Shown piece after piece: positions 1 through 64,000 of a DNA stretch of 64,000 nucleotides (positions are counted from its first letter, which is position 1; the number at the start of each line of letters is the position of its first letter). The DNA comes from Halobacteriales archaeon (GTDB lineage: Archaea > Halobacteriota > Halobacteria > Halobacteriales > Hikarchaeaceae), in the NCBI GenBank assembly GCA_022450005.1, contig JAKURE010000002.1:892-64891 (forward strand), given 5' to 3'. Below the pieces are notes generated by a model. The model was not told where the DNA came from, made no database searches, and saw nothing but the letters and a program-made list of their open reading frames with translations. A program made the position numbers and the translations under genes.

Positions 1-3000
1 CGACGATCTCTTGAAATTATTATATCAATTTCTTCGTTAGCAATGGCCTCCATCATGCTCTTCTCATCCTCAAAATACCTTATTTGGAAGAATTCCTCTA
101 AACTTTCAATTAGTTTTTTCCCCCGATCACTTTCTGGACCTGGGAATTCCTCACTATCCAAATCTACTATTGCATTACCCGATATTGGGATTGGTTTCCC
201 TATCGCAACTTGTGCTTTTGCATATGATTTCCCAAACGAATCCGATGTACTCATTATCTCTCCTGTAGATTTCATTTCAGGTCCAAGGCATGGGTCTACC
301 CCTGGCAAACGACTAAATGGTAAAACAACTTCTTTCACACTCACTTGCACTGGAATTTGTTCTTCTACTCCCACTTCTTTCAAAGTTTTACCTGACATGA
401 CTTTCGCGGCAACCTTTGCAATAGGGACTCCCGTTGCCTTTGACACAAATGGAACCGTTCTCGATGCACGTGGATTGGCTTCTAGTACATATATCTCTCC
501 ATTTTTTATGGCGAGTTGTATATTCAACAACCCCACTATCTTCAATGCTTGGGCAATTTTCTCCGTTATTTCTCTCACCCGTCTAAGGGTTCCTTTATCT
601 AGATTTACTGGTGGTATCATACAAGCAGAGTCGCCCGAATGAACTCCTGCTGATTCAACATGCTCCATTATGCCTCCAATAAGTATCTCTGTCCCATCTG
701 ACACAGCGTCTACATCTAGTTCAATAGCATTTGAGAGGAATTGATCAATTAACACGGCGTTATCTGGACTTACCCTGACCGCTTCTTTTAGATATTTTTT
801 CAATTCTGTGTCATTTTCTACTATTTGCATGGCCCTTCCCCCCAGTACATATGAGGGACGCATTAATACTGGATACCCAATCGTGTTGGCAAGTGATAGG
901 GCACCCTCTTCATCAGTCGCCTTTCCACCTACCGGTTGAAGTATATCCAAACTTCCCATAAGGTTGTTAAACCTGTCTCTATCTTCTGCTAAATCTATAG
1001 AATCGACCGAAGTTCCCATTATCTTGCAATCTATTTCCCTCCGCTTAATTTCTCTCTGAAGCGGTCCCGCAATATTCACCGAAGTTTGTCCTCCAAATTG
1101 AAGCATTACCCCTCTAGACCCTGTGGCTTCAATCACGTCCGCAACTTCTTCCGCAGTAATTGGCTCAAAAAATAACCCATCTGATGTATCATAATCTGTG
1201 GAAACGGTCTCTGGATTGTTGTTGACCACGTGAGTTTCTATTCCCTCTTCTCGTAACGATTGAATTGCATGAACGGCACAATAATCAAACTCTACACCCT
1301 GTCCAATTCGAATTGGGCCGCCTCCCACTACCACTATGCTTTCTGCCTCTTGATCCACTCGAAGTTCTCCTGCAGCAGCATCCCCTTCATATGGTCCACT
1401 AAACCATTCTGGTTTCCTAGAAGAATAATAATAAGGTGTAGTCGCCCTAAATTCCCCTGCACACGTGTCAACCTGTTTATATGTTCTGCCTGGGACAACT
1501 TTTTCTATCGAATCAATGTCCCATTTTTTCCCTTGCACTTTATTCCATTCGGATTCTACCGGTAACCACGAACTCTGAACATCTGAATACTCCCCGGTTG
1601 CTATGGCTTGAATTTCATGGTTTGTAAATCCCATTGTTGCCGTTTCTACAATCGAATTTTCCATTTCCAATTTTGCAGAGTTACTAATCCGGGCATACCT
1701 CTCTACATACCACTTATGTATTCCTGTTACTTCTGAAACCTTATCTATGGAATATCCCCTATAGAGTGCTTCAAGCATAGCATATAAACGATCCGGAGTT
1801 GCCTTTTCCAAATACTCTTTTATGAGCTCTTCATCCTCGACAGTATTCCAATCCACAGCAGGCTTGTACTCACTTGACCTCATGGCTTTCATTAATGATT
1901 CCTCAAACGTTCTTCCAATTGCCATGGTTTCCCCTGTCGACTTCATCGCAGTGGTGAGCTCAAATTCCACTTCTGGGAATTTATTCTTGGGCCATCGGGG
2001 TATTTTAGTAACAATGTAATCTATAGCTGGCTCGAAAGCGGCACTAGTTTCCCCGGTAATTTCATTTTTAATTTCATGTAAACATTTTCCCAATGCCACT
2101 TTTGCAGTAACTCTTGCTATCGGATACCCCGTCGCCTTGGAAGCTAATGCAGAAGACCTTGAGACTCTTGGATTGACTTCTACAATACGGTATTGCCCTT
2201 CTTCGGTTCCATTATCCCTCCAAGCAAATTGAATATTACAACCCCCTTGCACTCCCAACTCTCTAATAATCTCCAAAGCAGAATTTCGCATCGCCTGATG
2301 CGCTACATCTGGTATGACTTGAGATGGGGTAACTACGATGGATTCTCCTGTATGTATCCCCATCGGATCAATGTTTTCCATGTTACAAATAATAATACAT
2401 GAATCAGATGCATCACGCATGACTTCATATTCCATTTCAATCCAACCAACCAACGATTCTGTAATCTGAACCTCTGAATTCCGTGATAATTGCAAACCCC
2501 TTTGTACCCATTCGATGAGAGTATCCATATCTTCAATAACTCCTGAACCACTCCCTCCTAGTGTATATGCAGTTCTCAAAATAACTGGAAGTCCCCCTAC
2601 TCCTTCCACTGCATTTTCCACTTCATCTAAAGATCTGATTTTCTCTGATTTAGGAACTGGCTGTCCTATTTTTTCCATTCGTGCACCAAACAAATCCCTA
2701 TCTTCTGTTGCATAGATGGTATCTAGTGGAGTTCCCATAATCTCAACCCCGTATTTTTCTAATACTCCCCTTTCTGCCAATTCAGCTGTTACATTCAACC
2801 CCGTCTGTCCCCCCAATCCCGCAATTACCCCTTCAGGACATTCTTTCTTAATAATTTCCTCAATGATCTCTGCAGTAATAGGTTCGATATAGACTTTATC
2901 TGCCATCTCTGGGTCTGTCATAATTGTTGCTGGATTCGAGTTCACCAGAACAACTCTTATTCCTTCCTCTGCCAAAGCACGACAAGCTTGGGCACCCGAA

Positions 3001-3074
3001 TAATCAAATTCTGCAGCTTGTCCTATTTGGATAGGGCCACTACCTATCAAGAGAACAGTTTTTCCTTTTTTCAT
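1..3074 (-). CDS. carB: carbamoyl-phosphate synthase large subunit (C-terminal end lies outside the window)
   Basis: Absent from the ORF track because it runs off the window start with no stop. My translation of the minus strand from the ATG at 3074..3072 gives MKKGKTVLLIGSGPIQIGQAAEFDYSGAQACRAL..., NPRVSRSSALASKATGYPIA, a second ATP-grasp half VVVGGGPIRIGQGVEFDYCAVHA and NPRASRTVPFVSKATGVPIA. It stays open to position 1 (about 1024 codons). The + strand track ORFs between 43 and 3230 are antisense shadows. Confidence 0.95.
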   Translation of the reverse strand, partial: MKKGKTVLLIGSGPIQIGQAAEFDYSGAQACRALAEEGIRVVLVNSNPATIMTDPEMADKVYIEPITAEIIEEIIKKECPEGVIAGLGGQTGLNVTAELAERGVLEKYGVEIMGTPLDTIYATEDRDLFGARMEKIGQPVPKSEKIRSLDEVENAVEGVGGLPVILRTAYTLGGSGSGVIEDMDTLIEWVQRGLQLSRNSEVQITESLVGWIEMEYEVMRDASDSCIIICNMENIDPMGIHTGESIVVTPSQVIPDVAHQAMRNSALEIIRELGVQGGCNIQFAWRDNGTEEGQYRIVEVNPRVSRSSALASKATGYPIARVTAKVALGKCLHEIKNEITGETSAAFEPAIDYIVTKIPRWPKNKFPEVEFELTTAMKSTGETMAIGRTFEESLMKAMRSSEYKPAVDWNTVEDEELIKEYLEKATPDRLYAMLEALYRGYSIDKVSEVTGIHKWYVERYARISNSAKLEMENSIVETATMGFTNHEIQAIATGEYSDVQSSWLPVESEWNKVQGKKWDIDSIEKVVPGRTYKQVDTCAGEFRATTPYYYSSRKPEWFSGPYEGDAAAGELRVDQEAESIVVVGGGPIRIGQGVEFDYCAVHAIQSLREEGIETHVVNNNPETVSTDYDTSDGLFFEPITAEEVADVIEATGSRGVMLQFGGQTSVNIAGPLQREIKRREIDCKIMGTSVDSIDLAEDRDRFNNLMGSLDILQPVGGKATDEEGALSLANTIGYPVLMRPSYVLGGRAMQIVENDTELKKYLKEAVRVSPDNAVLIDQFLSNAIELDVDAVSDGTEILIGGIMEHVESAGVHSGDSACMIPPVNLDKGTLRRVREITEKIAQALKIVGLLNIQLAIKNGEIYVLEANPRASRTVPFVSKATGVPIAKVAAKVMSGKTLKEVGVEEQIPVQVSVKEVVLPFSRLPGVDPCLGPEMKSTGEIMSTSDSFGKSYAKAQVAIGKPIPISGNAIVDLDSEEFPGPESDRGKKLIESLEEFFQIRYFEDEKSMMEAIANEEIDIIISRDR

Positions 3075-3143
3075 CTTCCCTGTCCGATTTGGTCCATGGT
3101 GCTTAATAAGGTCGACGATATTGAGAGGAGACCTTTATATTCT

Positions 3144-3659
3144 CTAAATGCACTCCTCTGCGTAATCTTCTGGATCCAAATCCCTCTCTGCACGATATTC
3201 TTTCACAAACTCTGTAATATCAAAAAGTGACATATCCTTTTCGAAATTGCCCATAGCATTTTTATCACCCGAATGACTCATAGCATGTTCCATTATCTCC
3301 ACCACTAATTCTACTACTATCTCATGCAGTCTCCAGGAGTTAAAAGTTGAAATCCAGAGTCCAGAATAACCAAGATACCCATCTTGACTAGCATCAAAAA
3401 AAACTACTTCCTCTGAGAAATCTTCCATCACCAACCCCATCAAATGGACCATTCCAAATTCTCCCCATTTTTCTGAATCTGCAACTTCTATTATTTCTTC
3501 AAGTGAATCTACTAAAAATTCAGGCAAAAATCGAGTTAATGGATTGACATCTGTCACTACGGCATGCATCTCTCCACATTCGCACTTCAATTCTCTCATT
3601 CCCAAATCAATCCTATGCGAGTCAACCGAGACGCCACAAGGAAGCAAGACTGCATTCAT
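3144..3659 (-). CDS. conserved hypothetical acidic protein with an N-terminal Cys cluster (resembles haloarchaeal DUF5815-type proteins from memory)
   Basis: 171-aa ORF. It has LPCG...KCECGEMHAV followed by an acidic helical region (LHEIVVELVVEIMEHAMSH). It lies in tight same-strand spacing between carB and the next ORF. The family assignment is recollection only. Confidence 0.6.
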   Translation of the reverse strand: MNAVLLPCGVSVDSHRIDLGMRELKCECGEMHAVVTDVNPLTRFLPEFLVDSLEEIIEVADSEKWGEFGMVHLMGLVMEDFSEEVVFFDASQDGYLGYSGLWISTFNSWRLHEIVVELVVEIMEHAMSHSGDKNAMGNFEKDMSLFDITEFVKEYRAERDLDPEDYAEECI

Positions 3660-3671
3660 ATGTGTGTCCCT

Positions 3672-4088
3672 TCAAGGCCAATTTTCACGTTTATCTTCTC
3701 CAATTTCAATCGTTTCGTGTTCTATATTTTCTCCAAGTTCCCATCCTGCCTTTTCGGCGGCATCTGAAATGTGTAGGTATTCCCACCCCGTCTCGTTTGC
3801 CATTTCTATATCTTCCTCTCCTGTTCCTATCAATACGTGACGATCTGTATCAAAATGATATTTAACACTTTTTAAACTTTCAAATTTCCCTTTGGGCCCT
3901 GAAAAAAAATCCTGCCTGATTCTTTTTTTTCGTGTGTAGTTAGTTACAACATATGTCGGTTCATCTGTGATGACTCCTACATATTTACTCCAAGCACGAG
4001 CACTTTCAAACACCTCTTTAGGGGCTGTTAATTCCTTTAAAGCGGATAGTTCGAATGCAAGGGTCATCGTACCTTGGGAATTACTCAT
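3672..4088 (-). CDS. conserved hypothetical protein
   Basis: 138-aa ORF, 12 nt upstream of the previous gene on the same strand, with coding-like acidic composition (DRHVLIGTGEEDIEMANETGWEYLHISDAAEKAGWEL). I recognise no catalytic motif. Confidence 0.55.
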   Translation of the reverse strand: MSNSQGTMTLAFELSALKELTAPKEVFESARAWSKYVGVITDEPTYVVTNYTRKKRIRQDFFSGPKGKFESLKSVKYHFDTDRHVLIGTGEEDIEMANETGWEYLHISDAAEKAGWELGENIEHETIEIGEDKRENWP

Positions 4089-4137
4089 ATTTGCACTTTG
4101 AACAATTCAAATTGAAAACACCTTCGATATAGTTCGA

Positions 4138-5373
4138 CTATGCTTTTTTCACAACTATCTTCTCCAAATCAATTTTTTTGTCTAATATGGACATTTCTTG
4201 ATCAACCTGTTCTACCCTTTCTATTATTATTTTTTTGTATCTACTTTGTGAAGACACATCCCCAATCAAAACCCCTCCAATCAATCTCCCTTGTTTAAAT
4301 GCCAACCGACGCCATTCATTTTCATTGTATTTTTTTTCAAGAAATTTTTCCCCTTCTGTAGGATGCCCAAATGAAATAATTGGATACTCAAAGTGCGTTA
4401 TGGAATATGATGGAACCCACTCAAATTTCTTGTAATCCTTTCCATTGACCATATTTTCTCCCGCAATCATCCCCTGCTTTTTGGCACTTCCCCACGACCC
4501 GTTTTGTAGCTCCTCTCCCATTATAACATCGTGATATCTTGCAATATCTCCTGCAGCATATATCCCCTCGACACCTGTAAACATATGTTCGTCTACAACT
4601 ATCCCATTTCTGTATTCTATACCTGTATTCTGTATTAATTCTATATTATAGTCTAAACCAACTGCCACTCCTACAAAATCTGCTTCATGTCGTTCCCCAT
4701 CCGTTGTGACTACTGCCTGGACTTTTCCTCTTCTTTCCTCAAAACATTCGATTTCTTTATTAAACACTGGAAGTACATTTCTTTCCCTCAGCGATTTATG
4801 AATTATCTCACCCCCTACCTTTGAAAGTGCATTTCTCCACCATCCATCTCCTCTCATAATATATTTACTTTCGACCCCATGTGCCCCGCAAATGGCGGCC
4901 AAATCAATTCCCAATAACCCTGCTCCTATGACCACTCCAAAATTCGCGGTTTCAGCATGATTTCTAATCCCAATCGTGTCTTTCATGGTCCAAAAATGAT
5001 GTATACCTTCTGCACCACTATTTGGAACGTTTAACTCCCGGGGAGTTCCCCCCGTCGCAACTAATAATTGATCATATTTCTGGTGGATACCCTTATCCAA
5101 TTCTATAATTTTATTTTCTGAATCAACCCTGGTCACTTGGGTGTTTAATCTAATATCAATATCCCGATTTAGGTACCACTCCTCATCTCGAATATCAACT
5201 GAATTTTGATTCAATTTACCCTTTGCAAATTCTTTTAGTAATATCCTATTGTACAATGCTTTTCCTTCTTCTGTAAACACGATTACTTCTGATTTAGGAT
5301 CTCTTTCTTTAATGACACTAGCAGCTGCGTCACCAGCCACGCCATTTCCCACAATGCAATATACTTTTACCAT
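4138..5373 (-). CDS. FAD-dependent pyridine nucleotide-disulfide oxidoreductase (NADH oxidase / ferredoxin-reductase-like)
   Basis: N-terminal FAD dinucleotide fold IVGNGVAGDAAA, second Rossmann fold VVIGAGLLGIDLA, and a late AAGD motif (IYAAGDIARY). 411 aa. Confidence 0.85.
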   Translation of the reverse strand: MVKVYCIVGNGVAGDAAASVIKERDPKSEVIVFTEEGKALYNRILLKEFAKGKLNQNSVDIRDEEWYLNRDIDIRLNTQVTRVDSENKIIELDKGIHQKYDQLLVATGGTPRELNVPNSGAEGIHHFWTMKDTIGIRNHAETANFGVVIGAGLLGIDLAAICGAHGVESKYIMRGDGWWRNALSKVGGEIIHKSLRERNVLPVFNKEIECFEERRGKVQAVVTTDGERHEADFVGVAVGLDYNIELIQNTGIEYRNGIVVDEHMFTGVEGIYAAGDIARYHDVIMGEELQNGSWGSAKKQGMIAGENMVNGKDYKKFEWVPSYSITHFEYPIISFGHPTEGEKFLEKKYNENEWRRLAFKQGRLIGGVLIGDVSSQSRYKKIIIERVEQVDQEMSILDKKIDLEKIVVKKA

Positions 5374-5377
5374 TTTT

Positions 5378-6703
5378 CTATATATTATTTGTCTCCCGTT
5401 CTACTATCAGGGATGCGCATGCGTACCCTGCCTCTATTGCCCCATTTAAACTCCTCTCTGGATATTGGGCTCTACTAGCCATACCCGCATAGTATATCCC
5501 CTCCCCTACTTCTTCAGAAATATCATACGGGACAATTTTATCCACATACCCCATCTCATATATTGGAGCAGTTAGTGGATTCCTCGAAACTTTAAACCAG
5601 TTAATTTTTTGTCTATCAAAACCCGGAATCAGTTCTTCAATCCCCTTTATCCAATATTCTTCAATTTCCTTGTCTGTCATTTTCCATATTGATTCTTCAA
5701 AGTCTTGAATGTAGCTCACCATATAAGTCAAATGTTCCCCTCCATACCTTTTCGGATGTATAAAGTTTGTATGCTCAATAATCGCCCCAAAGCGAGATTC
5801 ATCTGATATATTTAACCAATAGGTTTCAGTTATTTTTTCGGAATAACTCATGAGTGCACACACGGCACCTTGAAATTGAATTGGACATTCATACCCTGTA
5901 AGATTCTCTAGAACGCTAGGCATTGTGGCCACAATCACCGCATCAACGTTTTCTCTCACCTTCCCATTCTTGGTATCAATTACCATTGACTCTACCCTCC
6001 CATTTTCAACAATTATCTCCTCCACAAATGCTCCTGTAATTATGTTTTTCTGTCCAATTTCTCCAATGAGCGTGTCAATAAGTTCGACAAATCCCCCGTT
6101 TATGTATCCTAAAACTTCTCCTTTTAGAAAATCCCTTTGACCTCTAAATTTTATTCGACCCAATAACCATGCAGCACTAACTCGATGTTTATGCCCACCA
6201 AATTTTGCCTCTAGTAGCGGTGTGACAAACTTATCAAATATATTGTTTGTCGTATGTTCTCGAACAAAATCTTCCACTGGTGTATGTTCAAAATCTTCCA
6301 AATTCCGATAAGCACCAATTTTAGGAAAAATTCCCCTCGCATCTACCCCTAGCGTAAGAAGTGTCAAACGCATTTTATCATATATAGTCAAATGCGGATA
6401 TCTCAATATTTCCCACGGCGTGTCCAACGGAAATATTTCCCCATCAATATAATATGCATTTTTTCCAATTTTCCACTCAACTTTGTCCCCTATTCCCAAT
6501 TCCTCTGCCAACTCCACTATCGTTTCTTCCGATTTCGATAGATGGTGATAAAATTTCTCAATCGAATCTCCCTTTGTATCGTAAGAAACAGCCAACCCAC
6601 CTAGTTCTTCCTCCCCCTCAAATATCCTCACTTGATATCCTTTTTTCTGTAGATAATAAGCAGCGGAAAGACCAGCAAGACCACCTCCTATGATTCCAAT
6701 CAT
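5378..6703 (-). CDS. NAD(P)/FAD-dependent oxidoreductase (amine oxidase / phytoene desaturase / protoporphyrinogen oxidase superfamily)
   Basis: MIGIIGGGLAGLSAAYYLQKKGYQVRIFEGEEELGGL is a classic GxGxxG-E-x-GG FAD fold. 441 aa. It ends 4 nt before the next oxidoreductase gene. The specific substrate cannot be told from sequence alone. Confidence 0.8.
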   Translation of the reverse strand: MIGIIGGGLAGLSAAYYLQKKGYQVRIFEGEEELGGLAVSYDTKGDSIEKFYHHLSKSEETIVELAEELGIGDKVEWKIGKNAYYIDGEIFPLDTPWEILRYPHLTIYDKMRLTLLTLGVDARGIFPKIGAYRNLEDFEHTPVEDFVREHTTNNIFDKFVTPLLEAKFGGHKHRVSAAWLLGRIKFRGQRDFLKGEVLGYINGGFVELIDTLIGEIGQKNIITGAFVEEIIVENGRVESMVIDTKNGKVRENVDAVIVATMPSVLENLTGYECPIQFQGAVCALMSYSEKITETYWLNISDESRFGAIIEHTNFIHPKRYGGEHLTYMVSYIQDFEESIWKMTDKEIEEYWIKGIEELIPGFDRQKINWFKVSRNPLTAPIYEMGYVDKIVPYDISEEVGEGIYYAGMASRAQYPERSLNGAIEAGYACASLIVERETNNI

Positions 6704-6793
6704 TGTTCCTACTTAGTTCTACACCGGAAAGAACTTTTTTGAATCACATTGATACAGCGGTAGGTTTTCATTCCCCTAAGAAAAATAGCTTCT

Positions 6794-7675
6794 ATGGTTA
6801 CCGTCCGAGCCCCTGCTACTGTGGCAAACCTTGGCAGTGGTTTCGACGTTTTTGGCATTGCACTTAGTCACCCTGCTGATATAATTCATGTTGAACCTGC
6901 AGAAGAAACCACGATAACTGTTACTGGCGCTGGAAGTCAATATATTCCTGTTAACCCAAAAAAGAATACTGCAGGGGTAGTGGCAGAGGCCCTAGATGCC
7001 CCTGCTACGATCACAATTGATAAAGGAATTCGACCGGCTTCTGGACTTGGATCTTCTGCAGCTAGTGCAGCCGGAGCGGCAGTTGCCCTGAACGCTTTAT
7101 ATGATAAAGAACTTTCAAAAGAAGAGCTTGTTTGGATAGCCGCCAAAGGGGAAGAAGCCGCATCTGGAGAGGCACATGCAGATAATGTTGCCCCTTCAAT
7201 CCTTGGCGGGTTCACAATTGTTAGCCAAGATAGAATTACTAACATAGATGCCCACCTCGAAGTTGTCGTGTGTCTCCCTGAAATTACCATATCTACTCGA
7301 AATGCTCGAGAAGTTTTGCCTAAATCACTCGATCTAGATTCTCATGTCCACACTGTTGGAAGTGCCGCAACATTAACCGCGGGAATGTTAAAAAGTAACC
7401 CCGAACTAGTGGGTCATGGGTTGGCAGATTCTGTCGTAACCCCCGCTAGGACTCAGCTCATAAAGGGATATGAATCAGTCCAAGCCGCAGCTATAGAATC
7501 TGGGGCAGTTGGGGTGACAGTTAGTGGATCTGGCCCCACTATTCTTGCGATCCCAAAAAAAGGAAAAAGCCGCTCTGTGGCTTCAGCTATGGTGGATGCA
7601 TTTTTCTCTCAGGGAATTCAATCTACTGCCTATCAAACTAGAATCGGCGGTGGAGTCGAATTATACTTAGATTAA
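6794..7675 (+). CDS. thrB: homoserine kinase (GHMP kinase)
   Basis: VRAPATVANLGSGFDVFG N-terminal motif and the GHMP ATP loop RPASGLGSSAASAAGA. 293 aa. Confidence 0.85.
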   Translation: MVTVRAPATVANLGSGFDVFGIALSHPADIIHVEPAEETTITVTGAGSQYIPVNPKKNTAGVVAEALDAPATITIDKGIRPASGLGSSAASAAGAAVALNALYDKELSKEELVWIAAKGEEAASGEAHADNVAPSILGGFTIVSQDRITNIDAHLEVVVCLPEITISTRNAREVLPKSLDLDSHVHTVGSAATLTAGMLKSNPELVGHGLADSVVTPARTQLIKGYESVQAAAIESGAVGVTVSGSGPTILAIPKKGKSRSVASAMVDAFFSQGIQSTAYQTRIGGGVELYLD

Positions 7676-7686
7676 AAAGAAGTTAC

Positions 7687-8619
7687 TCAAATACCTCTTC
7701 CCTGCAATTTTTTATCTTCTGGCATGTCTATGTTTGCCTCTCCCTTCATACCTTTCCCTATTCCTGTTGAGATTTGTGCCAATTTTTCTTTGTTGTCCCA
7801 GTTATTTACGGCTTCAACAATAGCATTCGCCATTTTCACTGGATCCTCCGCTCCAAATATGCCCGAACCCACAAATATTCCATCACACCCATGGTGCATC
7901 ATCAACGCAGCATCTGCAGGAGTTGCAATACCTCCTGCTGCAAAATTTACCACTGGCAATCGGCCCATTTTTGCTGTTTCTTCAACCAATTCTGTCGGTG
8001 CTCCTATTTTACGAGCATATGCTTCACATTCTTCGTACGACGCATTCCCCAATTTACCAATTTTACTTGTAATGGCACGTTGATGTTTCACGGCTTGATT
8101 AACATCCCCTGTCCCCGCTTCACCCTTTGTTCTTATCATCGCAGCCCCTTCATTTACCCTACGCAACGCCTCACCAAGATCTCTAGCGCCACACACAAAT
8201 GGTGTAGTGAAATCCCGTTTATCAATATGGTATTCACTATCTGCAGGGGTAAGTACCTCTGACTCATCAATCATATCGACCCCAATTGACTCCAAAATTT
8301 GAGCCTCTGTAGTGTGGCCTATTCTAGCTTTCCCCATCACTGGTATTGAAACTTCTTCTATTATTGCTTTAACTATCTCAGGATCTGCCATTCGCGCAAC
8401 ACCTCCTTCTTTTCGAATATCCGATGGAACCGCTTCCAATGCCATAACTGCCACCGCACCCGCATCTTCTGCTATCCTAGCCTGCTCCGGCTTCACGACA
8501 TCCATTATAACTCCTCCCTTCTGCATACTAGCAAAACCACGTTTTACAAGTTCCGTTCCCTTTCTTAACTTCTCAAACTCAATAGGTACTCCCATGAACC
8601 ACCTTTGACGGCAATGCAA
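7687..8619 (-). CDS. pdxS: pyridoxal 5'-phosphate synthase lyase subunit PdxS
   Basis: [45 protein letters not shown] and [20 protein letters not shown] are typical PdxS/SNZ motifs. The likely true start is the ATG at 8595 (MGVPIEF...); the track ORF is extended upstream. Confidence 0.93.
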
Positions 8620-8723
8620 TTATACCCACTGATATCGGCAATTTTGTAACCCAAATATATTTAGTACTCTCACTCCTCCATAATTCTCGTTGAAAGAACC
8701 TCAATGCAATAGAAATATACTCC

Positions 8724-9389
8724 ATGAATCACTCTCCATCCCTTAACCCGAACATTTGGTCTCCAATCCCTGCACCCCTAGAACGAATAGCATTTCAGCT
8801 CGCTTGGCCCATCATATTCATAAATTTACTTGGAACGGCATTTGGTTTCTGGTATTACCTCCCTCAACTTTCAACCGAACCCCTTTTGATGTGACCATTC
8901 GTCCCAGATAGCCCTATAGCAACTCTTTTTTTCGCTCTTAGTTTGGGACTTTGGAAATTGGGTAAAAATTCAATTTGGGTTTCATCTATAGCCTTTATAG
9001 GATGCATCAAACTTGGTCTATGGACGCCCTATGTTTTACTCATATTTTATTCTGATTTCTCATACCTTCATCCCTTAATGTACCATTTTCTTTTTTGGAG
9101 CCACCTTGCCATGGCTTTGCAAGCATTCTTAATTTTTAGATACACTACCTTTTCATTCATACCTATACTGGTGGGTGTTTCTTGGCATGCTTTTAACGAC
9201 CTAGTTGATTATTTTATCCCTTTACTTGGTTCTCCCCACCACACCTGGCTTCCCTCTGAAATGGTTGGAGGGGTCATAGATCACACTGGATCTGCACACC
9301 TCATGGCTGCAGCAGGAGCCGTATTATTAACCTGTATCTCTGTTGCTTTTCTGCTCATTTCAATATACTCCCCCTCTCAAAAATTATAA
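8724..9389 (+). pseudogene. DUF1405-family multi-pass membrane protein interrupted by one in-frame TGA (8892..8894)
   Basis: The track lists only 8943..9389, with a TTG start. The same frame is open from the ATG at 8724: MNHSPSLNPNIWSPIPAPLERIAFQLAWPIIFINLLGTAFGFWYYLPQLSTEPLLM-TGA-PFVPDSPIATLFFALSLGLWKL... Continuous hydrophobic helices run across the stop. Confidence 0.6.
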
Positions 9390-10694
9390 TAATATAATAC
9401 CTACTATAATTGCACCCCAAACAGAAGCAATAGCTCCTATTAAAGTCGCCATGAAATTCACACCCTCGTTGCTCATCCACTTATCCTCTAAACTAGCTCC
9501 TAGAATACTGTCACCAACCATTCCTACCACTCCTGCAATCCCAATTACAATTGCCCCACCCAGTCCAATTCCTAAAGCCCAACTAGTCAATAGTCCTATG
9601 AAAAACGCTCCAACAAAACCCGCCAATGAACCCTGTACTGTCACCCCACCATCCGTTCCAACCTCAACTTTACTAAATGTAGTTATTAACCTAGTGTTCT
9701 CAAAAAGAATCCCAATTTCACTTGACAGTGTATCGCTCATCGCAGCTGCAATGGCACCTGCAAAACCAAATATGAATATATCTCCATTGATTCCCAACTG
9801 TGTGTCCATCGAAAAACCCACGACACATATTGCCGCAACAACTGTATTCGCCAATACATTCTTTGCCTCTCTTGCACCCCCATTCCCTTCCGCAACACCC
9901 ATCTCTAATTTTTCTTTATAATTCAATCGCGTAACTAAACTTCCCACTCCGAAAAAGGCAAGCATTATACTAAACCAAGCAAACCCTCCAAAAACAATAA
10001 CAATAAGCGAAAATATAATTCCAGTTAGCATACCCGTTACCGAAGCTGAACCCACTCTCCACGAAATATATCCCAACCCTCCTGCAATGCCAATCCCAAG
10101 CATCAATTGTTGCGGAATGATGTCTAGATACTCAAATGATGGGAGTGATAAAATCCAAAGAATAAGTGCAATAGTCAACATACATAAAGTCCTATTATTT
10201 CTTATCCAATTCCCCCGGACTAAAGCTACAAGCAATCCTCCCATGACTGCAAAAAAAACAACTCTTGAGGTCCCAATCTGAACCCCATTTAGCATACTTA
10301 AAACTTGACCGAAAGCTCCCAAAAACCATGCCCCTATCACAAAACCCACCACTTCCCGTATGGGGGATATATCCCGTATTAACATTACTTTTTCAATAAC
10401 ATAGATTCCACCCACTAGTATTGCTGAGACTACAAATACATTCATGGGCATCCCGGCGAATGTCACCAGCAACGTTAGCAATATCAATCCCATCGAAAAT
10501 TCAACTATCTTTCTTAGTCCCTTTTCTTTCCCCAAAAACCTAAAAAAAATCCCTCTTCTTGGAATGAAGTTTACTATGATTACAATCAATGATAGTGGAA
10601 CTATTATCACTATTAGCTCTTCCATTATGGACCCTCCTAATACCAAAACCGCCAACAACGCAAACAACCACTCCATTTCAACTCGATCTTGCAC
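9384..10694 (-). CDS. integral membrane protein with a C-terminal DUF92 (TMEM19 / VTE6-like) domain and an N-terminal extension of about 200 aa of TM helices
   Basis: The C-terminal half has GGAREAKNVLANTVVAA, AAMSDTLSSEIG and GTDGGVTVQGSLAG, as in DUF92/COG1836. It is polytopic throughout. Start is GTG at 10694 or ATG at 10676. Confidence 0.8.
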   Translation of the reverse strand: MQDRVEMEWLFALLAVLVLGGSIMEELIVIIVPLSLIVIIVNFIPRRGIFFRFLGKEKGLRKIVEFSMGLILLTLLVTFAGMPMNVFVVSAILVGGIYVIEKVMLIRDISPIREVVGFVIGAWFLGAFGQVLSMLNGVQIGTSRVVFFAVMGGLLVALVRGNWIRNNRTLCMLTIALILWILSLPSFEYLDIIPQQLMLGIGIAGGLGYISWRVGSASVTGMLTGIIFSLIVIVFGGFAWFSIMLAFFGVGSLVTRLNYKEKLEMGVAEGNGGAREAKNVLANTVVAAICVVGFSMDTQLGINGDIFIFGFAGAIAAAMSDTLSSEIGILFENTRLITTFSKVEVGTDGGVTVQGSLAGFVGAFFIGLLTSWALGIGLGGAIVIGIAGVVGMVGDSILGASLEDKWMSNEGVNFMATLIGAIASVWGAIIVGIILL

Positions 10695-10774
10695 GTCAAA
10701 TTATACCCTCAGTGATTATTTAATCTTCTTGTCTGAACCGAGGTATTTTCCTCTCTTGGAACCTGATTTTTTGT

Positions 10775-11383
10775 GTGGGACTCTATGATCAGTATCTAAG
10801 TTTTCGGATACGCCGTTTACAGGAAGCTACCCCTCAGCATGTAGTTCTAGTGATAACCGAAAGTGATTTACTCATCAACCAATCCTATTCGACACTCGAG
10901 CAATTTTTCAAATGGGCATTTGATTATGGGGCCGAAGTAGTCTCCGTTTATGTTAGTGTACTCGACTCTGCCATAATCCCAACCCTCGACCGAGAACTCT
11001 ATAGAATCCAAACACCACATGAGATCACTATCTGTAAACCAAGTCATTTCTCACGCGCCGAAACACCGATTAGAATTGGAATCGGACTCGGAGGAAAATA
11101 TGAGTTCCTCGAGGCTGTAAAATCTATTTGTATTGATGTCTCTGATGGGATCTTATCTACTAAAAAAATATCAAAAACCACTATAGAAGAACGTCTTGTC
11201 TTCCCAGCAGAGCCCGATTTGGTCATTAAAACAGGAGGCGAGCGCCTATCTGATTTTATGATTTGGCAATCTGTCTACTCTGAGCTATATTTCACTGATA
11301 TCAACTGGAGGGATTTTCGCAAGCGTGACTATCTCCGGGCTCTCCGTGATTATGCATCTCGCAAGCGTAGATTTGGGAACTAG
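10775..11383 (+). CDS. cis-prenyltransferase family protein lacking the catalytic N-terminal motif (NgBR/Nus1-like accessory subunit candidate)
   Basis: ERLSDFMIWQSVYSELYF is the conserved UPPS core. The C-terminus is RKRRFGN (RxG motif). The N-terminus reads HVVLVITESDLL where UPPS has DGNRRWA. GTG start, 202 aa. Confidence 0.8.
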   Translation: MGLYDQYLSFRIRRLQEATPQHVVLVITESDLLINQSYSTLEQFFKWAFDYGAEVVSVYVSVLDSAIIPTLDRELYRIQTPHEITICKPSHFSRAETPIRIGIGLGGKYEFLEAVKSICIDVSDGILSTKKISKTTIEERLVFPAEPDLVIKTGGERLSDFMIWQSVYSELYFTDINWRDFRKRDYLRALRDYASRKRRFGN

Positions 11384-11401
11384 TAAATTACCCATAGTTT
11401 C

Positions 11402-12343
11402 TCACTTTTCGTTATATTTTACAGAACCTCTATTTTCTTGATCGACCTCACTTACTATTTCTTCTAATACTTTTTCTGGAATATATGCACGCAAACGATT
11501 TGCCACCTTTTTGACATCTTTAATCTCTGCAGTTTTCATAACTTTAATAATTGCTATTGCTCTTTCTGCCCGGGTCGTTTGCCAGGTACTTTCTCTATGC
11601 TCATATGTTCTAATACCCCTTAAAAAATCAATTTTTGAAAACCCCGGCCAATAAGGGGTGCAAAAAAACACGGCGGCTTCATTTCCATTCGCATGCCACG
11701 GGAGAAAGTTCGACGTACGAACATCTCCCCCTGTTCTAATTATTAAATCCACATCCCTAATATTCTGCTCTGACAATCGAGATTCTATCATTTTACCATC
11801 AATTTCTTCTACAGATATTTTTTTTGAAGCCACTTCCTCTGCTATTTCTATTGCAGCATCTAACATTTCATCCCTCCCCCCATATGCAAGTGCAATATTA
11901 AGTTTGAATTTGGTATTTCCTCTAGTATCTCTCTCTATTTCTCGAGCCACTTTTCTAATACGCTCTGGCACTCTTTCTAGTTGGCCTATAACTCTCACTC
12001 GAACATCTCTCGAATACTCTTCTTCCATTTCTGAAAACTGCTTTAATTTTAACTCTATCAAATCAAATAGTTCTTTTTGCTCTTCACCCGACCGATCAAA
12101 ATTTTCAGTTGAAAATGTATACAATGTCAGTTCTTCTACCCCGATTTCTTTGCACCAGTGAAGTACCCTTTCAGTCGTTTTTGCACCTTCTATATGCCCT
12201 TCTTCCCTCCCAATTCCAAATTTTTGGGCATATCTCCTATTTCCATCTTGTATGATTGCCACATGTTTTGGAGGTTTTTTTATCTCACTCTGCAAGAGAT
12301 CTTCATAAAAATTCTCCAATTTTCTCCTCAAAAACGAAAGCAT
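11402..12343 (-). CDS. uppS: cis-prenyltransferase (undecaprenyl/dehydrodolichyl diphosphate synthase), catalytic subunit
   Basis: HVAIIQDGNRRYA, LTLYTFSTENFDRS and IIRTGGDVRTSNFLPW are canonical UPPS motifs. The usual C-terminal RxG is not visible (reads YEHRESTWQ). It has a C-terminal extension of about 60 aa. Confidence 0.9.
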   Translation of the reverse strand: MLSFLRRKLENFYEDLLQSEIKKPPKHVAIIQDGNRRYAQKFGIGREEGHIEGAKTTERVLHWCKEIGVEELTLYTFSTENFDRSGEEQKELFDLIELKLKQFSEMEEEYSRDVRVRVIGQLERVPERIRKVAREIERDTRGNTKFKLNIALAYGGRDEMLDAAIEIAEEVASKKISVEEIDGKMIESRLSEQNIRDVDLIIRTGGDVRTSNFLPWHANGNEAAVFFCTPYWPGFSKIDFLRGIRTYEHRESTWQTTRAERAIAIIKVMKTAEIKDVKKVANRLRAYIPEKVLEEIVSEVDQENRGSVKYNEK

Positions 12344-12504
12344 AACTGTATGCCTTTTAACAAAATTTTTAAGTAGTTAACACCTCCCATCGAAACCAAC
12401 CGTTTTTATGTGATTATTCTGCCTACCTAAAAACATATAAAACTCAGGAGGGTTCTCATGTCAGCTGTGAAACCCTTTTATACGTTCTTATCTTGAAATC
12501 TTGT

Positions 12505-12888
12505 ATGGTCAAAATGCAAAAGGAAATCCGTGATATCCAAAAAGGATCGTATTTGATTATGGATGACGCACCCTGCGAAATAATCGCCTACAGCACGGCC
12601 AAACCAGGAAAACATGGAAGTGCAAAAGCAAGAATTGAAGGTAAAGGTGTATTTGACAACAAAAAAAGAAGCATGTCCCAACCTGTAGATGCAAAAATAT
12701 GGGTCCCAGTAATCGAACGTAGACAAGGACAAGTCATCAATCTAGAGGGGAACAACGTCGCCCAAATAATGGATCTAAACTCCTATGAATCATTTTCACT
12801 AGAAATACCCAGTGAATTGAATATTTCTGGTGACAGTGAAATAGAATATTTGGAGTATGAGACCCAAAGAAAGGTCGTCGTAAAGTAA
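12505..12888 (+). CDS. eif5a: translation initiation factor 5A (aIF5A)
   Basis: [17 protein letters not shown] is the hypusine loop (GKHG), followed by an OB-fold C-terminal half. The track ORF starts at TTG 12493; the ATGs at 12505 or 12514 are more likely. Confidence 0.9.
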
Positions 12889-13697
12889 TGTTATTTTCTG
12901 GGGCAAATGCCTCTCGAAACGAAGCTTCTTATGTACTTTTTGGGGCCCCTTTTGATTTTTCTACCACTTTTATCCCTGGAACCAGATTTGGGCCAAATCA
13001 ACTCCGAAAATTCTCTGCCCATTTTGAAGATTACGACCCAAGAACTAAGACACATTTTTCGGAATTGTTGGTCCATGACTTTGGAGATGTAATACCCGAA
13101 TCTTCTCATCTTCCCACTTATCTTGATTATTTGGGGGGATTCATCACAGAGGCAGTCAACGACAACCTCCCTCCTCTTCTTATCGGTGGAGAACACACAG
13201 TAAATCTGGCTGCAATCCGGGCACTACAACCTGACACTTACGTTTGTCTCGACGCACATCTCGACCTTCGAGATTCGTATCAAGATAACTCTTGGAGTCA
13301 TGCCACTTCTACATTGAACGCACTTGAAATTGTAGACCATGCAATTATTCTTGGAGCAAGATCTGGCTGTGAAGAAGAATGGAATCGTTCCACCGGCAGT
13401 GATGTTACTATCATACCCCCCGAAGAAGTTTCTAGTTGGGAACCCAATTTAACCGGATCTGTCTATTTCAGTATTGATATTGATGCGGCAGATTCTAGTA
13501 TCGTCCCCGGGACCGGAACTCCCGAGCCCTTTGGATTGAGTGCACAGGAAATGCTCCATGTAGTTCGTTTAGTATCCCCCCACGCATCTGGATTCGATAT
13601 AGTAGAGGTCAATGATAGGGACTCCGGCCAAACCGCAATACTTGGTGCAAAACTCCTCCGAGAATTTGTACATTCACATCAACGCCTATCCTTGTAA
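12888..13697 (+). CDS. speB: agmatinase (arginase/ureohydrolase family)
   Basis: Metal-ligand motifs LLIGGEHTV, LDAHLDLRD and SIDIDAADSSIVPGTGTPEP. Its ATG shares one nucleotide with the aIF5A TAA (TAATG). Confidence 0.85.
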   Translation: MLFSGANASRNEASYVLFGAPFDFSTTFIPGTRFGPNQLRKFSAHFEDYDPRTKTHFSELLVHDFGDVIPESSHLPTYLDYLGGFITEAVNDNLPPLLIGGEHTVNLAAIRALQPDTYVCLDAHLDLRDSYQDNSWSHATSTLNALEIVDHAIILGARSGCEEEWNRSTGSDVTIIPPEEVSSWEPNLTGSVYFSIDIDAADSSIVPGTGTPEPFGLSAQEMLHVVRLVSPHASGFDIVEVNDRDSGQTAILGAKLLREFVHSHQRLSL

Positions 13698-13762
13698 TTC
13701 CCTCCTTTCTCGACATGCTAACTTATCCAAAAAGTCTTACCACTCGAAGGTAACTCTTGTTC

Positions 13763-14722
13763 ATGGATGCCATTGTTCTCGCGGGCGGCTATGCAACGCG
13801 ATTATGGCCAATAACTCAACACAGGCCAAAAATGCTATTGCCCGTGGGCCCATCCACGGTCATCGACCGAATTTTTCAAGAACTCGAACAAGAGCCCAGA
13901 ATAAATAATGTTTATGTAAGTACTAATGAATTGTTCGCAGCTGATTTCACTGACCATTTGACAAATTCCCCTTTTTCAAAACCTAAACTAACTGTGGAGG
14001 AAACCACTGCAGAAGAGGAGAAATTCGGAGTTATAGGCGCACTTGGTCAACTTTTAGACCGAGAACAAATCAAAGATGATTTATTGGTCATCGCGGGGGA
14101 CAATCTAATAAGTTTCTCTATAAGTGATTTTCTAGACTTCTTTGAGTCTAAACAAAATGTGTGTCTCGCTGCATACGATGTTGGTAACAAAGAACTCGCG
14201 AAATCCTATGGTGTGGTTAAAGTAGACCAAGAACAAGTGGTGGGATTTCAAGAAAAACCATCTGATCCTCAGAGTAGTCTAGTTTCCATTGCTTGTTACG
14301 CATTCCCTGCTAAAACTCTCTCTTTATTTCATTCTTATCTCTCAAATGGAAACAACCCCGACGAACCCGGATGGTTCCTCCAATGGCTTTACCCAAATTA
14401 TTCTGTTTATGCCTTTTCATTCGATGGGGCTTGGTTCGACATCGGCACTCCTGAAAGTTATATAGGGGCCGTAGCTTGGGCTTTAAACGATGGAACTCTT
14501 GTAGACTCCGAAGCAATCCTTTCTGGGACTACCCTGGGGAAAAATGTCCATGTCATGTCCGGTGCAAAAATAACCGATTCTCATATAGAGAACTCCGTTG
14601 TTTTTCCAAATGCAATTGTCGATTCTTGCCACTTAAAAAATTCCATAATAGATGAAGCAACTCAAATACGAAATATCGATCTTTCTGGAGCGTTAATTGG
14701 AGCACACACCCAAATAGGGTAA
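13763..14722 (+). CDS. sugar-phosphate nucleotidyltransferase with a C-terminal left-handed beta-helix region
   Basis: MDAIVLAGGYATRLWPITQHRPKMLLPVG is the NTP-transferase signature, then IAGDN. The track start, TTG 13757, is 2 codons upstream of the ATG. Confidence 0.8.
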   Translation: MDAIVLAGGYATRLWPITQHRPKMLLPVGPSTVIDRIFQELEQEPRINNVYVSTNELFAADFTDHLTNSPFSKPKLTVEETTAEEEKFGVIGALGQLLDREQIKDDLLVIAGDNLISFSISDFLDFFESKQNVCLAAYDVGNKELAKSYGVVKVDQEQVVGFQEKPSDPQSSLVSIACYAFPAKTLSLFHSYLSNGNNPDEPGWFLQWLYPNYSVYAFSFDGAWFDIGTPESYIGAVAWALNDGTLVDSEAILSGTTLGKNVHVMSGAKITDSHIENSVVFPNAIVDSCHLKNSIIDEATQIRNIDLSGALIGAHTQIG

Positions 14723-14771
14723 TTCTGTGTAAGTTCTTCTATTTGCTTAACCTATCCCTATCACTCGAAAC

Positions 14772-15482
14772 TCAACATAGCCAAGCATTTTTCACTCGTA
14801 CCTCTCCCCAATTTTCCTCCCAAAAAACATCATATTCCACTTTTATCTCCCGATTCATATGGGGCCCATTAGTTACTAACGTCTCGTATTCCCCCCCTTC
14901 CCCTAGGATGTGAACTCCATATTTTTCATTGAGAACTTGCAATTCCTCAATTGCATTCATATCTATATATCTCCCCAACCAAGATTCATCAATACCATCT
15001 GCAGCAACACTAACCATCATAATTTCAAAACCACCTTCTACCATTTTATTAATCATAGTTAATGGATTGGATTTCCACAAAGGGGCATACAATGTTATGT
15101 TCAAATTGTCACACATTTTTTGAATTCTACTCCTCTGGTACTCACTCTCCACCGCTCCTGCTATGATACCCTCTAGGCGAATCTCATCTGCTATTTCTCT
15201 CAACGAATTTTCAATACATTTTACTTCCCTGTCTCCCTGCCCCCCCGAATCTGTATCTCCTAGAATTTTAAATTCAGGTTCAATTTCTATGAGTTCAATC
15301 CCAATACTCTCCGCCACAAAGGGCACTACCCTCGTTGCTGGAACATGATACATATATGAACCAGCTGGAGGGTGAACCGTCAATAGATATTTAATATCAA
15401 ATCCATTTTCAAGCGCCTGATATAATGCCCAATTAGAGTCTTTTCCACCTGAGAATAGACTTACCCATTGACCCCCCTTCAT
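14772..15482 (-). CDS. dph6: diphthine--ammonia ligase (Dph6; PP-loop ATP-binding domain, MJ0570 family)
   Basis: VSLFSGGKDSNWALYQA is the PP-loop SGGKDS motif, and GEGGEYETLV lies near the C-terminus. 236 aa. Confidence 0.8.
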   Translation of the reverse strand: MKGGQWVSLFSGGKDSNWALYQALENGFDIKYLLTVHPPAGSYMYHVPATRVVPFVAESIGIELIEIEPEFKILGDTDSGGQGDREVKCIENSLREIADEIRLEGIIAGAVESEYQRSRIQKMCDNLNITLYAPLWKSNPLTMINKMVEGGFEIMMVSVAADGIDESWLGRYIDMNAIEELQVLNEKYGVHILGEGGEYETLVTNGPHMNREIKVEYDVFWEENWGEVRVKNAWLC

Positions 15483-15495
15483 TTCACTATCGAGC

Positions 15496-16635
15496 TCATT
15501 TAGCTTTACTTTGCATCTTTCTTATTCTGGGTGCTATTTTTATGCCAACAACACTCACCAATATTCCTAAGCCCACAAATATGGCCAAATGTTCCTCCGC
15601 TGTCCAAACCAATGGCCCTATTTCGATCAATCCTCCCATTCTCATTTTTGCTAATCCAATCGCTCCTATGGCACCTTGCTGCTGTAGGAAATAGGATGAA
15701 AAACCCCTGATTACTATTGCAGTTGATATTATCCCAAATATCAGGTTTATATGTGCAGTTTGAACTTGTTTATTCCTTATCACACTGTCCAATGCTTTAC
15801 CTAGACTCATTACCAATCCTCCCAAAGCTACCCATGGAATACTGTAATGTATAAATCCCATCAAAGAAGTCACCGATCCGCCTACATCTTCTGATATTGG
15901 CGTGTTGACCACTCCAATAAAAACTCCAACTAAAATTAGTCCCACTGCAACTACGTATGTCACAACAGATACTCTGCCCGAGTAAAGCGTTTCACGAATC
16001 TTCGTGGGTATGATTGCAATACTATCATCAATATCAAGTGACTTGTATAATACAAACACCCCTAGAATCGCTGTAATAACTGCAAATGTGGTTCTCACAT
16101 CTACTAAGTATGAAAGGATTGGTAGAACTGTAAGCACAACCCCCATGGGTACTAAAATGGTTGATCTCAACTCATCATCCGCCAAAAAACGTTTTGCTAA
16201 ATAGTATTTTGATTCCAGGTCGTGTATCTGACGAACAATAACTCTATCAACTGCGTCTATTCTAATTCGACTTTCCAATATTGGAATCAATCTTTCTTGT
16301 TCAATTGACCCTATCACTAAAACGGCTGAATCTGGTTTTACTTCTTCTAAGAGTAGATCCAATTGTCTCGCCAATGATCTATCTGTTTCTGATACTATGG
16401 CCCCCGATCTACCCGAAACAACTGCAACTTCTGCCCTTTCTCCTGCGTGTTCTAGTTCTTTTGTTACTTTCAGTGCCTCTAGCAAACAGTTAACCTGACT
16501 ATTCTCTGGATCTTCCAACCCCACAATAGAAACCAGTTCCTCTACCTCCTCTTGCCCCACGAGGTACTGGGACTCCTCTGAGCTATCCCTATTTCCACCT
16601 TCATTTACGTCTAAATATACTACCAAGACACTCAT
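15496..16635 (-). CDS. DUF373-family membrane protein
   Basis: The soluble acidic N-terminal half (DPENSQVN..., VVSG..., DRVIVRQ) is followed by about 6 TM helices. This matches my recollection of the DUF373 architecture. Confidence 0.7.
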   Translation of the reverse strand: MSVLVVYLDVNEGGNRDSSEESQYLVGQEEVEELVSIVGLEDPENSQVNCLLEALKVTKELEHAGERAEVAVVSGRSGAIVSETDRSLARQLDLLLEEVKPDSAVLVIGSIEQERLIPILESRIRIDAVDRVIVRQIHDLESKYYLAKRFLADDELRSTILVPMGVVLTVLPILSYLVDVRTTFAVITAILGVFVLYKSLDIDDSIAIIPTKIRETLYSGRVSVVTYVVAVGLILVGVFIGVVNTPISEDVGGSVTSLMGFIHYSIPWVALGGLVMSLGKALDSVIRNKQVQTAHINLIFGIISTAIVIRGFSSYFLQQQGAIGAIGLAKMRMGGLIEIGPLVWTAEEHLAIFVGLGILVSVVGIKIAPRIRKMQSKAK

Positions 16636-16724
16636 TTTTCACCCTACTAAGGAACTTACTACTGCAAAAAGATGCGTTTTGTGGATCCCTCTCCCTCTCG
16701 TTACACTTATCCTCTATCCCAATT

Positions 16725-17750
16725 TTAGAGCAATCCGGCCTTTTGCAATTTCATTAAATCTTCCGTTCCAAGAGCTTGTCCTTTTTTGAACCTCTCATAT
16801 ATTTCCTCTCCTTCTTTCTTCGCCTCTTTCCGAGCTGCTTCTCTCACACTTTGACGTGAGGATTCATCTTTTTTATCCATTTTTCTCAGTTTCTTTTGGA
16901 CTTTAATGAACCATTCATGGTGGAAATCTGCCAACTCCTGCGCGCGGATAAATTTAGCGTGAATTTCATCTGCCTCATTTCTGACTTGATCTGCCAGTCT
17001 ATAACATTCAATCATCTTATTATGTTCTACCTGAGCCTCGTCTGCTAGTCGTATCATTTCTCTATGAAGACCCGACGCCTCTCTTCGTGAATGTTCTGCC
17101 TGTCTTTTTTTCTCACCAACTTCCCGATCCTGTTCAAGTTGTTTCTTCTTCTCGGAATATTTCTCTTTCAAATCCGCTATTTTTTCGATTAATTTCCTTT
17201 CAGTCCCTCCTGTTAATACTTCTGTTTGCTGTCTAAATTCCAGGGATTCAATCTCCTTTTCCAGTGCAGATAGAGGTTTCTCTTTTTTTGACCCATGTTC
17301 TTTCTTATCGTTACCCACACCCTTGAATAATTCACTTGCAGAACGATTCATCTCATCTCTTTCATCCTTTGTAGATTGAACCGAACCATTGAGTTCATCT
17401 CGCGTTTCTCGATGTGCATGTGCTTCATCCACTCTATTTCTTGTTTCATCATTGAGACGATCTCGCAGAGTCGCTCTACGCGAAGCTTCTTGATTCAATT
17501 CATTCCTTCTATCTCTGAGCTCTCCTGCTATTTTGATCAGTTGGGACTTCGATTTCGCTTCCACATCCTCTTCTGTCACTTCAATATTTTTGCTTAAGTC
17601 AAGCTCTTCAAGTTCAATCACTTCTTTCTCTTCTTCAGGTGCATTCCCTTCTTCAAGTTCAATCACTTCTTTCTCTTCTTCAGGTGCATTCCCTTCTTTA
17701 TTTTCTATACTTTCTATTGTTTCTGTCGCCGGTTCCATTTGTAGTTTCAC
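16725..17750 (-). CDS. archaeal coiled-coil protein (COG1340-like) with a tandem 15-aa repeat near the N-terminus
   Basis: Highly charged heptad-like K/E/R-rich sequence throughout. EGNAPEEEKEVIELE occurs twice in tandem. Start is GTG 17750 or ATG 17738. Confidence 0.75.
   Translation of the reverse strand: MKLQMEPATETIESIENKEGNAPEEEKEVIELEEGNAPEEEKEVIELEELDLSKNIEVTEEDVEAKSKSQLIKIAGELRDRRNELNQEASRRATLRDRLNDETRNRVDEAHAHRETRDELNGSVQSTKDERDEMNRSASELFKGVGNDKKEHGSKKEKPLSALEKEIESLEFRQQTEVLTGGTERKLIEKIADLKEKYSEKKKQLEQDREVGEKKRQAEHSRREASGLHREMIRLADEAQVEHNKMIECYRLADQVRNEADEIHAKFIRAQELADFHHEWFIKVQKKLRKMDKKDESSRQSVREAARKEAKKEGEEIYERFKKGQALGTEDLMKLQKAGLL
17606..17695. repeat. perfect 2 x 45-bp tandem direct repeat inside the coiled-coil gene
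   Basis: cttcaagttcaatcacttctttctcttcttcaggtgcattccctt occurs at 17606..17650 and again at 17651..17695. It is in frame (15 codons per unit). Confidence 0.9.
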
Positions 17751-17845
17751 CTTCTATACACTTGCATTACTCCTAAACTCTGCATAAAATTAGCTAACTA
17801 AATAGCCTCTCCTCTGATAATGGTCAGTTTGCTTTTCTATTCGTA

Positions 17846-18373
17846 ATGAAGTACTCTAACGAGTTGGGATACTTGTCCTATGGGTTTAATAGTTTCGAGA
17901 GAAAAATCCCCTTGGCGTACTCTTTATATGCTAAACTATTACTACCTTCTATTGTGCAATATGTTGAGAATTTAGTAGCTTATGGTAATCCAAATGTCAC
18001 CGCAAACCATTCTTCCACCCTCGAAATCACTACTGATTCTTATCTAACCCCCTCTGGAGATTGCATAGTTGGTATCTCTTCCAATAGATCCCCATCTGCC
18101 TTTTCCAACGATTTCATTACCGCTTGTCAAACTAAAAATGCAAAAATAACTGCCAAATTATCTGTTGGCAGCCACGAACAATATATTTTCGGCTGTGGTC
18201 ACCCCGATCTAACATTTAAAAGTACCAATTCTGCCGTCATTCGGAAAAGCTGCTACGTCGATGATAGAACTATCATGATCAATTCAGATACTGCAGCAAA
18301 GAATTTGAATAGAAATATCATACCCCTCTTGCAAAATGAAAATAAAATTAGCCTTCGCCTAACTGTTCTATAG
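17846..18373 (+). CDS. DUF371 domain protein
   Basis: AYGNPNVTANHSSTLEITTDSYLTPSGDCIVGI matches the DUF371 signature (GH.N..A.H..T.E.T....LT..GDCI.G). The true start may be the GTG at 17954 (MQYVENL...), because the first 36 codons are not family-like. Confidence 0.7.
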   Translation: MKYSNELGYLSYGFNSFERKIPLAYSLYAKLLLPSIVQYVENLVAYGNPNVTANHSSTLEITTDSYLTPSGDCIVGISSNRSPSAFSNDFITACQTKNAKITAKLSVGSHEQYIFGCGHPDLTFKSTNSAVIRKSCYVDDRTIMINSDTAAKNLNRNIIPLLQNENKISLRLTVL

Positions 18374-18413
18374 AACCAATTCCTTATAGTTCTCGAACCC
18401 AATCTATTTTTTC

Positions 18414-20090
18414 ATGATAACTCCATCTGATCTCAATGTAGCAATAGTTGATGGTTATGTGGACGAACCTGCCCATTTTGGAGTTCCCCCTTACATCTCC
18501 ACTTATCCTCGATACACAGCCGGGGCATTGGTCGACGCCGGGGTCTCTCCTAATAATATAATTTACCACACAATTGATGCACTTCGGCAAGAACAAAATC
18601 GTTGGGACCACATAGAGAATTCAGACCTATTAATTTACATCGGGGGCATGACTGTTCCAGGAAAATATGTGGGAGGTACACCTGCCGAACCAGATGAAGT
18701 CAAAAAAATATCTTGGACGGCAAAAGGAGTATCTCTTCTTGGAGGTCCCATCAAATTCGGCGTTGGAATTAAAAACGAGGGAGCTAGTGATATGCATAGA
18801 GATGACCTAGACTACACATTCGTGGCAAAAGGAGATGTAGAAGCCGCTGCTTATGATTTAATCCATCAAAATCTTGAAGGATTTTCTGATAGAATGCGCG
18901 ATAACAACGAGATCAAAAAATGGGCATCAAAAGGTTCTTTTATAGTTAAACAACACCCCAACCATCCTCATTATCTCATCTGTGAAATTGAAACTTCCCG
19001 TGGCTGTCCTTATCGATGTTCATTCTGTACCGAACCACTCTATGGTTCCAAACCATCTTTTAGGTCTGTTGACTCTATATTACATGAAATATCTGAACTC
19101 TATAACTCTGGAATTCGCCATTTTCGTATCGGGCGTCAAGCTGACATACTAGCCTATGGTGGAGATGGAAAGTGCCCTAATCCTTCTGAGCTGTACGATC
19201 TTTATTCTGGTATTCATAAGGTGGCCCCGTCACTTGGGACTCTTCATCTAGACAATATGAACCCAATTACTATTGTAAATTGGCCTTCGGAATCTGCAGA
19301 ATGCCTACGTATTATTTCTAAATTCAATACACCCGGAGACACTGCAGCATTTGGCCTCGAATCTGCCGACCCAGTAGTATATAGTGAAAACAACCTCAAT
19401 GTGACTGCAGAAGAGTGTTTTGCAGCGATAGAATCTGTTAACCGAGAATCTGGCTGGAGGACAACCAAAGATTCACTACCAAAATTACTCCCCGGAATTA
19501 ACCTTGTGCACGGGCTTAAAGGAGAAACAAAAGAAACCTTTGAGCTCAATAAAAAATTCCTTAAAAGAGTTCTAGATTCTGGATTTTTAGTCCGCAGAGT
19601 TAACATACGCCAAGTTATGGCATTCCCCGGAACTCCCATGTCCAGCACTGGTGCTTCCATCGCAATGGGCCACAAGAAACACTTCCGAAAATACAAGGAA
19701 GAAGTCCGCCAGACTTTCGATAATTTGATGATCCAAAAAGTCGCTCCGATTGGAACTATATTGCCCCACGTACATCTAGAGTTCCAAAATGGTAGGTTCA
19801 CTTTTGGAAGGCAACTTGGTACTTACCCAATTCTTGTAGGATTTCCTGGAAAACTCCCTCTTGGAACTGTTCTCGATGCCATTGTGGTCAATCATGGCCA
19901 AAGATCTGTCACGGCACTCCCACTAAAATTGAACCTCAATACTGCAACATTCTCTGAACTGTTAGCAATCCCCGGTGTGGGGAAGAAAAGAGCACAAACT
20001 TTGATTTCAAATCGTCCCTACATTTCCATCGAAGCCGCATCCAATTCTATCGAAGTGGATATATCTCAGTTTGCTACTACTCTTTTATAG
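18414..20090 (+). CDS. radical SAM enzyme with a C-terminal helix-hairpin-helix motif (COG1031-type, function unknown)
   Basis: ETSRGCPYRCSFCTEP is the CxxxCxxC radical-SAM cluster motif. The C-terminus FSELLAIPGVGKKRAQTLISNRP is an HhH. 558 aa. Confidence 0.85.
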   Translation: MITPSDLNVAIVDGYVDEPAHFGVPPYISTYPRYTAGALVDAGVSPNNIIYHTIDALRQEQNRWDHIENSDLLIYIGGMTVPGKYVGGTPAEPDEVKKISWTAKGVSLLGGPIKFGVGIKNEGASDMHRDDLDYTFVAKGDVEAAAYDLIHQNLEGFSDRMRDNNEIKKWASKGSFIVKQHPNHPHYLICEIETSRGCPYRCSFCTEPLYGSKPSFRSVDSILHEISELYNSGIRHFRIGRQADILAYGGDGKCPNPSELYDLYSGIHKVAPSLGTLHLDNMNPITIVNWPSESAECLRIISKFNTPGDTAAFGLESADPVVYSENNLNVTAEECFAAIESVNRESGWRTTKDSLPKLLPGINLVHGLKGETKETFELNKKFLKRVLDSGFLVRRVNIRQVMAFPGTPMSSTGASIAMGHKKHFRKYKEEVRQTFDNLMIQKVAPIGTILPHVHLEFQNGRFTFGRQLGTYPILVGFPGKLPLGTVLDAIVVNHGQRSVTALPLKLNLNTATFSELLAIPGVGKKRAQTLISNRPYISIEAASNSIEVDISQFATTLL

Positions 20091-20109
20091 AGAATGATCC
20101 CCTCTTGTT

Positions 20110-20544
20110 TCACTCTAGTAAGTCTTCAACAACACTTGCCATAGAAAAATTTGGTTTGACGTCGATGATTTCTATCTTTACTTGTTCACCCACACTTGAC
20201 CCTGGGACAATTATGACATAGCCCCTCTCCGCACGTGCTATACCGTCTCCCTGTTTCCCCAAACTTTCTATTTCTACATATCGTATCTCTCCCATTTCAA
20301 CTGGCGGTTGTGGGTAATCAGGCGCAGTAGTAGTTTCTGTTTGAACCCCTAGTTCAAAGTCTTCCCCTTGCTTTACTAGCGCAATTCGATACACCTCCCC
20401 TTTCTCCAAACTTTGATTCTCAATCTCTTCATTTGGAATCCTAATAATATGCTCTCCGTCTATCTTTTCAATCCCTGCATTAAACAAACATAAAACTTGA
20501 TCTAAATTTATCATACCGATATCCTCAAATGACCTGAGTTGCAC
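20110..20544 (-). CDS. TRAM domain protein
   Basis: The C-terminus, YVEIESLGKQGDGIARAERGYVIIVPGSSVGEQVKIEIIDVKPNFSMASV, is a typical TRAM fold signature. Start is GTG 20544 or the ATG 10 codons downstream. Confidence 0.75.
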   Translation of the reverse strand: MQLRSFEDIGMINLDQVLCLFNAGIEKIDGEHIIRIPNEEIENQSLEKGEVYRIALVKQGEDFELGVQTETTTAPDYPQPPVEMGEIRYVEIESLGKQGDGIARAERGYVIIVPGSSVGEQVKIEIIDVKPNFSMASVVEDLLE

Positions 20545-20571
20545 TCCAACTTAATAGCCCTGTCGGTATTT

Positions 20572-21225
20572 CTATATAATTTTCCCATCTCCATTCTTTG
20601 CGCCTTCTGAATCATGAACAATCAATTTCTCCCCTCCTATCTTTAAACTTCTATACCTTTTTACCAATTGTATTGATTCTTCTATTTCACGTATGGTTCT
20701 CTCTTTTAGAACTTCTGCCATTTTCATCGCCTCTTTGTACTCTATTTCCCTACCAACCCCTTCGCATTCATGTATCAATATATCCCCCACTTTTTCTACA
20801 ACCTCGCCCTTCGGATTACTACTTCCCCCCAAATCGACACTGAATGGGTATGTCTCACAAATCAAAGGTTTGAACCCATATATGCTACACATCCCCTTCC
20901 CATCCGTTTCCCTATAAAATGAACAATCTCCACACTCCCCTATCTGCAAAGCCCACTCGAACGTTTCTCCAACCAATTCCCCTTTCTCATTTTCCCGAAC
21001 TCCAAAGGGCATCGGACGGGCAATGTCTCTCCATTCCATTTTACCACTATTTTGTATTTTCCTAATTTCACTTGGAAATATTGTCGCCGTGTGCTCTTCT
21101 TCCCCTCCTTTGCAACAAGCCCCGCAGTCAGTACACTCAAAACCAATCCCTACGATAGTCTCTGCCAATTCCTTCACGTCTAACATTTGTGCAGCTATTA
21201 ACTCTTCTTCCAATTTCACACCCAA
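20572..21225 (-). CDS. YkgJ-family cysteine-cluster protein (CxxCxxCC zinc/iron-chelating domain)
   Basis: FECTDCGACCKGG plus the later CSFY...CSIYGFKPLICETYPF. It lies 27 nt upstream of the TRAM gene on the same strand. The start is uncertain (TTG 21225, or ATG 21186). Confidence 0.75.
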   Translation of the reverse strand: MGVKLEEELIAAQMLDVKELAETIVGIGFECTDCGACCKGGEEEHTATIFPSEIRKIQNSGKMEWRDIARPMPFGVRENEKGELVGETFEWALQIGECGDCSFYRETDGKGMCSIYGFKPLICETYPFSVDLGGSSNPKGEVVEKVGDILIHECEGVGREIEYKEAMKMAEVLKERTIREIEESIQLVKRYRSLKIGGEKLIVHDSEGAKNGDGKII

Positions 21226-21314
21226 TATCTGTAACCTGTTTGTTAAAATCCATCGAAGAAAGACCGCTCCACCATCTATGTTTTATCCAATTATATCCTA
21301 TGTTCTAATTGTAA

Positions 21315-22019
21315 ATGAAAGGTAAAAGCTGGTATCAAGAAATCCCAAATGCCACTCGGTATGATGCCAAGCGTTTCTCAAAAGGGGGGAGTCTAATTGA
21401 TTCCCATGAGAAACAAATAGTAACTAATTTTATAGACTTCATCGATGGAAAAAGGATTTTAGATATGGCCTGCGGAACTGCAAGATTCAGTCTAATGTTA
21501 GCAGACCTTGGGGCCGATGTCGTTGCGCTCGATATCTCTGATCCCATGATCAAAATAGGAAAAAATAAATTGGACACATCGCCCCACGCTGGGGATCTAA
21601 CCTTTTTGCACGCAGACGCAGGGAATTTGCCATTTGAAGATTCCTCTTTTGATATAATTCTGGCCATGAGATTTTTCCACTTAACTCCAATTCCTATGTA
21701 TTTCTTTTTAGAAATGCTCCGCGTCGCCCGTGAAAAAATCATTTTCGATACTTTCAACAAATATAGTGCACGATCTTTCTATAATTGGCTATTGCCAATG
21801 GGATCCACGCTCCACGATAGATCCTATATATCTCGATTATTATCATCTATAGACATGACAATTGAAGATTCGCACCAGGATTTTATTTTTCCATATGGAA
21901 TCTATAGGAATCTCCCACTCGCCCTAGCAAAACCTATACGATCTATCGATTCTTCAGTTGTTTCAACTCCGATAGGCCAACGTATTTCAACCGTATCTTA
22001 TTGGTCTGTATCTCTTTGA
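21315..22019 (+). CDS. class I SAM-dependent methyltransferase
   Basis: ILDMACGTARFSLMLADLGADVVALDIS is motif I plus the acidic post-I residue, followed by LHADAGNLPFEDSSFDIIL. Confidence 0.8.
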   Translation: MKGKSWYQEIPNATRYDAKRFSKGGSLIDSHEKQIVTNFIDFIDGKRILDMACGTARFSLMLADLGADVVALDISDPMIKIGKNKLDTSPHAGDLTFLHADAGNLPFEDSSFDIILAMRFFHLTPIPMYFFLEMLRVAREKIIFDTFNKYSARSFYNWLLPMGSTLHDRSYISRLLSSIDMTIEDSHQDFIFPYGIYRNLPLALAKPIRSIDSSVVSTPIGQRISTVSYWSVSL

Positions 22020-22040
22020 AGTCTACTGATTCAAGTCCGT

Positions 22041-22053
22041 TAAATTAATATAG
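22041..22053 (+). promoter_or_regulatory. candidate TATA box upstream of the thermosome gene
   Basis: ttaaattaatata is centred about 35 nt upstream of the ATG at 22082. This fits an archaeal promoter with a very short leader. Pattern only. Confidence 0.3.
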
Positions 22054-22081
22054 ACTCGCTAACCTCCAATTAGTAATCACT

Positions 22082-23641
22082 ATGGCACACAATCAGCCTT
22101 TCATTATACTAGGCGACAGTACTCAACGCACGCAAGGACGGGATGCACAATCTATGAATATCGCTGCTGGAAAAGCAGTCGCAGAATCAGTTAGAACTAC
22201 ATTGGGCCCTCGGGGAATGGATAAAATGCTGGTAACCTCTTCTGGAGATGTGATCATAACAAATGATGGCGCTACTATTTTGAAACAAATGGATATTGAA
22301 CATCCCGCTGCTCAAATGATCGTAGAAGTATCCGAATCCCAAGAAGAAGAGGTCGGAGATGGTACTACAACCGCAGCTGTCATAGCTGGGCAATTACTAG
22401 CAAAAGCCGAGAAACTCCTCGAAGACGACGTCCACCCAACAACTATTGTGGAGGGCTATTCAGAGGCAAATCAAATTGCACAAGAAGCTATCACTTCCCA
22501 TATTCTAAACGAAACTCTGGACGACAAGACTCTACAAAAAGTCGCCACTACCAGTATGACTGGCAAAGGAACTGGAGATGTTTCCCCCTCCGAACTATCT
22601 AAAATCATTGTCGATGCCGTCAAACACGTCACTAAATCTGGAAAAGTAAATCGAGATGATATCCATCTTCAGACGCGTGTGGGTGCTTCCTCTAGTGCAA
22701 CTGAACTAGTAAAAGGATTCATATTGGAATCTGAAAGAGCACACGAACACATGCCAAAATCCGTCTCTAAAGGAAAAGTTCTAATTCTAGATATGGACCT
22801 AGAAATACGTGACCCAGAAGTCGATGCAGAATTTACAATAACCAGTGTTGATCAACTAACCGCTGCCTTTGAGGCCGAGGAAGCTGAGCTTCGTGACTAT
22901 GCAGACACAATTTCCAAAGCTGGAGTGAATGTTGTATTTTGCACTGAAGACATAGATAACCGAGTTGCAGGATTTTTGTCTGACAAAGACATTCTTGCAT
23001 TTGAGGATGTTAGCAGCGACGATGCAAAAGCCCTTTCTCGCGCGACCGGTGCAATGAGGGTTGCAACTCTGCATAATCTTTCCAATGAAGATTTGGGTAC
23101 TGTAGATTCCATCGAGATTCAAAAATTCAACGACGATGAATTGACTTTTGTAGAAGCGGGATCAAAAGCAGAAGCGGTCACTGTTTTCTTACGTGGTGGA
23201 ACTGAACATATTGTAGATGAACTAGAACGTGCTGTCAGCGATGGACTGGACGTGGTTACTGCTGCTGTGGAATCCGGTGAGGTTGTTCCTGGAGCCGGTG
23301 TAATCGAGATCGGAATCGCCAGTCGAGTCCGAAGTGTAGCAGCTTCCATTGAAGGAAGGAAGCAATTAGCCGTCGAAGCATTCGCAGATGCCGTAGAGGT
23401 GATCCCTAGAACTCTAGCAGAAAATGCGGGCCTAGACCAGATCGATACACTTGTTGATCTCCGGGCTGCAAATGATTCTGGCCGTGCCGGAATAATTGCC
23501 AAAGGAGAATCTGGAGAACTAGATGACCCGGTAAAACACGGAATTTTGGACCCTGCTGCAGTAAAAAGAGAAGCAATTGATAGTGCCACTGAAGCAGCAA
23601 CTATGATAATCCGAATAGACGATATTATTGCAGCGAGTTAA
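22082..23641 (+). CDS. ths: thermosome subunit (group II chaperonin)
   Basis: [51 protein letters not shown] and [10 protein letters not shown]. Confidence 0.95.
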
Positions 23642-23644
23642 GTT

Positions 23645-24160
23645 TCACCTCTCCGAGTCACTTTCGTTAATTTTTTGAATTCTTCGAATCCCCTCTATTT
23701 CTTCTATTATATCTCTCACTGGAATTGGAACTAGAGATTGCCAATCCTCTTCATTTTCCATCCTCCTTCTCACCTCCGCTCCTTCCAATACTTCCCGATC
23801 AAACATTGGAACTTGCCGGATTTCTTTTCCCGCTTCTCTAAACAATTGAATCACAAGTGGATTATTAGAATAAGCCACATCAAAACTTGGGCTTATACTT
23901 TCGACATGGCTCACCCAAATAGAATTCCGTTTTAAATCTTCTATTTGTACCACATATGAAGGAACATCAAATTCTTCAATTGCCCTTGTAACCATTAACA
24001 TTCGCTCTCCTGCGGTGAATGGATTTTTCCCTGTGTGAGAGTCTCCGGCACTTCCTATTCCTAACACCATCTCGTCCACTTCCCCTGAAATTTTTTCTAC
24101 CACTTTATGGTGGCCATTATGATACGGTTGAAAGCGCCCAATGTATATCCCCCTGACCAT
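23645..24160 (-). CDS. nadM: nicotinamide-nucleotide adenylyltransferase (archaeal type)
   Basis: MVRGIYIGRFQPYHNGHHKVV carries the HxGH-type nucleotidyltransferase motif, here GRFQPxHxGH. 171 aa. Confidence 0.9.
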   Translation of the reverse strand: MVRGIYIGRFQPYHNGHHKVVEKISGEVDEMVLGIGSAGDSHTGKNPFTAGERMLMVTRAIEEFDVPSYVVQIEDLKRNSIWVSHVESISPSFDVAYSNNPLVIQLFREAGKEIRQVPMFDREVLEGAEVRRRMENEEDWQSLVPIPVRDIIEEIEGIRRIQKINESDSER

Positions 24161-24285
24161 ACCTTATCGATCGTTTTTATCCGTAATAACCATACCGTGT
24201 ATAGTCCGAAATCTATCTGCTACATTTACCAGCTATCTACAAAAAGTATATCAGCCCTCTTGATCCCTATACTAATACCACGTTT

Positions 24286-26238
24286 ATGACTAAAAAGAGC
24301 CAGAAGCTTTCAGACCAGAAAACGACGAAACCATCAACTTCTGATGCCCCCTCTGTTAAGAAAAATCCTCCCAAGGATTTGAAAATAAATGAGGAAATAG
24401 CCGAAGAAGATATACTTGGTGGATTGATCTTTTCCACAACCGATGAAGTACCTATACCTGAAAAATTAATTGACCAGGTAATTGGCCAGGACAGGGCAAC
24501 AGAAGCCATCACCAAAGCCGCACTTCAACACAGACACGTCATGATGATTGGATCCCCTGGAACTGGAAAATCCATGCTAGCCAAAGCCATGGCAGAGCTA
24601 CTGCCCAAAGAAGAGTTACAAGACGTTTTAGTTTATGAGAACTCCGATGATAAGAACGTTCCTAAAATTCGAACAGTACCTACTGGAAAGGGGCAACAAA
24701 TCATTGATGCGCATAAGGAAGAAGCCAAAAAGCAAAACCAAATGAGATCATTTTTAATGTGGATGATCATCATCGCTGTAGTTGGATATGCACTCTTAAT
24801 AGCACAAGATCCTTTACTTGGAATCCTGGCAGCTGCAGTTATCTATATAGCCTTTAGATATAGCTCCCGAAACGCAGACGCCCTGATTCCTAATTTATTA
24901 ATCAACAACGCTGAACAAAATACTGCACCCTTCCACGACGCAACTGGATCTCATGCAGGAGCCCTTTTAGGAGATGTCCGGCATGACCCATTCCAATCAG
25001 GTGGAATGGAGACTCCTGCACATGAACGAGTAGAAGCTGGTGCCATACACAAAGCACATAAAGGCGTTCTCTTCATTGATGAGATCAACACCCTTGAACT
25101 CCGTTCTCAACAAATGTTAATGACCGCAGTACAAGAAAGAAAATTTTCTATAACTGGCCAATCTGAACGCTCTTCTGGTGCAATGGTCCAAACTGAGCCG
25201 GTCCCTACCGACTTCATCATGATCGCTGCAGGAAACCTAGATGCAATGCAAAATATGCATCCTGCATTGAGAAATCGAATCAAAGGGTATGGGTATGAAT
25301 TGTATATGGATAACACAATTAAAGATACCCCGGAACTCCGCAGAAAATATGTCCAATTTGTCGCACAAGAAATAACAAATGATGGTAGGATCCCTCATTT
25401 CACTAAAGAAGCAGTTGAAGAGATTCTCGTCGAAGCCCGAAGAAGGGCCTCCCGAAAAGGACATTTGACTTTGGGCTTCCGATCACTGGGCGGTCTCATT
25501 CGAGCAGCTGGGGACTTAGCAAGATCTGCCGAGGAAAAATATGCAACTCAAGAACATGTTTTGCAAGCAAAATCACGCTCACGTTCTATAGAACAACAAT
25601 TGGCGGATGAGTATGCCCAAAGGCGGAAAGACTACGCTCTTTCTAGTAATGATGGCACTTCCATCGCCCGCGTTAACGGTCTAGCCGTTATGGGTGAAGA
25701 TTCTGGAATAGTCCTCCCCGTCATGGCCGAAGTTACACCCTCTCAAGGACGTGGAAAAATAATTGCAACCGGGCAACTACAAAAAATAGCTGAGGAATCC
25801 ATAAAAAATGTTTCTGCCATTATTAAAAAATTCTCTGAAAAAGGTTTAACTGATCGTGATATCCATGTTCAATTTGTCCAATCTTACGAAGGAATAGAGG
25901 GGGATTCTGCGAGTGTCACGGTGGCAACAGCTGTCTTATCTGCTCTCGAAAATGTCCCTGTTAAACAAGATGTTGCTATGACTGGCTCCCTCTCTGTTCG
26001 TGGAGATGTTCTCCCAGTTGGAGGTGTAACTCATAAAATTGAAGCTGCGGCAAAAGCTGGCATTTCTCGCGTTATCATCCCTAAAGCAAATGAACAAGAT
26101 GTGATGCTTTCAAGTGAATATACCGACCTAGTCGAAATGGTTTCAGCAACCAACATCTGTGACGTTCTTGATTTCGCTTTAGTCAACTCTGCCAAGAAGA
26201 CTAAGCTTATTCGCAAGCTCAAAAAATCTTTTACCTAA
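24286..26238 (+). CDS. lonB: archaeal membrane-bound Lon protease (LonB)
   Basis: Walker A MMIGSPGTGKSMLA, two TM helices inserted in the AAA domain (FLMWMIIIAVVGYALLIA...), Walker B VLFIDEIN, and the protease Ser motif EGDSASVTVATA with the later K (GGVTHKIEAA). Confidence 0.93.
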   Translation: MTKKSQKLSDQKTTKPSTSDAPSVKKNPPKDLKINEEIAEEDILGGLIFSTTDEVPIPEKLIDQVIGQDRATEAITKAALQHRHVMMIGSPGTGKSMLAKAMAELLPKEELQDVLVYENSDDKNVPKIRTVPTGKGQQIIDAHKEEAKKQNQMRSFLMWMIIIAVVGYALLIAQDPLLGILAAAVIYIAFRYSSRNADALIPNLLINNAEQNTAPFHDATGSHAGALLGDVRHDPFQSGGMETPAHERVEAGAIHKAHKGVLFIDEINTLELRSQQMLMTAVQERKFSITGQSERSSGAMVQTEPVPTDFIMIAAGNLDAMQNMHPALRNRIKGYGYELYMDNTIKDTPELRRKYVQFVAQEITNDGRIPHFTKEAVEEILVEARRRASRKGHLTLGFRSLGGLIRAAGDLARSAEEKYATQEHVLQAKSRSRSIEQQLADEYAQRRKDYALSSNDGTSIARVNGLAVMGEDSGIVLPVMAEVTPSQGRGKIIATGQLQKIAEESIKNVSAIIKKFSEKGLTDRDIHVQFVQSYEGIEGDSASVTVATAVLSALENVPVKQDVAMTGSLSVRGDVLPVGGVTHKIEAAAKAGISRVIIPKANEQDVMLSSEYTDLVEMVSATNICDVLDFALVNSAKKTKLIRKLKKSFT

Positions 26239-26247
26239 TCTCCAATT

Positions 26248-27420
26248 TCACTTCTCAATTATACTCTCATCAATTGCTTCACCAAAGTGACGAGCAGCAT
26301 GTTCGTAGCAAACCAATACCTCATCCCCAACTTCCAAAGCCGTTACAGCTTTGGGGCCTTTCTGGGTTGCTACTTTGACAGTTTCTGCATTCTGCAACAA
26401 TGTCTCTATTCTATCCTCTCCCTTTTTTGTTCCAATTATGGCCTCAATTCGAAGCATAGGGCGTTTTTCTATTTTACACCTTCCTACAACTGCTTCTCTA
26501 GTTTCTCCCTTGGTATTTACAATTTGAATCTCATCCCCACTTTGCAGTTCTGCTAGGTACCTAGTTTTCCCTCCTAAAGATCGAACGTACGCATGGACCG
26601 CTCCCGCATTCACCCGAAATGGCCGGGAAGCAACATATGGCGATTCTGCAGTTTCCGCATGTACAAAAAATAATCCTCTTGCCATTGAACCAATAAGCAT
26701 ACCCTCCTCTGAATGCATGAGAGAACCCGTATCTACACATACTCTATCTGCCATACCTGTACTTTTTACAGACACCACTTTTGCCCATTCCAATTCTAAA
26801 GCTTCTCTATCCGCAGAATCTCTCAAATCTACTGTTGATCTAATCTCATTCAGATCGTCGGAATCTATTAACACCCCATTTGCTCCTATCTCCAAAGTCT
26901 CGAAAGCAGTTCTAGCTTCTTCAGAGCTATTTACCCCTGCAACCAATTCTGTTTGACCTCCAATTCTCGCAATTAAATTTTCTAGAGGGATAATTTTCCA
27001 ATCCTCCCCACTAACTATCGTATACTCTCCCACCTTCGCTATTTCCTCTGCCAACGATTCATGTCCCTTCGATAATATTCGAATATATCCTCCATTTGCC
27101 CCTCCCCTTCTGACAGCTTTTACGTCTGTAGAATCTGAGAGTTTTTTAGGCAATTCTACAGTCCCATCACCTTCACCTTTTTTTCCTATAATCACCGCAT
27201 CAGCTGCCTCCTGGCCACTGTCCGTCCCTTCTGCCTCCATTACTTGAACGTCATTAGTAGTAAACGCAGCAATTTTTATATTTCCCAATTCTCTAACGGC
27301 ATTTACATCAACATCATTCACTAACACCCAATCCACTCCTGCTTCCAAACCCGCTGTTATGCGCCTCTTTTTGGACTCCCAATCCCCTGCATCTGCTTTA
27401 AGCCAAACACTCCGTTTCAT
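26248..27420 (-). CDS. aroB': 3-dehydroquinate synthase II (archaeal, from ADH)
   Basis: [34 protein letters not shown] is the typical DHQ synthase II N-terminus. 390 aa. There is a 4-nt ATGA overlap with the upstream aldolase-type gene. Confidence 0.88.
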
Positions 27421-28229
27421 TTTTCTAACAAACCTGATTTTTCCATTGCTTTCTCAACAGATACTCCATTGTGAACTATCTCTACTATTGCACGGGATAT
27501 TGATTCTGGATCTTTATGTTGGAATATACACCGACCCATTGAAACTCCCGATGCACCTGCCTCCATCGCACCTTTAACCATTTCGATAGTTCCTTTGTCC
27601 GTTCCTTTCGCTCCCCCTGCAATCACTACGGGCTTGGAAGTTGCAGCGACCACTGATTCAAAACTTTTTGGATCACCTGTGTATACAGTTTTTATGATGT
27701 CTGCCCCGAGTTCTTCCCCGAGGCGAACTGCATGCGAAATCTTTTCTGGATCCTTCGTATTCTCTTCGTGTCCTCTAACATAGCACATCACTAGCACCGG
27801 CATGCCAAATTCGTTGGCATCTTTCGTTACCTTTGCAAGAGATTCTATCTGATTCCCTTCATATTCACTTGTAACATTTATATGGTATGAAACAGCATCC
27901 GCACCAATTTTAACAGCCTCTTCAACAGTCCCAGTCAAACGCTTATCTTCTGAAGCCGGCCCAATATCTGTTGATCCATTTAAGTGCATAATATACCCTG
28001 CCCCATTTTTATTCTGATGAACCCTCTGCGCAATCCCCTTCTGAGAAAGAATGGCATCAACACCACCCCTTGTAACTGCGTCAACAGTCGATTCTACATC
28101 TCTCAATCCATCCACTGCTCCTTGAGTCAAGCCGTGGTCTATTGGTACAATGACGTATTTGTTACCTTTTCCAATTCTGCATAATCTTGCAGCCGTTCCT
28201 GTATTCATTAGTGTGTTATCGTGTCGCAC
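27417..28229 (-). CDS. aroA': 2-amino-3,7-dideoxy-D-threo-hept-6-ulosonate (ADH) synthase, class I aldolase (DhnA) family
   Basis: VIVPIDHGLTQG and the DhnA-type aldolase barrel (ADIIKT, PVVIAGG). The function is supported by translational coupling to DHQ synthase II. The likely true start is ATG 28208 (MNTGTAARL...). Confidence 0.82.
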   Translation of the reverse strand: MRHDNTLMNTGTAARLCRIGKGNKYVIVPIDHGLTQGAVDGLRDVESTVDAVTRGGVDAILSQKGIAQRVHQNKNGAGYIMHLNGSTDIGPASEDKRLTGTVEEAVKIGADAVSYHINVTSEYEGNQIESLAKVTKDANEFGMPVLVMCYVRGHEENTKDPEKISHAVRLGEELGADIIKTVYTGDPKSFESVVAATSKPVVIAGGAKGTDKGTIEMVKGAMEAGASGVSMGRCIFQHKDPESISRAIVEIVHNGVSVEKAMEKSGLLEK

Positions 28230-28245
28230 TCACCGGTTATGTGCG

Positions 28246-29064
28246 TTACGGTTTATTATTCTCTGTTCCTCCTCCAATACCGCGTACCAATTCTCGAGCT
28301 TTTTCCTCTAGTAATCTACCCGTGTCTTCCCTACGAACTCCTTCCATTCGACCTTTATCAATCATATCTACAAATACACTCCCTGCTATCACTCCATCTG
28401 CCCCTGATTCGATTATCTCTGCCGCTTGATCTGCATTACTCACACCAAACCCTACTGCTTTTGGAATGTTATATTCTCTTAATCTATCCAAACTTTCATA
28501 CGTAGTTTGACTCACATCTTTATGGACCCCCGTTGTTCCAAGTCTAGCTTGAACATACACAAAACCTGAAATTTTTTCCATTATCTTTTCTATTCGTTGC
28601 TCACGTGTAGTAGGTGCAATAATGAATATTAAATCAACCCCATTTTCATTGCAAATTTTCAGCAACAGATCTGCTTCTTCAACCGGTAAATCTGGAATTA
28701 TCATCCCACTTATGCCGCATTTCACAGAATCAGAAACAAACGATTCTATAGGGATTTCTCCATATTGATGAACTATATTATAATATGTCATTACTACTAT
28801 CGGAACCTCACAATCCATCATAGAAACCAACTCAAAAAATTTTCTTGGAGTCATACCCGCTTCTAGAGCCCTATTTATTGCCTCTTGAATTATTGGCCCA
28901 TCGGCTATCGGTTCTGAAAATGGCAATCCCAATTCTATTATTTTCGCTCCCCCTCGAACAAGAGCGGCTACATATTCCACTGTAGCCTCTTGATCTGGAT
29001 CTCCTGCCGTTATGTACGGAATCAGTATTGGCCCATCTGAAAATGCATTCTTAATTAAACTCAT
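28246..29064 (-). CDS. trpA: tryptophan synthase alpha chain
   Basis: [30 protein letters not shown] and [10 protein letters not shown]. Confidence 0.93.
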
Positions 29065-30296
29065 ATTCCCTTTTTAATCCGATCCATTGTCTGATTTTTT
29101 AATCCCAATCTGTGCGATTCTTCGATCACGGTTTCTACATCTTTGTCCCCTCTCCCTGAAAGATTTACAATTACTATTTCCCCTAGATCTCCTTCTACAT
29201 GATTCTCTAAGTACCCGATCGCATGAGACGTCTCGAGTGCCGGAATTATCCCTTCCATTTCTGATAATAAGAAAAAGGCCTCTATTGCATTCTCATCACG
29301 GACAATTCTTGGTATTACTCGGCCCTCATCAACCAAATAGGCCAATTCTGGTCCCACTCCTGCATAATCTAACCCTGCAGAAATACTATGGGACTCTACT
29401 ATTTGCCCATCTGCATCTTGAAGTATTTTTGTTCTCGCACCGTGCAGTACGCCTTCCTTTCCTATGGTCAAAGATGCCGAATGGTGTGCTATCTTTCCTT
29501 CTGATTCAGCTTCTATACCCTTCCCGCCCGCTTCAACCGCAATTAAATTAACCTGTTCATCCTGCAGAAAATTGTAAAAGGCACCCATCGCATTTGAACC
29601 ACCCCCTGCACAAGCAACAACGCTATCTGGAAGTCTCCCAATTTCTACTTGAATCTGTTCCCGTGCCTCTTGTGATATTATTGCTTGGAAATCCCTTACC
29701 ATTTTAGGGAATGGGTGTGGTCCCACCACCGACCCAATTACATAATGCGTTGTATCTACACTCTTTGACCAATCCCTTAGTGTCTCATTTATTGCTTCCT
29801 TTAATGTGCCACTTCCCCTTTCGACAGGATTTACCTTCGCACCATTAATCTCCATACGAAATACATTTGGACGTTGTCTATTGATGTCTTTTTTCCCCAT
29901 ATATATCTCACAATCCAACCCTAGATATGACGCAGCCATAGCAGTTGCAGTTCCATGCTGACCAGCTCCAGTTTCCGCAATAATCCTATCTTTCCCCATG
30001 TATTTCGCTAGCAAGCATTGCCCCAGGGCGTTGTTCAATTTATGCGCACCCCCGTGCAAAAGATCTTCCCGTTTAAGATATATTTCTCTCCCATACCTTT
30101 CCGACAATCTTTCTGCTTTATACAATGGAGTTGGACGTCCTCCGAAATCTCTTAACCGATCAAAAAAATCATCCATAAACCCATCTTTATTATTTTTCAC
30201 ATAATTCTCATACGCCGAAGTTAATTCTGATATGGCTGGCATCAACACCTCTGGCACATATTGTCCTCCATATTTCCCAAATTTAGTACTATTCAT
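29061..30296 (-). CDS. trpB: tryptophan synthase beta chain
   Basis: [21 protein letters not shown] contains the PLP lysine, followed by [12 protein letters not shown] and GGGSNAMG. Confidence 0.95.
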
Positions 30297-31051
30297 ATTT
30301 CGATCTGAGCAAACCGCTTTGTGTTCTCTCCTATGTTTCCTTGCATGATGGACGTTCCGATAAGCAATCCATCTGCCCCCGCCCCATACATCGTTCTAGC
30401 ATCTGCCACATTTTTGATTCCACTCTCTGCAATTAAAATAACATCAGAAGGAACTTTGGGTGCAAGTCGCTTGAAAGTATTTAGATCCACCTCTAGGTTT
30501 TTTATATTCCTATTATTTATTCCAATAATTTCCGCTCCAGCCCCGATTGCCATTCCTATTTCTTCCTCTGAATGCACTTCTACCAATACCTGGAACCCTC
30601 TTTGTTTCGCAGCCAAAACTAGTTTATCTATCTCCTCTACAAAACTAGCTATTATCAACACAATATCTGATTCGACTGCATCTAGTTGCATTTCATTCAA
30701 TATGAAATCCTTTCTCAAAATAGGAACTTCAACCGCTTTTCTCACACGCTCAAGAGATTCAATCGATCCATGAAAGTGATCTGGTTCAGTCAAAACAGAG
30801 AGTGCAGTCGCCCCATTTTTTACCATAGAGATAGCCATCTCCACCGGATCATCGTGACGTATTCCCTCCGTAGTTGGGCTCGTGGGCTTTATTTCCGCTA
30901 TAATTGGAATGTGCCCCCTTGTTCTAGATTTTTCCAATGCCTCTGGAAGTGATCGTGCAGAAACCTCAACTCTATCGTCAGGAGGCCTTCTCCGCCGAGC
31001 CGATTCTAGTATCGCTTGAATCTCAGGTGCCAGACTCTCTTTTTTGTTCAT
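30293..31051 (-). CDS. trpC: indole-3-glycerol phosphate synthase
   Basis: [37 protein letters not shown] and IAESGI. Confidence 0.9.
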
Positions 31052-31127
31052 TATTGTACGTTTATGAACTTATATGTACATAAGGTTAACTGTTCTGAAA
31101 AATAAGAATATGAAAATTAGATATGGC

Positions 31128-33476
31128 TCATTTCTTTTTGCTCTTTTTCTTTTTTCTAGCTTCTCTCGCCACTTTATATGCTTCAAAATTACAAATTGGG
31201 CATCCAATCTCCCATGGATCTTTTCCCTTATGAATCACTAGTTCTGGAAGTCTATGGTCTTCACACACTCTGTCTGATATTTCTATTTCACCCTCGCGTG
31301 GGAAGGGAAGTGTATATCCACATTCAGGATACCTAGTGCACCCCACCAACCGCGATCCACTCCTCATCCTCTTAATCGCAAGCTCCCCTCCCTCTTGGGA
31401 ATTGCATTCGGGACACGAACCTATGATCAAATCTTCCTCAGCTTCTGCACCATCCGCTTCACAAATAGGACACCCATACACGAAAGTTCCCCTCCCTGCA
31501 ATCATTTTAACATTTTTCAAATTATGCTTTTCACAAATATTTTTCACTACCATTGGTTCTCCTTTATTGGGCAATGGCAATGTGAACTTACACTCTGGCC
31601 AATTATCACATCCCACAAAGAACGATCCCCTTTTTCTGCTCTTCCTAACAACTAGATCTTTTCCGCAATCTGGACATGGACCTATTGTTTTATCAGCCTT
31701 CAACGCATTCCTTATATGCCCTCCTATTTCTTCCTCCGAACCTCTTAATTCTTCAAAAACTTCAGCCAAAATTTCTCTAGATCGCTTGGTAACTTCTTCT
31801 AATGTCGAATCCCCTTTGGCTATTTCTGCCATGTTCGCTTCAAGCTCCGCAGTCATTTCTTCCGATACTACTAAATCTGCGTATTTCTCCGCTGCCTCTA
31901 CAACCCCCCGGGCCAAATTTGTAGGCTGTGGTGGATTCTCTTCTAAATATCCTCTCTGATAAAGTTTTTCTATTGTATTATGCCTTGTAGATTTAGTCCC
32001 AATTCCCATCTTTTCCATCGTCTCGATCAACCTTGCCTGTCCATACCTCCTTGGAGGTTGGGTTTCTTTCTGCTCTACCCATGCCTGTTTCATAGATAAT
32101 TTGGATCCTTCTTCTACCTTCGGGATATAATTTTCTTCATTCTTGTGATAGGGGTATACTCTGTGATATCCCTCCTTGACTAGTCGTCTCCCACTTGCCT
32201 TGAATAATTCACTCTCTGCTTCTACCACCACTCGAAGGTGATCCCATTCAGCAGGTTCTGCAACAGTTCCCATAAACCGTCTAACTATTAATTCATAAAT
32301 TTTCCACTCCGCCGGTTCAAGACTTTCCTTTTTTGGAATTTGTATTGTAGGGTGAATAGGGGGATGATCTGTTGTTTCTTTCTTCCCCCGTGTTGGCTTT
32401 TTATTCAGCCCTATGAGGTATGTGGCATCTTCTTTAAACATACTATTTTTAGAGAGAACATCTAACAACTCTTTACAATCCAAACTTTTCGGATACACGG
32501 TATTATCCGTCCTTGGGTATGTGACATAACCCGCAGTGTATAGCGATTCTGCTACATTCATAGCACGTTTTGCAACCATTCCTATTCTCCCCGCCGCCCG
32601 AATAAACTGAGTTGTATTAAATGGAGTTGGAGGCTGGTCAATTCTGGTTTTTTGCTTTACTTCTTCGACCTTTACTTCGTCCGCACCTCTGATAACCCCT
32701 AGTATTCTATCAGATTCTTCTGCTGATAGAACCCTATCACTTTCTTTCCCTTCTTCTGTAAAGAAATATTTCACTTGAAATCCCTCCGAACCCTTCCCAA
32801 TTTCTCCCACTTCTGCAAATATTTCCCAGTAATCTTCAGGAACAAAATCATCTATCTCCCTCTCCCGATCGACTATCAGTTTAAGTGTCGGAGATTGAAC
32901 CCTTCCCACTGAAATAAAGTCTTTCCCATACTGTTTTGCTGCAAGAGATAGGTAACGTGTCAAAGCAGCTCCCCACACAAGATCTATGATTTGACGAGCC
33001 TCTCCCGCTTCTGCCAAATTAAAGTCAATTTCTTCCGGATTACTAAAACTATCTTTTATTTCCTTTGAAGTAATTGATGAAAACCGAACCCGCTCTATCG
33101 GAGTTTCTTTATTTACTCCCCTGACAATTTCATATGCCTCTTTTCCAATTAACTCACCTTCTCTATCATAGTCAGTTGCTACAATCACCCTGTCCACTTT
33201 CGAACTAACTTGTTCTAATACTTTTACAATATCCGATCTAATCGGTTTCTTTATGATCTCTGCTTCAATCAATTCTTTCGGATCTATTTTGTTCCAATCT
33301 GAATATTTTTTTGGAAAATCTACCCCGACCACATGCCCCGAGAGGCCCATACATTTTGCCCCATCCCATTCATAAACATTAATTTTGTTTATTTTTTTAA
33401 CCTTGGCAGATTTATCTGATAGTATCTCAGCAACCCGCTTGGCAGCTATCTCCTTTTCCGATACAATCAATTCCAT
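31128..33476 (-). CDS. topA: DNA topoisomerase I (type IA) with a C-terminal array of Zn ribbons
   Basis: Toprim domain MELIVSEKEIAAKRVA...VIVATDYDREGELIG, active-site region YVTYPRTDNT, and at least four C4 ribbons in the tail (CPDCG...C..C, CPICEA, CPECNS, CPICNF). Confidence 0.93.
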   Translation of the reverse strand: MELIVSEKEIAAKRVAEILSDKSAKVKKINKINVYEWDGAKCMGLSGHVVGVDFPKKYSDWNKIDPKELIEAEIIKKPIRSDIVKVLEQVSSKVDRVIVATDYDREGELIGKEAYEIVRGVNKETPIERVRFSSITSKEIKDSFSNPEEIDFNLAEAGEARQIIDLVWGAALTRYLSLAAKQYGKDFISVGRVQSPTLKLIVDREREIDDFVPEDYWEIFAEVGEIGKGSEGFQVKYFFTEEGKESDRVLSAEESDRILGVIRGADEVKVEEVKQKTRIDQPPTPFNTTQFIRAAGRIGMVAKRAMNVAESLYTAGYVTYPRTDNTVYPKSLDCKELLDVLSKNSMFKEDATYLIGLNKKPTRGKKETTDHPPIHPTIQIPKKESLEPAEWKIYELIVRRFMGTVAEPAEWDHLRVVVEAESELFKASGRRLVKEGYHRVYPYHKNEENYIPKVEEGSKLSMKQAWVEQKETQPPRRYGQARLIETMEKMGIGTKSTRHNTIEKLYQRGYLEENPPQPTNLARGVVEAAEKYADLVVSEEMTAELEANMAEIAKGDSTLEEVTKRSREILAEVFEELRGSEEEIGGHIRNALKADKTIGPCPDCGKDLVVRKSRKRGSFFVGCDNWPECKFTLPLPNKGEPMVVKNICEKHNLKNVKMIAGRGTFVYGCPICEADGAEAEEDLIIGSCPECNSQEGGELAIKRMRSGSRLVGCTRYPECGYTLPFPREGEIEISDRVCEDHRLPELVIHKGKDPWEIGCPICNFEAYKVAREARKKKKSKKK

Positions 33477-33552
33477 CTTTTTTGCCTCTATTTTTTTCCG
33501 AACAATGTGGCCGTCGAGCTCAAGCTATTGTAAACCTTTCCTTTCATTTTTA

Positions 33553-35046
33553 TCAATCTAGAAGCTCTTTTAGAATCTGATTAATGACAGCAGGATCTGC
33601 ATTTCCTCTTGTCTTTGCCATTACCTTTCCAACTAAGTAGTTCATAGCATTACCTTCCCCTCTGTTGTAATCTTCCACCGCAGATTTGTTTTCCTTGATC
33701 ACCTCTAGGACAATTTCTTCGACCTCTTGCCCACTACTAATCTCTAATTTCTCCTGATCAATTACTTCTTCTGGACTAATCTCTTCATCCAACATACGAC
33801 GTAATACAATCGATCTAGCATTTTTTTCTGTGATTTTTCCCTCAGATACTAATGCCATTAACCTTCTAAATTCATCTAGTCTGTCTATTGTGTCCTCTAT
33901 ATTCATATCTCGATAATTGAGTTCCCCGAGTATTATATCTGCCACCCACCTAGCAGCAAGATCTGGATCAAACTCTTTAACCACTTCTTCATAAAACTCT
34001 GCAACATCCCTCGTTGAAGTCAATTTCGAAGCCACTTCTACTGTGAGCCCATATTCTTCATAGAATCTATTTCTTTTTGCTTCTGGCAATTCTGGAATCT
34101 CTATATTCTTCACATAATCTTCCCACCATTCTCCTGTTAAACTAGGGAGATCAAACTCGGTAAAATATCTATAATCTCCCTCTGTCTCTTTAGATCGCAT
34201 CGATATGGTTATCCCCCGATTTTCATCCCAATGTCGTGTTTCCTGTTTGATTTCTCCCCCATGCATAATGGTATTTTTCTGCCTACTGATTTCATATACC
34301 AGTGCTTTCTCTGCCCCTTTATGGCTGGATATATTTTTTATTTCAATTCTCTCTGCAGCTTGCAGAATTCCCCGGTCAATAGTGCCATCTTCATTCACAT
34401 TCGACACACTGATCAATGAAACATTTGCATCTGCTCTCAATGATCCATCCCTTGTCGAGTCAAATACGCCTAGGTATTCTAAATCTTCTTCTAACTTTGC
34501 CAAAAATAACCTCACTTCTTTCGGAGCACGTAAATCCGGCTCTGTCACAATTTCAACTAAAGGAATCCCTGCTCTATTATAATCCACTAGTACATATTCA
34601 TCTCCCCTTTTTCCCTCTGATACATGCTGCAGACTACCTGGATCCTCTTCTAAATGGGCACGTTCAATTCTTATTTTCCTCCGATTTCCCTCCACATTAA
34701 TTTCCATTTCACCATTTGTACAAATGGGCTCATCATATTGTGTAATTTGAAAACCTTTAGGCAGATCTGGGTAAAAATAATTTTTCCGATGGAATGAGGT
34801 CTCTCCTGAAATATCTGCCCCAATTGCTTTGCCTATCTTCACGGCGGCTCTAACTGCTGCCTCATTCAACGTAGGCAGGGCCCCCGGAAGACCCAAACAC
34901 ACTGGGCATACATTCGTATTTGGCTCTATAGACATTTTCGTACTACATCTGCAGAAAATTTTAGTATTAGTCTCGAGTTGAACATGAACCTCTAGCCCAA
35001 TTACCGGAACAACATCCCCGCCTCTCATTTGAACCATTTGTTCCAA
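33553..35046 (-). CDS. gatB: aspartyl/glutamyl-tRNA(Asn/Gln) amidotransferase subunit B
   Basis: VIGLEVHVQLETNTKIFC, NTNVCPVCLGLPGALP, HRKNYFYPDLPKGFQITQ, and a C-terminal YqeY-like tail. Start is TTG 35046 or ATG 35037/35028. Confidence 0.9.
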   Translation of the reverse strand: MEQMVQMRGGDVVPVIGLEVHVQLETNTKIFCRCSTKMSIEPNTNVCPVCLGLPGALPTLNEAAVRAAVKIGKAIGADISGETSFHRKNYFYPDLPKGFQITQYDEPICTNGEMEINVEGNRRKIRIERAHLEEDPGSLQHVSEGKRGDEYVLVDYNRAGIPLVEIVTEPDLRAPKEVRLFLAKLEEDLEYLGVFDSTRDGSLRADANVSLISVSNVNEDGTIDRGILQAAERIEIKNISSHKGAEKALVYEISRQKNTIMHGGEIKQETRHWDENRGITISMRSKETEGDYRYFTEFDLPSLTGEWWEDYVKNIEIPELPEAKRNRFYEEYGLTVEVASKLTSTRDVAEFYEEVVKEFDPDLAARWVADIILGELNYRDMNIEDTIDRLDEFRRLMALVSEGKITEKNARSIVLRRMLDEEISPEEVIDQEKLEISSGQEVEEIVLEVIKENKSAVEDYNRGEGNAMNYLVGKVMAKTRGNADPAVINQILKELLD

Positions 35047-35184
35047 ATTCGACGTGAAAGAGTTAAAATATACTGTTTATTTCATCCATGTCTTAAAAAC
35101 CAAGAAGTATAAGCAATTGAATCCCTCATAAGTGATATAGAGTGCGATTAAATTCTCCATTTAACACATCACTCACGGGCAACT

Positions 35185-38100
35185 ATGTACATTGAAAAGC
35201 TCGTCCTAGATAATTTCAAGAGTTTCAGTCGAAAAACTGAAATACCCTTCTATGAAGATTTTACTACCATCAGCGGTCCAAATGGATCTGGAAAATCAAA
35301 TATAATCGATGCAATTTTATTCTGCCTAGGCCTCTCCCGAAGTTCCCGAATACGGGCAGAAAAATTAACGGATTTAATCTACAATCCTGGAACCGAATCT
35401 AGCTCTCCCCCTCCCAACGAAGCGACCGTCGAGGTCATTTTAAATAACACTAATGGATCACTTTCCCCTGAACAATTAATTTCCATACTCGAATCAGATC
35501 GACTAGGCGATATATCCCATATACGTATAACTCGGCGTGTAAAAAAGACCGCTAAAAATTATTATTCCTATTACTATGTAAACGACCGCCCAGTGAAACT
35601 ATCATCCATTCAGGATTTACTGGCACAAGTCGGAATTACCCCTGAAGGCTACAACGTTGTGATGCAAGGGGATGTGACAAGCCTAATTCAAATGACTCCC
35701 CTCCAACGCAGACTCATCATAGATGAAATAGCAGGAGTCGCAGAATTTGACAATAAAAAAGAAAAGTCGTTCGCCGAACTTACCACTGTAGAAGAGCATA
35801 TATCCACTGCAAAAATTCATATAACTGAAAAAAAGCAGCAACTTACCAAGCTTTCCGCCGAACGGGAAGTCGCCCTTAAATATCAAAAACTCCGGGATGA
35901 AAAATCTATTCTCTCTGGCCATTTGAAAGCTGCAGAATTATCTACCAAATCAAACGAACTTAAGGAACAACTTCAATCCATATCCACTGAGGAACATAAC
36001 CTATCCATACTCGAGCAAAAATTCAAATCTATATCTGACTCCGTAAATTCTGTAGAAAAAGATCTTGAAAACCTGAATCTTCAAATAGAGCTTAAAGGCG
36101 GGAAAGAACAGTTTTCTTTACTTAGAGAAATAGAGGGAATAAAAGGCAATGTAGCTAGATTTGAAGGGGAATCTCTCTCAACCCTGAATCAAATCAAAGA
36201 GATAGATGTCACCCGAAGAACTGCATTTATAGAGCTTGATAAAAAACAAGAGTCTTTGTCTGAAATCGAAACCAAAATTAGGGATCAAAAACTAACCAAA
36301 TCCACACTATTAGTTGAATTAAATTCGAAAAAAGATCAGTTACAAACCATACAATCAAAAATTGAAGATCTGGGTTCTGAATTTGAAGACTCTCAAAATC
36401 AGTTAACCAATCTCAAAAACGAACTAACTTCTGCCCAGGATGATAGATATCTCCAACAACGTGAACAAGATGAATTACTCGACGAAGCCCGCAGAAGATC
36501 AAACGAAATAGAAAGTGTTTCTAAAGAACTAGACCAAATCAACTCCCGATTCCCCGAATTTGAGAACTTACTTGAAAATCTACAATCTGAACTTGAGTCT
36601 GCCCAACACTCTCAACTAAAAACTGAGGAAAAAATATTGGAATTGCAACGGGAAAAAACCATTTTTAATACCCAGTTAGATTCACTCTCCCTTACTATAG
36701 CCAAATCGAAAAAAGATTACTCCACACTCGAAAATAAAACAAAGAACAAAGGAGTTCTCTCTTTTAATAGGGCCGTCATGTCCATCCTGGGCAGTGATAT
36801 CGATGGTGTACATGGAACTGTCTCACAGCTTGGAACTGTCGATAAAAAATACTCACGTGCCTGCGAAATAGCAGCTGGAATTCGACTTTCTCATATTGTA
36901 GTTGAAGACGATCAAGTCGCCCAAACGTGTATAACTTATCTTAATAAAAACAATGTTGGACGGGCAACATTTTTACCCCTCAATAGGATAAATAAACTCA
37001 ACAAAAGTGAACTCAAAGATGAACCTGGTGTCATCGACTTCGCAATCAATCTAGTTAATTTTGATCCCATCTATACCAGCATTTTTTCCCATGTTTTTGG
37101 CTCTACAATTGTCGTTGACAATTTAGAAAACGCACGTTCCATTTCTGGTAGACACCGAATCGTAACTCTCCCTGGGGATCTTATCGAATCTTCTGGGGCA
37201 ATGACCGGAGGGCCTCTCAAACACCCAAGATATACTTTTCTAACTGACGATGAGACCCACCTCCAAAATATGGCAACCGAAATCATCCAATTAGAATCTC
37301 AGCAATCTTCCCTGATCGATTCTATAAACTCTACCGAATCTCAAATAGAATCGGCCCGGGAGAAACGCACTGAATCACTTGATAATATTCGTGGAGTAAC
37401 CTATCATATTGGACAAGTGCGCAAAGACTATGAAGATTTTTCTACCCGTTCATCTCCCCTTGAAATCCGTCTTAACGAACTCAAAACTGAAAGAAATTCG
37501 GTGAAGAATAAAATGAAAACAATTGAGAATAAATTAGAAGCATTTGATACTTCCATACTCTCCATTGAATCTCAAATTTTTCATGTGGAATCTACTCTAA
37601 CTGGATCTAATTTACCGAAACTTTCGACAGAATTTGATTCACTTTCCGATTCAATATCCACAATTGAAAAACAAATAGAAAGACTCGATTCAACATTAAA
37701 TGAATTAAATCTTGAGCATAAATATATCGAAGATTCCATTTCTGGTTTACATCTCCGGATAGAAACCTCTCAAAATACAGCAGCTACCATGTCTGAACGA
37801 ATCGAATCTCTACAATCAAAAACAAACGATCTAGAGGAAATTCTCTCACAAAAAGAAAGTTCATTTAACGCATTGGAATCTGAACTAACCGAAATTAAAG
37901 CCGAACGAGATTCGATCCACGAGCGCCTTAGAACTTCCAGAGAACTAAAAGATTCACAATCTGAGAAAGTGGCATTGCAGAAATCTCACATAGTGAATCT
38001 TGTTTCCACTTCCGATTCACTTTCCAAAGAGATAGTTGAGCTTGAGTCAAGTATGGGTGAAATCCCTGAAAAAAGTTCTTTTGATCTCCCAACTTTGTTA

Positions 38101-38748
38101 TCAAAAATCAATGACCTTGAACAAAAAATGATCCAACTAGAACCCGTAAACATGCTCGCAGTCTCCGAGTATGAATCTGTTGATTCTTCATTATTTGGTC
38201 TAACTGAAAAACTAAGTATTTTATCCGAAGAATCAAAAGCAATCCATGAAAGAATTGAAAGTTATGAAGATGCCAAAAAAGAAGCATTCTTAGAGACATT
38301 CCACGGGATTGATAATCAATTCCAAGAGATATTTGAGAAACTTTCTGCTGGAACCGGAGAACTGCACCTTGAGGACATGGACGATCCATTTTCTGGTGGT
38401 CTAACGATGATGGCAAAACCACGAGACAAACCCCTCCAACGGTTAAACGCCATGTCCGGGGGTGAGAAATCACTTACGGCGTTATCTTTCATATTTGCCA
38501 TACAACGATATAGCCCTGCACCCTTCTACGCACTTGATGAAATCGACGCGTTCCTCGATGCTTCCAACGCAGAGTTAGTCGGAGAACTCCTAGATGAGCT
38601 TGCTATTGGGACGCAGTTCATAGTTGTATCTCATAGATCTGCATTACTCGAACGGTCCGAACGTGCAATAGGGGTCGTAATGCAAGAAAATAATATTTCG
38701 GCAGTTACTGGAATATCACTAACCACTGAGGCAAATATCCTGACATGA
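35185..38748 (+). CDS. smc: chromosome segregation protein SMC
   Basis: Walker A GPNGSGKSNIIDAILF, long coiled coils, a hinge (GVHGTVSQLG...), signature SGGEKSLTALSF and Walker B FYALDEIDAFLD. Confidence 0.95.
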   Translation: MYIEKLVLDNFKSFSRKTEIPFYEDFTTISGPNGSGKSNIIDAILFCLGLSRSSRIRAEKLTDLIYNPGTESSSPPPNEATVEVILNNTNGSLSPEQLISILESDRLGDISHIRITRRVKKTAKNYYSYYYVNDRPVKLSSIQDLLAQVGITPEGYNVVMQGDVTSLIQMTPLQRRLIIDEIAGVAEFDNKKEKSFAELTTVEEHISTAKIHITEKKQQLTKLSAEREVALKYQKLRDEKSILSGHLKAAELSTKSNELKEQLQSISTEEHNLSILEQKFKSISDSVNSVEKDLENLNLQIELKGGKEQFSLLREIEGIKGNVARFEGESLSTLNQIKEIDVTRRTAFIELDKKQESLSEIETKIRDQKLTKSTLLVELNSKKDQLQTIQSKIEDLGSEFEDSQNQLTNLKNELTSAQDDRYLQQREQDELLDEARRRSNEIESVSKELDQINSRFPEFENLLENLQSELESAQHSQLKTEEKILELQREKTIFNTQLDSLSLTIAKSKKDYSTLENKTKNKGVLSFNRAVMSILGSDIDGVHGTVSQLGTVDKKYSRACEIAAGIRLSHIVVEDDQVAQTCITYLNKNNVGRATFLPLNRINKLNKSELKDEPGVIDFAINLVNFDPIYTSIFSHVFGSTIVVDNLENARSISGRHRIVTLPGDLIESSGAMTGGPLKHPRYTFLTDDETHLQNMATEIIQLESQQSSLIDSINSTESQIESAREKRTESLDNIRGVTYHIGQVRKDYEDFSTRSSPLEIRLNELKTERNSVKNKMKTIENKLEAFDTSILSIESQIFHVESTLTGSNLPKLSTEFDSLSDSISTIEKQIERLDSTLNELNLEHKYIEDSISGLHLRIETSQNTAATMSERIESLQSKTNDLEEILSQKESSFNALESELTEIKAERDSIHERLRTSRELKDSQSEKVALQKSHIVNLVSTSDSLSKEIVELESSMGEIPEKSSFDLPTLLSKINDLEQKMIQLEPVNMLAVSEYESVDSSLFGLTEKLSILSEESKAIHERIESYEDAKKEAFLETFHGIDNQFQEIFEKLSAGTGELHLEDMDDPFSGGLTMMAKPRDKPLQRLNAMSGGEKSLTALSFIFAIQRYSPAPFYALDEIDAFLDASNAELVGELLDELAIGTQFIVVSHRSALLERSERAIGVVMQENNISAVTGISLTTEANILT

Positions 38749-39524
38749 GTTCTCCCACTGAAGAAGAAAGTTTTTCTTTCTCCTACGATCCTCTCAATGA
38801 ACCAATCAATATATTGGTACAACTTGCAAAAGATGGTGAGATCGACCCTTGGGATATTGACATAGTAAGCGTAACTGACAAATTCTTGGCGCAACTTGAC
38901 AAATCCGATCTTCGAACATCCGCCAGGGCACTTCTCTACGCTAGTGTACTCCTCCGAATCAAGTCTGATATTATTTTCCCTCCCGAACTGCCCCCTGAGG
39001 AAGATCACCTTGAAAATAGAATAGAAGCTATGTATAGTGAAGATCCACTTTTCATTTTTGAAAAAGAACTTGATAGAAGATTGGCTAGGAAACGAGTTAG
39101 AGGTTCTCCTAGAACTCTAGAGGAACTCGTCCGCGAATTAAGAGATGCTGAATTAAATTCAAATTGGAAATCATCACGTCAATATGATACTTCGGATTCC
39201 CCCCGTGGCTTCTGGAGAGGGGTACAGCGCCTTGATTATCATGACGGAGATCAATTTAGACTCGAGAATGAACCCACCGAAAAAGATGTCATTGGAACTG
39301 CCCATGTTGAACCAATTGAAGAATCAATTTCTCAACTCTCCCTTCTACTCCAATCTTTGTATGAAGATGGGAAATCAGAAGTTTCATTCGAGGAACTAAT
39401 CCGATCTGATAGGTCTAGAGTTTCTTTATTCTTGGCGCTTTTATTCATGGCTCAAAGGGGAAATGTGTATCTAGAACAGGAAGAATTATTTGGAGATCTA
39501 CGAGTGAAGAATCTTCTCTCATAA
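38745..39524 (+). CDS. scpA: segregation and condensation protein A (kleisin ScpA)
   Basis: ATGA overlap with the smc stop. PINILVQLAKDGEIDPWDIDIVSVTDKFL is the typical ScpA N-terminus, and the C-terminus is winged-helix-like (FLALLFMAQRGNVYLEQEE). Confidence 0.85.
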   Translation: MSSPTEEESFSFSYDPLNEPINILVQLAKDGEIDPWDIDIVSVTDKFLAQLDKSDLRTSARALLYASVLLRIKSDIIFPPELPPEEDHLENRIEAMYSEDPLFIFEKELDRRLARKRVRGSPRTLEELVRELRDAELNSNWKSSRQYDTSDSPRGFWRGVQRLDYHDGDQFRLENEPTEKDVIGTAHVEPIEESISQLSLLLQSLYEDGKSEVSFEELIRSDRSRVSLFLALLFMAQRGNVYLEQEELFGDLRVKNLLS

Positions 39525-39561
39525 TGTTATTTTCTATAAACTTCCCATTTCCTCTCTCTTC

Positions 39562-40083
39562 TCAATCGTACACGACTAGCGATTCAATCTCAACATCCGA
39601 AATTTTTTCGAGTCTTTTTCTTCCATTAAGCTGGCTCAATTCCACCATAAACCCAAAACCCACTACCAGATCTTTTGGAATCAATTTAAACGCTGCAATT
39701 GCTGTACCTCCCGTTGCCAACAAATCATCTATTATTAACACGTTCTTCGACTTTTGGAATGCATCTTTGTGCACTTGAATCTCCGTTTCTCCATATTCTA
39801 GCTTAACAGGTTGTGAGTACACCTCTCTAGGCAATTTATCTGGCTTTCTCAACGGGACAAAACCTGCGTTCAATTTGTAAGCAATTGGAGCCCCCATAAT
39901 AAATCCTCTCGATTCAATAGAAGCTACTGTATCAATTTCAGCCTCTTCCCATATTTCGGTCATTTGATCAATCATAATATTGAATAATTCTTGATTTTTC
40001 CACACAGGTGTTAAATCCTTAAATCCAACCCCTGGTATTGGATAATCCCGTACTTCTATGATCTCCTCCTTTATCCTCCTCAT
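39562..40083 (-). CDS. apt: adenine phosphoribosyltransferase
   Basis: VRDYPIPGVGFKDLTPV, ESRGFIMGAPIAYKLNAGFVPLRKPDKLP and the PRPP loop VLIIDDLLATGGTA. Confidence 0.9.
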   Translation of the reverse strand: MRRIKEEIIEVRDYPIPGVGFKDLTPVWKNQELFNIMIDQMTEIWEEAEIDTVASIESRGFIMGAPIAYKLNAGFVPLRKPDKLPREVYSQPVKLEYGETEIQVHKDAFQKSKNVLIIDDLLATGGTAIAAFKLIPKDLVVGFGFMVELSQLNGRKRLEKISDVEIESLVVYD

Positions 40084-40448
40084 TCTTTTTTTGATCCCAC
40101 TTCAATTAGATCTTGGCGCATCTCTGAAATTTTATCTTCCATAATATACATAATATCATTTTTCAATACTTCTATGTCCCAACTACTTTCCGAATATTTT
40201 TCTATGGACCACATGAATGCAAATTTTGTTCCTATGAACCAGATAGTTAGGCCTAAGATTATTACGAAGAGTCCCGCCCCTGGGGATATTCGATAGTTAA
40301 TTATTGTTGGAGTATATCTTTGTAAACCAATTGGAATTAGTCCTCCTAATCCTATTCCTGCAATCACTATGGATGCAGATACTGAGGTTATAATAAACCA
40401 CAAACCTATGTATATTCCCATCTGCTTAATCACATTTGAATTTCTCAT
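40080..40448 (-). CDS. small membrane protein (3 predicted TM helices), function unknown
   Basis: 122-aa ORF with hydrophobic helices (GIYIGLWFIITSVSASIVIAGIGLGGLI...). Its stop overlaps the apt start (ATGA). Confidence 0.6.
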   Translation of the reverse strand: MRNSNVIKQMGIYIGLWFIITSVSASIVIAGIGLGGLIPIGLQRYTPTIINYRISPGAGLFVIILGLTIWFIGTKFAFMWSIEKYSESSWDIEVLKNDIMYIMEDKISEMRQDLIEVGSKKE

Positions 40449-40559
40449 ACACCCTCTAGTCTAGCGCCCCTCCACTAAAAATAATTTGGTCAGATCCTTT
40501 TCCCATCCCTGCTACCGGAAGCTTCTTTTCCCGGCTAGCCGATTTCCACAACAAGAATA

Positions 40560-42881
40560 ATGGCCACAATTTGGTTAACCGATGTGTCTAAATCCGACAT
40601 AAAAATAGCAGGGGGAAAAGGAGCTTCCCTCGGGGAAATGATACGTTCTGGATTCCCTGTCCCTCCTGGTTTTGTCATCTCCGCGTCAACTTATCGAAAT
40701 TTTATCAACGAAGCCGGAATAGCCGAACAATTATTTGACACAGTCGATGTAAATGTAGATGATTCTGACGCCTTAGTAACTGCCCATTCAAAAGCAGTGG
40801 CATTAATCCAAGGTGCATCCATCCCCCTACCCGTTCAAGAAGACATACTCCTCAAATTCGATGAGCTGGTTCAACAGACCGGCGAAGAAGACACCTTTGT
40901 TGCAGTGCGCTCTTCTGCCACCGCTGAAGATCTGCCCGAAGCATCGTTTGCAGGGCAACAAGAAACTTACCTAAACGTAAGAAGAAGCGATTTACTAGAC
41001 CGAGTCAAAGATTGCTGGGCCTCTTTATTTACCCAACGTGCCATCTATTATCGATCTGAAAAAGGATTCTCAACAGACGATGTCGACATTTCTGTTGTCA
41101 TTCAATCTATGATCGATGCAGAGGCTTCAGGTGTCCTTTTCACCCGGCATCCCTCCACTGGAGATCTCCACATGGTCATCGAAGCTGCATGGGGGCTTGG
41201 GGAGGCCGTAGTATCTGGGGAAGTCTCACCGGATAATTACATCATCGATCGGGAAAGTAAAACAATTCTCAGTCTGACCATTTCTGATAAACAAATTCTC
41301 TACGAACGCGATCAATATACTGGCGAGACTTTGAAACGTAATGTCCCCGCTGACCTGCGAGAAGTGCAAGTACTATCTGAATCAACCTTGCTAGAACTAA
41401 CAGAATTGGGAGAATTAATAGAGGGCCATTATGGGTCTCCTCAAGATATTGAATGGGCAATTTACAATGATAAAATCTATCTATTACAATCGCGGCCCAT
41501 CACGACTCTTGATACTTCTTTAAAACCTGAAGATTCTGCCCCCCCTAGTATAATTGATATCGAAGACCAACCCCCTACTTCCATTTTGGCTCACTCCACC
41601 ACTCCAATTCTAACTGGAATTGGATCTAGCCCCGGTGTCTCTTCGGGACCCGTTCGAATTATGACAAACTTAGATCACCTAGACAAAGTCGTTTCTGGGG
41701 ACATCATTGTAACCAAAATGACCACTCCCGATATGGTACCTGCAATGAAACGAGCAGCAGGAATTATCACCGATGAAGGTGGTATGACTAGTCACGCCTC
41801 TATCGTTTCACGTGAATTGGGAGTCCCTGCGATTGTTGGGACCAAGTTCGCCACGACCCAGCTAGAAGATGGAACTTTTGTTACTATGGATGGGAATTTA
41901 GGTATAGTCATGGAAGGCGATTCTCACTATGATTCCCCCTCCACTGCAAACAACACTCCTTCTACTATCCCATTTTCTAAACCTATGACCGTAACTAAAG
42001 TTTTAGTCAATATCTCTATCCCTGAAGCAGCTGAACGCGCGGCTTCAACAGGAGCTGATGGCGTTGGATTACTCCGAATAGAACATTTGATACTTTCTAC
42101 AAACAAAACCCCTGAAAAGTATATAGAAGATCACGGATCAAAAGCATATGTCGAAGAACTCATTCGTGGAATAAGCGCCGTAGCAGATGCCTTCTACCCC
42201 CTCCCCGTCCGAGTAAGAACATTGGATTCCCCGACGGATGAATTCCGCCAGCTTCAGGGCGGGGAAGAAGAACCCCAAGAGCACAATCCCATGCTAGGCT
42301 ATAGAGGAATCCGAAGATCTCTCGATACGCCCGATCTCTTTTCATACGAATTACAAGCATTCGCCAAACTTTTCGATATGGGCTATGACAATATTGAGAT
42401 CATGTTTCCTCTCATTAACGATGCAAGCGATGTATATCCTGCCGTACGTTTGATGGAGGAAGCCGGTATCGATCCCGATAAATGTACCTGGGGGGTTATG
42501 ATAGAAACCCCTGGAAGTGCCCTGATGATCGAAGAGCTCCTCGATGCTGGGATTAAATTTGCAAGTTTTGGCACGAACGATTTAACCCAATACACTCTAG
42601 CCGTTGATCGCAATAATGCTAGAGTAGCTGACCGTTTCGATGAGTTGCACCCTGCCATCTTAAAACTCATTTCCCCTGTTATCCGTGCATGCAACAATCG
42701 GTCTGTAGCGACATCGATTTGTGGACAAGCAGGATCGAGACCTCCTATGGTTCGATATTTAGTCTCTTGTGGAATCTCTTCTATATCTGCTAACATAGAC
42801 GCAGTTCAGGACGTTCAACAGGAAGTACAACGTGTAGAACAACAACTCATTCTCGATTCAATACGATTCACTAACGAGTGA
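40560..42881 (+). CDS. ppsA: phosphoenolpyruvate synthase (pyruvate, water dikinase)
   Basis: ATP-grasp N-terminus (GGKGASLGEM, VAVRSSATAEDLPEASFAGQQET), swivel phospho-His domain GGMTSHASIVSRELGVPAIVG, and a PEP/pyruvate TIM barrel (GLLRIEH, NPMLGYRG, FGTNDLTQY, CGQ). Confidence 0.95.
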   Translation: MATIWLTDVSKSDIKIAGGKGASLGEMIRSGFPVPPGFVISASTYRNFINEAGIAEQLFDTVDVNVDDSDALVTAHSKAVALIQGASIPLPVQEDILLKFDELVQQTGEEDTFVAVRSSATAEDLPEASFAGQQETYLNVRRSDLLDRVKDCWASLFTQRAIYYRSEKGFSTDDVDISVVIQSMIDAEASGVLFTRHPSTGDLHMVIEAAWGLGEAVVSGEVSPDNYIIDRESKTILSLTISDKQILYERDQYTGETLKRNVPADLREVQVLSESTLLELTELGELIEGHYGSPQDIEWAIYNDKIYLLQSRPITTLDTSLKPEDSAPPSIIDIEDQPPTSILAHSTTPILTGIGSSPGVSSGPVRIMTNLDHLDKVVSGDIIVTKMTTPDMVPAMKRAAGIITDEGGMTSHASIVSRELGVPAIVGTKFATTQLEDGTFVTMDGNLGIVMEGDSHYDSPSTANNTPSTIPFSKPMTVTKVLVNISIPEAAERAASTGADGVGLLRIEHLILSTNKTPEKYIEDHGSKAYVEELIRGISAVADAFYPLPVRVRTLDSPTDEFRQLQGGEEEPQEHNPMLGYRGIRRSLDTPDLFSYELQAFAKLFDMGYDNIEIMFPLINDASDVYPAVRLMEEAGIDPDKCTWGVMIETPGSALMIEELLDAGIKFASFGTNDLTQYTLAVDRNNARVADRFDELHPAILKLISPVIRACNNRSVATSICGQAGSRPPMVRYLVSCGISSISANIDAVQDVQQEVQRVEQQLILDSIRFTNE

Positions 42882-42911
42882 TCTATGTTCTACGGGAGTT
42901 TACACTAGCAC

Positions 42912-44939
42912 ATGAGCGCTGATCCCTTCCCCTCTAACAACCCTGCAGTTGTAACTTGTGGGCTGCCATATGCAAATGGAAATTTACACATTGGGCACAT
43001 GCGCACGTATGTTAGTGGGGATACTTTGAGTAGGTCGCTACGGAAATTGGGACAAACCACGGCATTTGTATGTGGGTCTGATATGCATGGAACTCCTGTT
43101 GCAGTAAATGCTTGGAGAGAAGGAAAACCCCCCAAAGAATTTGCTTTATCCTGGCATGAAAAATATAAACAGACGTTCCTCGGAATGTCTATCGAATTCG
43201 ATAATTATGGCCATACCGACGACGAAGTTAATACTCTACTCACCCGCGAAATCGTTAGAACACTAGATGCTTCTAACCATATTTATGACAAAGATATTCT
43301 CGTTGCATGGGACCCTGTCGAGGATCAACCCCTTCCTGATAGATATGTTGAAGGAGTCTGTCCACATTGTGGGGCAAACGCTAGGGGAGATGAGTGCGAC
43401 GATGGTTGCCAAAGACATCTAGAACCTGGAGAGATATTAAATCCCAAAAGCATAATCACAGGAAATGAAGCAGAATATCGAAGCAAATCCCATAAATTTT
43501 TCCGAATTTCCGATTTTCAAGACTATCTGCAAGAATTCATTAACAGACTCGAAGGAACTACCAATGCAAAAAACCAACCTAGAGAGTGGATCGAAGGATC
43601 TCTACTCGATTGGTGCATCACACGGAATATAGATTGGGGAATTTCTTATCCGGGCGAAGAAGAAACAGACTTGGTCCTCTATGTGTGGGTCGATGCAGTC
43701 GTCGAATATATTTCTTCAACCAAACAGTATTCCGATCGCGTTGGATCGGATCTCTTTGATTGGGAATCTGCTTGGAAAAAAAACGGAGAAATAATTCACG
43801 TTATTGGTCGTGATATCATCCAGCACCATGCAGTTTTCTGGCCAGCAATGTTGCATGGATCTGGTTACACCGAACCCCGTGCAATCATGGCTACTGGATT
43901 TGTAAATCTAAACAAAAGAGCATTTTCAACTAGCAGGAACCGTGCGATTTGGGTAGATGACTATTTCTCTGAAAAATTCAATCCCGACCTCTTAAGGTAT
44001 TATCTAGTCACCGTGGGCAGTCTTCAAGACGATATAGATTTCTCTTGGTCAAATTTCGCTGATAAGGTTAATGGAGAATTAGTCGGAAATGTAGGAAATT
44101 TCATCTACAGATCTTTACTATTTGCCCATCGCGAATATGGTGGAACTCCTAATATATCAGTAAGTGAAAATGTGAGTAAAAGAATCCAAGAAGCAATGAT
44201 GGAATTCTCCGATTCAATTAACAAATATTCCCTACGAAATTCCGCCTTGGCTGGTACTAAATTAGCCCAGTATGGAAATGCTTATATTCAGCAAAACGAG
44301 CCTTGGAAACTTAAAAAAAGCAATCCCGAATCTGCTGCCCAAGTCATTAGGGATTGTTTGCAAATATGCAAAGCAGTTTGCATTTTGCTATCTCCAACTA
44401 TGCCAAATACAACCCAAAAAATATGGAATGAAATGGGTGAATCTGGTTCTATCCATCAGGCAACTTTAACCGAAGCCCTAGAATCTCCTTCCGCCTCTTT
44501 CCAACTCCCAAGTGAGCCATTTATGCCAATTAGTGATAAACACCTCAAAAATCTCAATACAAAGCTCGATCAAAGAACAAAACCCGATAATGAAAAATCG
44601 TCCCTCGAAACTTCATTTTCTGACCGCATCTCTTTTGAACATTTCCAAAAACTCGACCTGCGAATAGGAGAAATACTTGAAGCAGAAAAGATACCCGACT
44701 CCGAAAAATTACTTTTGCTCACCGTTGATATCGGATCTGCGACCCGGCAGATAGTCGCAGGCATACAAAAATTCTACGCCACCGACGATTTAATCGGAAA
44801 ACACGTGGTAGTTGTCACCAATTTAGAAAAAGCAACCATTTTTGGAACTGAATCGGATGGGATGGTGTTGGCAGCAGGAGACTCCGCGGACTTACTCACC
44901 ACTTATGGGGAATCTTCACCAGGACAACAAGTACGCTAG
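42912..44939 (+). CDS. metG: methionine--tRNA ligase with a C-terminal Trbp111/EMAP-like tRNA-binding domain
   Basis: PYANGNLHIGH is the HIGH motif. There is a Zn knuckle, CPHCGANARGDECDDGC. FSTSRN occupies the KMSKS position. The C-terminus is LDLRIGEILEAEKIPDSEKLLLLTVDIG. Confidence 0.95.
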   Translation: MSADPFPSNNPAVVTCGLPYANGNLHIGHMRTYVSGDTLSRSLRKLGQTTAFVCGSDMHGTPVAVNAWREGKPPKEFALSWHEKYKQTFLGMSIEFDNYGHTDDEVNTLLTREIVRTLDASNHIYDKDILVAWDPVEDQPLPDRYVEGVCPHCGANARGDECDDGCQRHLEPGEILNPKSIITGNEAEYRSKSHKFFRISDFQDYLQEFINRLEGTTNAKNQPREWIEGSLLDWCITRNIDWGISYPGEEETDLVLYVWVDAVVEYISSTKQYSDRVGSDLFDWESAWKKNGEIIHVIGRDIIQHHAVFWPAMLHGSGYTEPRAIMATGFVNLNKRAFSTSRNRAIWVDDYFSEKFNPDLLRYYLVTVGSLQDDIDFSWSNFADKVNGELVGNVGNFIYRSLLFAHREYGGTPNISVSENVSKRIQEAMMEFSDSINKYSLRNSALAGTKLAQYGNAYIQQNEPWKLKKSNPESAAQVIRDCLQICKAVCILLSPTMPNTTQKIWNEMGESGSIHQATLTEALESPSASFQLPSEPFMPISDKHLKNLNTKLDQRTKPDNEKSSLETSFSDRISFEHFQKLDLRIGEILEAEKIPDSEKLLLLTVDIGSATRQIVAGIQKFYATDDLIGKHVVVVTNLEKATIFGTESDGMVLAAGDSADLLTTYGESSPGQQVR

Positions 44940-44985
44940 TAATATCTAGGCATTCTTATTTTTTCGGCCCCACTATAACTATGAT

Positions 44986-46719
44986 ATGGGGAAAACTAAG
45001 ATCGTCTGTACGCTAGGGCCTGCAACCTCCGATGCACCTACGATCCGTGGATTAATCGAAGCAGGAATGTCTGTCGCAAGAATCAACGCGAGTCATGGAT
45101 CGCCCACCGAATGGGAGCACTATATAAATCTCGTCCGAGAAGCCGAAAAAGAATTTGATAATCCTGTTTCTATACTTTTCGATTTGCAAGGCCCCGAGAT
45201 AAGAACAACTTCTTTGGACTCGCCTTTGCAGCTTGATTCTGGCGATTTAGTTCATTTTGTTGAAGGCCAGGGGTCCTCTCCCCTGACTATCGGAACTTCC
45301 CATCCACTGACTGGGGTTTCAGTAGGTGACAATATACTCCTCGACGATGGCAAAATAGAAACGACTATTGTGGAACTCACGCCCAGTTCTGTAATTGCCA
45401 AAGTGATCTCCGGGGGCGAATTAACTAGTCAAAAAGGCATCAGTATTCCCGGGGTCCGACTAAATTTGGACCCTGTCACCGAAAAAGATCATAAAGATCT
45501 AGAGTTCATCTCGTCTCAAAATGTAGATTTCATAGCAGCCAGTTTCATTCGAAATGCAGCTGATGTACTATCCGTCCGATCCTCCATGGAGAATTTCAAT
45601 CTTGATATTCCTATCATCGCAAAAATAGAGAGATCGGATTCTTTAGCAGAATTAGATTCAATAATCGAAATCTCTTATGGAATTATGATTGCAAGAGGAG
45701 ACCTTGGTGTCGAGTGCCCACTCCAAGAAGTCCCCTTGATTCAAAAAAGAATCATTCATAAATGCATTGATTCCGGAGTACCGGTAATAACTGCAACAGA
45801 AATGCTAGAATCAATGGTAACCTCCCCCCGCCCAACACGAGCCGAGGCCTCAGATGTAGCAAATGCCGTCTTAGATGGAACTGATGCAGTTATGCTATCT
45901 GGGGAAACTGCCATTGGTATTGATCCCATTGGCGTGGTCAAAACCATGAATGGTATCATATCTGAAGTAGAATCAAGCGATGAGTATGCAAACCTACTCG
46001 AACAACGCGTATCTTCAGTTGTTTCTTCCAATACTGGCGCCCTTTCTAGATCTGCACGCTATTTGGCTAGAGATATTGGCGCAAGTGCCATAATTGTTGT
46101 TTCCGATTCCGGGTATACTGCACTTAAAACGTCAAAATTTAGACCTAGTGTTCCTATTTTTGCGGTTCTCCCTTCTGATAACTTATGCCGTAGGCTTTCA
46201 CTTTCTTGGGGTGTATCTTCTAAACAAGGACTTTTGCCAAACGAACAAACATTCGAGACAACCAATCATGCCGTTTCTCAGGCATTGACCTCTAAAATAG
46301 TACACGACGGAGACACGGTTGTTGTAATTTCTGGGATGCTGCCTCATCTCTCTTGGAATACTACAAAAACACTACAAGTACACGTCGCATCTGAAATCAT
46401 TGATAGGGGCGAAGGTATAGTTTCAGGACAAGTTTCTGGCCCCCTATTCCGATTGTCTTCTTCAAATCTCGATTCCATTCCCGCAGGAGCTATTGTTTTC
46501 ATTCCCAATACGTTCGCAGGAGAAATACCCACATTAGCCAAAAAATATTCAGGAATTTTATACGAAAGCCCCGGATTAACGAGTTATGTTGCACTTATAG
46601 CTCGTGAACTGAACCTCCCCATGATAAGTGGGATCTCACTTCCTGATTCTCTTTCAAACAAAACTATTGTCACTCTTGATGGGGGACGGGGTCTTCTCTA
46701 TTATGGCAATATCCTCTGA
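44986..46719 (+). CDS. pyk: pyruvate kinase with a C-terminal PEP-utilizer mobile (swivel-like) domain
   Basis: MGKTKIVCTLGPAT, ARINASHG, IIAKIER, MIARGDLGVE and MLSGETA. The last 110 aa or so align by eye to the PpsA swivel domain (PGLTSYVALIARELNLPMISG). Confidence 0.93.
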   Translation: MGKTKIVCTLGPATSDAPTIRGLIEAGMSVARINASHGSPTEWEHYINLVREAEKEFDNPVSILFDLQGPEIRTTSLDSPLQLDSGDLVHFVEGQGSSPLTIGTSHPLTGVSVGDNILLDDGKIETTIVELTPSSVIAKVISGGELTSQKGISIPGVRLNLDPVTEKDHKDLEFISSQNVDFIAASFIRNAADVLSVRSSMENFNLDIPIIAKIERSDSLAELDSIIEISYGIMIARGDLGVECPLQEVPLIQKRIIHKCIDSGVPVITATEMLESMVTSPRPTRAEASDVANAVLDGTDAVMLSGETAIGIDPIGVVKTMNGIISEVESSDEYANLLEQRVSSVVSSNTGALSRSARYLARDIGASAIIVVSDSGYTALKTSKFRPSVPIFAVLPSDNLCRRLSLSWGVSSKQGLLPNEQTFETTNHAVSQALTSKIVHDGDTVVVISGMLPHLSWNTTKTLQVHVASEIIDRGEGIVSGQVSGPLFRLSSSNLDSIPAGAIVFIPNTFAGEIPTLAKKYSGILYESPGLTSYVALIARELNLPMISGISLPDSLSNKTIVTLDGGRGLLYYGNIL

Positions 46720-46806
46720 TCAAGTAATTTTTCATTTTTATAACTTTCTCCCCCATCTGCGATTTCCCATCGCAAAAATTAAGTCCATCACGGATAATTC
46801 GATCTT

Positions 46807-47292
46807 GTGTCTATCTCATCCAGCCCTCCTCAAGTCTCATTAGCTTTAATCTTACTCTTGGCAGGTATCGTCTTGACCACTGCAGAAGCGATAGTCCCCG
46901 GTGCCCATTTCATAGTCTTGGGAGTTGCACTTATCTCGGCCGGCCTATTGGGGGTGGCCTTTTCTCCTTTAAACAATCCCATTGCCCTTTCCATTCTATT
47001 GATAATTTTTGGTGGAATTGCCCTATACCTGTTTAGAACACTAGATATCTATGGCGGAAAAGGCCTTTTCCGAACATCGGATGCTGATAGTCTGCGTGAT
47101 AAAACTGGATATGTTGCCGAACAGGTCACTTCAAAAGGTGGAAAGGTAAACCTATATGATGGTGGATTCGACTCACTATATTCCGCTAGAAGTACTGGCG
47201 AAACCATCTCTACTGGAACAGAAATAAGGGTAGTGGACCCCGGTGGCGGAAACATGTTGGTAGTCGAACCTGTAACTGCGAAAAAATCTTAA
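46807..47292 (+). CDS. NfeD-family membrane protein
   Basis: N-terminal TM helices are followed by a C-terminal OB-like beta domain (KTGYVAEQVTSKGGKVNLYDGGFDSLYSARSTGETISTGTEIRVVD). It sits directly upstream of an SPFH gene. GTG start. Confidence 0.8.
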   Translation: MSISSSPPQVSLALILLLAGIVLTTAEAIVPGAHFIVLGVALISAGLLGVAFSPLNNPIALSILLIIFGGIALYLFRTLDIYGGKGLFRTSDADSLRDKTGYVAEQVTSKGGKVNLYDGGFDSLYSARSTGETISTGTEIRVVDPGGGNMLVVEPVTAKKS

Positions 47293-47342
47293 TTTTATCA
47301 ACATATCTATAGGCTTTAATACATAGACATCTAACCCAATTT

Positions 47343-48377
47343 ATGTTCGATTTACTACCATTGCAAATTGGATTACTCCCTACCATACCACTGTTAATTC
47401 TAGCGATTATCATCGTTACACAGATGGTCGTTATAGTAAATGCATATGAGAAAAAAGCACTAACAATTTTTGGTGAATATCGCGGTTTATTGGACCCCGG
47501 AATCCGATTCGTTCCCCCATTTGTTTCAAAAACTTATACATTTGATATGAGGACCCAAACTTTAGATGTCCCCCGCCAAGAAGCAATCACTAGAGATAAT
47601 TCTCCTGTTAGGGCAGATGCGGTTGTATACATACGAGTCATGGATGCGAAGAAAGCATTCCTAGAAGTCACAAACTATAAAATTGCAGTCATGAACCTAG
47701 CCCAAACAACACTAAGGGCGGTTCTTGGAGATATGGAACTGGACCAAACTTTGAGCAAAAGAGGAGTCATCAACACACGTATTCGAGAAGAATTAGATAA
47801 ACCAACCGATGCATGGGGAATCCGTGTCGAGTCCGTTGAAGTTCGTGAAGTTAGTCCTTCCGCAGAAGTCCAAAATGCAATGGAACAACAGACATCCGCC
47901 GAGCGACGCAGACGTGCAATGATCCTTGAAGCACAAGGACAAAGAAGAAGTGAAATCGAAATAGCAGAAGGTAATAAAAAATCAGCCATTATTCGTGCTC
48001 AAGGGGAAAAACAAAGTCTTATTTTACAAGCACAAGGAAGTGCCATTTCAACTGTCCTTCGAGCAAAGGCCGCAGAAGCAATGGGTGAGCGAGCAATAAT
48101 AAACAAAGCTCTCAACACAATCGTTTCTGTTGGAGAAGGAGAATCCTCCACGATAATCATACCCCAAGAACTCACCTCTCTCCTAGGACGCTATGGAAAA
48201 CATCTATCCGGTAGTGATATATCTGACACCGAAGATACTTTGGAAAGCCTCGATTTCAATGCCAAGACCCTCAAATTACTCGGACTAGACAAACTCGATA
48301 GTATCTTAACTGAGTTGGACAAGGATCTAGAATTAGAACCCGTCACCAAAGGAGACATGGATCTTCCCGAAAATTAA
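47343..48377 (+). CDS. SPFH / band 7 (stomatin-prohibitin) family protein
   Basis: N-terminal TM helix, then FGEYRGLLDPGIRFVPPF, DVPRQEAITRDNSPVRADAVVYIRV, and an ERRRRAMILEAQG coiled region. Confidence 0.9.
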   Translation: MFDLLPLQIGLLPTIPLLILAIIIVTQMVVIVNAYEKKALTIFGEYRGLLDPGIRFVPPFVSKTYTFDMRTQTLDVPRQEAITRDNSPVRADAVVYIRVMDAKKAFLEVTNYKIAVMNLAQTTLRAVLGDMELDQTLSKRGVINTRIREELDKPTDAWGIRVESVEVREVSPSAEVQNAMEQQTSAERRRRAMILEAQGQRRSEIEIAEGNKKSAIIRAQGEKQSLILQAQGSAISTVLRAKAAEAMGERAIINKALNTIVSVGEGESSTIIIPQELTSLLGRYGKHLSGSDISDTEDTLESLDFNAKTLKLLGLDKLDSILTELDKDLELEPVTKGDMDLPEN

Positions 48378-48457
48378 CTCTATTTTCTATACCAATTTAA
48401 CTATAGGCCGCGTTCTCGCTCAGAAGATTAATACTCCAGGAAGTTCAGTCTCGGTGC

Positions 48458-50233
48458 ATGGCCCCCTCGGTCTCGGTAAGCGTAGTCCTCCCTGCATACA
48501 ATGAATCTTCCACAATCACTTCTGCAGTTGAGGATACTCTAAATCATCTCAAAAATTTTCTCCCCGCTGGTTCGTATGAATTAATTATAGCCGAGGAGGG
48601 GTGCACCGATAACACACCTAAAATAGCATCCGATCTTGCCATCAAGCACGATGAAGTGAGACATTACCATAGTCCCTCTAGATTGGGTAGGGGGGAAGCA
48701 TTAAACAGAGCATTTGAGATCGCCAAAGGTGATACTTTAGTTTATCTAGATTCGGATCTAGCCACTGACAATGTACATCTCGAGCAACTCATAACTGAAG
48801 TTCACTCTGGATCTACGGATATTGCCACAGGATCTCGATGGTTCCCCGGGGTACAAACCAAACGTCCTTTCCATAGATCTATTTTGAGTAAAGGGTTCAA
48901 TACTCTAGTTCGATTTCTCTTAAGGTCTAAGCTATACGACCACCAGTGCGGATTCAAAGCATTCAATCGAGAGATTTTTTTTAAACTTTCCCCCTCTTTG
49001 AAAGATACTCATTGGTTTTGGGACACTGAAATTTTAGTAAAGGCACAAAAATCCAATTTCAATGTATTCGAATTCCCCGTTTCTTGGACCCCTCAAAAAG
49101 ATACCAAAGTCGATATAGCCCGAGACGTTTTTGCCATGGCAATAAATATCCTCCGACTCTGGGTCGAATTTTACATTTCTCCTCGCATAACCGCTCTCAA
49201 TTCATCCATTTTTGGTTTTTTTATCTCCTTTTTGGCTTTATTCTTGATGGGATATTATCTTGATTTAGATCTCAATTTGTTTTACACTTTTATGTCCAAT
49301 CCCATTTATCTATTACTAAGCATTTTTATCTATCTATTATCTTGGCCCATTCGGGGGATCCGTTATCAAAAAATCCTTTCCCAATTAGGCTTTCAGGAAC
49401 CCCTCAAATTCTTAACCGAATCTATATTCCTAAGCCAAACCTGCAACTTAGTTGTCCCCGCGAGGGCTGGGGATGCAGCCAGAGCATACATACTAAAGTC
49501 CAAGAAAAAAATTCCTTATGTATCTGGATTCGCTTCATTATTTTTCGAAAGGCTATTTGATCTTTTAACAATCACCACGCTTGCCGGAGTAGTTTTCATA
49601 CTAACTTCACTTTTAGGAAGTGGATCCCTTTCCTCTCTTGATATTACAGTTGGAAATATATCTCAGAGCGGTGAAATAGCAATTCAACTCGCGATTTTCG
49701 TTGCTATATCTGTATTATTTTTATTAACTTTGATACTCATATCTTCTAAAACTAAAGGAAATAGGATCTCTCAGTTACTCAAAATTTTTAGCAATGATTT
49801 GTACGCCCAGCGTTTCTCATCCTCTCTAGAACATTTCGTAGAAAATATTCAAAAACTTACTATTAATCCCGCAATTTTTGTTCGCGTTGGCGTGCTTAGT
49901 CTTATAATCTGGTCTTTAGATGTATTTGTAGCAATCATAATATTGTATTCTTTCGACCCATCCATATCCCTTCCAACCCTGATTTTCACCTGCTTCTTTG
50001 CTGTCAGTATTGGAAATTTAGCTAAAGTTCTACCTCTATCTCCTGGAGGAATTGGCCTCTATGAGGGTGCATTTACCCTTTTAGTTGTAAGTTTAGCAGG
50101 TGTCTCCCCCTCCCTCGCATTAAGCGTCGCAATTATCGATCACGCCATCAAAAATTTCATTACAATTTTAGGAGGATCCATTTCTTCATTAGATTTGAAT
50201 TTATCCTTAAAATCTACTCTACAAGGAAAATAA
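48458..50233 (+). CDS. family 2 glycosyltransferase fused to a UPF0104 / lysyl-PG-synthase-type (flippase-like) transmembrane domain
   Basis: N-terminus: VSVVLPAYNES, DxD motif LVYLDSDLATD and HQCGFKAF. C-terminus: about 8 TM helices with PARAGDAARAYIL and LPLSPGGIGLYEGAF. Confidence 0.85.
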   Translation: MAPSVSVSVVLPAYNESSTITSAVEDTLNHLKNFLPAGSYELIIAEEGCTDNTPKIASDLAIKHDEVRHYHSPSRLGRGEALNRAFEIAKGDTLVYLDSDLATDNVHLEQLITEVHSGSTDIATGSRWFPGVQTKRPFHRSILSKGFNTLVRFLLRSKLYDHQCGFKAFNREIFFKLSPSLKDTHWFWDTEILVKAQKSNFNVFEFPVSWTPQKDTKVDIARDVFAMAINILRLWVEFYISPRITALNSSIFGFFISFLALFLMGYYLDLDLNLFYTFMSNPIYLLLSIFIYLLSWPIRGIRYQKILSQLGFQEPLKFLTESIFLSQTCNLVVPARAGDAARAYILKSKKKIPYVSGFASLFFERLFDLLTITTLAGVVFILTSLLGSGSLSSLDITVGNISQSGEIAIQLAIFVAISVLFLLTLILISSKTKGNRISQLLKIFSNDLYAQRFSSSLEHFVENIQKLTINPAIFVRVGVLSLIIWSLDVFVAIIILYSFDPSISLPTLIFTCFFAVSIGNLAKVLPLSPGGIGLYEGAFTLLVVSLAGVSPSLALSVAIIDHAIKNFITILGGSISSLDLNLSLKSTLQGK

Positions 50234-50328
50234 ATTGCGCACCTTTTCAAATTTATTCTGAACTTTAACACATCCCCTGTTTATCCCTGCCCCGGATAAG
50301 CTAAATACTATGCAAGCGGGATCTTCAT

Positions 50329-51000
50329 ATGGACTTTAGTACGTTTGTACTTGCTGCTAGTATGACTAGTTTAGATAATCTCCCCACCTCGGTCAATCAA
50401 GCAGATGCTATCGAATTCAGAATGGACCTTTCTCCCGATCCTTTAGCCGAATTATCCCAATATTCCCTCGACCTTCCTATTATTGCTACCAATCGTGTAG
50501 CACATGAAGGAGGGAACTGTCCAGAAAATGATTCTCGCATCGATCTACTCTGTGATGCTATGTCCAATCCTTCGGTCAAGGCAATAGACGTCGAATTCTC
50601 TTCCATCACTTCTGGGCACGGACAGCGAGCCATTGATCATGCACAAAAACACGACATTTCCACTATTATTTCGACACATAATTTTAATTCTACCCCCTCT
50701 CTGCTCGAACTAGAATCTATTTTGACAGAATCAACTAAAACAGGCGACGTTGGAAAGTTATCTGTCACAGCAGAATCTCCATCTGACATAACCAATCTTC
50801 TGGTAGCCACTTGGAACCAAACCCAATCAGGAAACCTTGTGGCAACGATGTCTATGGGGACACTTGGAAGTCATTCTCGTGTAATTGCACCCTTTTATGG
50901 TTCTAAAATTGGATATGCTCCTCTTGATTTAAACACCACCACCGCACCTGGACAATACAGCCTAGAAACCCTACGAAATCTGATAAATTCTTTATCTTAA
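50329..51000 (+). CDS. aroD: 3-dehydroquinate dehydratase, type I
   Basis: AIEFRMDL, IISTHNFNSTP and ATMSMGTLGSHSRVIAPFYGSKIGYAP fit the type I DHQase pattern. 223 aa. Confidence 0.8.
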   Translation: MDFSTFVLAASMTSLDNLPTSVNQADAIEFRMDLSPDPLAELSQYSLDLPIIATNRVAHEGGNCPENDSRIDLLCDAMSNPSVKAIDVEFSSITSGHGQRAIDHAQKHDISTIISTHNFNSTPSLLELESILTESTKTGDVGKLSVTAESPSDITNLLVATWNQTQSGNLVATMSMGTLGSHSRVIAPFYGSKIGYAPLDLNTTTAPGQYSLETLRNLINSLS

Positions 51001-51060
51001 CCTATTGCATACTCTCCTCTCACCGAAACATTAAATTCAATCGAACCGCATCAGACTCCT

Positions 51061-51447
51061 GTGATAGCCCGAAATAGGCGTCTGATAATCGCCATTTTAT
51101 TTGCTCTAATCTATCCTGGCTTGGGACATGTATATCTCAAGTCCTGGATACGAGCAGTAACTTGGATTCTACTCGCAATCGCCACTACAATTTTAGTCGT
51201 ACCCACTCCCATTATGGATGCAATTGAGTCTGGGGGAATATCTGTTATTTTCACCGATGCCGCCCAATTACCATTGGAAGCATATCTAGCCCTCGCGGCT
51301 GTTAATTTCTTGAACATAGTGGATGTATACATCCTCGCAAATGCACAAAAAAATACCAAAGAATCCTTTTCAGCATGCCCTACTTGTGGCAGAAATGTGG
51401 ATCCAGACTTATCATTTTGCCCCTGGTGCACCGCTGTTTTAGAATAA
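51061..51447 (+). CDS. small membrane protein with a C-terminal zinc ribbon
   Basis: GTG start. TM helices (IIAILFALIYPGLGHVYL...) and a C-terminal CPTCGRNVDPDLSFCPWC. Confidence 0.65.
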   Translation: MIARNRRLIIAILFALIYPGLGHVYLKSWIRAVTWILLAIATTILVVPTPIMDAIESGGISVIFTDAAQLPLEAYLALAAVNFLNIVDVYILANAQKNTKESFSACPTCGRNVDPDLSFCPWCTAVLE

Positions 51448-51506
51448 TTCTTTTGAAATTATGTTTCCAAAGAATTTTTGCCTCTCTCTATTTCAAATAG
51501 CTTATA

Positions 51507-52211
51507 GTGAAGTTTCCTTGGCAAAAATGGGATCATATCCTCAAACTAGATCCTGATAAAGATCTGCCCTCTGGTCTCTCTTATGAAGATGTATGCTCGA
51601 TAGGAACTGACGCAATCGAAATAGGTGGGACCACTGGGATTACTAGCTCAAAAATGGAGGAAGTAATACAAGCATGCAGCGATTTTAATGTCCCACTCTA
51701 TCAAGAACCTTCTAGTGTCGGCGCTGTCGTTCACCACGAAGGCTTAGATGGGTATCTCGTACCCATCGTTCTAAACGCAGATAGTTCTGCATGGGTTATC
51801 GGAGCACACAAAGAGTGGGCCAAACTAGACCCGAATATAGTTTGGGACTTGACCTGGACCGAAGCATACATAGTTTTAAATCCCGATTCTGCAGTTGCAC
51901 GTTACACTAATGCGGATTGTGACCAGTCCCCCGAAGACGTTGCAGCCTATGCCGAAGTAGCAGAGAAATTCCTTAACCAGCCCATAGTCTATATAGAATA
52001 TTCTGGAATGCTAGGCGATCCCAAAATAGTCAAATCCGCTCACGATGCTCTAACAGAATCTTCTTTATTTTACGGAGGTGGGATCTCAAATTACGATTCT
52101 GCATATCAGATGCGAAGCTGTTGTGACACCATTGTGGTAGGGAATACACTTTACAACGATGGGCTCGATGCTGTAATAGAAACCGTAAGTGGAGCCAAGG
52201 ATGCTGCATAG
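51507..52211 (+). CDS. geranylgeranylglyceryl phosphate synthase (PcrB/GGGPS family)
   Basis: WDHILKLDPDK, GTDAIEIGGT, PLYQEPS, YIEYSG and FYGGGI. GTG start. Haloarchaeal-type N-terminus. Confidence 0.85.
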   Translation: MKFPWQKWDHILKLDPDKDLPSGLSYEDVCSIGTDAIEIGGTTGITSSKMEEVIQACSDFNVPLYQEPSSVGAVVHHEGLDGYLVPIVLNADSSAWVIGAHKEWAKLDPNIVWDLTWTEAYIVLNPDSAVARYTNADCDQSPEDVAAYAEVAEKFLNQPIVYIEYSGMLGDPKIVKSAHDALTESSLFYGGGISNYDSAYQMRSCCDTIVVGNTLYNDGLDAVIETVSGAKDAA

Positions 52212-52262
52212 TCCCGATTATAAACATAGTATTTTAAACCTCACAAAGTAGTTAATTTCTAT

Positions 52263-53564
52263 ATGTATGACCGAACTTTAATTAATGCATCTTCTCCCGG
52301 AGATGAAATAACCGTAGTAGGGTGGGTCCATGAGGTGCGGGATTTAGGGGGACTTACATTCTTATTATTACGAGACAGAAGTGGTATCTTACAAGTAAAG
52401 TTCGAAAAAGAAACACTTTCTTCAGAAACGCTTTCTATACTCGATCAATTATACCGCGAAAGCGTCGTTCTACTAACTGGAACGGTTGTACCTGAAAAAC
52501 GTGCCCCAACTGGGATCGAAATGGTGCCTGAGACGATTGAAATTCTATCACTTTCTGATCCAAATCTCCCCCTTGACCCTTCCGGAAAAGTTACATCTGA
52601 ACTATCCACGCGACTAGATAAACGTTGCATTGACCTCAGACGAATCGAAACAAGAGCAATATTCGAAATTCGATCCGAGATCCAACGATCAATACGCCAA
52701 AGATTCTACGATATAGATTGTATTGAAATAAATACTCCAAAAATAGTCGCAACAGGAACTGAAGGCGGAACTGACCTTTTCCCCATCGCATATTTCGGAA
52801 AAGAAGCCTTTATGAACCAATCTCCTCAACTTTTCAAGCAACTTGTAGCTGGAGGCGGGGTCGAGCGCGTATTTGAAATAGGACCTATTTTTAGAGCAGA
52901 GGAACACAATACAACTCGTCACCTAAACGAAGCAACTTCAATCGACTTTGAAGCGGCATTTATAGACCATGAGATGGCAATGGAGGTTGCTGAAGATATA
53001 ATTTCAATTGCTTACCATTCCGTCTCTGAAAATTGCCCACAACAACTCCATACTCTCGGTCTAGATGGGCTATCTATTCCTGAAACACCCTTTCCAAGAA
53101 TTTCCTATGATTCTGCGATTGAAATAGCAAATGGCTCTAGTGATCTCTCCGAACCACTAGAGTGGGGAGATGATCTATCCACACAGGCAGAAAGAATCAT
53201 TGGGAGTACTATGGATACTCACTATTTCATAACAGATTGGCCTAGTGAAATCAAACCCTTCTATATCCAAAATTACGATGAATCCCCCGAAATATCAAAA
53301 GGATTTGATCTCATGCACCCTTTAATGGAACTAGTCTCTGGCGGACAACGAGAACATCGACACGATTCATTGATTGACGCCCTCCAAAACCAGGGACTCA
53401 ACCCTGGAGATTTCGAATTTTATGTTGACATGTTTCGCTATGGTATGCCTCCCCATTCTGGGTGGGGCATGGGCGCAGATCGACTTGTTATGAGTATGCT
53501 TCAATTAGAAAATGTACGTGAGGTTGTTCTTTTCCCCCGTGACCGAAATCGACTCGCCCCATAG
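52263..53564 (+). CDS. aspS: aspartate--tRNA ligase (archaeal type, probably non-discriminating)
   Basis: OB domain [24 protein letters not shown], class II motifs [11 protein letters not shown] and GGQREH, and [15 protein letters not shown]. Confidence 0.95.
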
Positions 53565-53572
53565 AGCCAACA

Positions 53573-54412
53573 ATGCCTTCTCATTCTATCTCTACCTTCA
53601 TTCCTGCACACGTTTCATTATTCTTTTCACCCTTTTTGTCTCCCAATCCGATCGAATCTGGTTCTACTGGCGCTGGGATCACACTTTCCGATGGTCTGAC
53701 TTTTACAACTTCTCCTTCAAACGAGTCGTCACTGACAATAAACGGATCCAAAGTTCATATGGAAGTGGCAAATACAATCTTCAATTCCCTCCCTTCTCCA
53801 CTACACGTTGAGGCGCAGACGAAACTCCCCCTTGGATCTGGATTTGGACTTTCAGGCGCGGTCGCACTGGGGATTATATCATCCGCAAAAACGCTCCTCA
53901 ATTTACCATTCTCCCCCTCAGATATAGTGCGAATAGCCCATTCTGCCGATGTTTCTGCAGGAACTGGTCTTGGAGATGTAATGTCTCAGTCATACAGTGG
54001 CATTCCAATTCGAGTCAAACCCGGTGGACCGGGCCATGGAGTTCTTGAGAAAATACCTGGGACAAATCGAATTGAGTATCTTTCTTTCAATAGTATGGAC
54101 ACTTACACTATCCTCTCTGGAGACCTCTCTAAAATCCAATCTATAGGATCTGATTCATTACATTCCCTCTTACAAAATCCTTCCTTGGATTCACTATTTG
54201 ATCTCGGTTACAAATTTACTCTGGAGACCAATCTCATGACTCCTGAGATCGCAGAAACAATAAACACGGTTGTAGATTGTGGAGGAAAGGCGGCTATGGC
54301 AATGCTAGGGGAAACTGTAATTTCACTTGGAACTGGATTAAGTGATGCAGGATATACTCCCAATGTTTGTGAAATTTTTTCCCCCGAAAAACCACTTTTT
54401 GAGATAAACTAA
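53573..54412 (+). CDS. pantoate kinase (archaeal CoA pathway, GHMP family)
   Basis: FIPAHVSLFF, PLGSGFGLSGAVALG and AHSADVSAGTGLGDVMSQSYSG match my recollection of COG1829. It is adjacent to the phosphopantothenate synthetase gene. Confidence 0.8.
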   Translation: MPSHSISTFIPAHVSLFFSPFLSPNPIESGSTGAGITLSDGLTFTTSPSNESSLTINGSKVHMEVANTIFNSLPSPLHVEAQTKLPLGSGFGLSGAVALGIISSAKTLLNLPFSPSDIVRIAHSADVSAGTGLGDVMSQSYSGIPIRVKPGGPGHGVLEKIPGTNRIEYLSFNSMDTYTILSGDLSKIQSIGSDSLHSLLQNPSLDSLFDLGYKFTLETNLMTPEIAETINTVVDCGGKAAMAMLGETVISLGTGLSDAGYTPNVCEIFSPEKPLFEIN

Positions 54413-54442
54413 TTTTTCAAGCTTGGCAGCCATTTCTGCACT

Positions 54443-55189
54443 ATGGGAAATATTCCTTCTGACCATCCTAGGCATGCTTCACTCCTCTTGAGAGATCGAC
54501 TTATCTCTGGAATCCAGAATGGAATCACTAGCCAACATGGCTTGATAGCCCATGGGCGCGGAGAATCATTTGATTATCTATTATCTGAGCGCTCCTTGCC
54601 CACTGCAGACCAAGCCGCAAGAGCAGCAGCTGCCCATATCCTATTGGCAAAAAATCCTGTTATAAGTGTAAATGGAAATTCTGCAGCCCTTATTCCCGCC
54701 GAAATAGTGGCCCTTTCCAAACTCACCGGGGCCGCGATAGAAGTCAATCTGTTCCATCGAACGGAAAAAAGAATTGAATCAATCATTTCTCACTTAAACT
54801 CACATGGCGCATCTAATGTGAAAGGCCTCTCAACCTCTTCTCTAATACCTGGTATCTCTCACGATCGCGCAAAAGTTTCACAGGATGGATTATATGAGGC
54901 AGATGTTGTCTTAGTCCCCCTCGAAGATGGAGACCGCGCGGAAGCTTTTAATAAAATGGGAAAAATAACACTTGTCATTGATCTCAATCCTCTATCTAGA
55001 TCTTCTCAACTTGCTACTGTCCCTATAATCGACAATATAGTCCGTGCCATTCCCAATATCATCTCCCATTTTGAAAACATTTCTCAACTCTCCCCCAAGG
55101 AATTGATGGATATAACGATAAACTTCGATCGCGAAGCTGCACTCGAAGAATCGGAGAGAGTAATCCGAAACGGGATTAAAAAATTGTAA
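54443..55189 (+). CDS. 4-phosphopantoate--beta-alanine ligase (archaeal phosphopantothenate synthetase)
   Basis: IPSDHPRHASLLLRDRL, GLIAHGRGESFDYLL, PVISVNGNSAAL and IEVNLFHRT. Confidence 0.82.
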   Translation: MGNIPSDHPRHASLLLRDRLISGIQNGITSQHGLIAHGRGESFDYLLSERSLPTADQAARAAAAHILLAKNPVISVNGNSAALIPAEIVALSKLTGAAIEVNLFHRTEKRIESIISHLNSHGASNVKGLSTSSLIPGISHDRAKVSQDGLYEADVVLVPLEDGDRAEAFNKMGKITLVIDLNPLSRSSQLATVPIIDNIVRAIPNIISHFENISQLSPKELMDITINFDREAALEESERVIRNGIKKL

Positions 55190-55210
55190 ATATAAAATTA
55201 CAAATAAATT

Positions 55211-55792
55211 TTATTTTTTAAATTCAGGATCTAATTGAATCTTTGAAGCCTGAGGGCCTTCTTGATCTTGGTATTTCGACTCCCTACCCTTTCCATACGG
55301 ATTCTTTGCAGGCGTTTTTAATTCGGTAAATATTACTTGCGAGATTCTCATCCCCGGGGTCAGCGCAACAGGTGCGGTTCCTAAATTCGAGAGCTCTAGT
55401 GTTATCTGTCCCCGGTACCCTGGATCAATAACACCCGCAGTTGCATGTATCACTACTGCCAATCTACCTAGTGAAGACCTTCCTTGGACATGTGCAATAA
55501 GATCTGGTGGTATCTCCACCCGTTCTTTGGTAGTACCTAAAACAAAATCATTTGGATGCAGTATGAATTCTTCCCCTTCTTTTACAATTGTCTTCCGAAC
55601 GTATTCGGTAACCTCATTTTCTGAATTTGGATGGATGCACGGTATATTGGTCCGGCGAAATTCTAAAAATTCTTCTCCTAATTTTAAATCCACACTTGCA
55701 GGCTGAATTTGCAGATCTGGATCATCAAGTGGATCAATTACAATTTCTCCCTTTTCTATCCTCTGTCGAATATCTACATCAGAGAGTATCAT
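55211..55792 (-). CDS. dcd: dCTP deaminase (dUTPase superfamily)
   Basis: [12 protein letters not shown] is the typical Dcd N-terminus, followed by [18 protein letters not shown] and [17 protein letters not shown]. The track ORF is extended 7 codons upstream to GTG 55813. Confidence 0.9.
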
Positions 55793-55876
55793 CACACTGT
55801 ATGTCTTCGCCACCGAGATAAAAGTTCCCGCATGCAGCAGAATAGACTTTTATTTCACTATCGCCTCCGACTATTC

Positions 55877-56215
55877 ATGAAGCAGGCCATTTTAGCACGT
55901 TCCGATCTAGGTATGACTCCTGGAAAGCTAGCAGCCCAGGTCGCCCACGCTTCCCTTTCTGCATATTTAAAATCGGATAGCAAAACACAAAAAATTTGGA
56001 AACGCGATGGCCAAACCAAGATAGTCTTAAAAGCCCCCGACCAGAACGTCCTTTTCGAATTCAAAAAAATTGCAGAAGAGAACAATATCCCTGCTGCAAT
56101 TATAAAGGACGCTGGCCGAACTCAACTGGAGCCTGGAACTATTACAACTCTCGGACTAGGTCCTGCAGAGGATTCCCTCCTAGATGAAATCGTCTGTGAT
56201 TTATCTCTCTACTAA
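55877..56215 (+). CDS. pth2: peptidyl-tRNA hydrolase, archaeal type (Pth2)
   Basis: MKQAILARSDLGMTPGKLAAQVAHAS...IKDAGRTQLEPGTITTLGLGP. The track ORF 55709..56215 is an artefactual N-terminal extension that overlaps dcd. Confidence 0.9.
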   Translation: MKQAILARSDLGMTPGKLAAQVAHASLSAYLKSDSKTQKIWKRDGQTKIVLKAPDQNVLFEFKKIAEENNIPAAIIKDAGRTQLEPGTITTLGLGPAEDSLLDEIVCDLSLY

Positions 56216-57528
56216 TGCTTTCTTCTCTACCTGAAGAACAAATAATAGGAATTGACCATTTCATAAGCAATCATGCTGGTATTGGCGGATCTTTGAGAAA
56301 TACCCCCGAAGATTTTCAAGTCGATGAACTTGAAAACGTAGATTATAAACCACTCACTTCTGATCCTTCTACTTATCAGCACCTCATTTTCCGCGCGACT
56401 CTTTTAAATTGGGATACCAATTCCTTCGCCCGTGAATTATCTTCACATTTGGATGTCCCTCAGAATTATATTTCTTGGGCTGGGACAAAAGACAAACGCG
56501 CACTCACCACCCAACTATTCTCCCTGAAAAATACCGATCCAATTTCTCTTCCCACCATCCCTGATGCAACTATGCAACCTGTGGGCCGTTCGGGCAGAAA
56601 TTTATATTTTGGAGATTTAGCTGGAAACCATTTCGAAATTATTGTTCATGATCCTGCAAAAGTTAGTAATGCCTCTGCTATCACAGACGATCTCAAAAAC
56701 TTTGGAGGTGGGACTGTATCTTTTCCCAATTACTTTGGTCATCAACGTTTTGGTTCGATTCGCCCAATAACTCATCGTGTAGGACTATGCATCGCTCGCG
56801 GCGACTGGGAAGGGGCACTCATGTTCTATCTGGGAAATCCCTATATCTCCGAACCCAAGGAAACTCAAGAAGCCCGGTCCTTGGCCCAATCTACCCACGA
56901 CTGGGAACTTTCACTGTCTCTATTTCCCAAGTGGTTGCACTATGAACGTAATATGCTAAAATCTTTAATCCATACTGGGGGGAAAACAAAACACGATTAC
57001 AGAACCGCACTCGAAACGCTACCTCGGAATTTACAATTACTTCTCATCCATGCAGCACAGTCCTATATTTTCAATCGCATTTTAAGCCTTCGACTAGATA
57101 AAAAAATACCATTCCATCTAGCTACCGTTGGGGATACTGTTTGTTTCTCAAAACCTATCCATGGACTAAATCTCCCCAATATCACTAAGTTCCAAACTGC
57201 CACCTCAAAAAATTTGAATTCCCTCAATCGACATTTAGCAAGAAACAGAGCATTTGTCACCGCCCCACTTATTGGATCTGAAACCATACTAAGTCCAGGT
57301 TCTCCTGGGGAAATAGAACAAATAGCTCTAACTGAAGTAGGACTTTCCCCCTCTAGTTTCGACCTACCCGGCCTATTCAATTCTTTTGGTTCTTTACGAC
57401 CCATCCTAACAACAACCCAATTAGAATTTCAAGAGGCCCCCTTGACGTTTTCATTTGATCTACCACGAGGCAGTTATGCTACTGTATTTTTACGAGAATA
57501 TCTTAAATCTCCCCTCTCTCAAATGTAA
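56215..57528 (+). CDS. truD: tRNA pseudouridine synthase TruD/Pus7 family
   Basis: WAGTKDKRALTTQLFS contains the catalytic Asp motif, and NYFGHQRFG follows. Its start shares one nucleotide with the pth2 TAA. Confidence 0.85.
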   Translation: MLSSLPEEQIIGIDHFISNHAGIGGSLRNTPEDFQVDELENVDYKPLTSDPSTYQHLIFRATLLNWDTNSFARELSSHLDVPQNYISWAGTKDKRALTTQLFSLKNTDPISLPTIPDATMQPVGRSGRNLYFGDLAGNHFEIIVHDPAKVSNASAITDDLKNFGGGTVSFPNYFGHQRFGSIRPITHRVGLCIARGDWEGALMFYLGNPYISEPKETQEARSLAQSTHDWELSLSLFPKWLHYERNMLKSLIHTGGKTKHDYRTALETLPRNLQLLLIHAAQSYIFNRILSLRLDKKIPFHLATVGDTVCFSKPIHGLNLPNITKFQTATSKNLNSLNRHLARNRAFVTAPLIGSETILSPGSPGEIEQIALTEVGLSPSSFDLPGLFNSFGSLRPILTTTQLEFQEAPLTFSFDLPRGSYATVFLREYLKSPLSQM

Positions 57529-57530
57529 TT

Positions 57531-58619
57531 TTATTTCCATTTTCCTTTCGCCCATCTGATTGCTATTCCTATCACAATAATCAATCCAACATATCCAAAT
57601 ATCTGGCTGGCTATGAAAAAATACCCTCTATAAGATTCCAATTCTTGCCCTACTTCCAATCCCGTTTCCAATTTAGAGTATTCTGCTTCAGGCTCTTGAG
57701 AAATTCCATAGGCTATCTTTTCAATTGCAAGAATTATTCTGGGAGCTGGCTGATTAAGATGTTCTACCTGCACTACAACTATTTGATCCATCTGAGCCGC
57801 AGCTGTTTTCTGTATTATCTCATTATTTTTTATCTCCTCAATTTCATCAGAATTAATTATGATCCATTCTGGTTCATTCTGAACTATCAATTCCGCATTG
57901 AGTTGTCTGTATCCTGAAATCCCCATCAGTTTCGCACTATTCTTCGCCCCTGACTTCTCAATCACTTCGTCTATCAAAGTTTCTTCTCCTGCAGTCCACC
58001 CATAAAACACGTAAAGAACTATGGGTTTTTCTTTTCCTTTTGTCCCTTCATAGATACGATCCAAACTAGATTGCATCCACGTTGTGACTTCTTCCGCCCC
58101 TTTGCATTCTCCTGATAACTTGCCGATCAACCTGGTCTCTTCTATTATATCTTCAATTGTTCTAAGCTCGGAAGAATAGTACACAACCATTCCAGTTTCT
58201 CTGAGTTTCTCCACTGTCTTTCCAGGTATTATGCTTGGGGCCAAAACCAAATCCGGATTCAAAGAAACAACACTCTCTAAGATAATCTCTCCTTCTGAGC
58301 TAGAGATGACCACTTTTTCATCTGCCCCTTCTAAATACTCTGCGTAGTGGGTTATTCCAACCACTTTATTTTTCCCACCAATCTCCCACATGGTCTGGGC
58401 CGCACTAGGGGCAAGAGTCACTATTTTCTGCGGTTCTTTCTCAATCTCGACTAACACACCACTAGCATCAATCCCGCTTACTGGAAATGTACACAATTCC
58501 CCTATGTCCTTTTCTCCACTTTCAATTCCAACTGTTCCCATTATCAAAATAGATGTTATCAGTAAACAACAACATACAATCTCTATAATTCTCATATACT
58601 TATCGAACCGATTAAACAA
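57531..58619 (-). CDS. ABC-transporter periplasmic binding protein (siderophore/cobalamin type), membrane anchored
   Basis: KIVTLAPSAAQTMWEIGGKNKVVGI and LNPDLVLAPS are typical of the BtuF/FhuD-like PBP fold. It has an N-terminal signal-anchor and a C-terminal TM helix (GYVGLIIVIGIAIRWAKGKWK). The likely start is ATG 58595. Confidence 0.78.
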   Translation of the reverse strand: MFNRFDKYMRIIEIVCCCLLITSILIMGTVGIESGEKDIGELCTFPVSGIDASGVLVEIEKEPQKIVTLAPSAAQTMWEIGGKNKVVGITHYAEYLEGADEKVVISSSEGEIILESVVSLNPDLVLAPSIIPGKTVEKLRETGMVVYYSSELRTIEDIIEETRLIGKLSGECKGAEEVTTWMQSSLDRIYEGTKGKEKPIVLYVFYGWTAGEETLIDEVIEKSGAKNSAKLMGISGYRQLNAELIVQNEPEWIIINSDEIEEIKNNEIIQKTAAAQMDQIVVVQVEHLNQPAPRIILAIEKIAYGISQEPEAEYSKLETGLEVGQELESYRGYFFIASQIFGYVGLIIVIGIAIRWAKGKWK

Positions 58620-58705
58620 TAAAAATGTTATTAATGAAATTTATATTGATTTATTCCCATATCTTTAATACCTCTTATAAAATATGGGTCCCTCCCAAAA
58701 TATCA

Positions 58706-58712
58706 TTTAAAA
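58706..58712 (+). promoter_or_regulatory. candidate TATA box upstream of rpl37ae
   Basis: tttaaaa lies about 42 nt upstream of the ATG at 58751, in a 131-bp AT-rich divergent intergenic region. Pattern only. Confidence 0.3.
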
Positions 58713-58750
58713 GGGTTTATCTCTAAGTCGCCGCTACACACAATCTATCC

Positions 58751-59083
58751 ATGGCAAAAAAATCTGGTTCAGCTGGCCGATTTGGGGCTAGATACGGCCG
58801 CGTTGCCCGACGCCGAGTATCTGAAGTCGAAGCCCTCATGCGCGCTGATTATGCCTGCCCCAAATGTGGAGCATCCAAGTCCATCCACCGCGTGGGCACT
58901 GGAATCTGGGAATGCAGGCGAAAAAATTGCGATTACCGATTCGCAGGAGGCACTTATCGACCTGCTACACCCGGTGGTCTGCTTGGCAGTCGTTCAATCA
59001 CTCGTTCCGAAACTGAACCTTCTCCCGAAGAACTATTTCTCACAGCAGTACCGTCTGATTCTCCAACAGAGGTGGAAGAATAG
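58751..59083 (+). CDS. rpl37ae: 50S ribosomal protein L37Ae (eL43) with an acidic C-terminal extension
   Basis: [19 protein letters not shown]4 ribbon CPKCG...[19 protein letters not shown], then an extra tail of about 20 aa ending [10 protein letters not shown]. Confidence 0.93.
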
Positions 59084-59217
59084 TGGCATATAAATGTTCT
59101 CGCTGTAAACGAGACGTCGAATTGGAAGGAGTATTCGGGGTCAGATGTCCTTATTGCGGCCATCGAGTACTTCTTAAGGAGCGTAGTCCTTTGGTCAAAG
59201 AAACTCACATAAGGTAA
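59083..59217 (+). CDS. rpoP: DNA-directed RNA polymerase subunit P (Rpo12/RpoP)
   Basis: Absent from the ORF track (44 aa). The GTG at 59083 shares one nucleotide with the rpl37ae TAG. Translation: [44 protein letters not shown], the classic RpoP zinc ribbon in its canonical position after L37Ae. Confidence 0.82.
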
Positions 59218-59310
59218 CAGAGTTTCCCACCCTATCTCTCTCTTTTCCCAATCCTTGATCCGATTGTAGAAAACGCAGGTTTTTGAGTTCAGACTGTTTA
59301 CTGGATTTAA

Positions 59311-59658
59311 ATGTCAGAACAACTTACCCCTGAAGCACGGGAGAAATTAGAAAATCTTCAGGCATTTCAATCTAAAGCCCAACAAGTTACCGTACAAAAA
59401 CACCACACAGAAGCACAATTGGCAGAGAATAAATCGGCACTATCTGTTTTATCAAAAGCCGAAAAAGATGCTACTTTATACCGCCATGTAGGAAATTTAT
59501 TGGTCGAAACAGATCCGAAATCTGCCGAAGAAGATCTTAACCAACGTGTCGAAGCACTCGAAGTCCGGCTACAAACTCTCAATAAGCAAAGCGAACGAAT
59601 ACAAAAACAATTTGAAACTTTACAAAAAGAGATCCAGGAAATTTTAAATATTTCTTAA
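59311..59658 (+). CDS. pfdB: prefoldin beta subunit
   Basis: 115-aa coiled-coil / beta-hairpin / coiled-coil protein (LYRHVGNLLVETD in the central hairpin). It sits in the conserved position downstream of L37Ae and RpoP. Confidence 0.85.
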   Translation: MSEQLTPEAREKLENLQAFQSKAQQVTVQKHHTEAQLAENKSALSVLSKAEKDATLYRHVGNLLVETDPKSAEEDLNQRVEALEVRLQTLNKQSERIQKQFETLQKEIQEILNIS

Positions 59659-59676
59659 TTGATTTTCGTACTCTTT

Positions 59677-61593
59677 CTACGCCGCTGCAAACAAGAACAA
59701 AAGTATGCTCATTGAAATGGTCGCAATTATCATTGCAGCCGTGAGTGCCCCACCCATTGAAATCATAGCATTAGCGTGACTTGCTAGAGTTTCTGTCATA
59801 TCATTCCCAAATACAGTCACTGTTGTTTTTCTAGATGCCATCCCTGCCACAACTGACTCGCAATCTTCTTTTGCCTCTTTTATTAACTCTTGGATCTTAC
59901 CAATCAATTCATTATGGGGGATCCTTTGTCCCACTTGATTCACGGCATTGATAGTATTCACAATATGTGTATCTGTCGTGATGATTTCAATCACGTCTAC
60001 CAATTCATTTTCTTCTACAATTCTATCCCTTAATCCCGGATCCATATTGTTCCCATCGATCTGAACATATGCCGTTTCTTGATCACCCACTTTTATCACT
60101 GCCACTCGTATTCCCAACGGTCCCATTCCCTCTTCCAATCCCCATTTCGTTTTATCCCATGCTATCCCCAGTTCAAACGAATGTTGGTTTTCTTGAACCA
60201 ATTGTTTGCCCACTTGCTTAGCAGCTTCAAATAAATCAAATGATCTTTGACTACCCGGAGTTACATGTCCTATCTCGCCACCCCTAGTGCCATTATTACA
60301 ATTATGTGCATCAATCAACATGACATTTCTTAAACCCTGCCCTCTGGCTTCTGCCATGGCGGATAACCCGACTGCATAGTCTATGTCATCTGCACACCCC
60401 GGAGAGTATGTTACTATCAACATAGCACTATCTCCGAACATCTGCCCAACTATCTCCGCTTCACCAACTCTACTCCGCACACTCATAGTCGCACTTTCAT
60501 ATAACTCCACATCCTCTGTCGCCCGTTTTACCACTGATAATATTGAATCCACTTCCCGAGCAGTGGTCAGATTAAAATCATGCCCAGCAGTCGCGTGAGG
60601 TGTGAATGCCATCCCCTCTGTATCTCTGGCAAGACTTTCTGGAAGGTTCCCCCCTCCAATTGTCCCCATAGGACCTGGATGGAGCATAGGCAGAGAAAAA
60701 CAAGCTTTTTGTTTCCCTCTCAAATCTCTATAAGACATCACCGTGACAGGAATTACTGCCGATTCTCCTATGCTTTCAAAGAAATCTTCCAATCCTCTAG
60801 AATCCTCTGCAATGTAGTCTATGAAACCTCTAATAAAATCGAAACCAGATACACCCAGTGTCTTACGCCAAGGTCTGTCTATAATTACAATTAATCCCCA
60901 TACTCCTAGTGCGTATATTATACTCATCCCTACAAGTAATAGCAATTCCCCCTGTATCCCCACTGATATTATTTCTGTAATTCCATCCTTTGGACCCATG
61001 GCATACGATTGAAAATATAACTTACCAGATCCTGAACCTATCAATAGATCTGGACCCACTCTATTTTTCACCACTTGCGACTGCGCAACAGCATAAATAG
61101 CAGCAGCAGTCACCGTCTGAATACTCGCAGGTATACTTGCAATAAGCGGGTTTTTATGCGATATCGCCATTACAATTGCTAATCTAAATGCAAATATAAT
61201 TGCAAGGGATGCTATCAATACCACATATACAACACTTTCAATATTAAATAGAAGATCTACCACCTTCGCAAATAATAAACACACAACAACAATGATTTCA
61301 CAAACCAATGCTAGTAGAGAAGATCTATTGTATGTAATCTTCCCACCTAGTATCCGATCGATCGGAGGTGTGAAGAAACTAGCCAGTAATGTCGGAACTC
61401 CTATGAAAAACACCCCCAAAATCATATTGTCTATGATCGAAGAAAAAATGGTTGTACCCCCCTCCATCGACTGAAAAGCACTGGCCCCTACTACTGCAGC
61501 CAAAGCCAATGAAAAGAAAACGCTAATCTGCCAATTTGGGGATTTAAACACATATCTAGATAAATCTGAAAGATTACTTTGGGATGTTGTCAT
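59677..61593 (-). CDS. DUF2070-family membrane protein (COG3356-like)
   Basis: 638 aa. About 7 N-terminal TM helices, a large soluble domain (LPMLHPGPMGTIGGGNLPE, TPHATAGHDFNLTT), and one C-terminal TM helix. The family call is from memory of the architecture. Confidence 0.7.
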   Translation of the reverse strand: MTTSQSNLSDLSRYVFKSPNWQISVFFSLALAAVVGASAFQSMEGGTTIFSSIIDNMILGVFFIGVPTLLASFFTPPIDRILGGKITYNRSSLLALVCEIIVVVCLLFAKVVDLLFNIESVVYVVLIASLAIIFAFRLAIVMAISHKNPLIASIPASIQTVTAAAIYAVAQSQVVKNRVGPDLLIGSGSGKLYFQSYAMGPKDGITEIISVGIQGELLLLVGMSIIYALGVWGLIVIIDRPWRKTLGVSGFDFIRGFIDYIAEDSRGLEDFFESIGESAVIPVTVMSYRDLRGKQKACFSLPMLHPGPMGTIGGGNLPESLARDTEGMAFTPHATAGHDFNLTTAREVDSILSVVKRATEDVELYESATMSVRSRVGEAEIVGQMFGDSAMLIVTYSPGCADDIDYAVGLSAMAEARGQGLRNVMLIDAHNCNNGTRGGEIGHVTPGSQRSFDLFEAAKQVGKQLVQENQHSFELGIAWDKTKWGLEEGMGPLGIRVAVIKVGDQETAYVQIDGNNMDPGLRDRIVEENELVDVIEIITTDTHIVNTINAVNQVGQRIPHNELIGKIQELIKEAKEDCESVVAGMASRKTTVTVFGNDMTETLASHANAMISMGGALTAAMIIATISMSILLFLFAAA

Positions 61594-61636
61594 TCGTCAC
61601 TCCATTATATTTGATATTGGAATCATAGCTATTGCA

Positions 61637-62167
61637 TTAATTTCTACTATACCTTTCTCTTGCAGATTCAAATTTAGTCTCATCCATCTCTGCACTTTTT
61701 CTCTCCTCCATCATTTCTAACGCTTTTCTATCTGGTTCCACTTCATCGTTGATTCTAGCTCCTGATTTATGTACTTTTGCATGGCACCATCTACAAAGAA
61801 TCACAATTATTTCGTGGTCCATTTGTTCTCCTCCTCTTGCTCTTCCACTCGCATATGAAAGGTGATGCCTCTCCAATAATGGTCGGCTATCATCATGGGC
61901 ATTCAAATGCTCTTCCAATCCGCAACGGGCACATCTTTTTTCGTTCGCCCTGTACCTAAAGTAAGGGCAATTTTCCCATTTCCATTTTTGTTCTACCACT
62001 GGACACACATAGTCGCCCCTTTCAAGCTCCACTTGGAACGATCCTTCTACATATCTGTTTTCTAGTATCAAACGACAAAGTCCTTCTCCCGTTAGATGGT
62101 CACACTTATCTACATATAGGTAGGGATCATCAACCCCAACCGGAGTTCCTTTAGGTGTCTTTTTCAT
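61637..62167 (-). CDS. Cys-rich protein with a C-terminal HNH-nuclease-like zinc-finger motif
   Basis: CARCG...ERHHLSY...ILCRWCHAKVH follows the CxxC...HH...CxxCH pattern of HNH domains. Additional N-terminal Cys residues are present (DKCDH...GLC, YVCP, NCPYF). 176 aa. Confidence 0.65.
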   Translation of the reverse strand: MKKTPKGTPVGVDDPYLYVDKCDHLTGEGLCRLILENRYVEGSFQVELERGDYVCPVVEQKWKWENCPYFRYRANEKRCARCGLEEHLNAHDDSRPLLERHHLSYASGRARGGEQMDHEIIVILCRWCHAKVHKSGARINDEVEPDRKALEMMEERKSAEMDETKFESARERYSRN

Positions 62168-62282
62168 AAATCCATCTCCATTTTTTTAAACAAATAACTT
62201 TACCTATGACTCTGTTTTTACTTTCCTATATCTATCTGGCTCCTGTAGAAATGCCTCTCCAAGACGACACCGAATGGGGCAA

Positions 62283-62290
62283 TTTAAATA
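62283..62290 (+). promoter_or_regulatory. candidate TATA box upstream of leuA/cimA
   Basis: tttaaata lies about 44 nt upstream of the ATG at 62331. Pattern only. Confidence 0.3.
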
Positions 62291-62330
62291 CCCTCTCCTC
62301 CCCCTGAGTAGTTAGGGCAAACCATGACCC

Positions 62331-63836
62331 ATGATCGATTTATTAGGGAACTTATCCCAACTCAAAGATAATTCCCCCAAAACTATAGAAATCCTAGACA
62401 CCACACTCCGTGATGGAGAGCAGGCGCCAGGAATAGCACTGACCACTGAAGAAAAAGTCTCTATCGCAACCGAACTCGATAACATAGGTGTATCTGTTAT
62501 CGAAGCAGGTAGCGCATGCACTGGCAAAAGCGAACGCGAAGCAATCAAACAAATCGTAGGGCTAGATCTAAGTGCCAAAATAACTAGCTTCGCCCGTGGA
62601 ATTCGATCCGACATCGACGATGCGCTTGATTGCGATGTTGATGGTATCACTCTAGTTGTTCCATCTAGCGACCGTCATGTAACTGACAAAGTTAGAACAA
62701 CTCGAGAAGATGTTATCTCTGATTCTATCTCTCTAATTGATTACGCCAAAGACCACGGCATTTGGTTAGAACTTCTAGGTGAAGACGGAAGCAGGGCCGA
62801 CCTAGATTTCCTAACAGCTTTGATGCAATCCGGAATCGACGCGGGGGCAGATTGGATTTGTTGGGCAGACACTGTTGGATATGCTAGCCCCGAGCAGGCA
62901 CATCTCGCTGTTTCTCAACTATCTAAAATAGGTCCTACAAGTACTCATACCCATGACGATTTAGGCCTCGCAGTTTCTAATGTTTTGGCAAGTATAGCCG
63001 GAGGTGCATTGATGGTACATGCAACAGTAAATGGTATTGGAGAGCGATCTGGAAACGTCGCGATGGAAGAGGTTGCGATCGCCTTACACCATTGCTATGG
63101 CATAGATACGGTCAAGTTAGATGGGTTATTCAACCTCGCACAACTTGTCTCCCGATCAACTGGTGTTTCTCTCCCACCTAATAAAGCTGTAATCGGGGAA
63201 AATGCTTTCACCCATGAAAGTGGCATTCACACTGATGGAATTCTCAAAGACGACCGGATGTATGAACCCTACCCTCCCGAATTAGTTGGTAGAGGGCGCC
63301 GTCTTGCAGTTGGAAAGCATATAGGTAGGGCAGGAGCTAGAGCCGCACTCGAGGAACATGGAATCATTGCTTCAGACAACCAAATTTCTACCATTGTTAA
63401 TCGGGTAAAAGTACTAGCTGAACGTAATAAAAGAGTAACAGACGCCGATTTATTGGCAATAGCAGACGATGTCTGTGGCACTCCCCGAAATCAAAAAATC
63501 ACGCTAGTAGATCTCATCGCCGTCAGTGGTGGGGCGACACCCACTGCAAGCATTCGTCTAACCGTAGATGGAGAAGAACGTTCTTCTTCTGGTATTGGCA
63601 GCGGCCCAGTTGATGCAGCAATTAACGCAGTCAGAGGTGCATTAAACGATTCACGCTTTAGATTGGTCAGTTACCACGTGGACGCTCTGACCGGTGGCAC
63701 CGATGCATTAGTCACTCTTAATGTTGAAGTTGCCAGAGGAGACCGAACCGTTAGTGTGGCTAGCAGTGACGCTGATATAACCCGAGCTAGTGTTTTAGCA
63801 TTGATAGATGGACTAGACCGTTTGATGTTTAATTAA
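62331..63836 (+). CDS. leuA: 2-isopropylmalate synthase / (R)-citramalate synthase family enzyme with a C-terminal LeuA-type regulatory domain
   Basis: ILDTTLRDGEQAPG, HTHDDLGLAVSN, NGIGERSGN and FTHESGIH. The C-terminal ~120 aa has GIGSGPVDAA...VSYHVDALTGGTDALV. LeuA cannot be separated from CimA by eye. Confidence 0.88.
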   Translation: MIDLLGNLSQLKDNSPKTIEILDTTLRDGEQAPGIALTTEEKVSIATELDNIGVSVIEAGSACTGKSEREAIKQIVGLDLSAKITSFARGIRSDIDDALDCDVDGITLVVPSSDRHVTDKVRTTREDVISDSISLIDYAKDHGIWLELLGEDGSRADLDFLTALMQSGIDAGADWICWADTVGYASPEQAHLAVSQLSKIGPTSTHTHDDLGLAVSNVLASIAGGALMVHATVNGIGERSGNVAMEEVAIALHHCYGIDTVKLDGLFNLAQLVSRSTGVSLPPNKAVIGENAFTHESGIHTDGILKDDRMYEPYPPELVGRGRRLAVGKHIGRAGARAALEEHGIIASDNQISTIVNRVKVLAERNKRVTDADLLAIADDVCGTPRNQKITLVDLIAVSGGATPTASIRLTVDGEERSSSGIGSGPVDAAINAVRGALNDSRFRLVSYHVDALTGGTDALVTLNVEVARGDRTVSVASSDADITRASVLALIDGLDRLMFN

Positions 63837-63859
63837 ATTCTATTCCACTAAATCGCATT

Positions 63860-64000
63860 TCACTTTGCAGTGCTTACTATTTTTATAACATCGCCTTCTT
63901 TCAACCCATAATTTTCTGAAATTCTCCTATTCGAACGGGCATCAATGGCATATAGATAACCTTCCCCTATATCTGTGTGAACTTCATAAGCTAAATCTCT
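63860..64000 (-). CDS. DRG/OBG-family GTP-binding protein, C-terminal TGS domain only (the rest lies outside the window)
   Basis: Absent from the ORF track. Minus-strand translation from the window end: [46 protein letters not shown], then a TGA stop at 63862..63860. This is the typical TGS tail of archaeal Drg-type GTPases. Confidence 0.8.

What the first reader, a model, noticed from the sequence alone, without database searches (positions are those of the whole stretch)
8724..9389. DUF1405 membrane-protein gene carries a single in-frame TGA (8892..8894)
The ORF track shows only a 148-aa fragment with a TTG start. The same frame is open for 56 more codons upstream from a proper ATG at 8724. 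That stretch encodes a hydrophobic helix and then LLM-TGA-PFVPDSPIATLFF. From memory, DUF1405 proteins have a Trp immediately before the PDSP motif, so TGG to TGA is the simplest reading.

About 56 stop-free codons in roughly 40% GC DNA is unlikely by chance. The region is therefore, or very recently was, coding.

Four explanations are possible:
- an assembly or sequencing error
- a fresh nonsense mutation (pseudogene)
- a split gene re-initiating at TTG 8943
- local stop-codon read-through

Genome-wide TGA=Trp is excluded, because TGA terminates smc, ppsA and the methyltransferase gene.
Basis: partly seen in the sequence, partly recalled or inferred. Interest (0 to 1): 0.55.

Follow-up and report, generated by a model that had tools for sequence, protein, structure and literature searches.

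The report
Fresh nonsense mutation in archaeal DUF1405 gene
A marine archaeon's gene for a membrane enzyme (related to the Bacillus lipoprotein acetyl-transferase LhaT) carries one Trp-to-stop change that most of its own population lacks, so it is an ordinary, very recent knockout rather than a new genetic-code trick.

Summary
Frame 8724..9389 (+) encodes a complete 221-residue DUF1405 protein interrupted by one TGA (8892-8894) at a conserved Trp codon.

The window comes from a Marine Group IV (Hikarchaeia) MAG. GenBank annotates only the 143-aa C-terminal piece (MCH2453091.1).

- Seventeen independently assembled contigs of the same haplotype carry TGG. L083 is identical to the window over 4.3 kb except for this one base.
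- One other contig (L097, sample SAMN11874566) carries the same TGA on a slightly different background. The stop is therefore most likely a real, minority, very recent nonsense allele (W57*), not an assembly error.
- Both halves of the gene show strong purifying selection against relatives (dN/dS 0-0.11).
- TGA is a normal terminator here (20 of 57 ORFs), and no other gene of about 55 is interrupted. There is no tRNA, SECIS or significant RNA structure. Recoding is excluded.
- Re-initiation at TTG 8943/8958 would lose the invariant VPDSP motif.

One unexpected result: the same Trp codon is a stop (TGA or TAG) in at least three other haloarchaeal lineages, including the cultured Halonotius pteroides. 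DUF1405 genes are disrupted often and in many ways, so this may be coincidence or a modest hotspot.

Overall this is ordinary and of low to moderate interest.

The parts
8724..9389 (+). Interrupted DUF1405 (YpjA/LhaT-like) membrane-protein gene. The conceptual product is 221 aa with about 6 hydrophobic helices.
   Evidence: Pfam PF07187 at 150.7 bits across the stop. It is 99.5-100% identical to the intact 221-aa protein P0192 found on 6 contigs.
8892..8894 (+). In-frame TGA at codon 57 (W57*). A single G-to-A change at 8894 relative to TGG in the rest of the population. The context is ATG TGA CCA.
   Evidence: L083 is identical to the window from 8117 to 12409 except 8894 A/G. 17 same-haplotype contigs have G, and L097 has A.
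8724..8894 (+). N-terminal remnant ORF (56 aa). It holds the cytoplasmic N-terminus and TM1 only, and ends in the conserved EPxxM-W loop.
   Evidence: Compared with L001 there are 12 synonymous and 0 non-synonymous differences, so it is genuine coding sequence.
8958..9389 (+). C-terminal remnant as annotated in GenBank (143 aa, TTG start, MCH2453091.1). The 148-aa ORF from TTG 8943 is the mechanical ORF call. Both lack TM1 and the invariant VPDSP motif.
   Evidence: Exact-sequence look-up, ORF list, invariant columns.
7687..8595 (-). pdxS, the divergently transcribed neighbour. The pdxS-DUF1405 pair is conserved across Halobacteria and Hikarchaeia.
   Evidence: Pfam SOR_SNZ. The exact protein is MCH2453090.1. 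pdxS lies within 6 kb in 47 of 60 full-flank loci.
9384..10694 (-). Convergent neighbour, a DUF92 (PF01940) integral membrane protein. Its 3' end overlaps the DUF1405 stop by 6 nt. It contains the common population SNP 9880 C/T.

Best explanation
The window is from a Marine Group IV (Hikarchaeia) metagenome-assembled genome. In it, the single-copy core gene for a DUF1405 membrane protein has suffered a very recent G-to-A transition (8894) that turns the conserved Trp57 codon TGG into TGA. The protein is a homologue of Bacillus LhaT/YpjA.

TGA is an ordinary terminator in this organism, so translation stops after TM1. The product lacks five of about six helices and every invariant motif, which makes the allele a null, or at best a severe hypomorph.

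The allele is a minority variant segregating in a natural open-ocean population whose majority allele is intact. This MAG, and one other contig, captured the knockout.

Shown: the stop, its position, the intact sister allele, the normal stop usage and the past purifying selection. Inferred: that the allele is real rather than a read error, that it abolishes function, and the function itself. By homology to LhaT, that function would be transfer of an acetyl or acyl group from a lipid carrier to cell-surface lipoproteins.
For: 1. Identity and position. One Pfam DUF1405 alignment spans the stop. Trp occupies the column in 116 of 118 homologues and in 4 of 5 related MG-IV genomes, the fifth having Leu.
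2. Recency. L083 is identical over 4.3 kb, including all 666 bp of the gene, except 8894. No second lesion is present.
3. Past selection. dN/dS against L001, L002, L003 and L004 is 0-0.11 upstream and 0.04-0.11 downstream of the stop.
4. Polymorphism. 17 same-haplotype contigs from Tara, ENA, JGI and Logan assemblies carry TGG. L097 (ERZ23495447, SAMN11874566) carries TGA and differs from the window at 10 other sites, including the common SNP 9880.
5. TGA is a true stop. It ends 20 of 57 ORFs, with profiles covered to their ends (GatB 148/148, DHQS 344/344). The only other same-frame TGA junction (3672) separates two complete families.
6. DUF1405 is the only interrupted gene among about 55 in the window.
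7. The family tolerates loss. LhaT is naturally pseudogenised in the B. cereus group (PMC12345273). Haloarchaeal DUF1405 genes are found with stops, frameshifts and insertion junctions at many positions.
Against: No raw reads could be examined. The window's MAG and L097 might derive from the same sample, so the two TGA observations may not be fully independent.

The TGA-C context and the Trp identity of the lost codon leave room for some near-cognate read-through that would regenerate wild-type protein. In that case the allele might not be a complete null.

The biochemical function of archaeal DUF1405 is untested. The protein scores 93 bits against the NCBIfam LhaT equivalog model, whose cut-off is 255.
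Confidence: 0.72

Rival explanations
1. Sequencing, assembly or consensus error. The organism really has TGG, and the A at 8894 is an artefact of the MAG.
For: It is a single base in a metagenome-assembled genome. The identical haplotype with TGG exists in 17 other contigs.
Against: A second contig assembled separately (L097) has the same A at 8894 while differing at 10 other positions. It carries T rather than C at the common SNP 9880. The rest of the 64-kb window has no broken gene, and the contig is 66.8 kb long, which argues for adequate coverage.
Confidence: 0.15
2. Leaky stop. The mutation is real, but UGA followed by C is occasionally decoded by tRNA-Trp (near-cognate), giving a low level of exactly wild-type protein. 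The allele would then be a tolerated hypomorph, or an expression attenuator.
For: The lost codon is Trp and the context is TGA-C. In yeast, Trp is one of the residues inserted at UGA (PMC4150775). The same Trp codon is TGA-CC in two other lineages, L039 Halonotius pteroides and L111/L113-L115, which could reflect tolerance of this particular stop.
Against: - There is no evidence for read-through in archaea at this site.
- No significant structure follows the stop (z = -1.44).
- In the double-TGA lineage, post-stop changes are 4 synonymous, 3 non-synonymous and 1 indel, against 11:1 in the neighbouring gene. That indicates relaxed constraint.
- L118 and L119 have TAG at the same codon, which tRNA-Trp would not be expected to read.
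- The allele is rare in its own population.
Confidence: 0.08
3. Split gene. Ribosomes terminate at TGA and re-initiate at TTG 8943 or 8958, and the two polypeptides (56 aa and 143-148 aa) together, or the C-terminal one alone, provide the function.
For: GenBank and RefSeq annotate the C-terminal pieces as proteins (MCH2453091.1 here, WP_394343463.1 in H. pteroides). Termination-reinitiation exists in haloarchaea (PMC6728339).
Against: - The first in-frame start lies 48 nt after the stop. Coupling in H. volcanii was demonstrated for overlaps or gaps of at most 10 nt (PMC6728339).
- No SD-like GGAGG precedes either TTG.
- Residues 57-73 would be lost, including invariant V60, P61, D62, S63, P64, A66, T67 and F69.
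- No relative has a naturally split architecture. All intact orthologues are single 221-250-aa proteins.
Confidence: 0.03
4. Programmed recoding. TGA here encodes Trp (reassignment) or selenocysteine.
For: The TGA sits exactly at a conserved Trp column.
Against: - TGA terminates 20 of 57 ORFs, including overlapping ATGA junctions.
- No other in-frame TGA occurs in about 55 genes.
- No tRNA or Rfam element was found in the window.
- The aligned residue is Trp or Leu, never Cys.
- Near-identical genomes use TGG.
- A degenerate scan of JGI metagenomes for TGA-P-[FL]-V-P-D-S-P found only a chance hit.
Confidence: 0.02

Closest known systems
LhaT (YpjA) of Bacillus subtilis, lipoprotein heptaprenylglyceryl N-acetyltransferase, Pfam DUF1405 (PMC12345273)
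   Same: Same Pfam family over the full profile. The predicted multi-helix integral membrane architecture is the same. The NCBIfam LhaT model is the only NCBIfam hit. The paper notes co-occurrence of the family with PcrB-type enzymes in Euryarchaeota, and a PcrB-family gene is present in the window at 51507-52208. Haloarchaea make acetylated ether lipids with a YvoF homologue (PMC9179154).
   Different: The score is 93 bits against the equivalog cut-off of 255, so it is a homologue and not a demonstrated LhaT. In archaea, PcrB-family GGGP synthase is the essential lipid enzyme and says nothing specific. No YvoF-like acetyltransferase is in the window. Substrate and activity in archaea are untested.
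Natural pseudogenisation of LhaT in the Bacillus cereus group, by poly-Tyr insertion in B. anthracis (PMC12345273)
   Same: A member of the same family is inactivated in nature while close relatives keep it, implying the function is conditionally dispensable.
   Different: There the lesion is an in-frame insertion fixed in a clade and linked to immune evasion. Here it is a single nonsense SNP at low frequency in a free-living marine archaeal population, with no known selective rationale.
Ordinary nonsense polymorphisms or fresh pseudogenes in prokaryotic populations
   Same: One premature stop, no secondary lesions, an intact allele at 100% flanking identity, and historical dN/dS far below 1.
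   Different: Nothing essential differs. The only unusual aspect is that the same Trp codon is also a stop in other haloarchaeal lineages.

Membership tests
Pfam DUF1405 (PF07187) | HMM score above the gathering threshold over most of the profile | tested here: met
   150.7 bits against 25; profile 1-159/160 in one stretch across the stop.
Pfam DUF1405 (PF07187) | Family-invariant motifs encoded (NLxGTxFGFxYY, VPDSP, WSHL, ND..DYF, PHHT) | tested here: met
   All invariant columns of the 12-sequence alignment are present in the conceptual product.
NCBIfam NF052528 LhaT (equivalog) | Score at or above the curated equivalog cut-off (255 bits) | tested here: not met
   93 bits, residues 27-165 against profile 8-145/181. 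It is a homologue, not an equivalog.
NCBIfam NF052528 LhaT (equivalog) | Acetyl transfer from acetylated polyprenyl-glycerol to lipoprotein N-termini | not testable with these tools
   Biochemistry is known only for B. subtilis (PMC12345273).
Nonsense-mutated gene (fresh pseudogene or null allele) | Premature stop relative to orthologues, at a sense codon in close relatives | tested here: met
   TGG in L001-L005, L083 and 16 more contigs; TTG in L006.
Nonsense-mutated gene (fresh pseudogene or null allele) | The stop codon concerned functions as a terminator in this genome | tested here: met
   TGA ends 20 of 57 ORFs, with profile ends reached.
Nonsense-mutated gene (fresh pseudogene or null allele) | The variant is supported by reads, not a consensus artefact | tested here: inconclusive
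   No reads are available. A second, non-identical contig (L097) carries it, but independence of the samples is unknown.
Stop-codon reassignment (TGA = Trp) | TGA absent as a terminator, and frequent in-frame at conserved Trp positions | tested here: not met
   one in-frame TGA in about 55 genes, and TGA is the second most used stop.
Selenoprotein gene | TGA aligned with Cys or Sec in homologues, plus a SECIS element | tested here: not met
   The column is Trp or Leu. There is no Rfam hit in the window.
Programmed stop-codon read-through | Stop conserved among orthologues, with a stimulatory downstream context or structure | tested here: not met
   0 of 5 related MG-IV genomes and 2 of 19 same-haplotype contigs have the stop. 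The fold z-score is -1.44.
Termination-reinitiation split gene | Restart codon overlapping or within a few nt of the stop, with both products retaining the conserved parts | tested here: not met
   The next in-frame start is 48 nt downstream, and the invariant VPDSP region would be lost.

The most novel reading that the evidence does not exclude
The Trp codon of the W-P-x-V-P-D-S-P loop of archaeal DUF1405 is a recurrent, non-random nonsense site. It is a stop in at least four independent lineages: this MG-IV strain, Halonotius pteroides, a saltern Halonotius-like lineage and a Lake Tyrrell lineage. Two causes are possible. One is a local mutational hotspot (TGG-CC context). The other is that UGA-C at a Trp position is partly read by tRNA-Trp, so that such alleles act as tolerated or selected expression attenuators of a surface-lipoprotein-modifying enzyme rather than as dead genes.
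Probability: 0.08. Interest if true: 0.6.

Novelty: new member of a known kind. Interest (0 to 1): 0.25.

Why it matters
The practical points are these:
- The GenBank entry MCH2453091.1 (143 aa), and likewise RefSeq WP_394343463.1 of Halonotius pteroides, are C-terminal remnants of a nonsense-interrupted gene. They should not be treated as a short DUF1405 variant.
- The case shows how a MAG can fix a minority null allele as "the" genome sequence.
- It gives a clean negative control for stop-codon recoding screens. An in-frame TGA at a conserved Trp is not evidence of recoding when the population allele is TGG.

Biologically, it adds archaeal examples to the recent finding that LhaT-family genes are repeatedly lost in nature. 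That hints that the archaeal homologue's function, possibly lipoprotein N-terminal acetylation, is conditionally dispensable.

If the recurrence at one Trp codon proved non-random, it would point to a mutational hotspot or to leaky-stop attenuation in archaea. Neither is established here.

Tried and rejected
1. Genome-wide recoding. I scanned all six frames for stops flanked by at least 50 open codons and found 68 sites. After crude gene calling, only three same-frame adjacent ORF pairs remained: TGA 3672, TAA 50998 and TAA 54410. Pfam showed each pair to be two distinct complete genes.

2. tRNA and Rfam scans of the window found nothing.

3. Downstream RNA structure is not significant.

4. 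A degenerate scan of JGI metagenomes for TGA before P-[FL]-V-P-D-S-P-x-A-T gave one chance hit, L093. In hindsight the pattern was too narrow, because it excluded Val or Ile after Pro and so missed Halonotius-type cases.

5. The 92-aa and 103-aa "truncated" proteins on 17 contigs looked like further disrupted alleles. They turned out to be start-calling artefacts or contig-edge partials on intact genes, except L097.

6. GGCC (m5C) deamination hotspot hypothesis for TGGCC to TGACC. GGCC O/E is 0.92 in the window and 0.86 in L039, and GACC/GGTC is not enriched. TAG alleles also exist. The hypothesis is not supported, although the test is weak.

7. Shared ancestry of the Halonotius stops. This is rejected on parsimony, because each disrupted gene has closer intact relatives (95.9% and 89.4%) than the 85.3% between them.

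8. Continued selection on the double-TGA lineage. The counts (4 synonymous, 3 non-synonymous and 1 indel, against 11:1 in nikR) indicate relaxation but are too small to be decisive.

9. A PDB sequence search found no solved relative.

10. I could not determine which sample the NCBI MAG was assembled from.

Full report
**1. The observation**

On the + strand, ATG 8724 opens a frame that runs 56 codons (MNHSPSLNPNIWSPIPAPLERIAFQLAWPIIFINLLGTAFGFWYYLPQLSTEPLLM). It then meets TGA at 8892-8894 and continues PFVPDSPIATLFF... to TAA 9387-9389. The mechanical ORF list shows only the 148-aa TTG-start piece 8943..9389 and the 56-aa piece.

With Trp at the stop, the 221-aa product matches Pfam DUF1405 in a single stretch across the stop. 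The match is profile 1-159/160, 150.7 bits, cut-off 25. Alone, the N-terminal 56 aa match profile 1-20 and the 148-aa piece matches profile 40-159. The stop therefore sits inside one domain rather than between two genes.

68 stops here have at least 50 open codons on both sides, because the + strand is strongly C-rich. Homology and substitution pattern settle the matter instead (see section 3).

**2. Where the window comes from**

Exact-sequence look-ups place the neighbouring proteins in an NCBI MAG called "Halobacteriales archaeon", on a 66,848-bp contig. The proteins are MCH2453089 (homoserine kinase)..090 (PdxS)..092 (DUF92) and ..093/..094 (cis-prenyltransferases). MCH2453091.1 is the 143-aa piece of this gene starting at TTG 8958.

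The closest species-representative genome is Marine Group IV archaeon HikBin1. It has about 93% DNA identity and is collinear over window 2725-15459. Other MG-IV/Hikarchaeia MAGs follow (lineage described in PMC7599335).

The window is core chromosome. It carries the thermosome, LonB, SMC/ScpA, MetRS, AspRS, topoisomerase, trp and aro genes, all with full profile coverage.

**3. The gene was under selection on both sides of the stop**

All five related MG-IV genomes have an intact gene. Trp occupies the stop column in four and Leu in one. Across the best 118 homologues the column is Trp 116 and Leu 2.

Against the diverged allele on L001, the 33 differences inside the gene are almost all at third positions. 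There are 12 synonymous and 0 non-synonymous differences in codons 1-56, and 18.5 and 2.5 in codons 58-221. dN/dS against L001-L004 is 0-0.11 upstream and 0.04-0.11 downstream. The upstream 56 codons are therefore real coding sequence.

**4. The stop is one base on an otherwise identical haplotype, and it is polymorphic**

Logan contig L083 (SRR30264787) equals the window from 8117 to 12409 except 8894, which is G instead of A.

Looking up the proteins that gene callers produce from this locus gave 19 contigs of the same haplotype (at least 99% identity across the gene) that cover the site. 17 have TGG: L083, L094-L096 and L098-L110. They come from Tara Oceans, several ENA assemblies, JGI 3300032006 and Logan. 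Two have TGA: the window and L097 (ENA ERZ23495447, sample SAMN11874566).

L097 is not a copy of the window's contig. It differs at 10 positions, and it has T at 9880, a common C/T polymorphism in this population, where the window has C. The neighbouring sample SAMN11874567 (L098) has TGG.

The simplest reading is a real, low-frequency nonsense allele. An error remains possible, because I could not see reads or establish that the two TGA contigs come from different samples.

**5. Not recoding**

- TGA ends 20 of 57 crude ORFs, against TAA 25 and TAG 12. These include smc, ppsA, the methyltransferase, gatB, DHQS-II, topA, pdxS and uppS.
- Their Pfam profiles run to the last positions, and their lengths equal those of orthologues.
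- The only other place where a TGA separates two long same-frame ORFs (3672-3674, - strand) divides two complete, unrelated families: DUF7124 at 1-111/111 and DUF5815 at 3-155/155.
- No tRNA and no Rfam family is found in the window.
- The 111 nt around and after the stop fold no better than shuffles (z = -1.44).
- The sequence after the stop is identical in the TGG allele, so nothing has evolved to serve the stop.

**6. Not a functional split gene**

The next in-frame start (TTG 8943) lies 48 nt after the stop and has no SD-like motif. Termination-reinitiation in Haloferax volcanii was shown for overlapping pairs or gaps of at most 10 nt (PMC6728339).

A restart product would lack TM1 and the invariant V60-P61-D62-S63-P64, A66, T67 and F69. 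The 56-aa product keeps only TM1.

**7. What the gene probably does**

DUF1405 was functionless until 2025. B. subtilis YpjA was then renamed LhaT. It is an integral membrane enzyme that transfers the acetyl group of acetylated heptaprenylglycerol (made by PcrB and YvoF) to the N-terminal amine of lipoproteins outside the cell. The same paper reports natural inactivation of LhaT in the B. cereus group and points out the family's presence in Euryarchaeota (PMC12345273).

Haloarchaea possess a YvoF homologue and acetylated diether lipids (PMC9179154).

The window's protein hits the NCBIfam LhaT equivalog model at only 93 bits, where the cut-off is 255. It is therefore a homologue whose activity in archaea is inferred, not shown. 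No solved structure exists.

The gene sits divergently next to pdxS in 47 of 60 haloarchaeal loci, a conserved core position.

**8. An unexpected recurrence**

A check of the Trp column in the 80 species-representative loci found that Halonotius pteroides CECT 7525 (L039; cultured isolate, contig coverage about 152x in the record title) has TGA at the same codon (GCG TGA CCA). The gene is otherwise open. RefSeq annotates its 177-aa C-terminal piece as a protein.

Among those 80 loci only one other gene is disrupted, a frameshift in L044.

Following short protein calls led to two more lineages:
- A saltern Halonotius-like lineage, seen on four contigs from four samples (L111, L113-L115). It has two in-frame TGAs, both at conserved Trp codons, one of them this codon.
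- A Lake Tyrrell scaffold (L118) and a related short contig (L119). Both have TAG at this codon.

Each disrupted gene has closer intact relatives than they have to each other, so the events look independent.

I temper this finding in four ways.
1. Cases beyond L039 were found by looking at fragments that begin just after the motif, which biases the sample toward early lesions.
2. A survey of fragment end-points shows that this subfamily is broken at many other positions by frameshifts and insertion junctions. With many independent knock-outs, a few coincidences at a codon with two transition routes to stop are expected.
3. In the double-TGA lineage, changes accumulated since the stops are 4 synonymous, 3 non-synonymous and an indel, against 11:1 in the adjacent nikR-like gene. 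That is what a decaying pseudogene looks like.
4. A GGCC-methylation hotspot finds no support in oligonucleotide composition.

The recurrence is recorded as unexplained, not as evidence of function.

**9. Verdict**

The best explanation is a fresh, minority nonsense allele (W57*) of a conserved but dispensable LhaT-like membrane enzyme gene in a marine Hikarchaeia population. The allele was captured by this MAG and mis-annotated as a 143-aa protein.

My confidence estimates are:
- Real nonsense allele: 0.72.
- Error: 0.15.
- Tolerated leaky stop: 0.08.
- Split gene: 0.03.
- Recoding: 0.02.

It is a new instance of a well-known kind of event. Interest is low to moderate, raised slightly by the same-codon recurrence in other haloarchaea.

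Noticed in passing
L039:6145-6147 (Halonotius pteroides CECT 7525); L111:309-311 and 267-269; L113, L114, L115; L118:249-251; L119:563-565: The same conserved Trp codon of DUF1405 is a stop in other haloarchaeal lineages. It is TGA in the cultured H. pteroides. It is TGA, plus a second TGA at another conserved Trp, in a saltern lineage seen in four samples. It is TAG in a Lake Tyrrell scaffold and a related contig. The events appear independent, and the cause (coincidence, hotspot or tolerance) is unresolved.
   Followed up: partly
window 9111-9389 and 8579-8725; loci L094-L096, L098-L103: On at least 9 contigs where the gene is intact, automated gene calling reported only a 92-aa product starting at ATG 9111, which is preceded by a GGAG. 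It also reported a spurious 48-aa antisense ORF over the true start. Short DUF1405 entries in protein databases are therefore often start-calling artefacts, not truncated genes.
   Followed up: yes
window 8735-9215 compared with flanks 8468-8723 and 9390-10164 (against L001): Relative to L001, SNP density is about 5% inside the DUF1405 gene but below 1% in the flanking pdxS and DUF92 sequence. This suggests that a diverged allele of just this gene was exchanged by recombination within the population.
   Followed up: no
window 7687-12343; loci L002-L081: The divergent pdxS-DUF1405 arrangement is conserved in 47 of 60 haloarchaeal loci. The downstream cluster (DUF92, a 202-aa UppS-like gene and a 313-aa UppS) is adjacent only in MG-IV genomes and a few others.
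   Followed up: partly
window 10775-11383: The 202-aa 'undecaprenyl diphosphate synthase family protein' matches only the C-terminal half of the cis-prenyltransferase profile (positions 115-219 of 219), yet its length is conserved in many genomes. It may be a non-catalytic or partner subunit encoded next to the full-length UppS (11402-12343).
   Followed up: no
clusters of P0212 and P0226; fragments P0312, P0357, P0374, P0383, P0386, P0392: The Halonotius-type DUF1405 subfamily, which has an extra FLATVTPPPQVVP loop, occurs at about 90% identity in several genera (Halosegnis, Haloplanus including a plasmid copy, Haloarcula, Salinigranum). It lies next to ABC-ATPase and nikR genes rather than pdxS, which suggests a horizontally mobile paralogue. 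Several fragments share the junction peptide VIVAIIFGTTS, suggesting a recurrent deletion or insertion allele.
   Followed up: no
window 12410-12475: Alignments to L002, L003 and L005 break between 12409 and 12476, and contigs L083 and L091 end exactly at 12409. This is a short strain-variable or hard-to-assemble intergenic segment upstream of the eIF5A gene.
   Followed up: no
L044:6486-6498 (Halobacteriaceae archaeon CCUG 34874): The DUF1405 gene shows a frameshift near residue 190, seen as two tblastn segments in different frames. It is the only other disrupted copy among the 80 species-representative loci.
   Followed up: no
window 1-64000: GC skew is negative in every 2-kb bin (-0.01 to -0.39), and cumulative skew falls monotonically. 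The whole window therefore lies on one replichore and has an unusually strong C-over-G bias on the + strand. This bias inflates the number of long spurious open frames.
   Followed up: no
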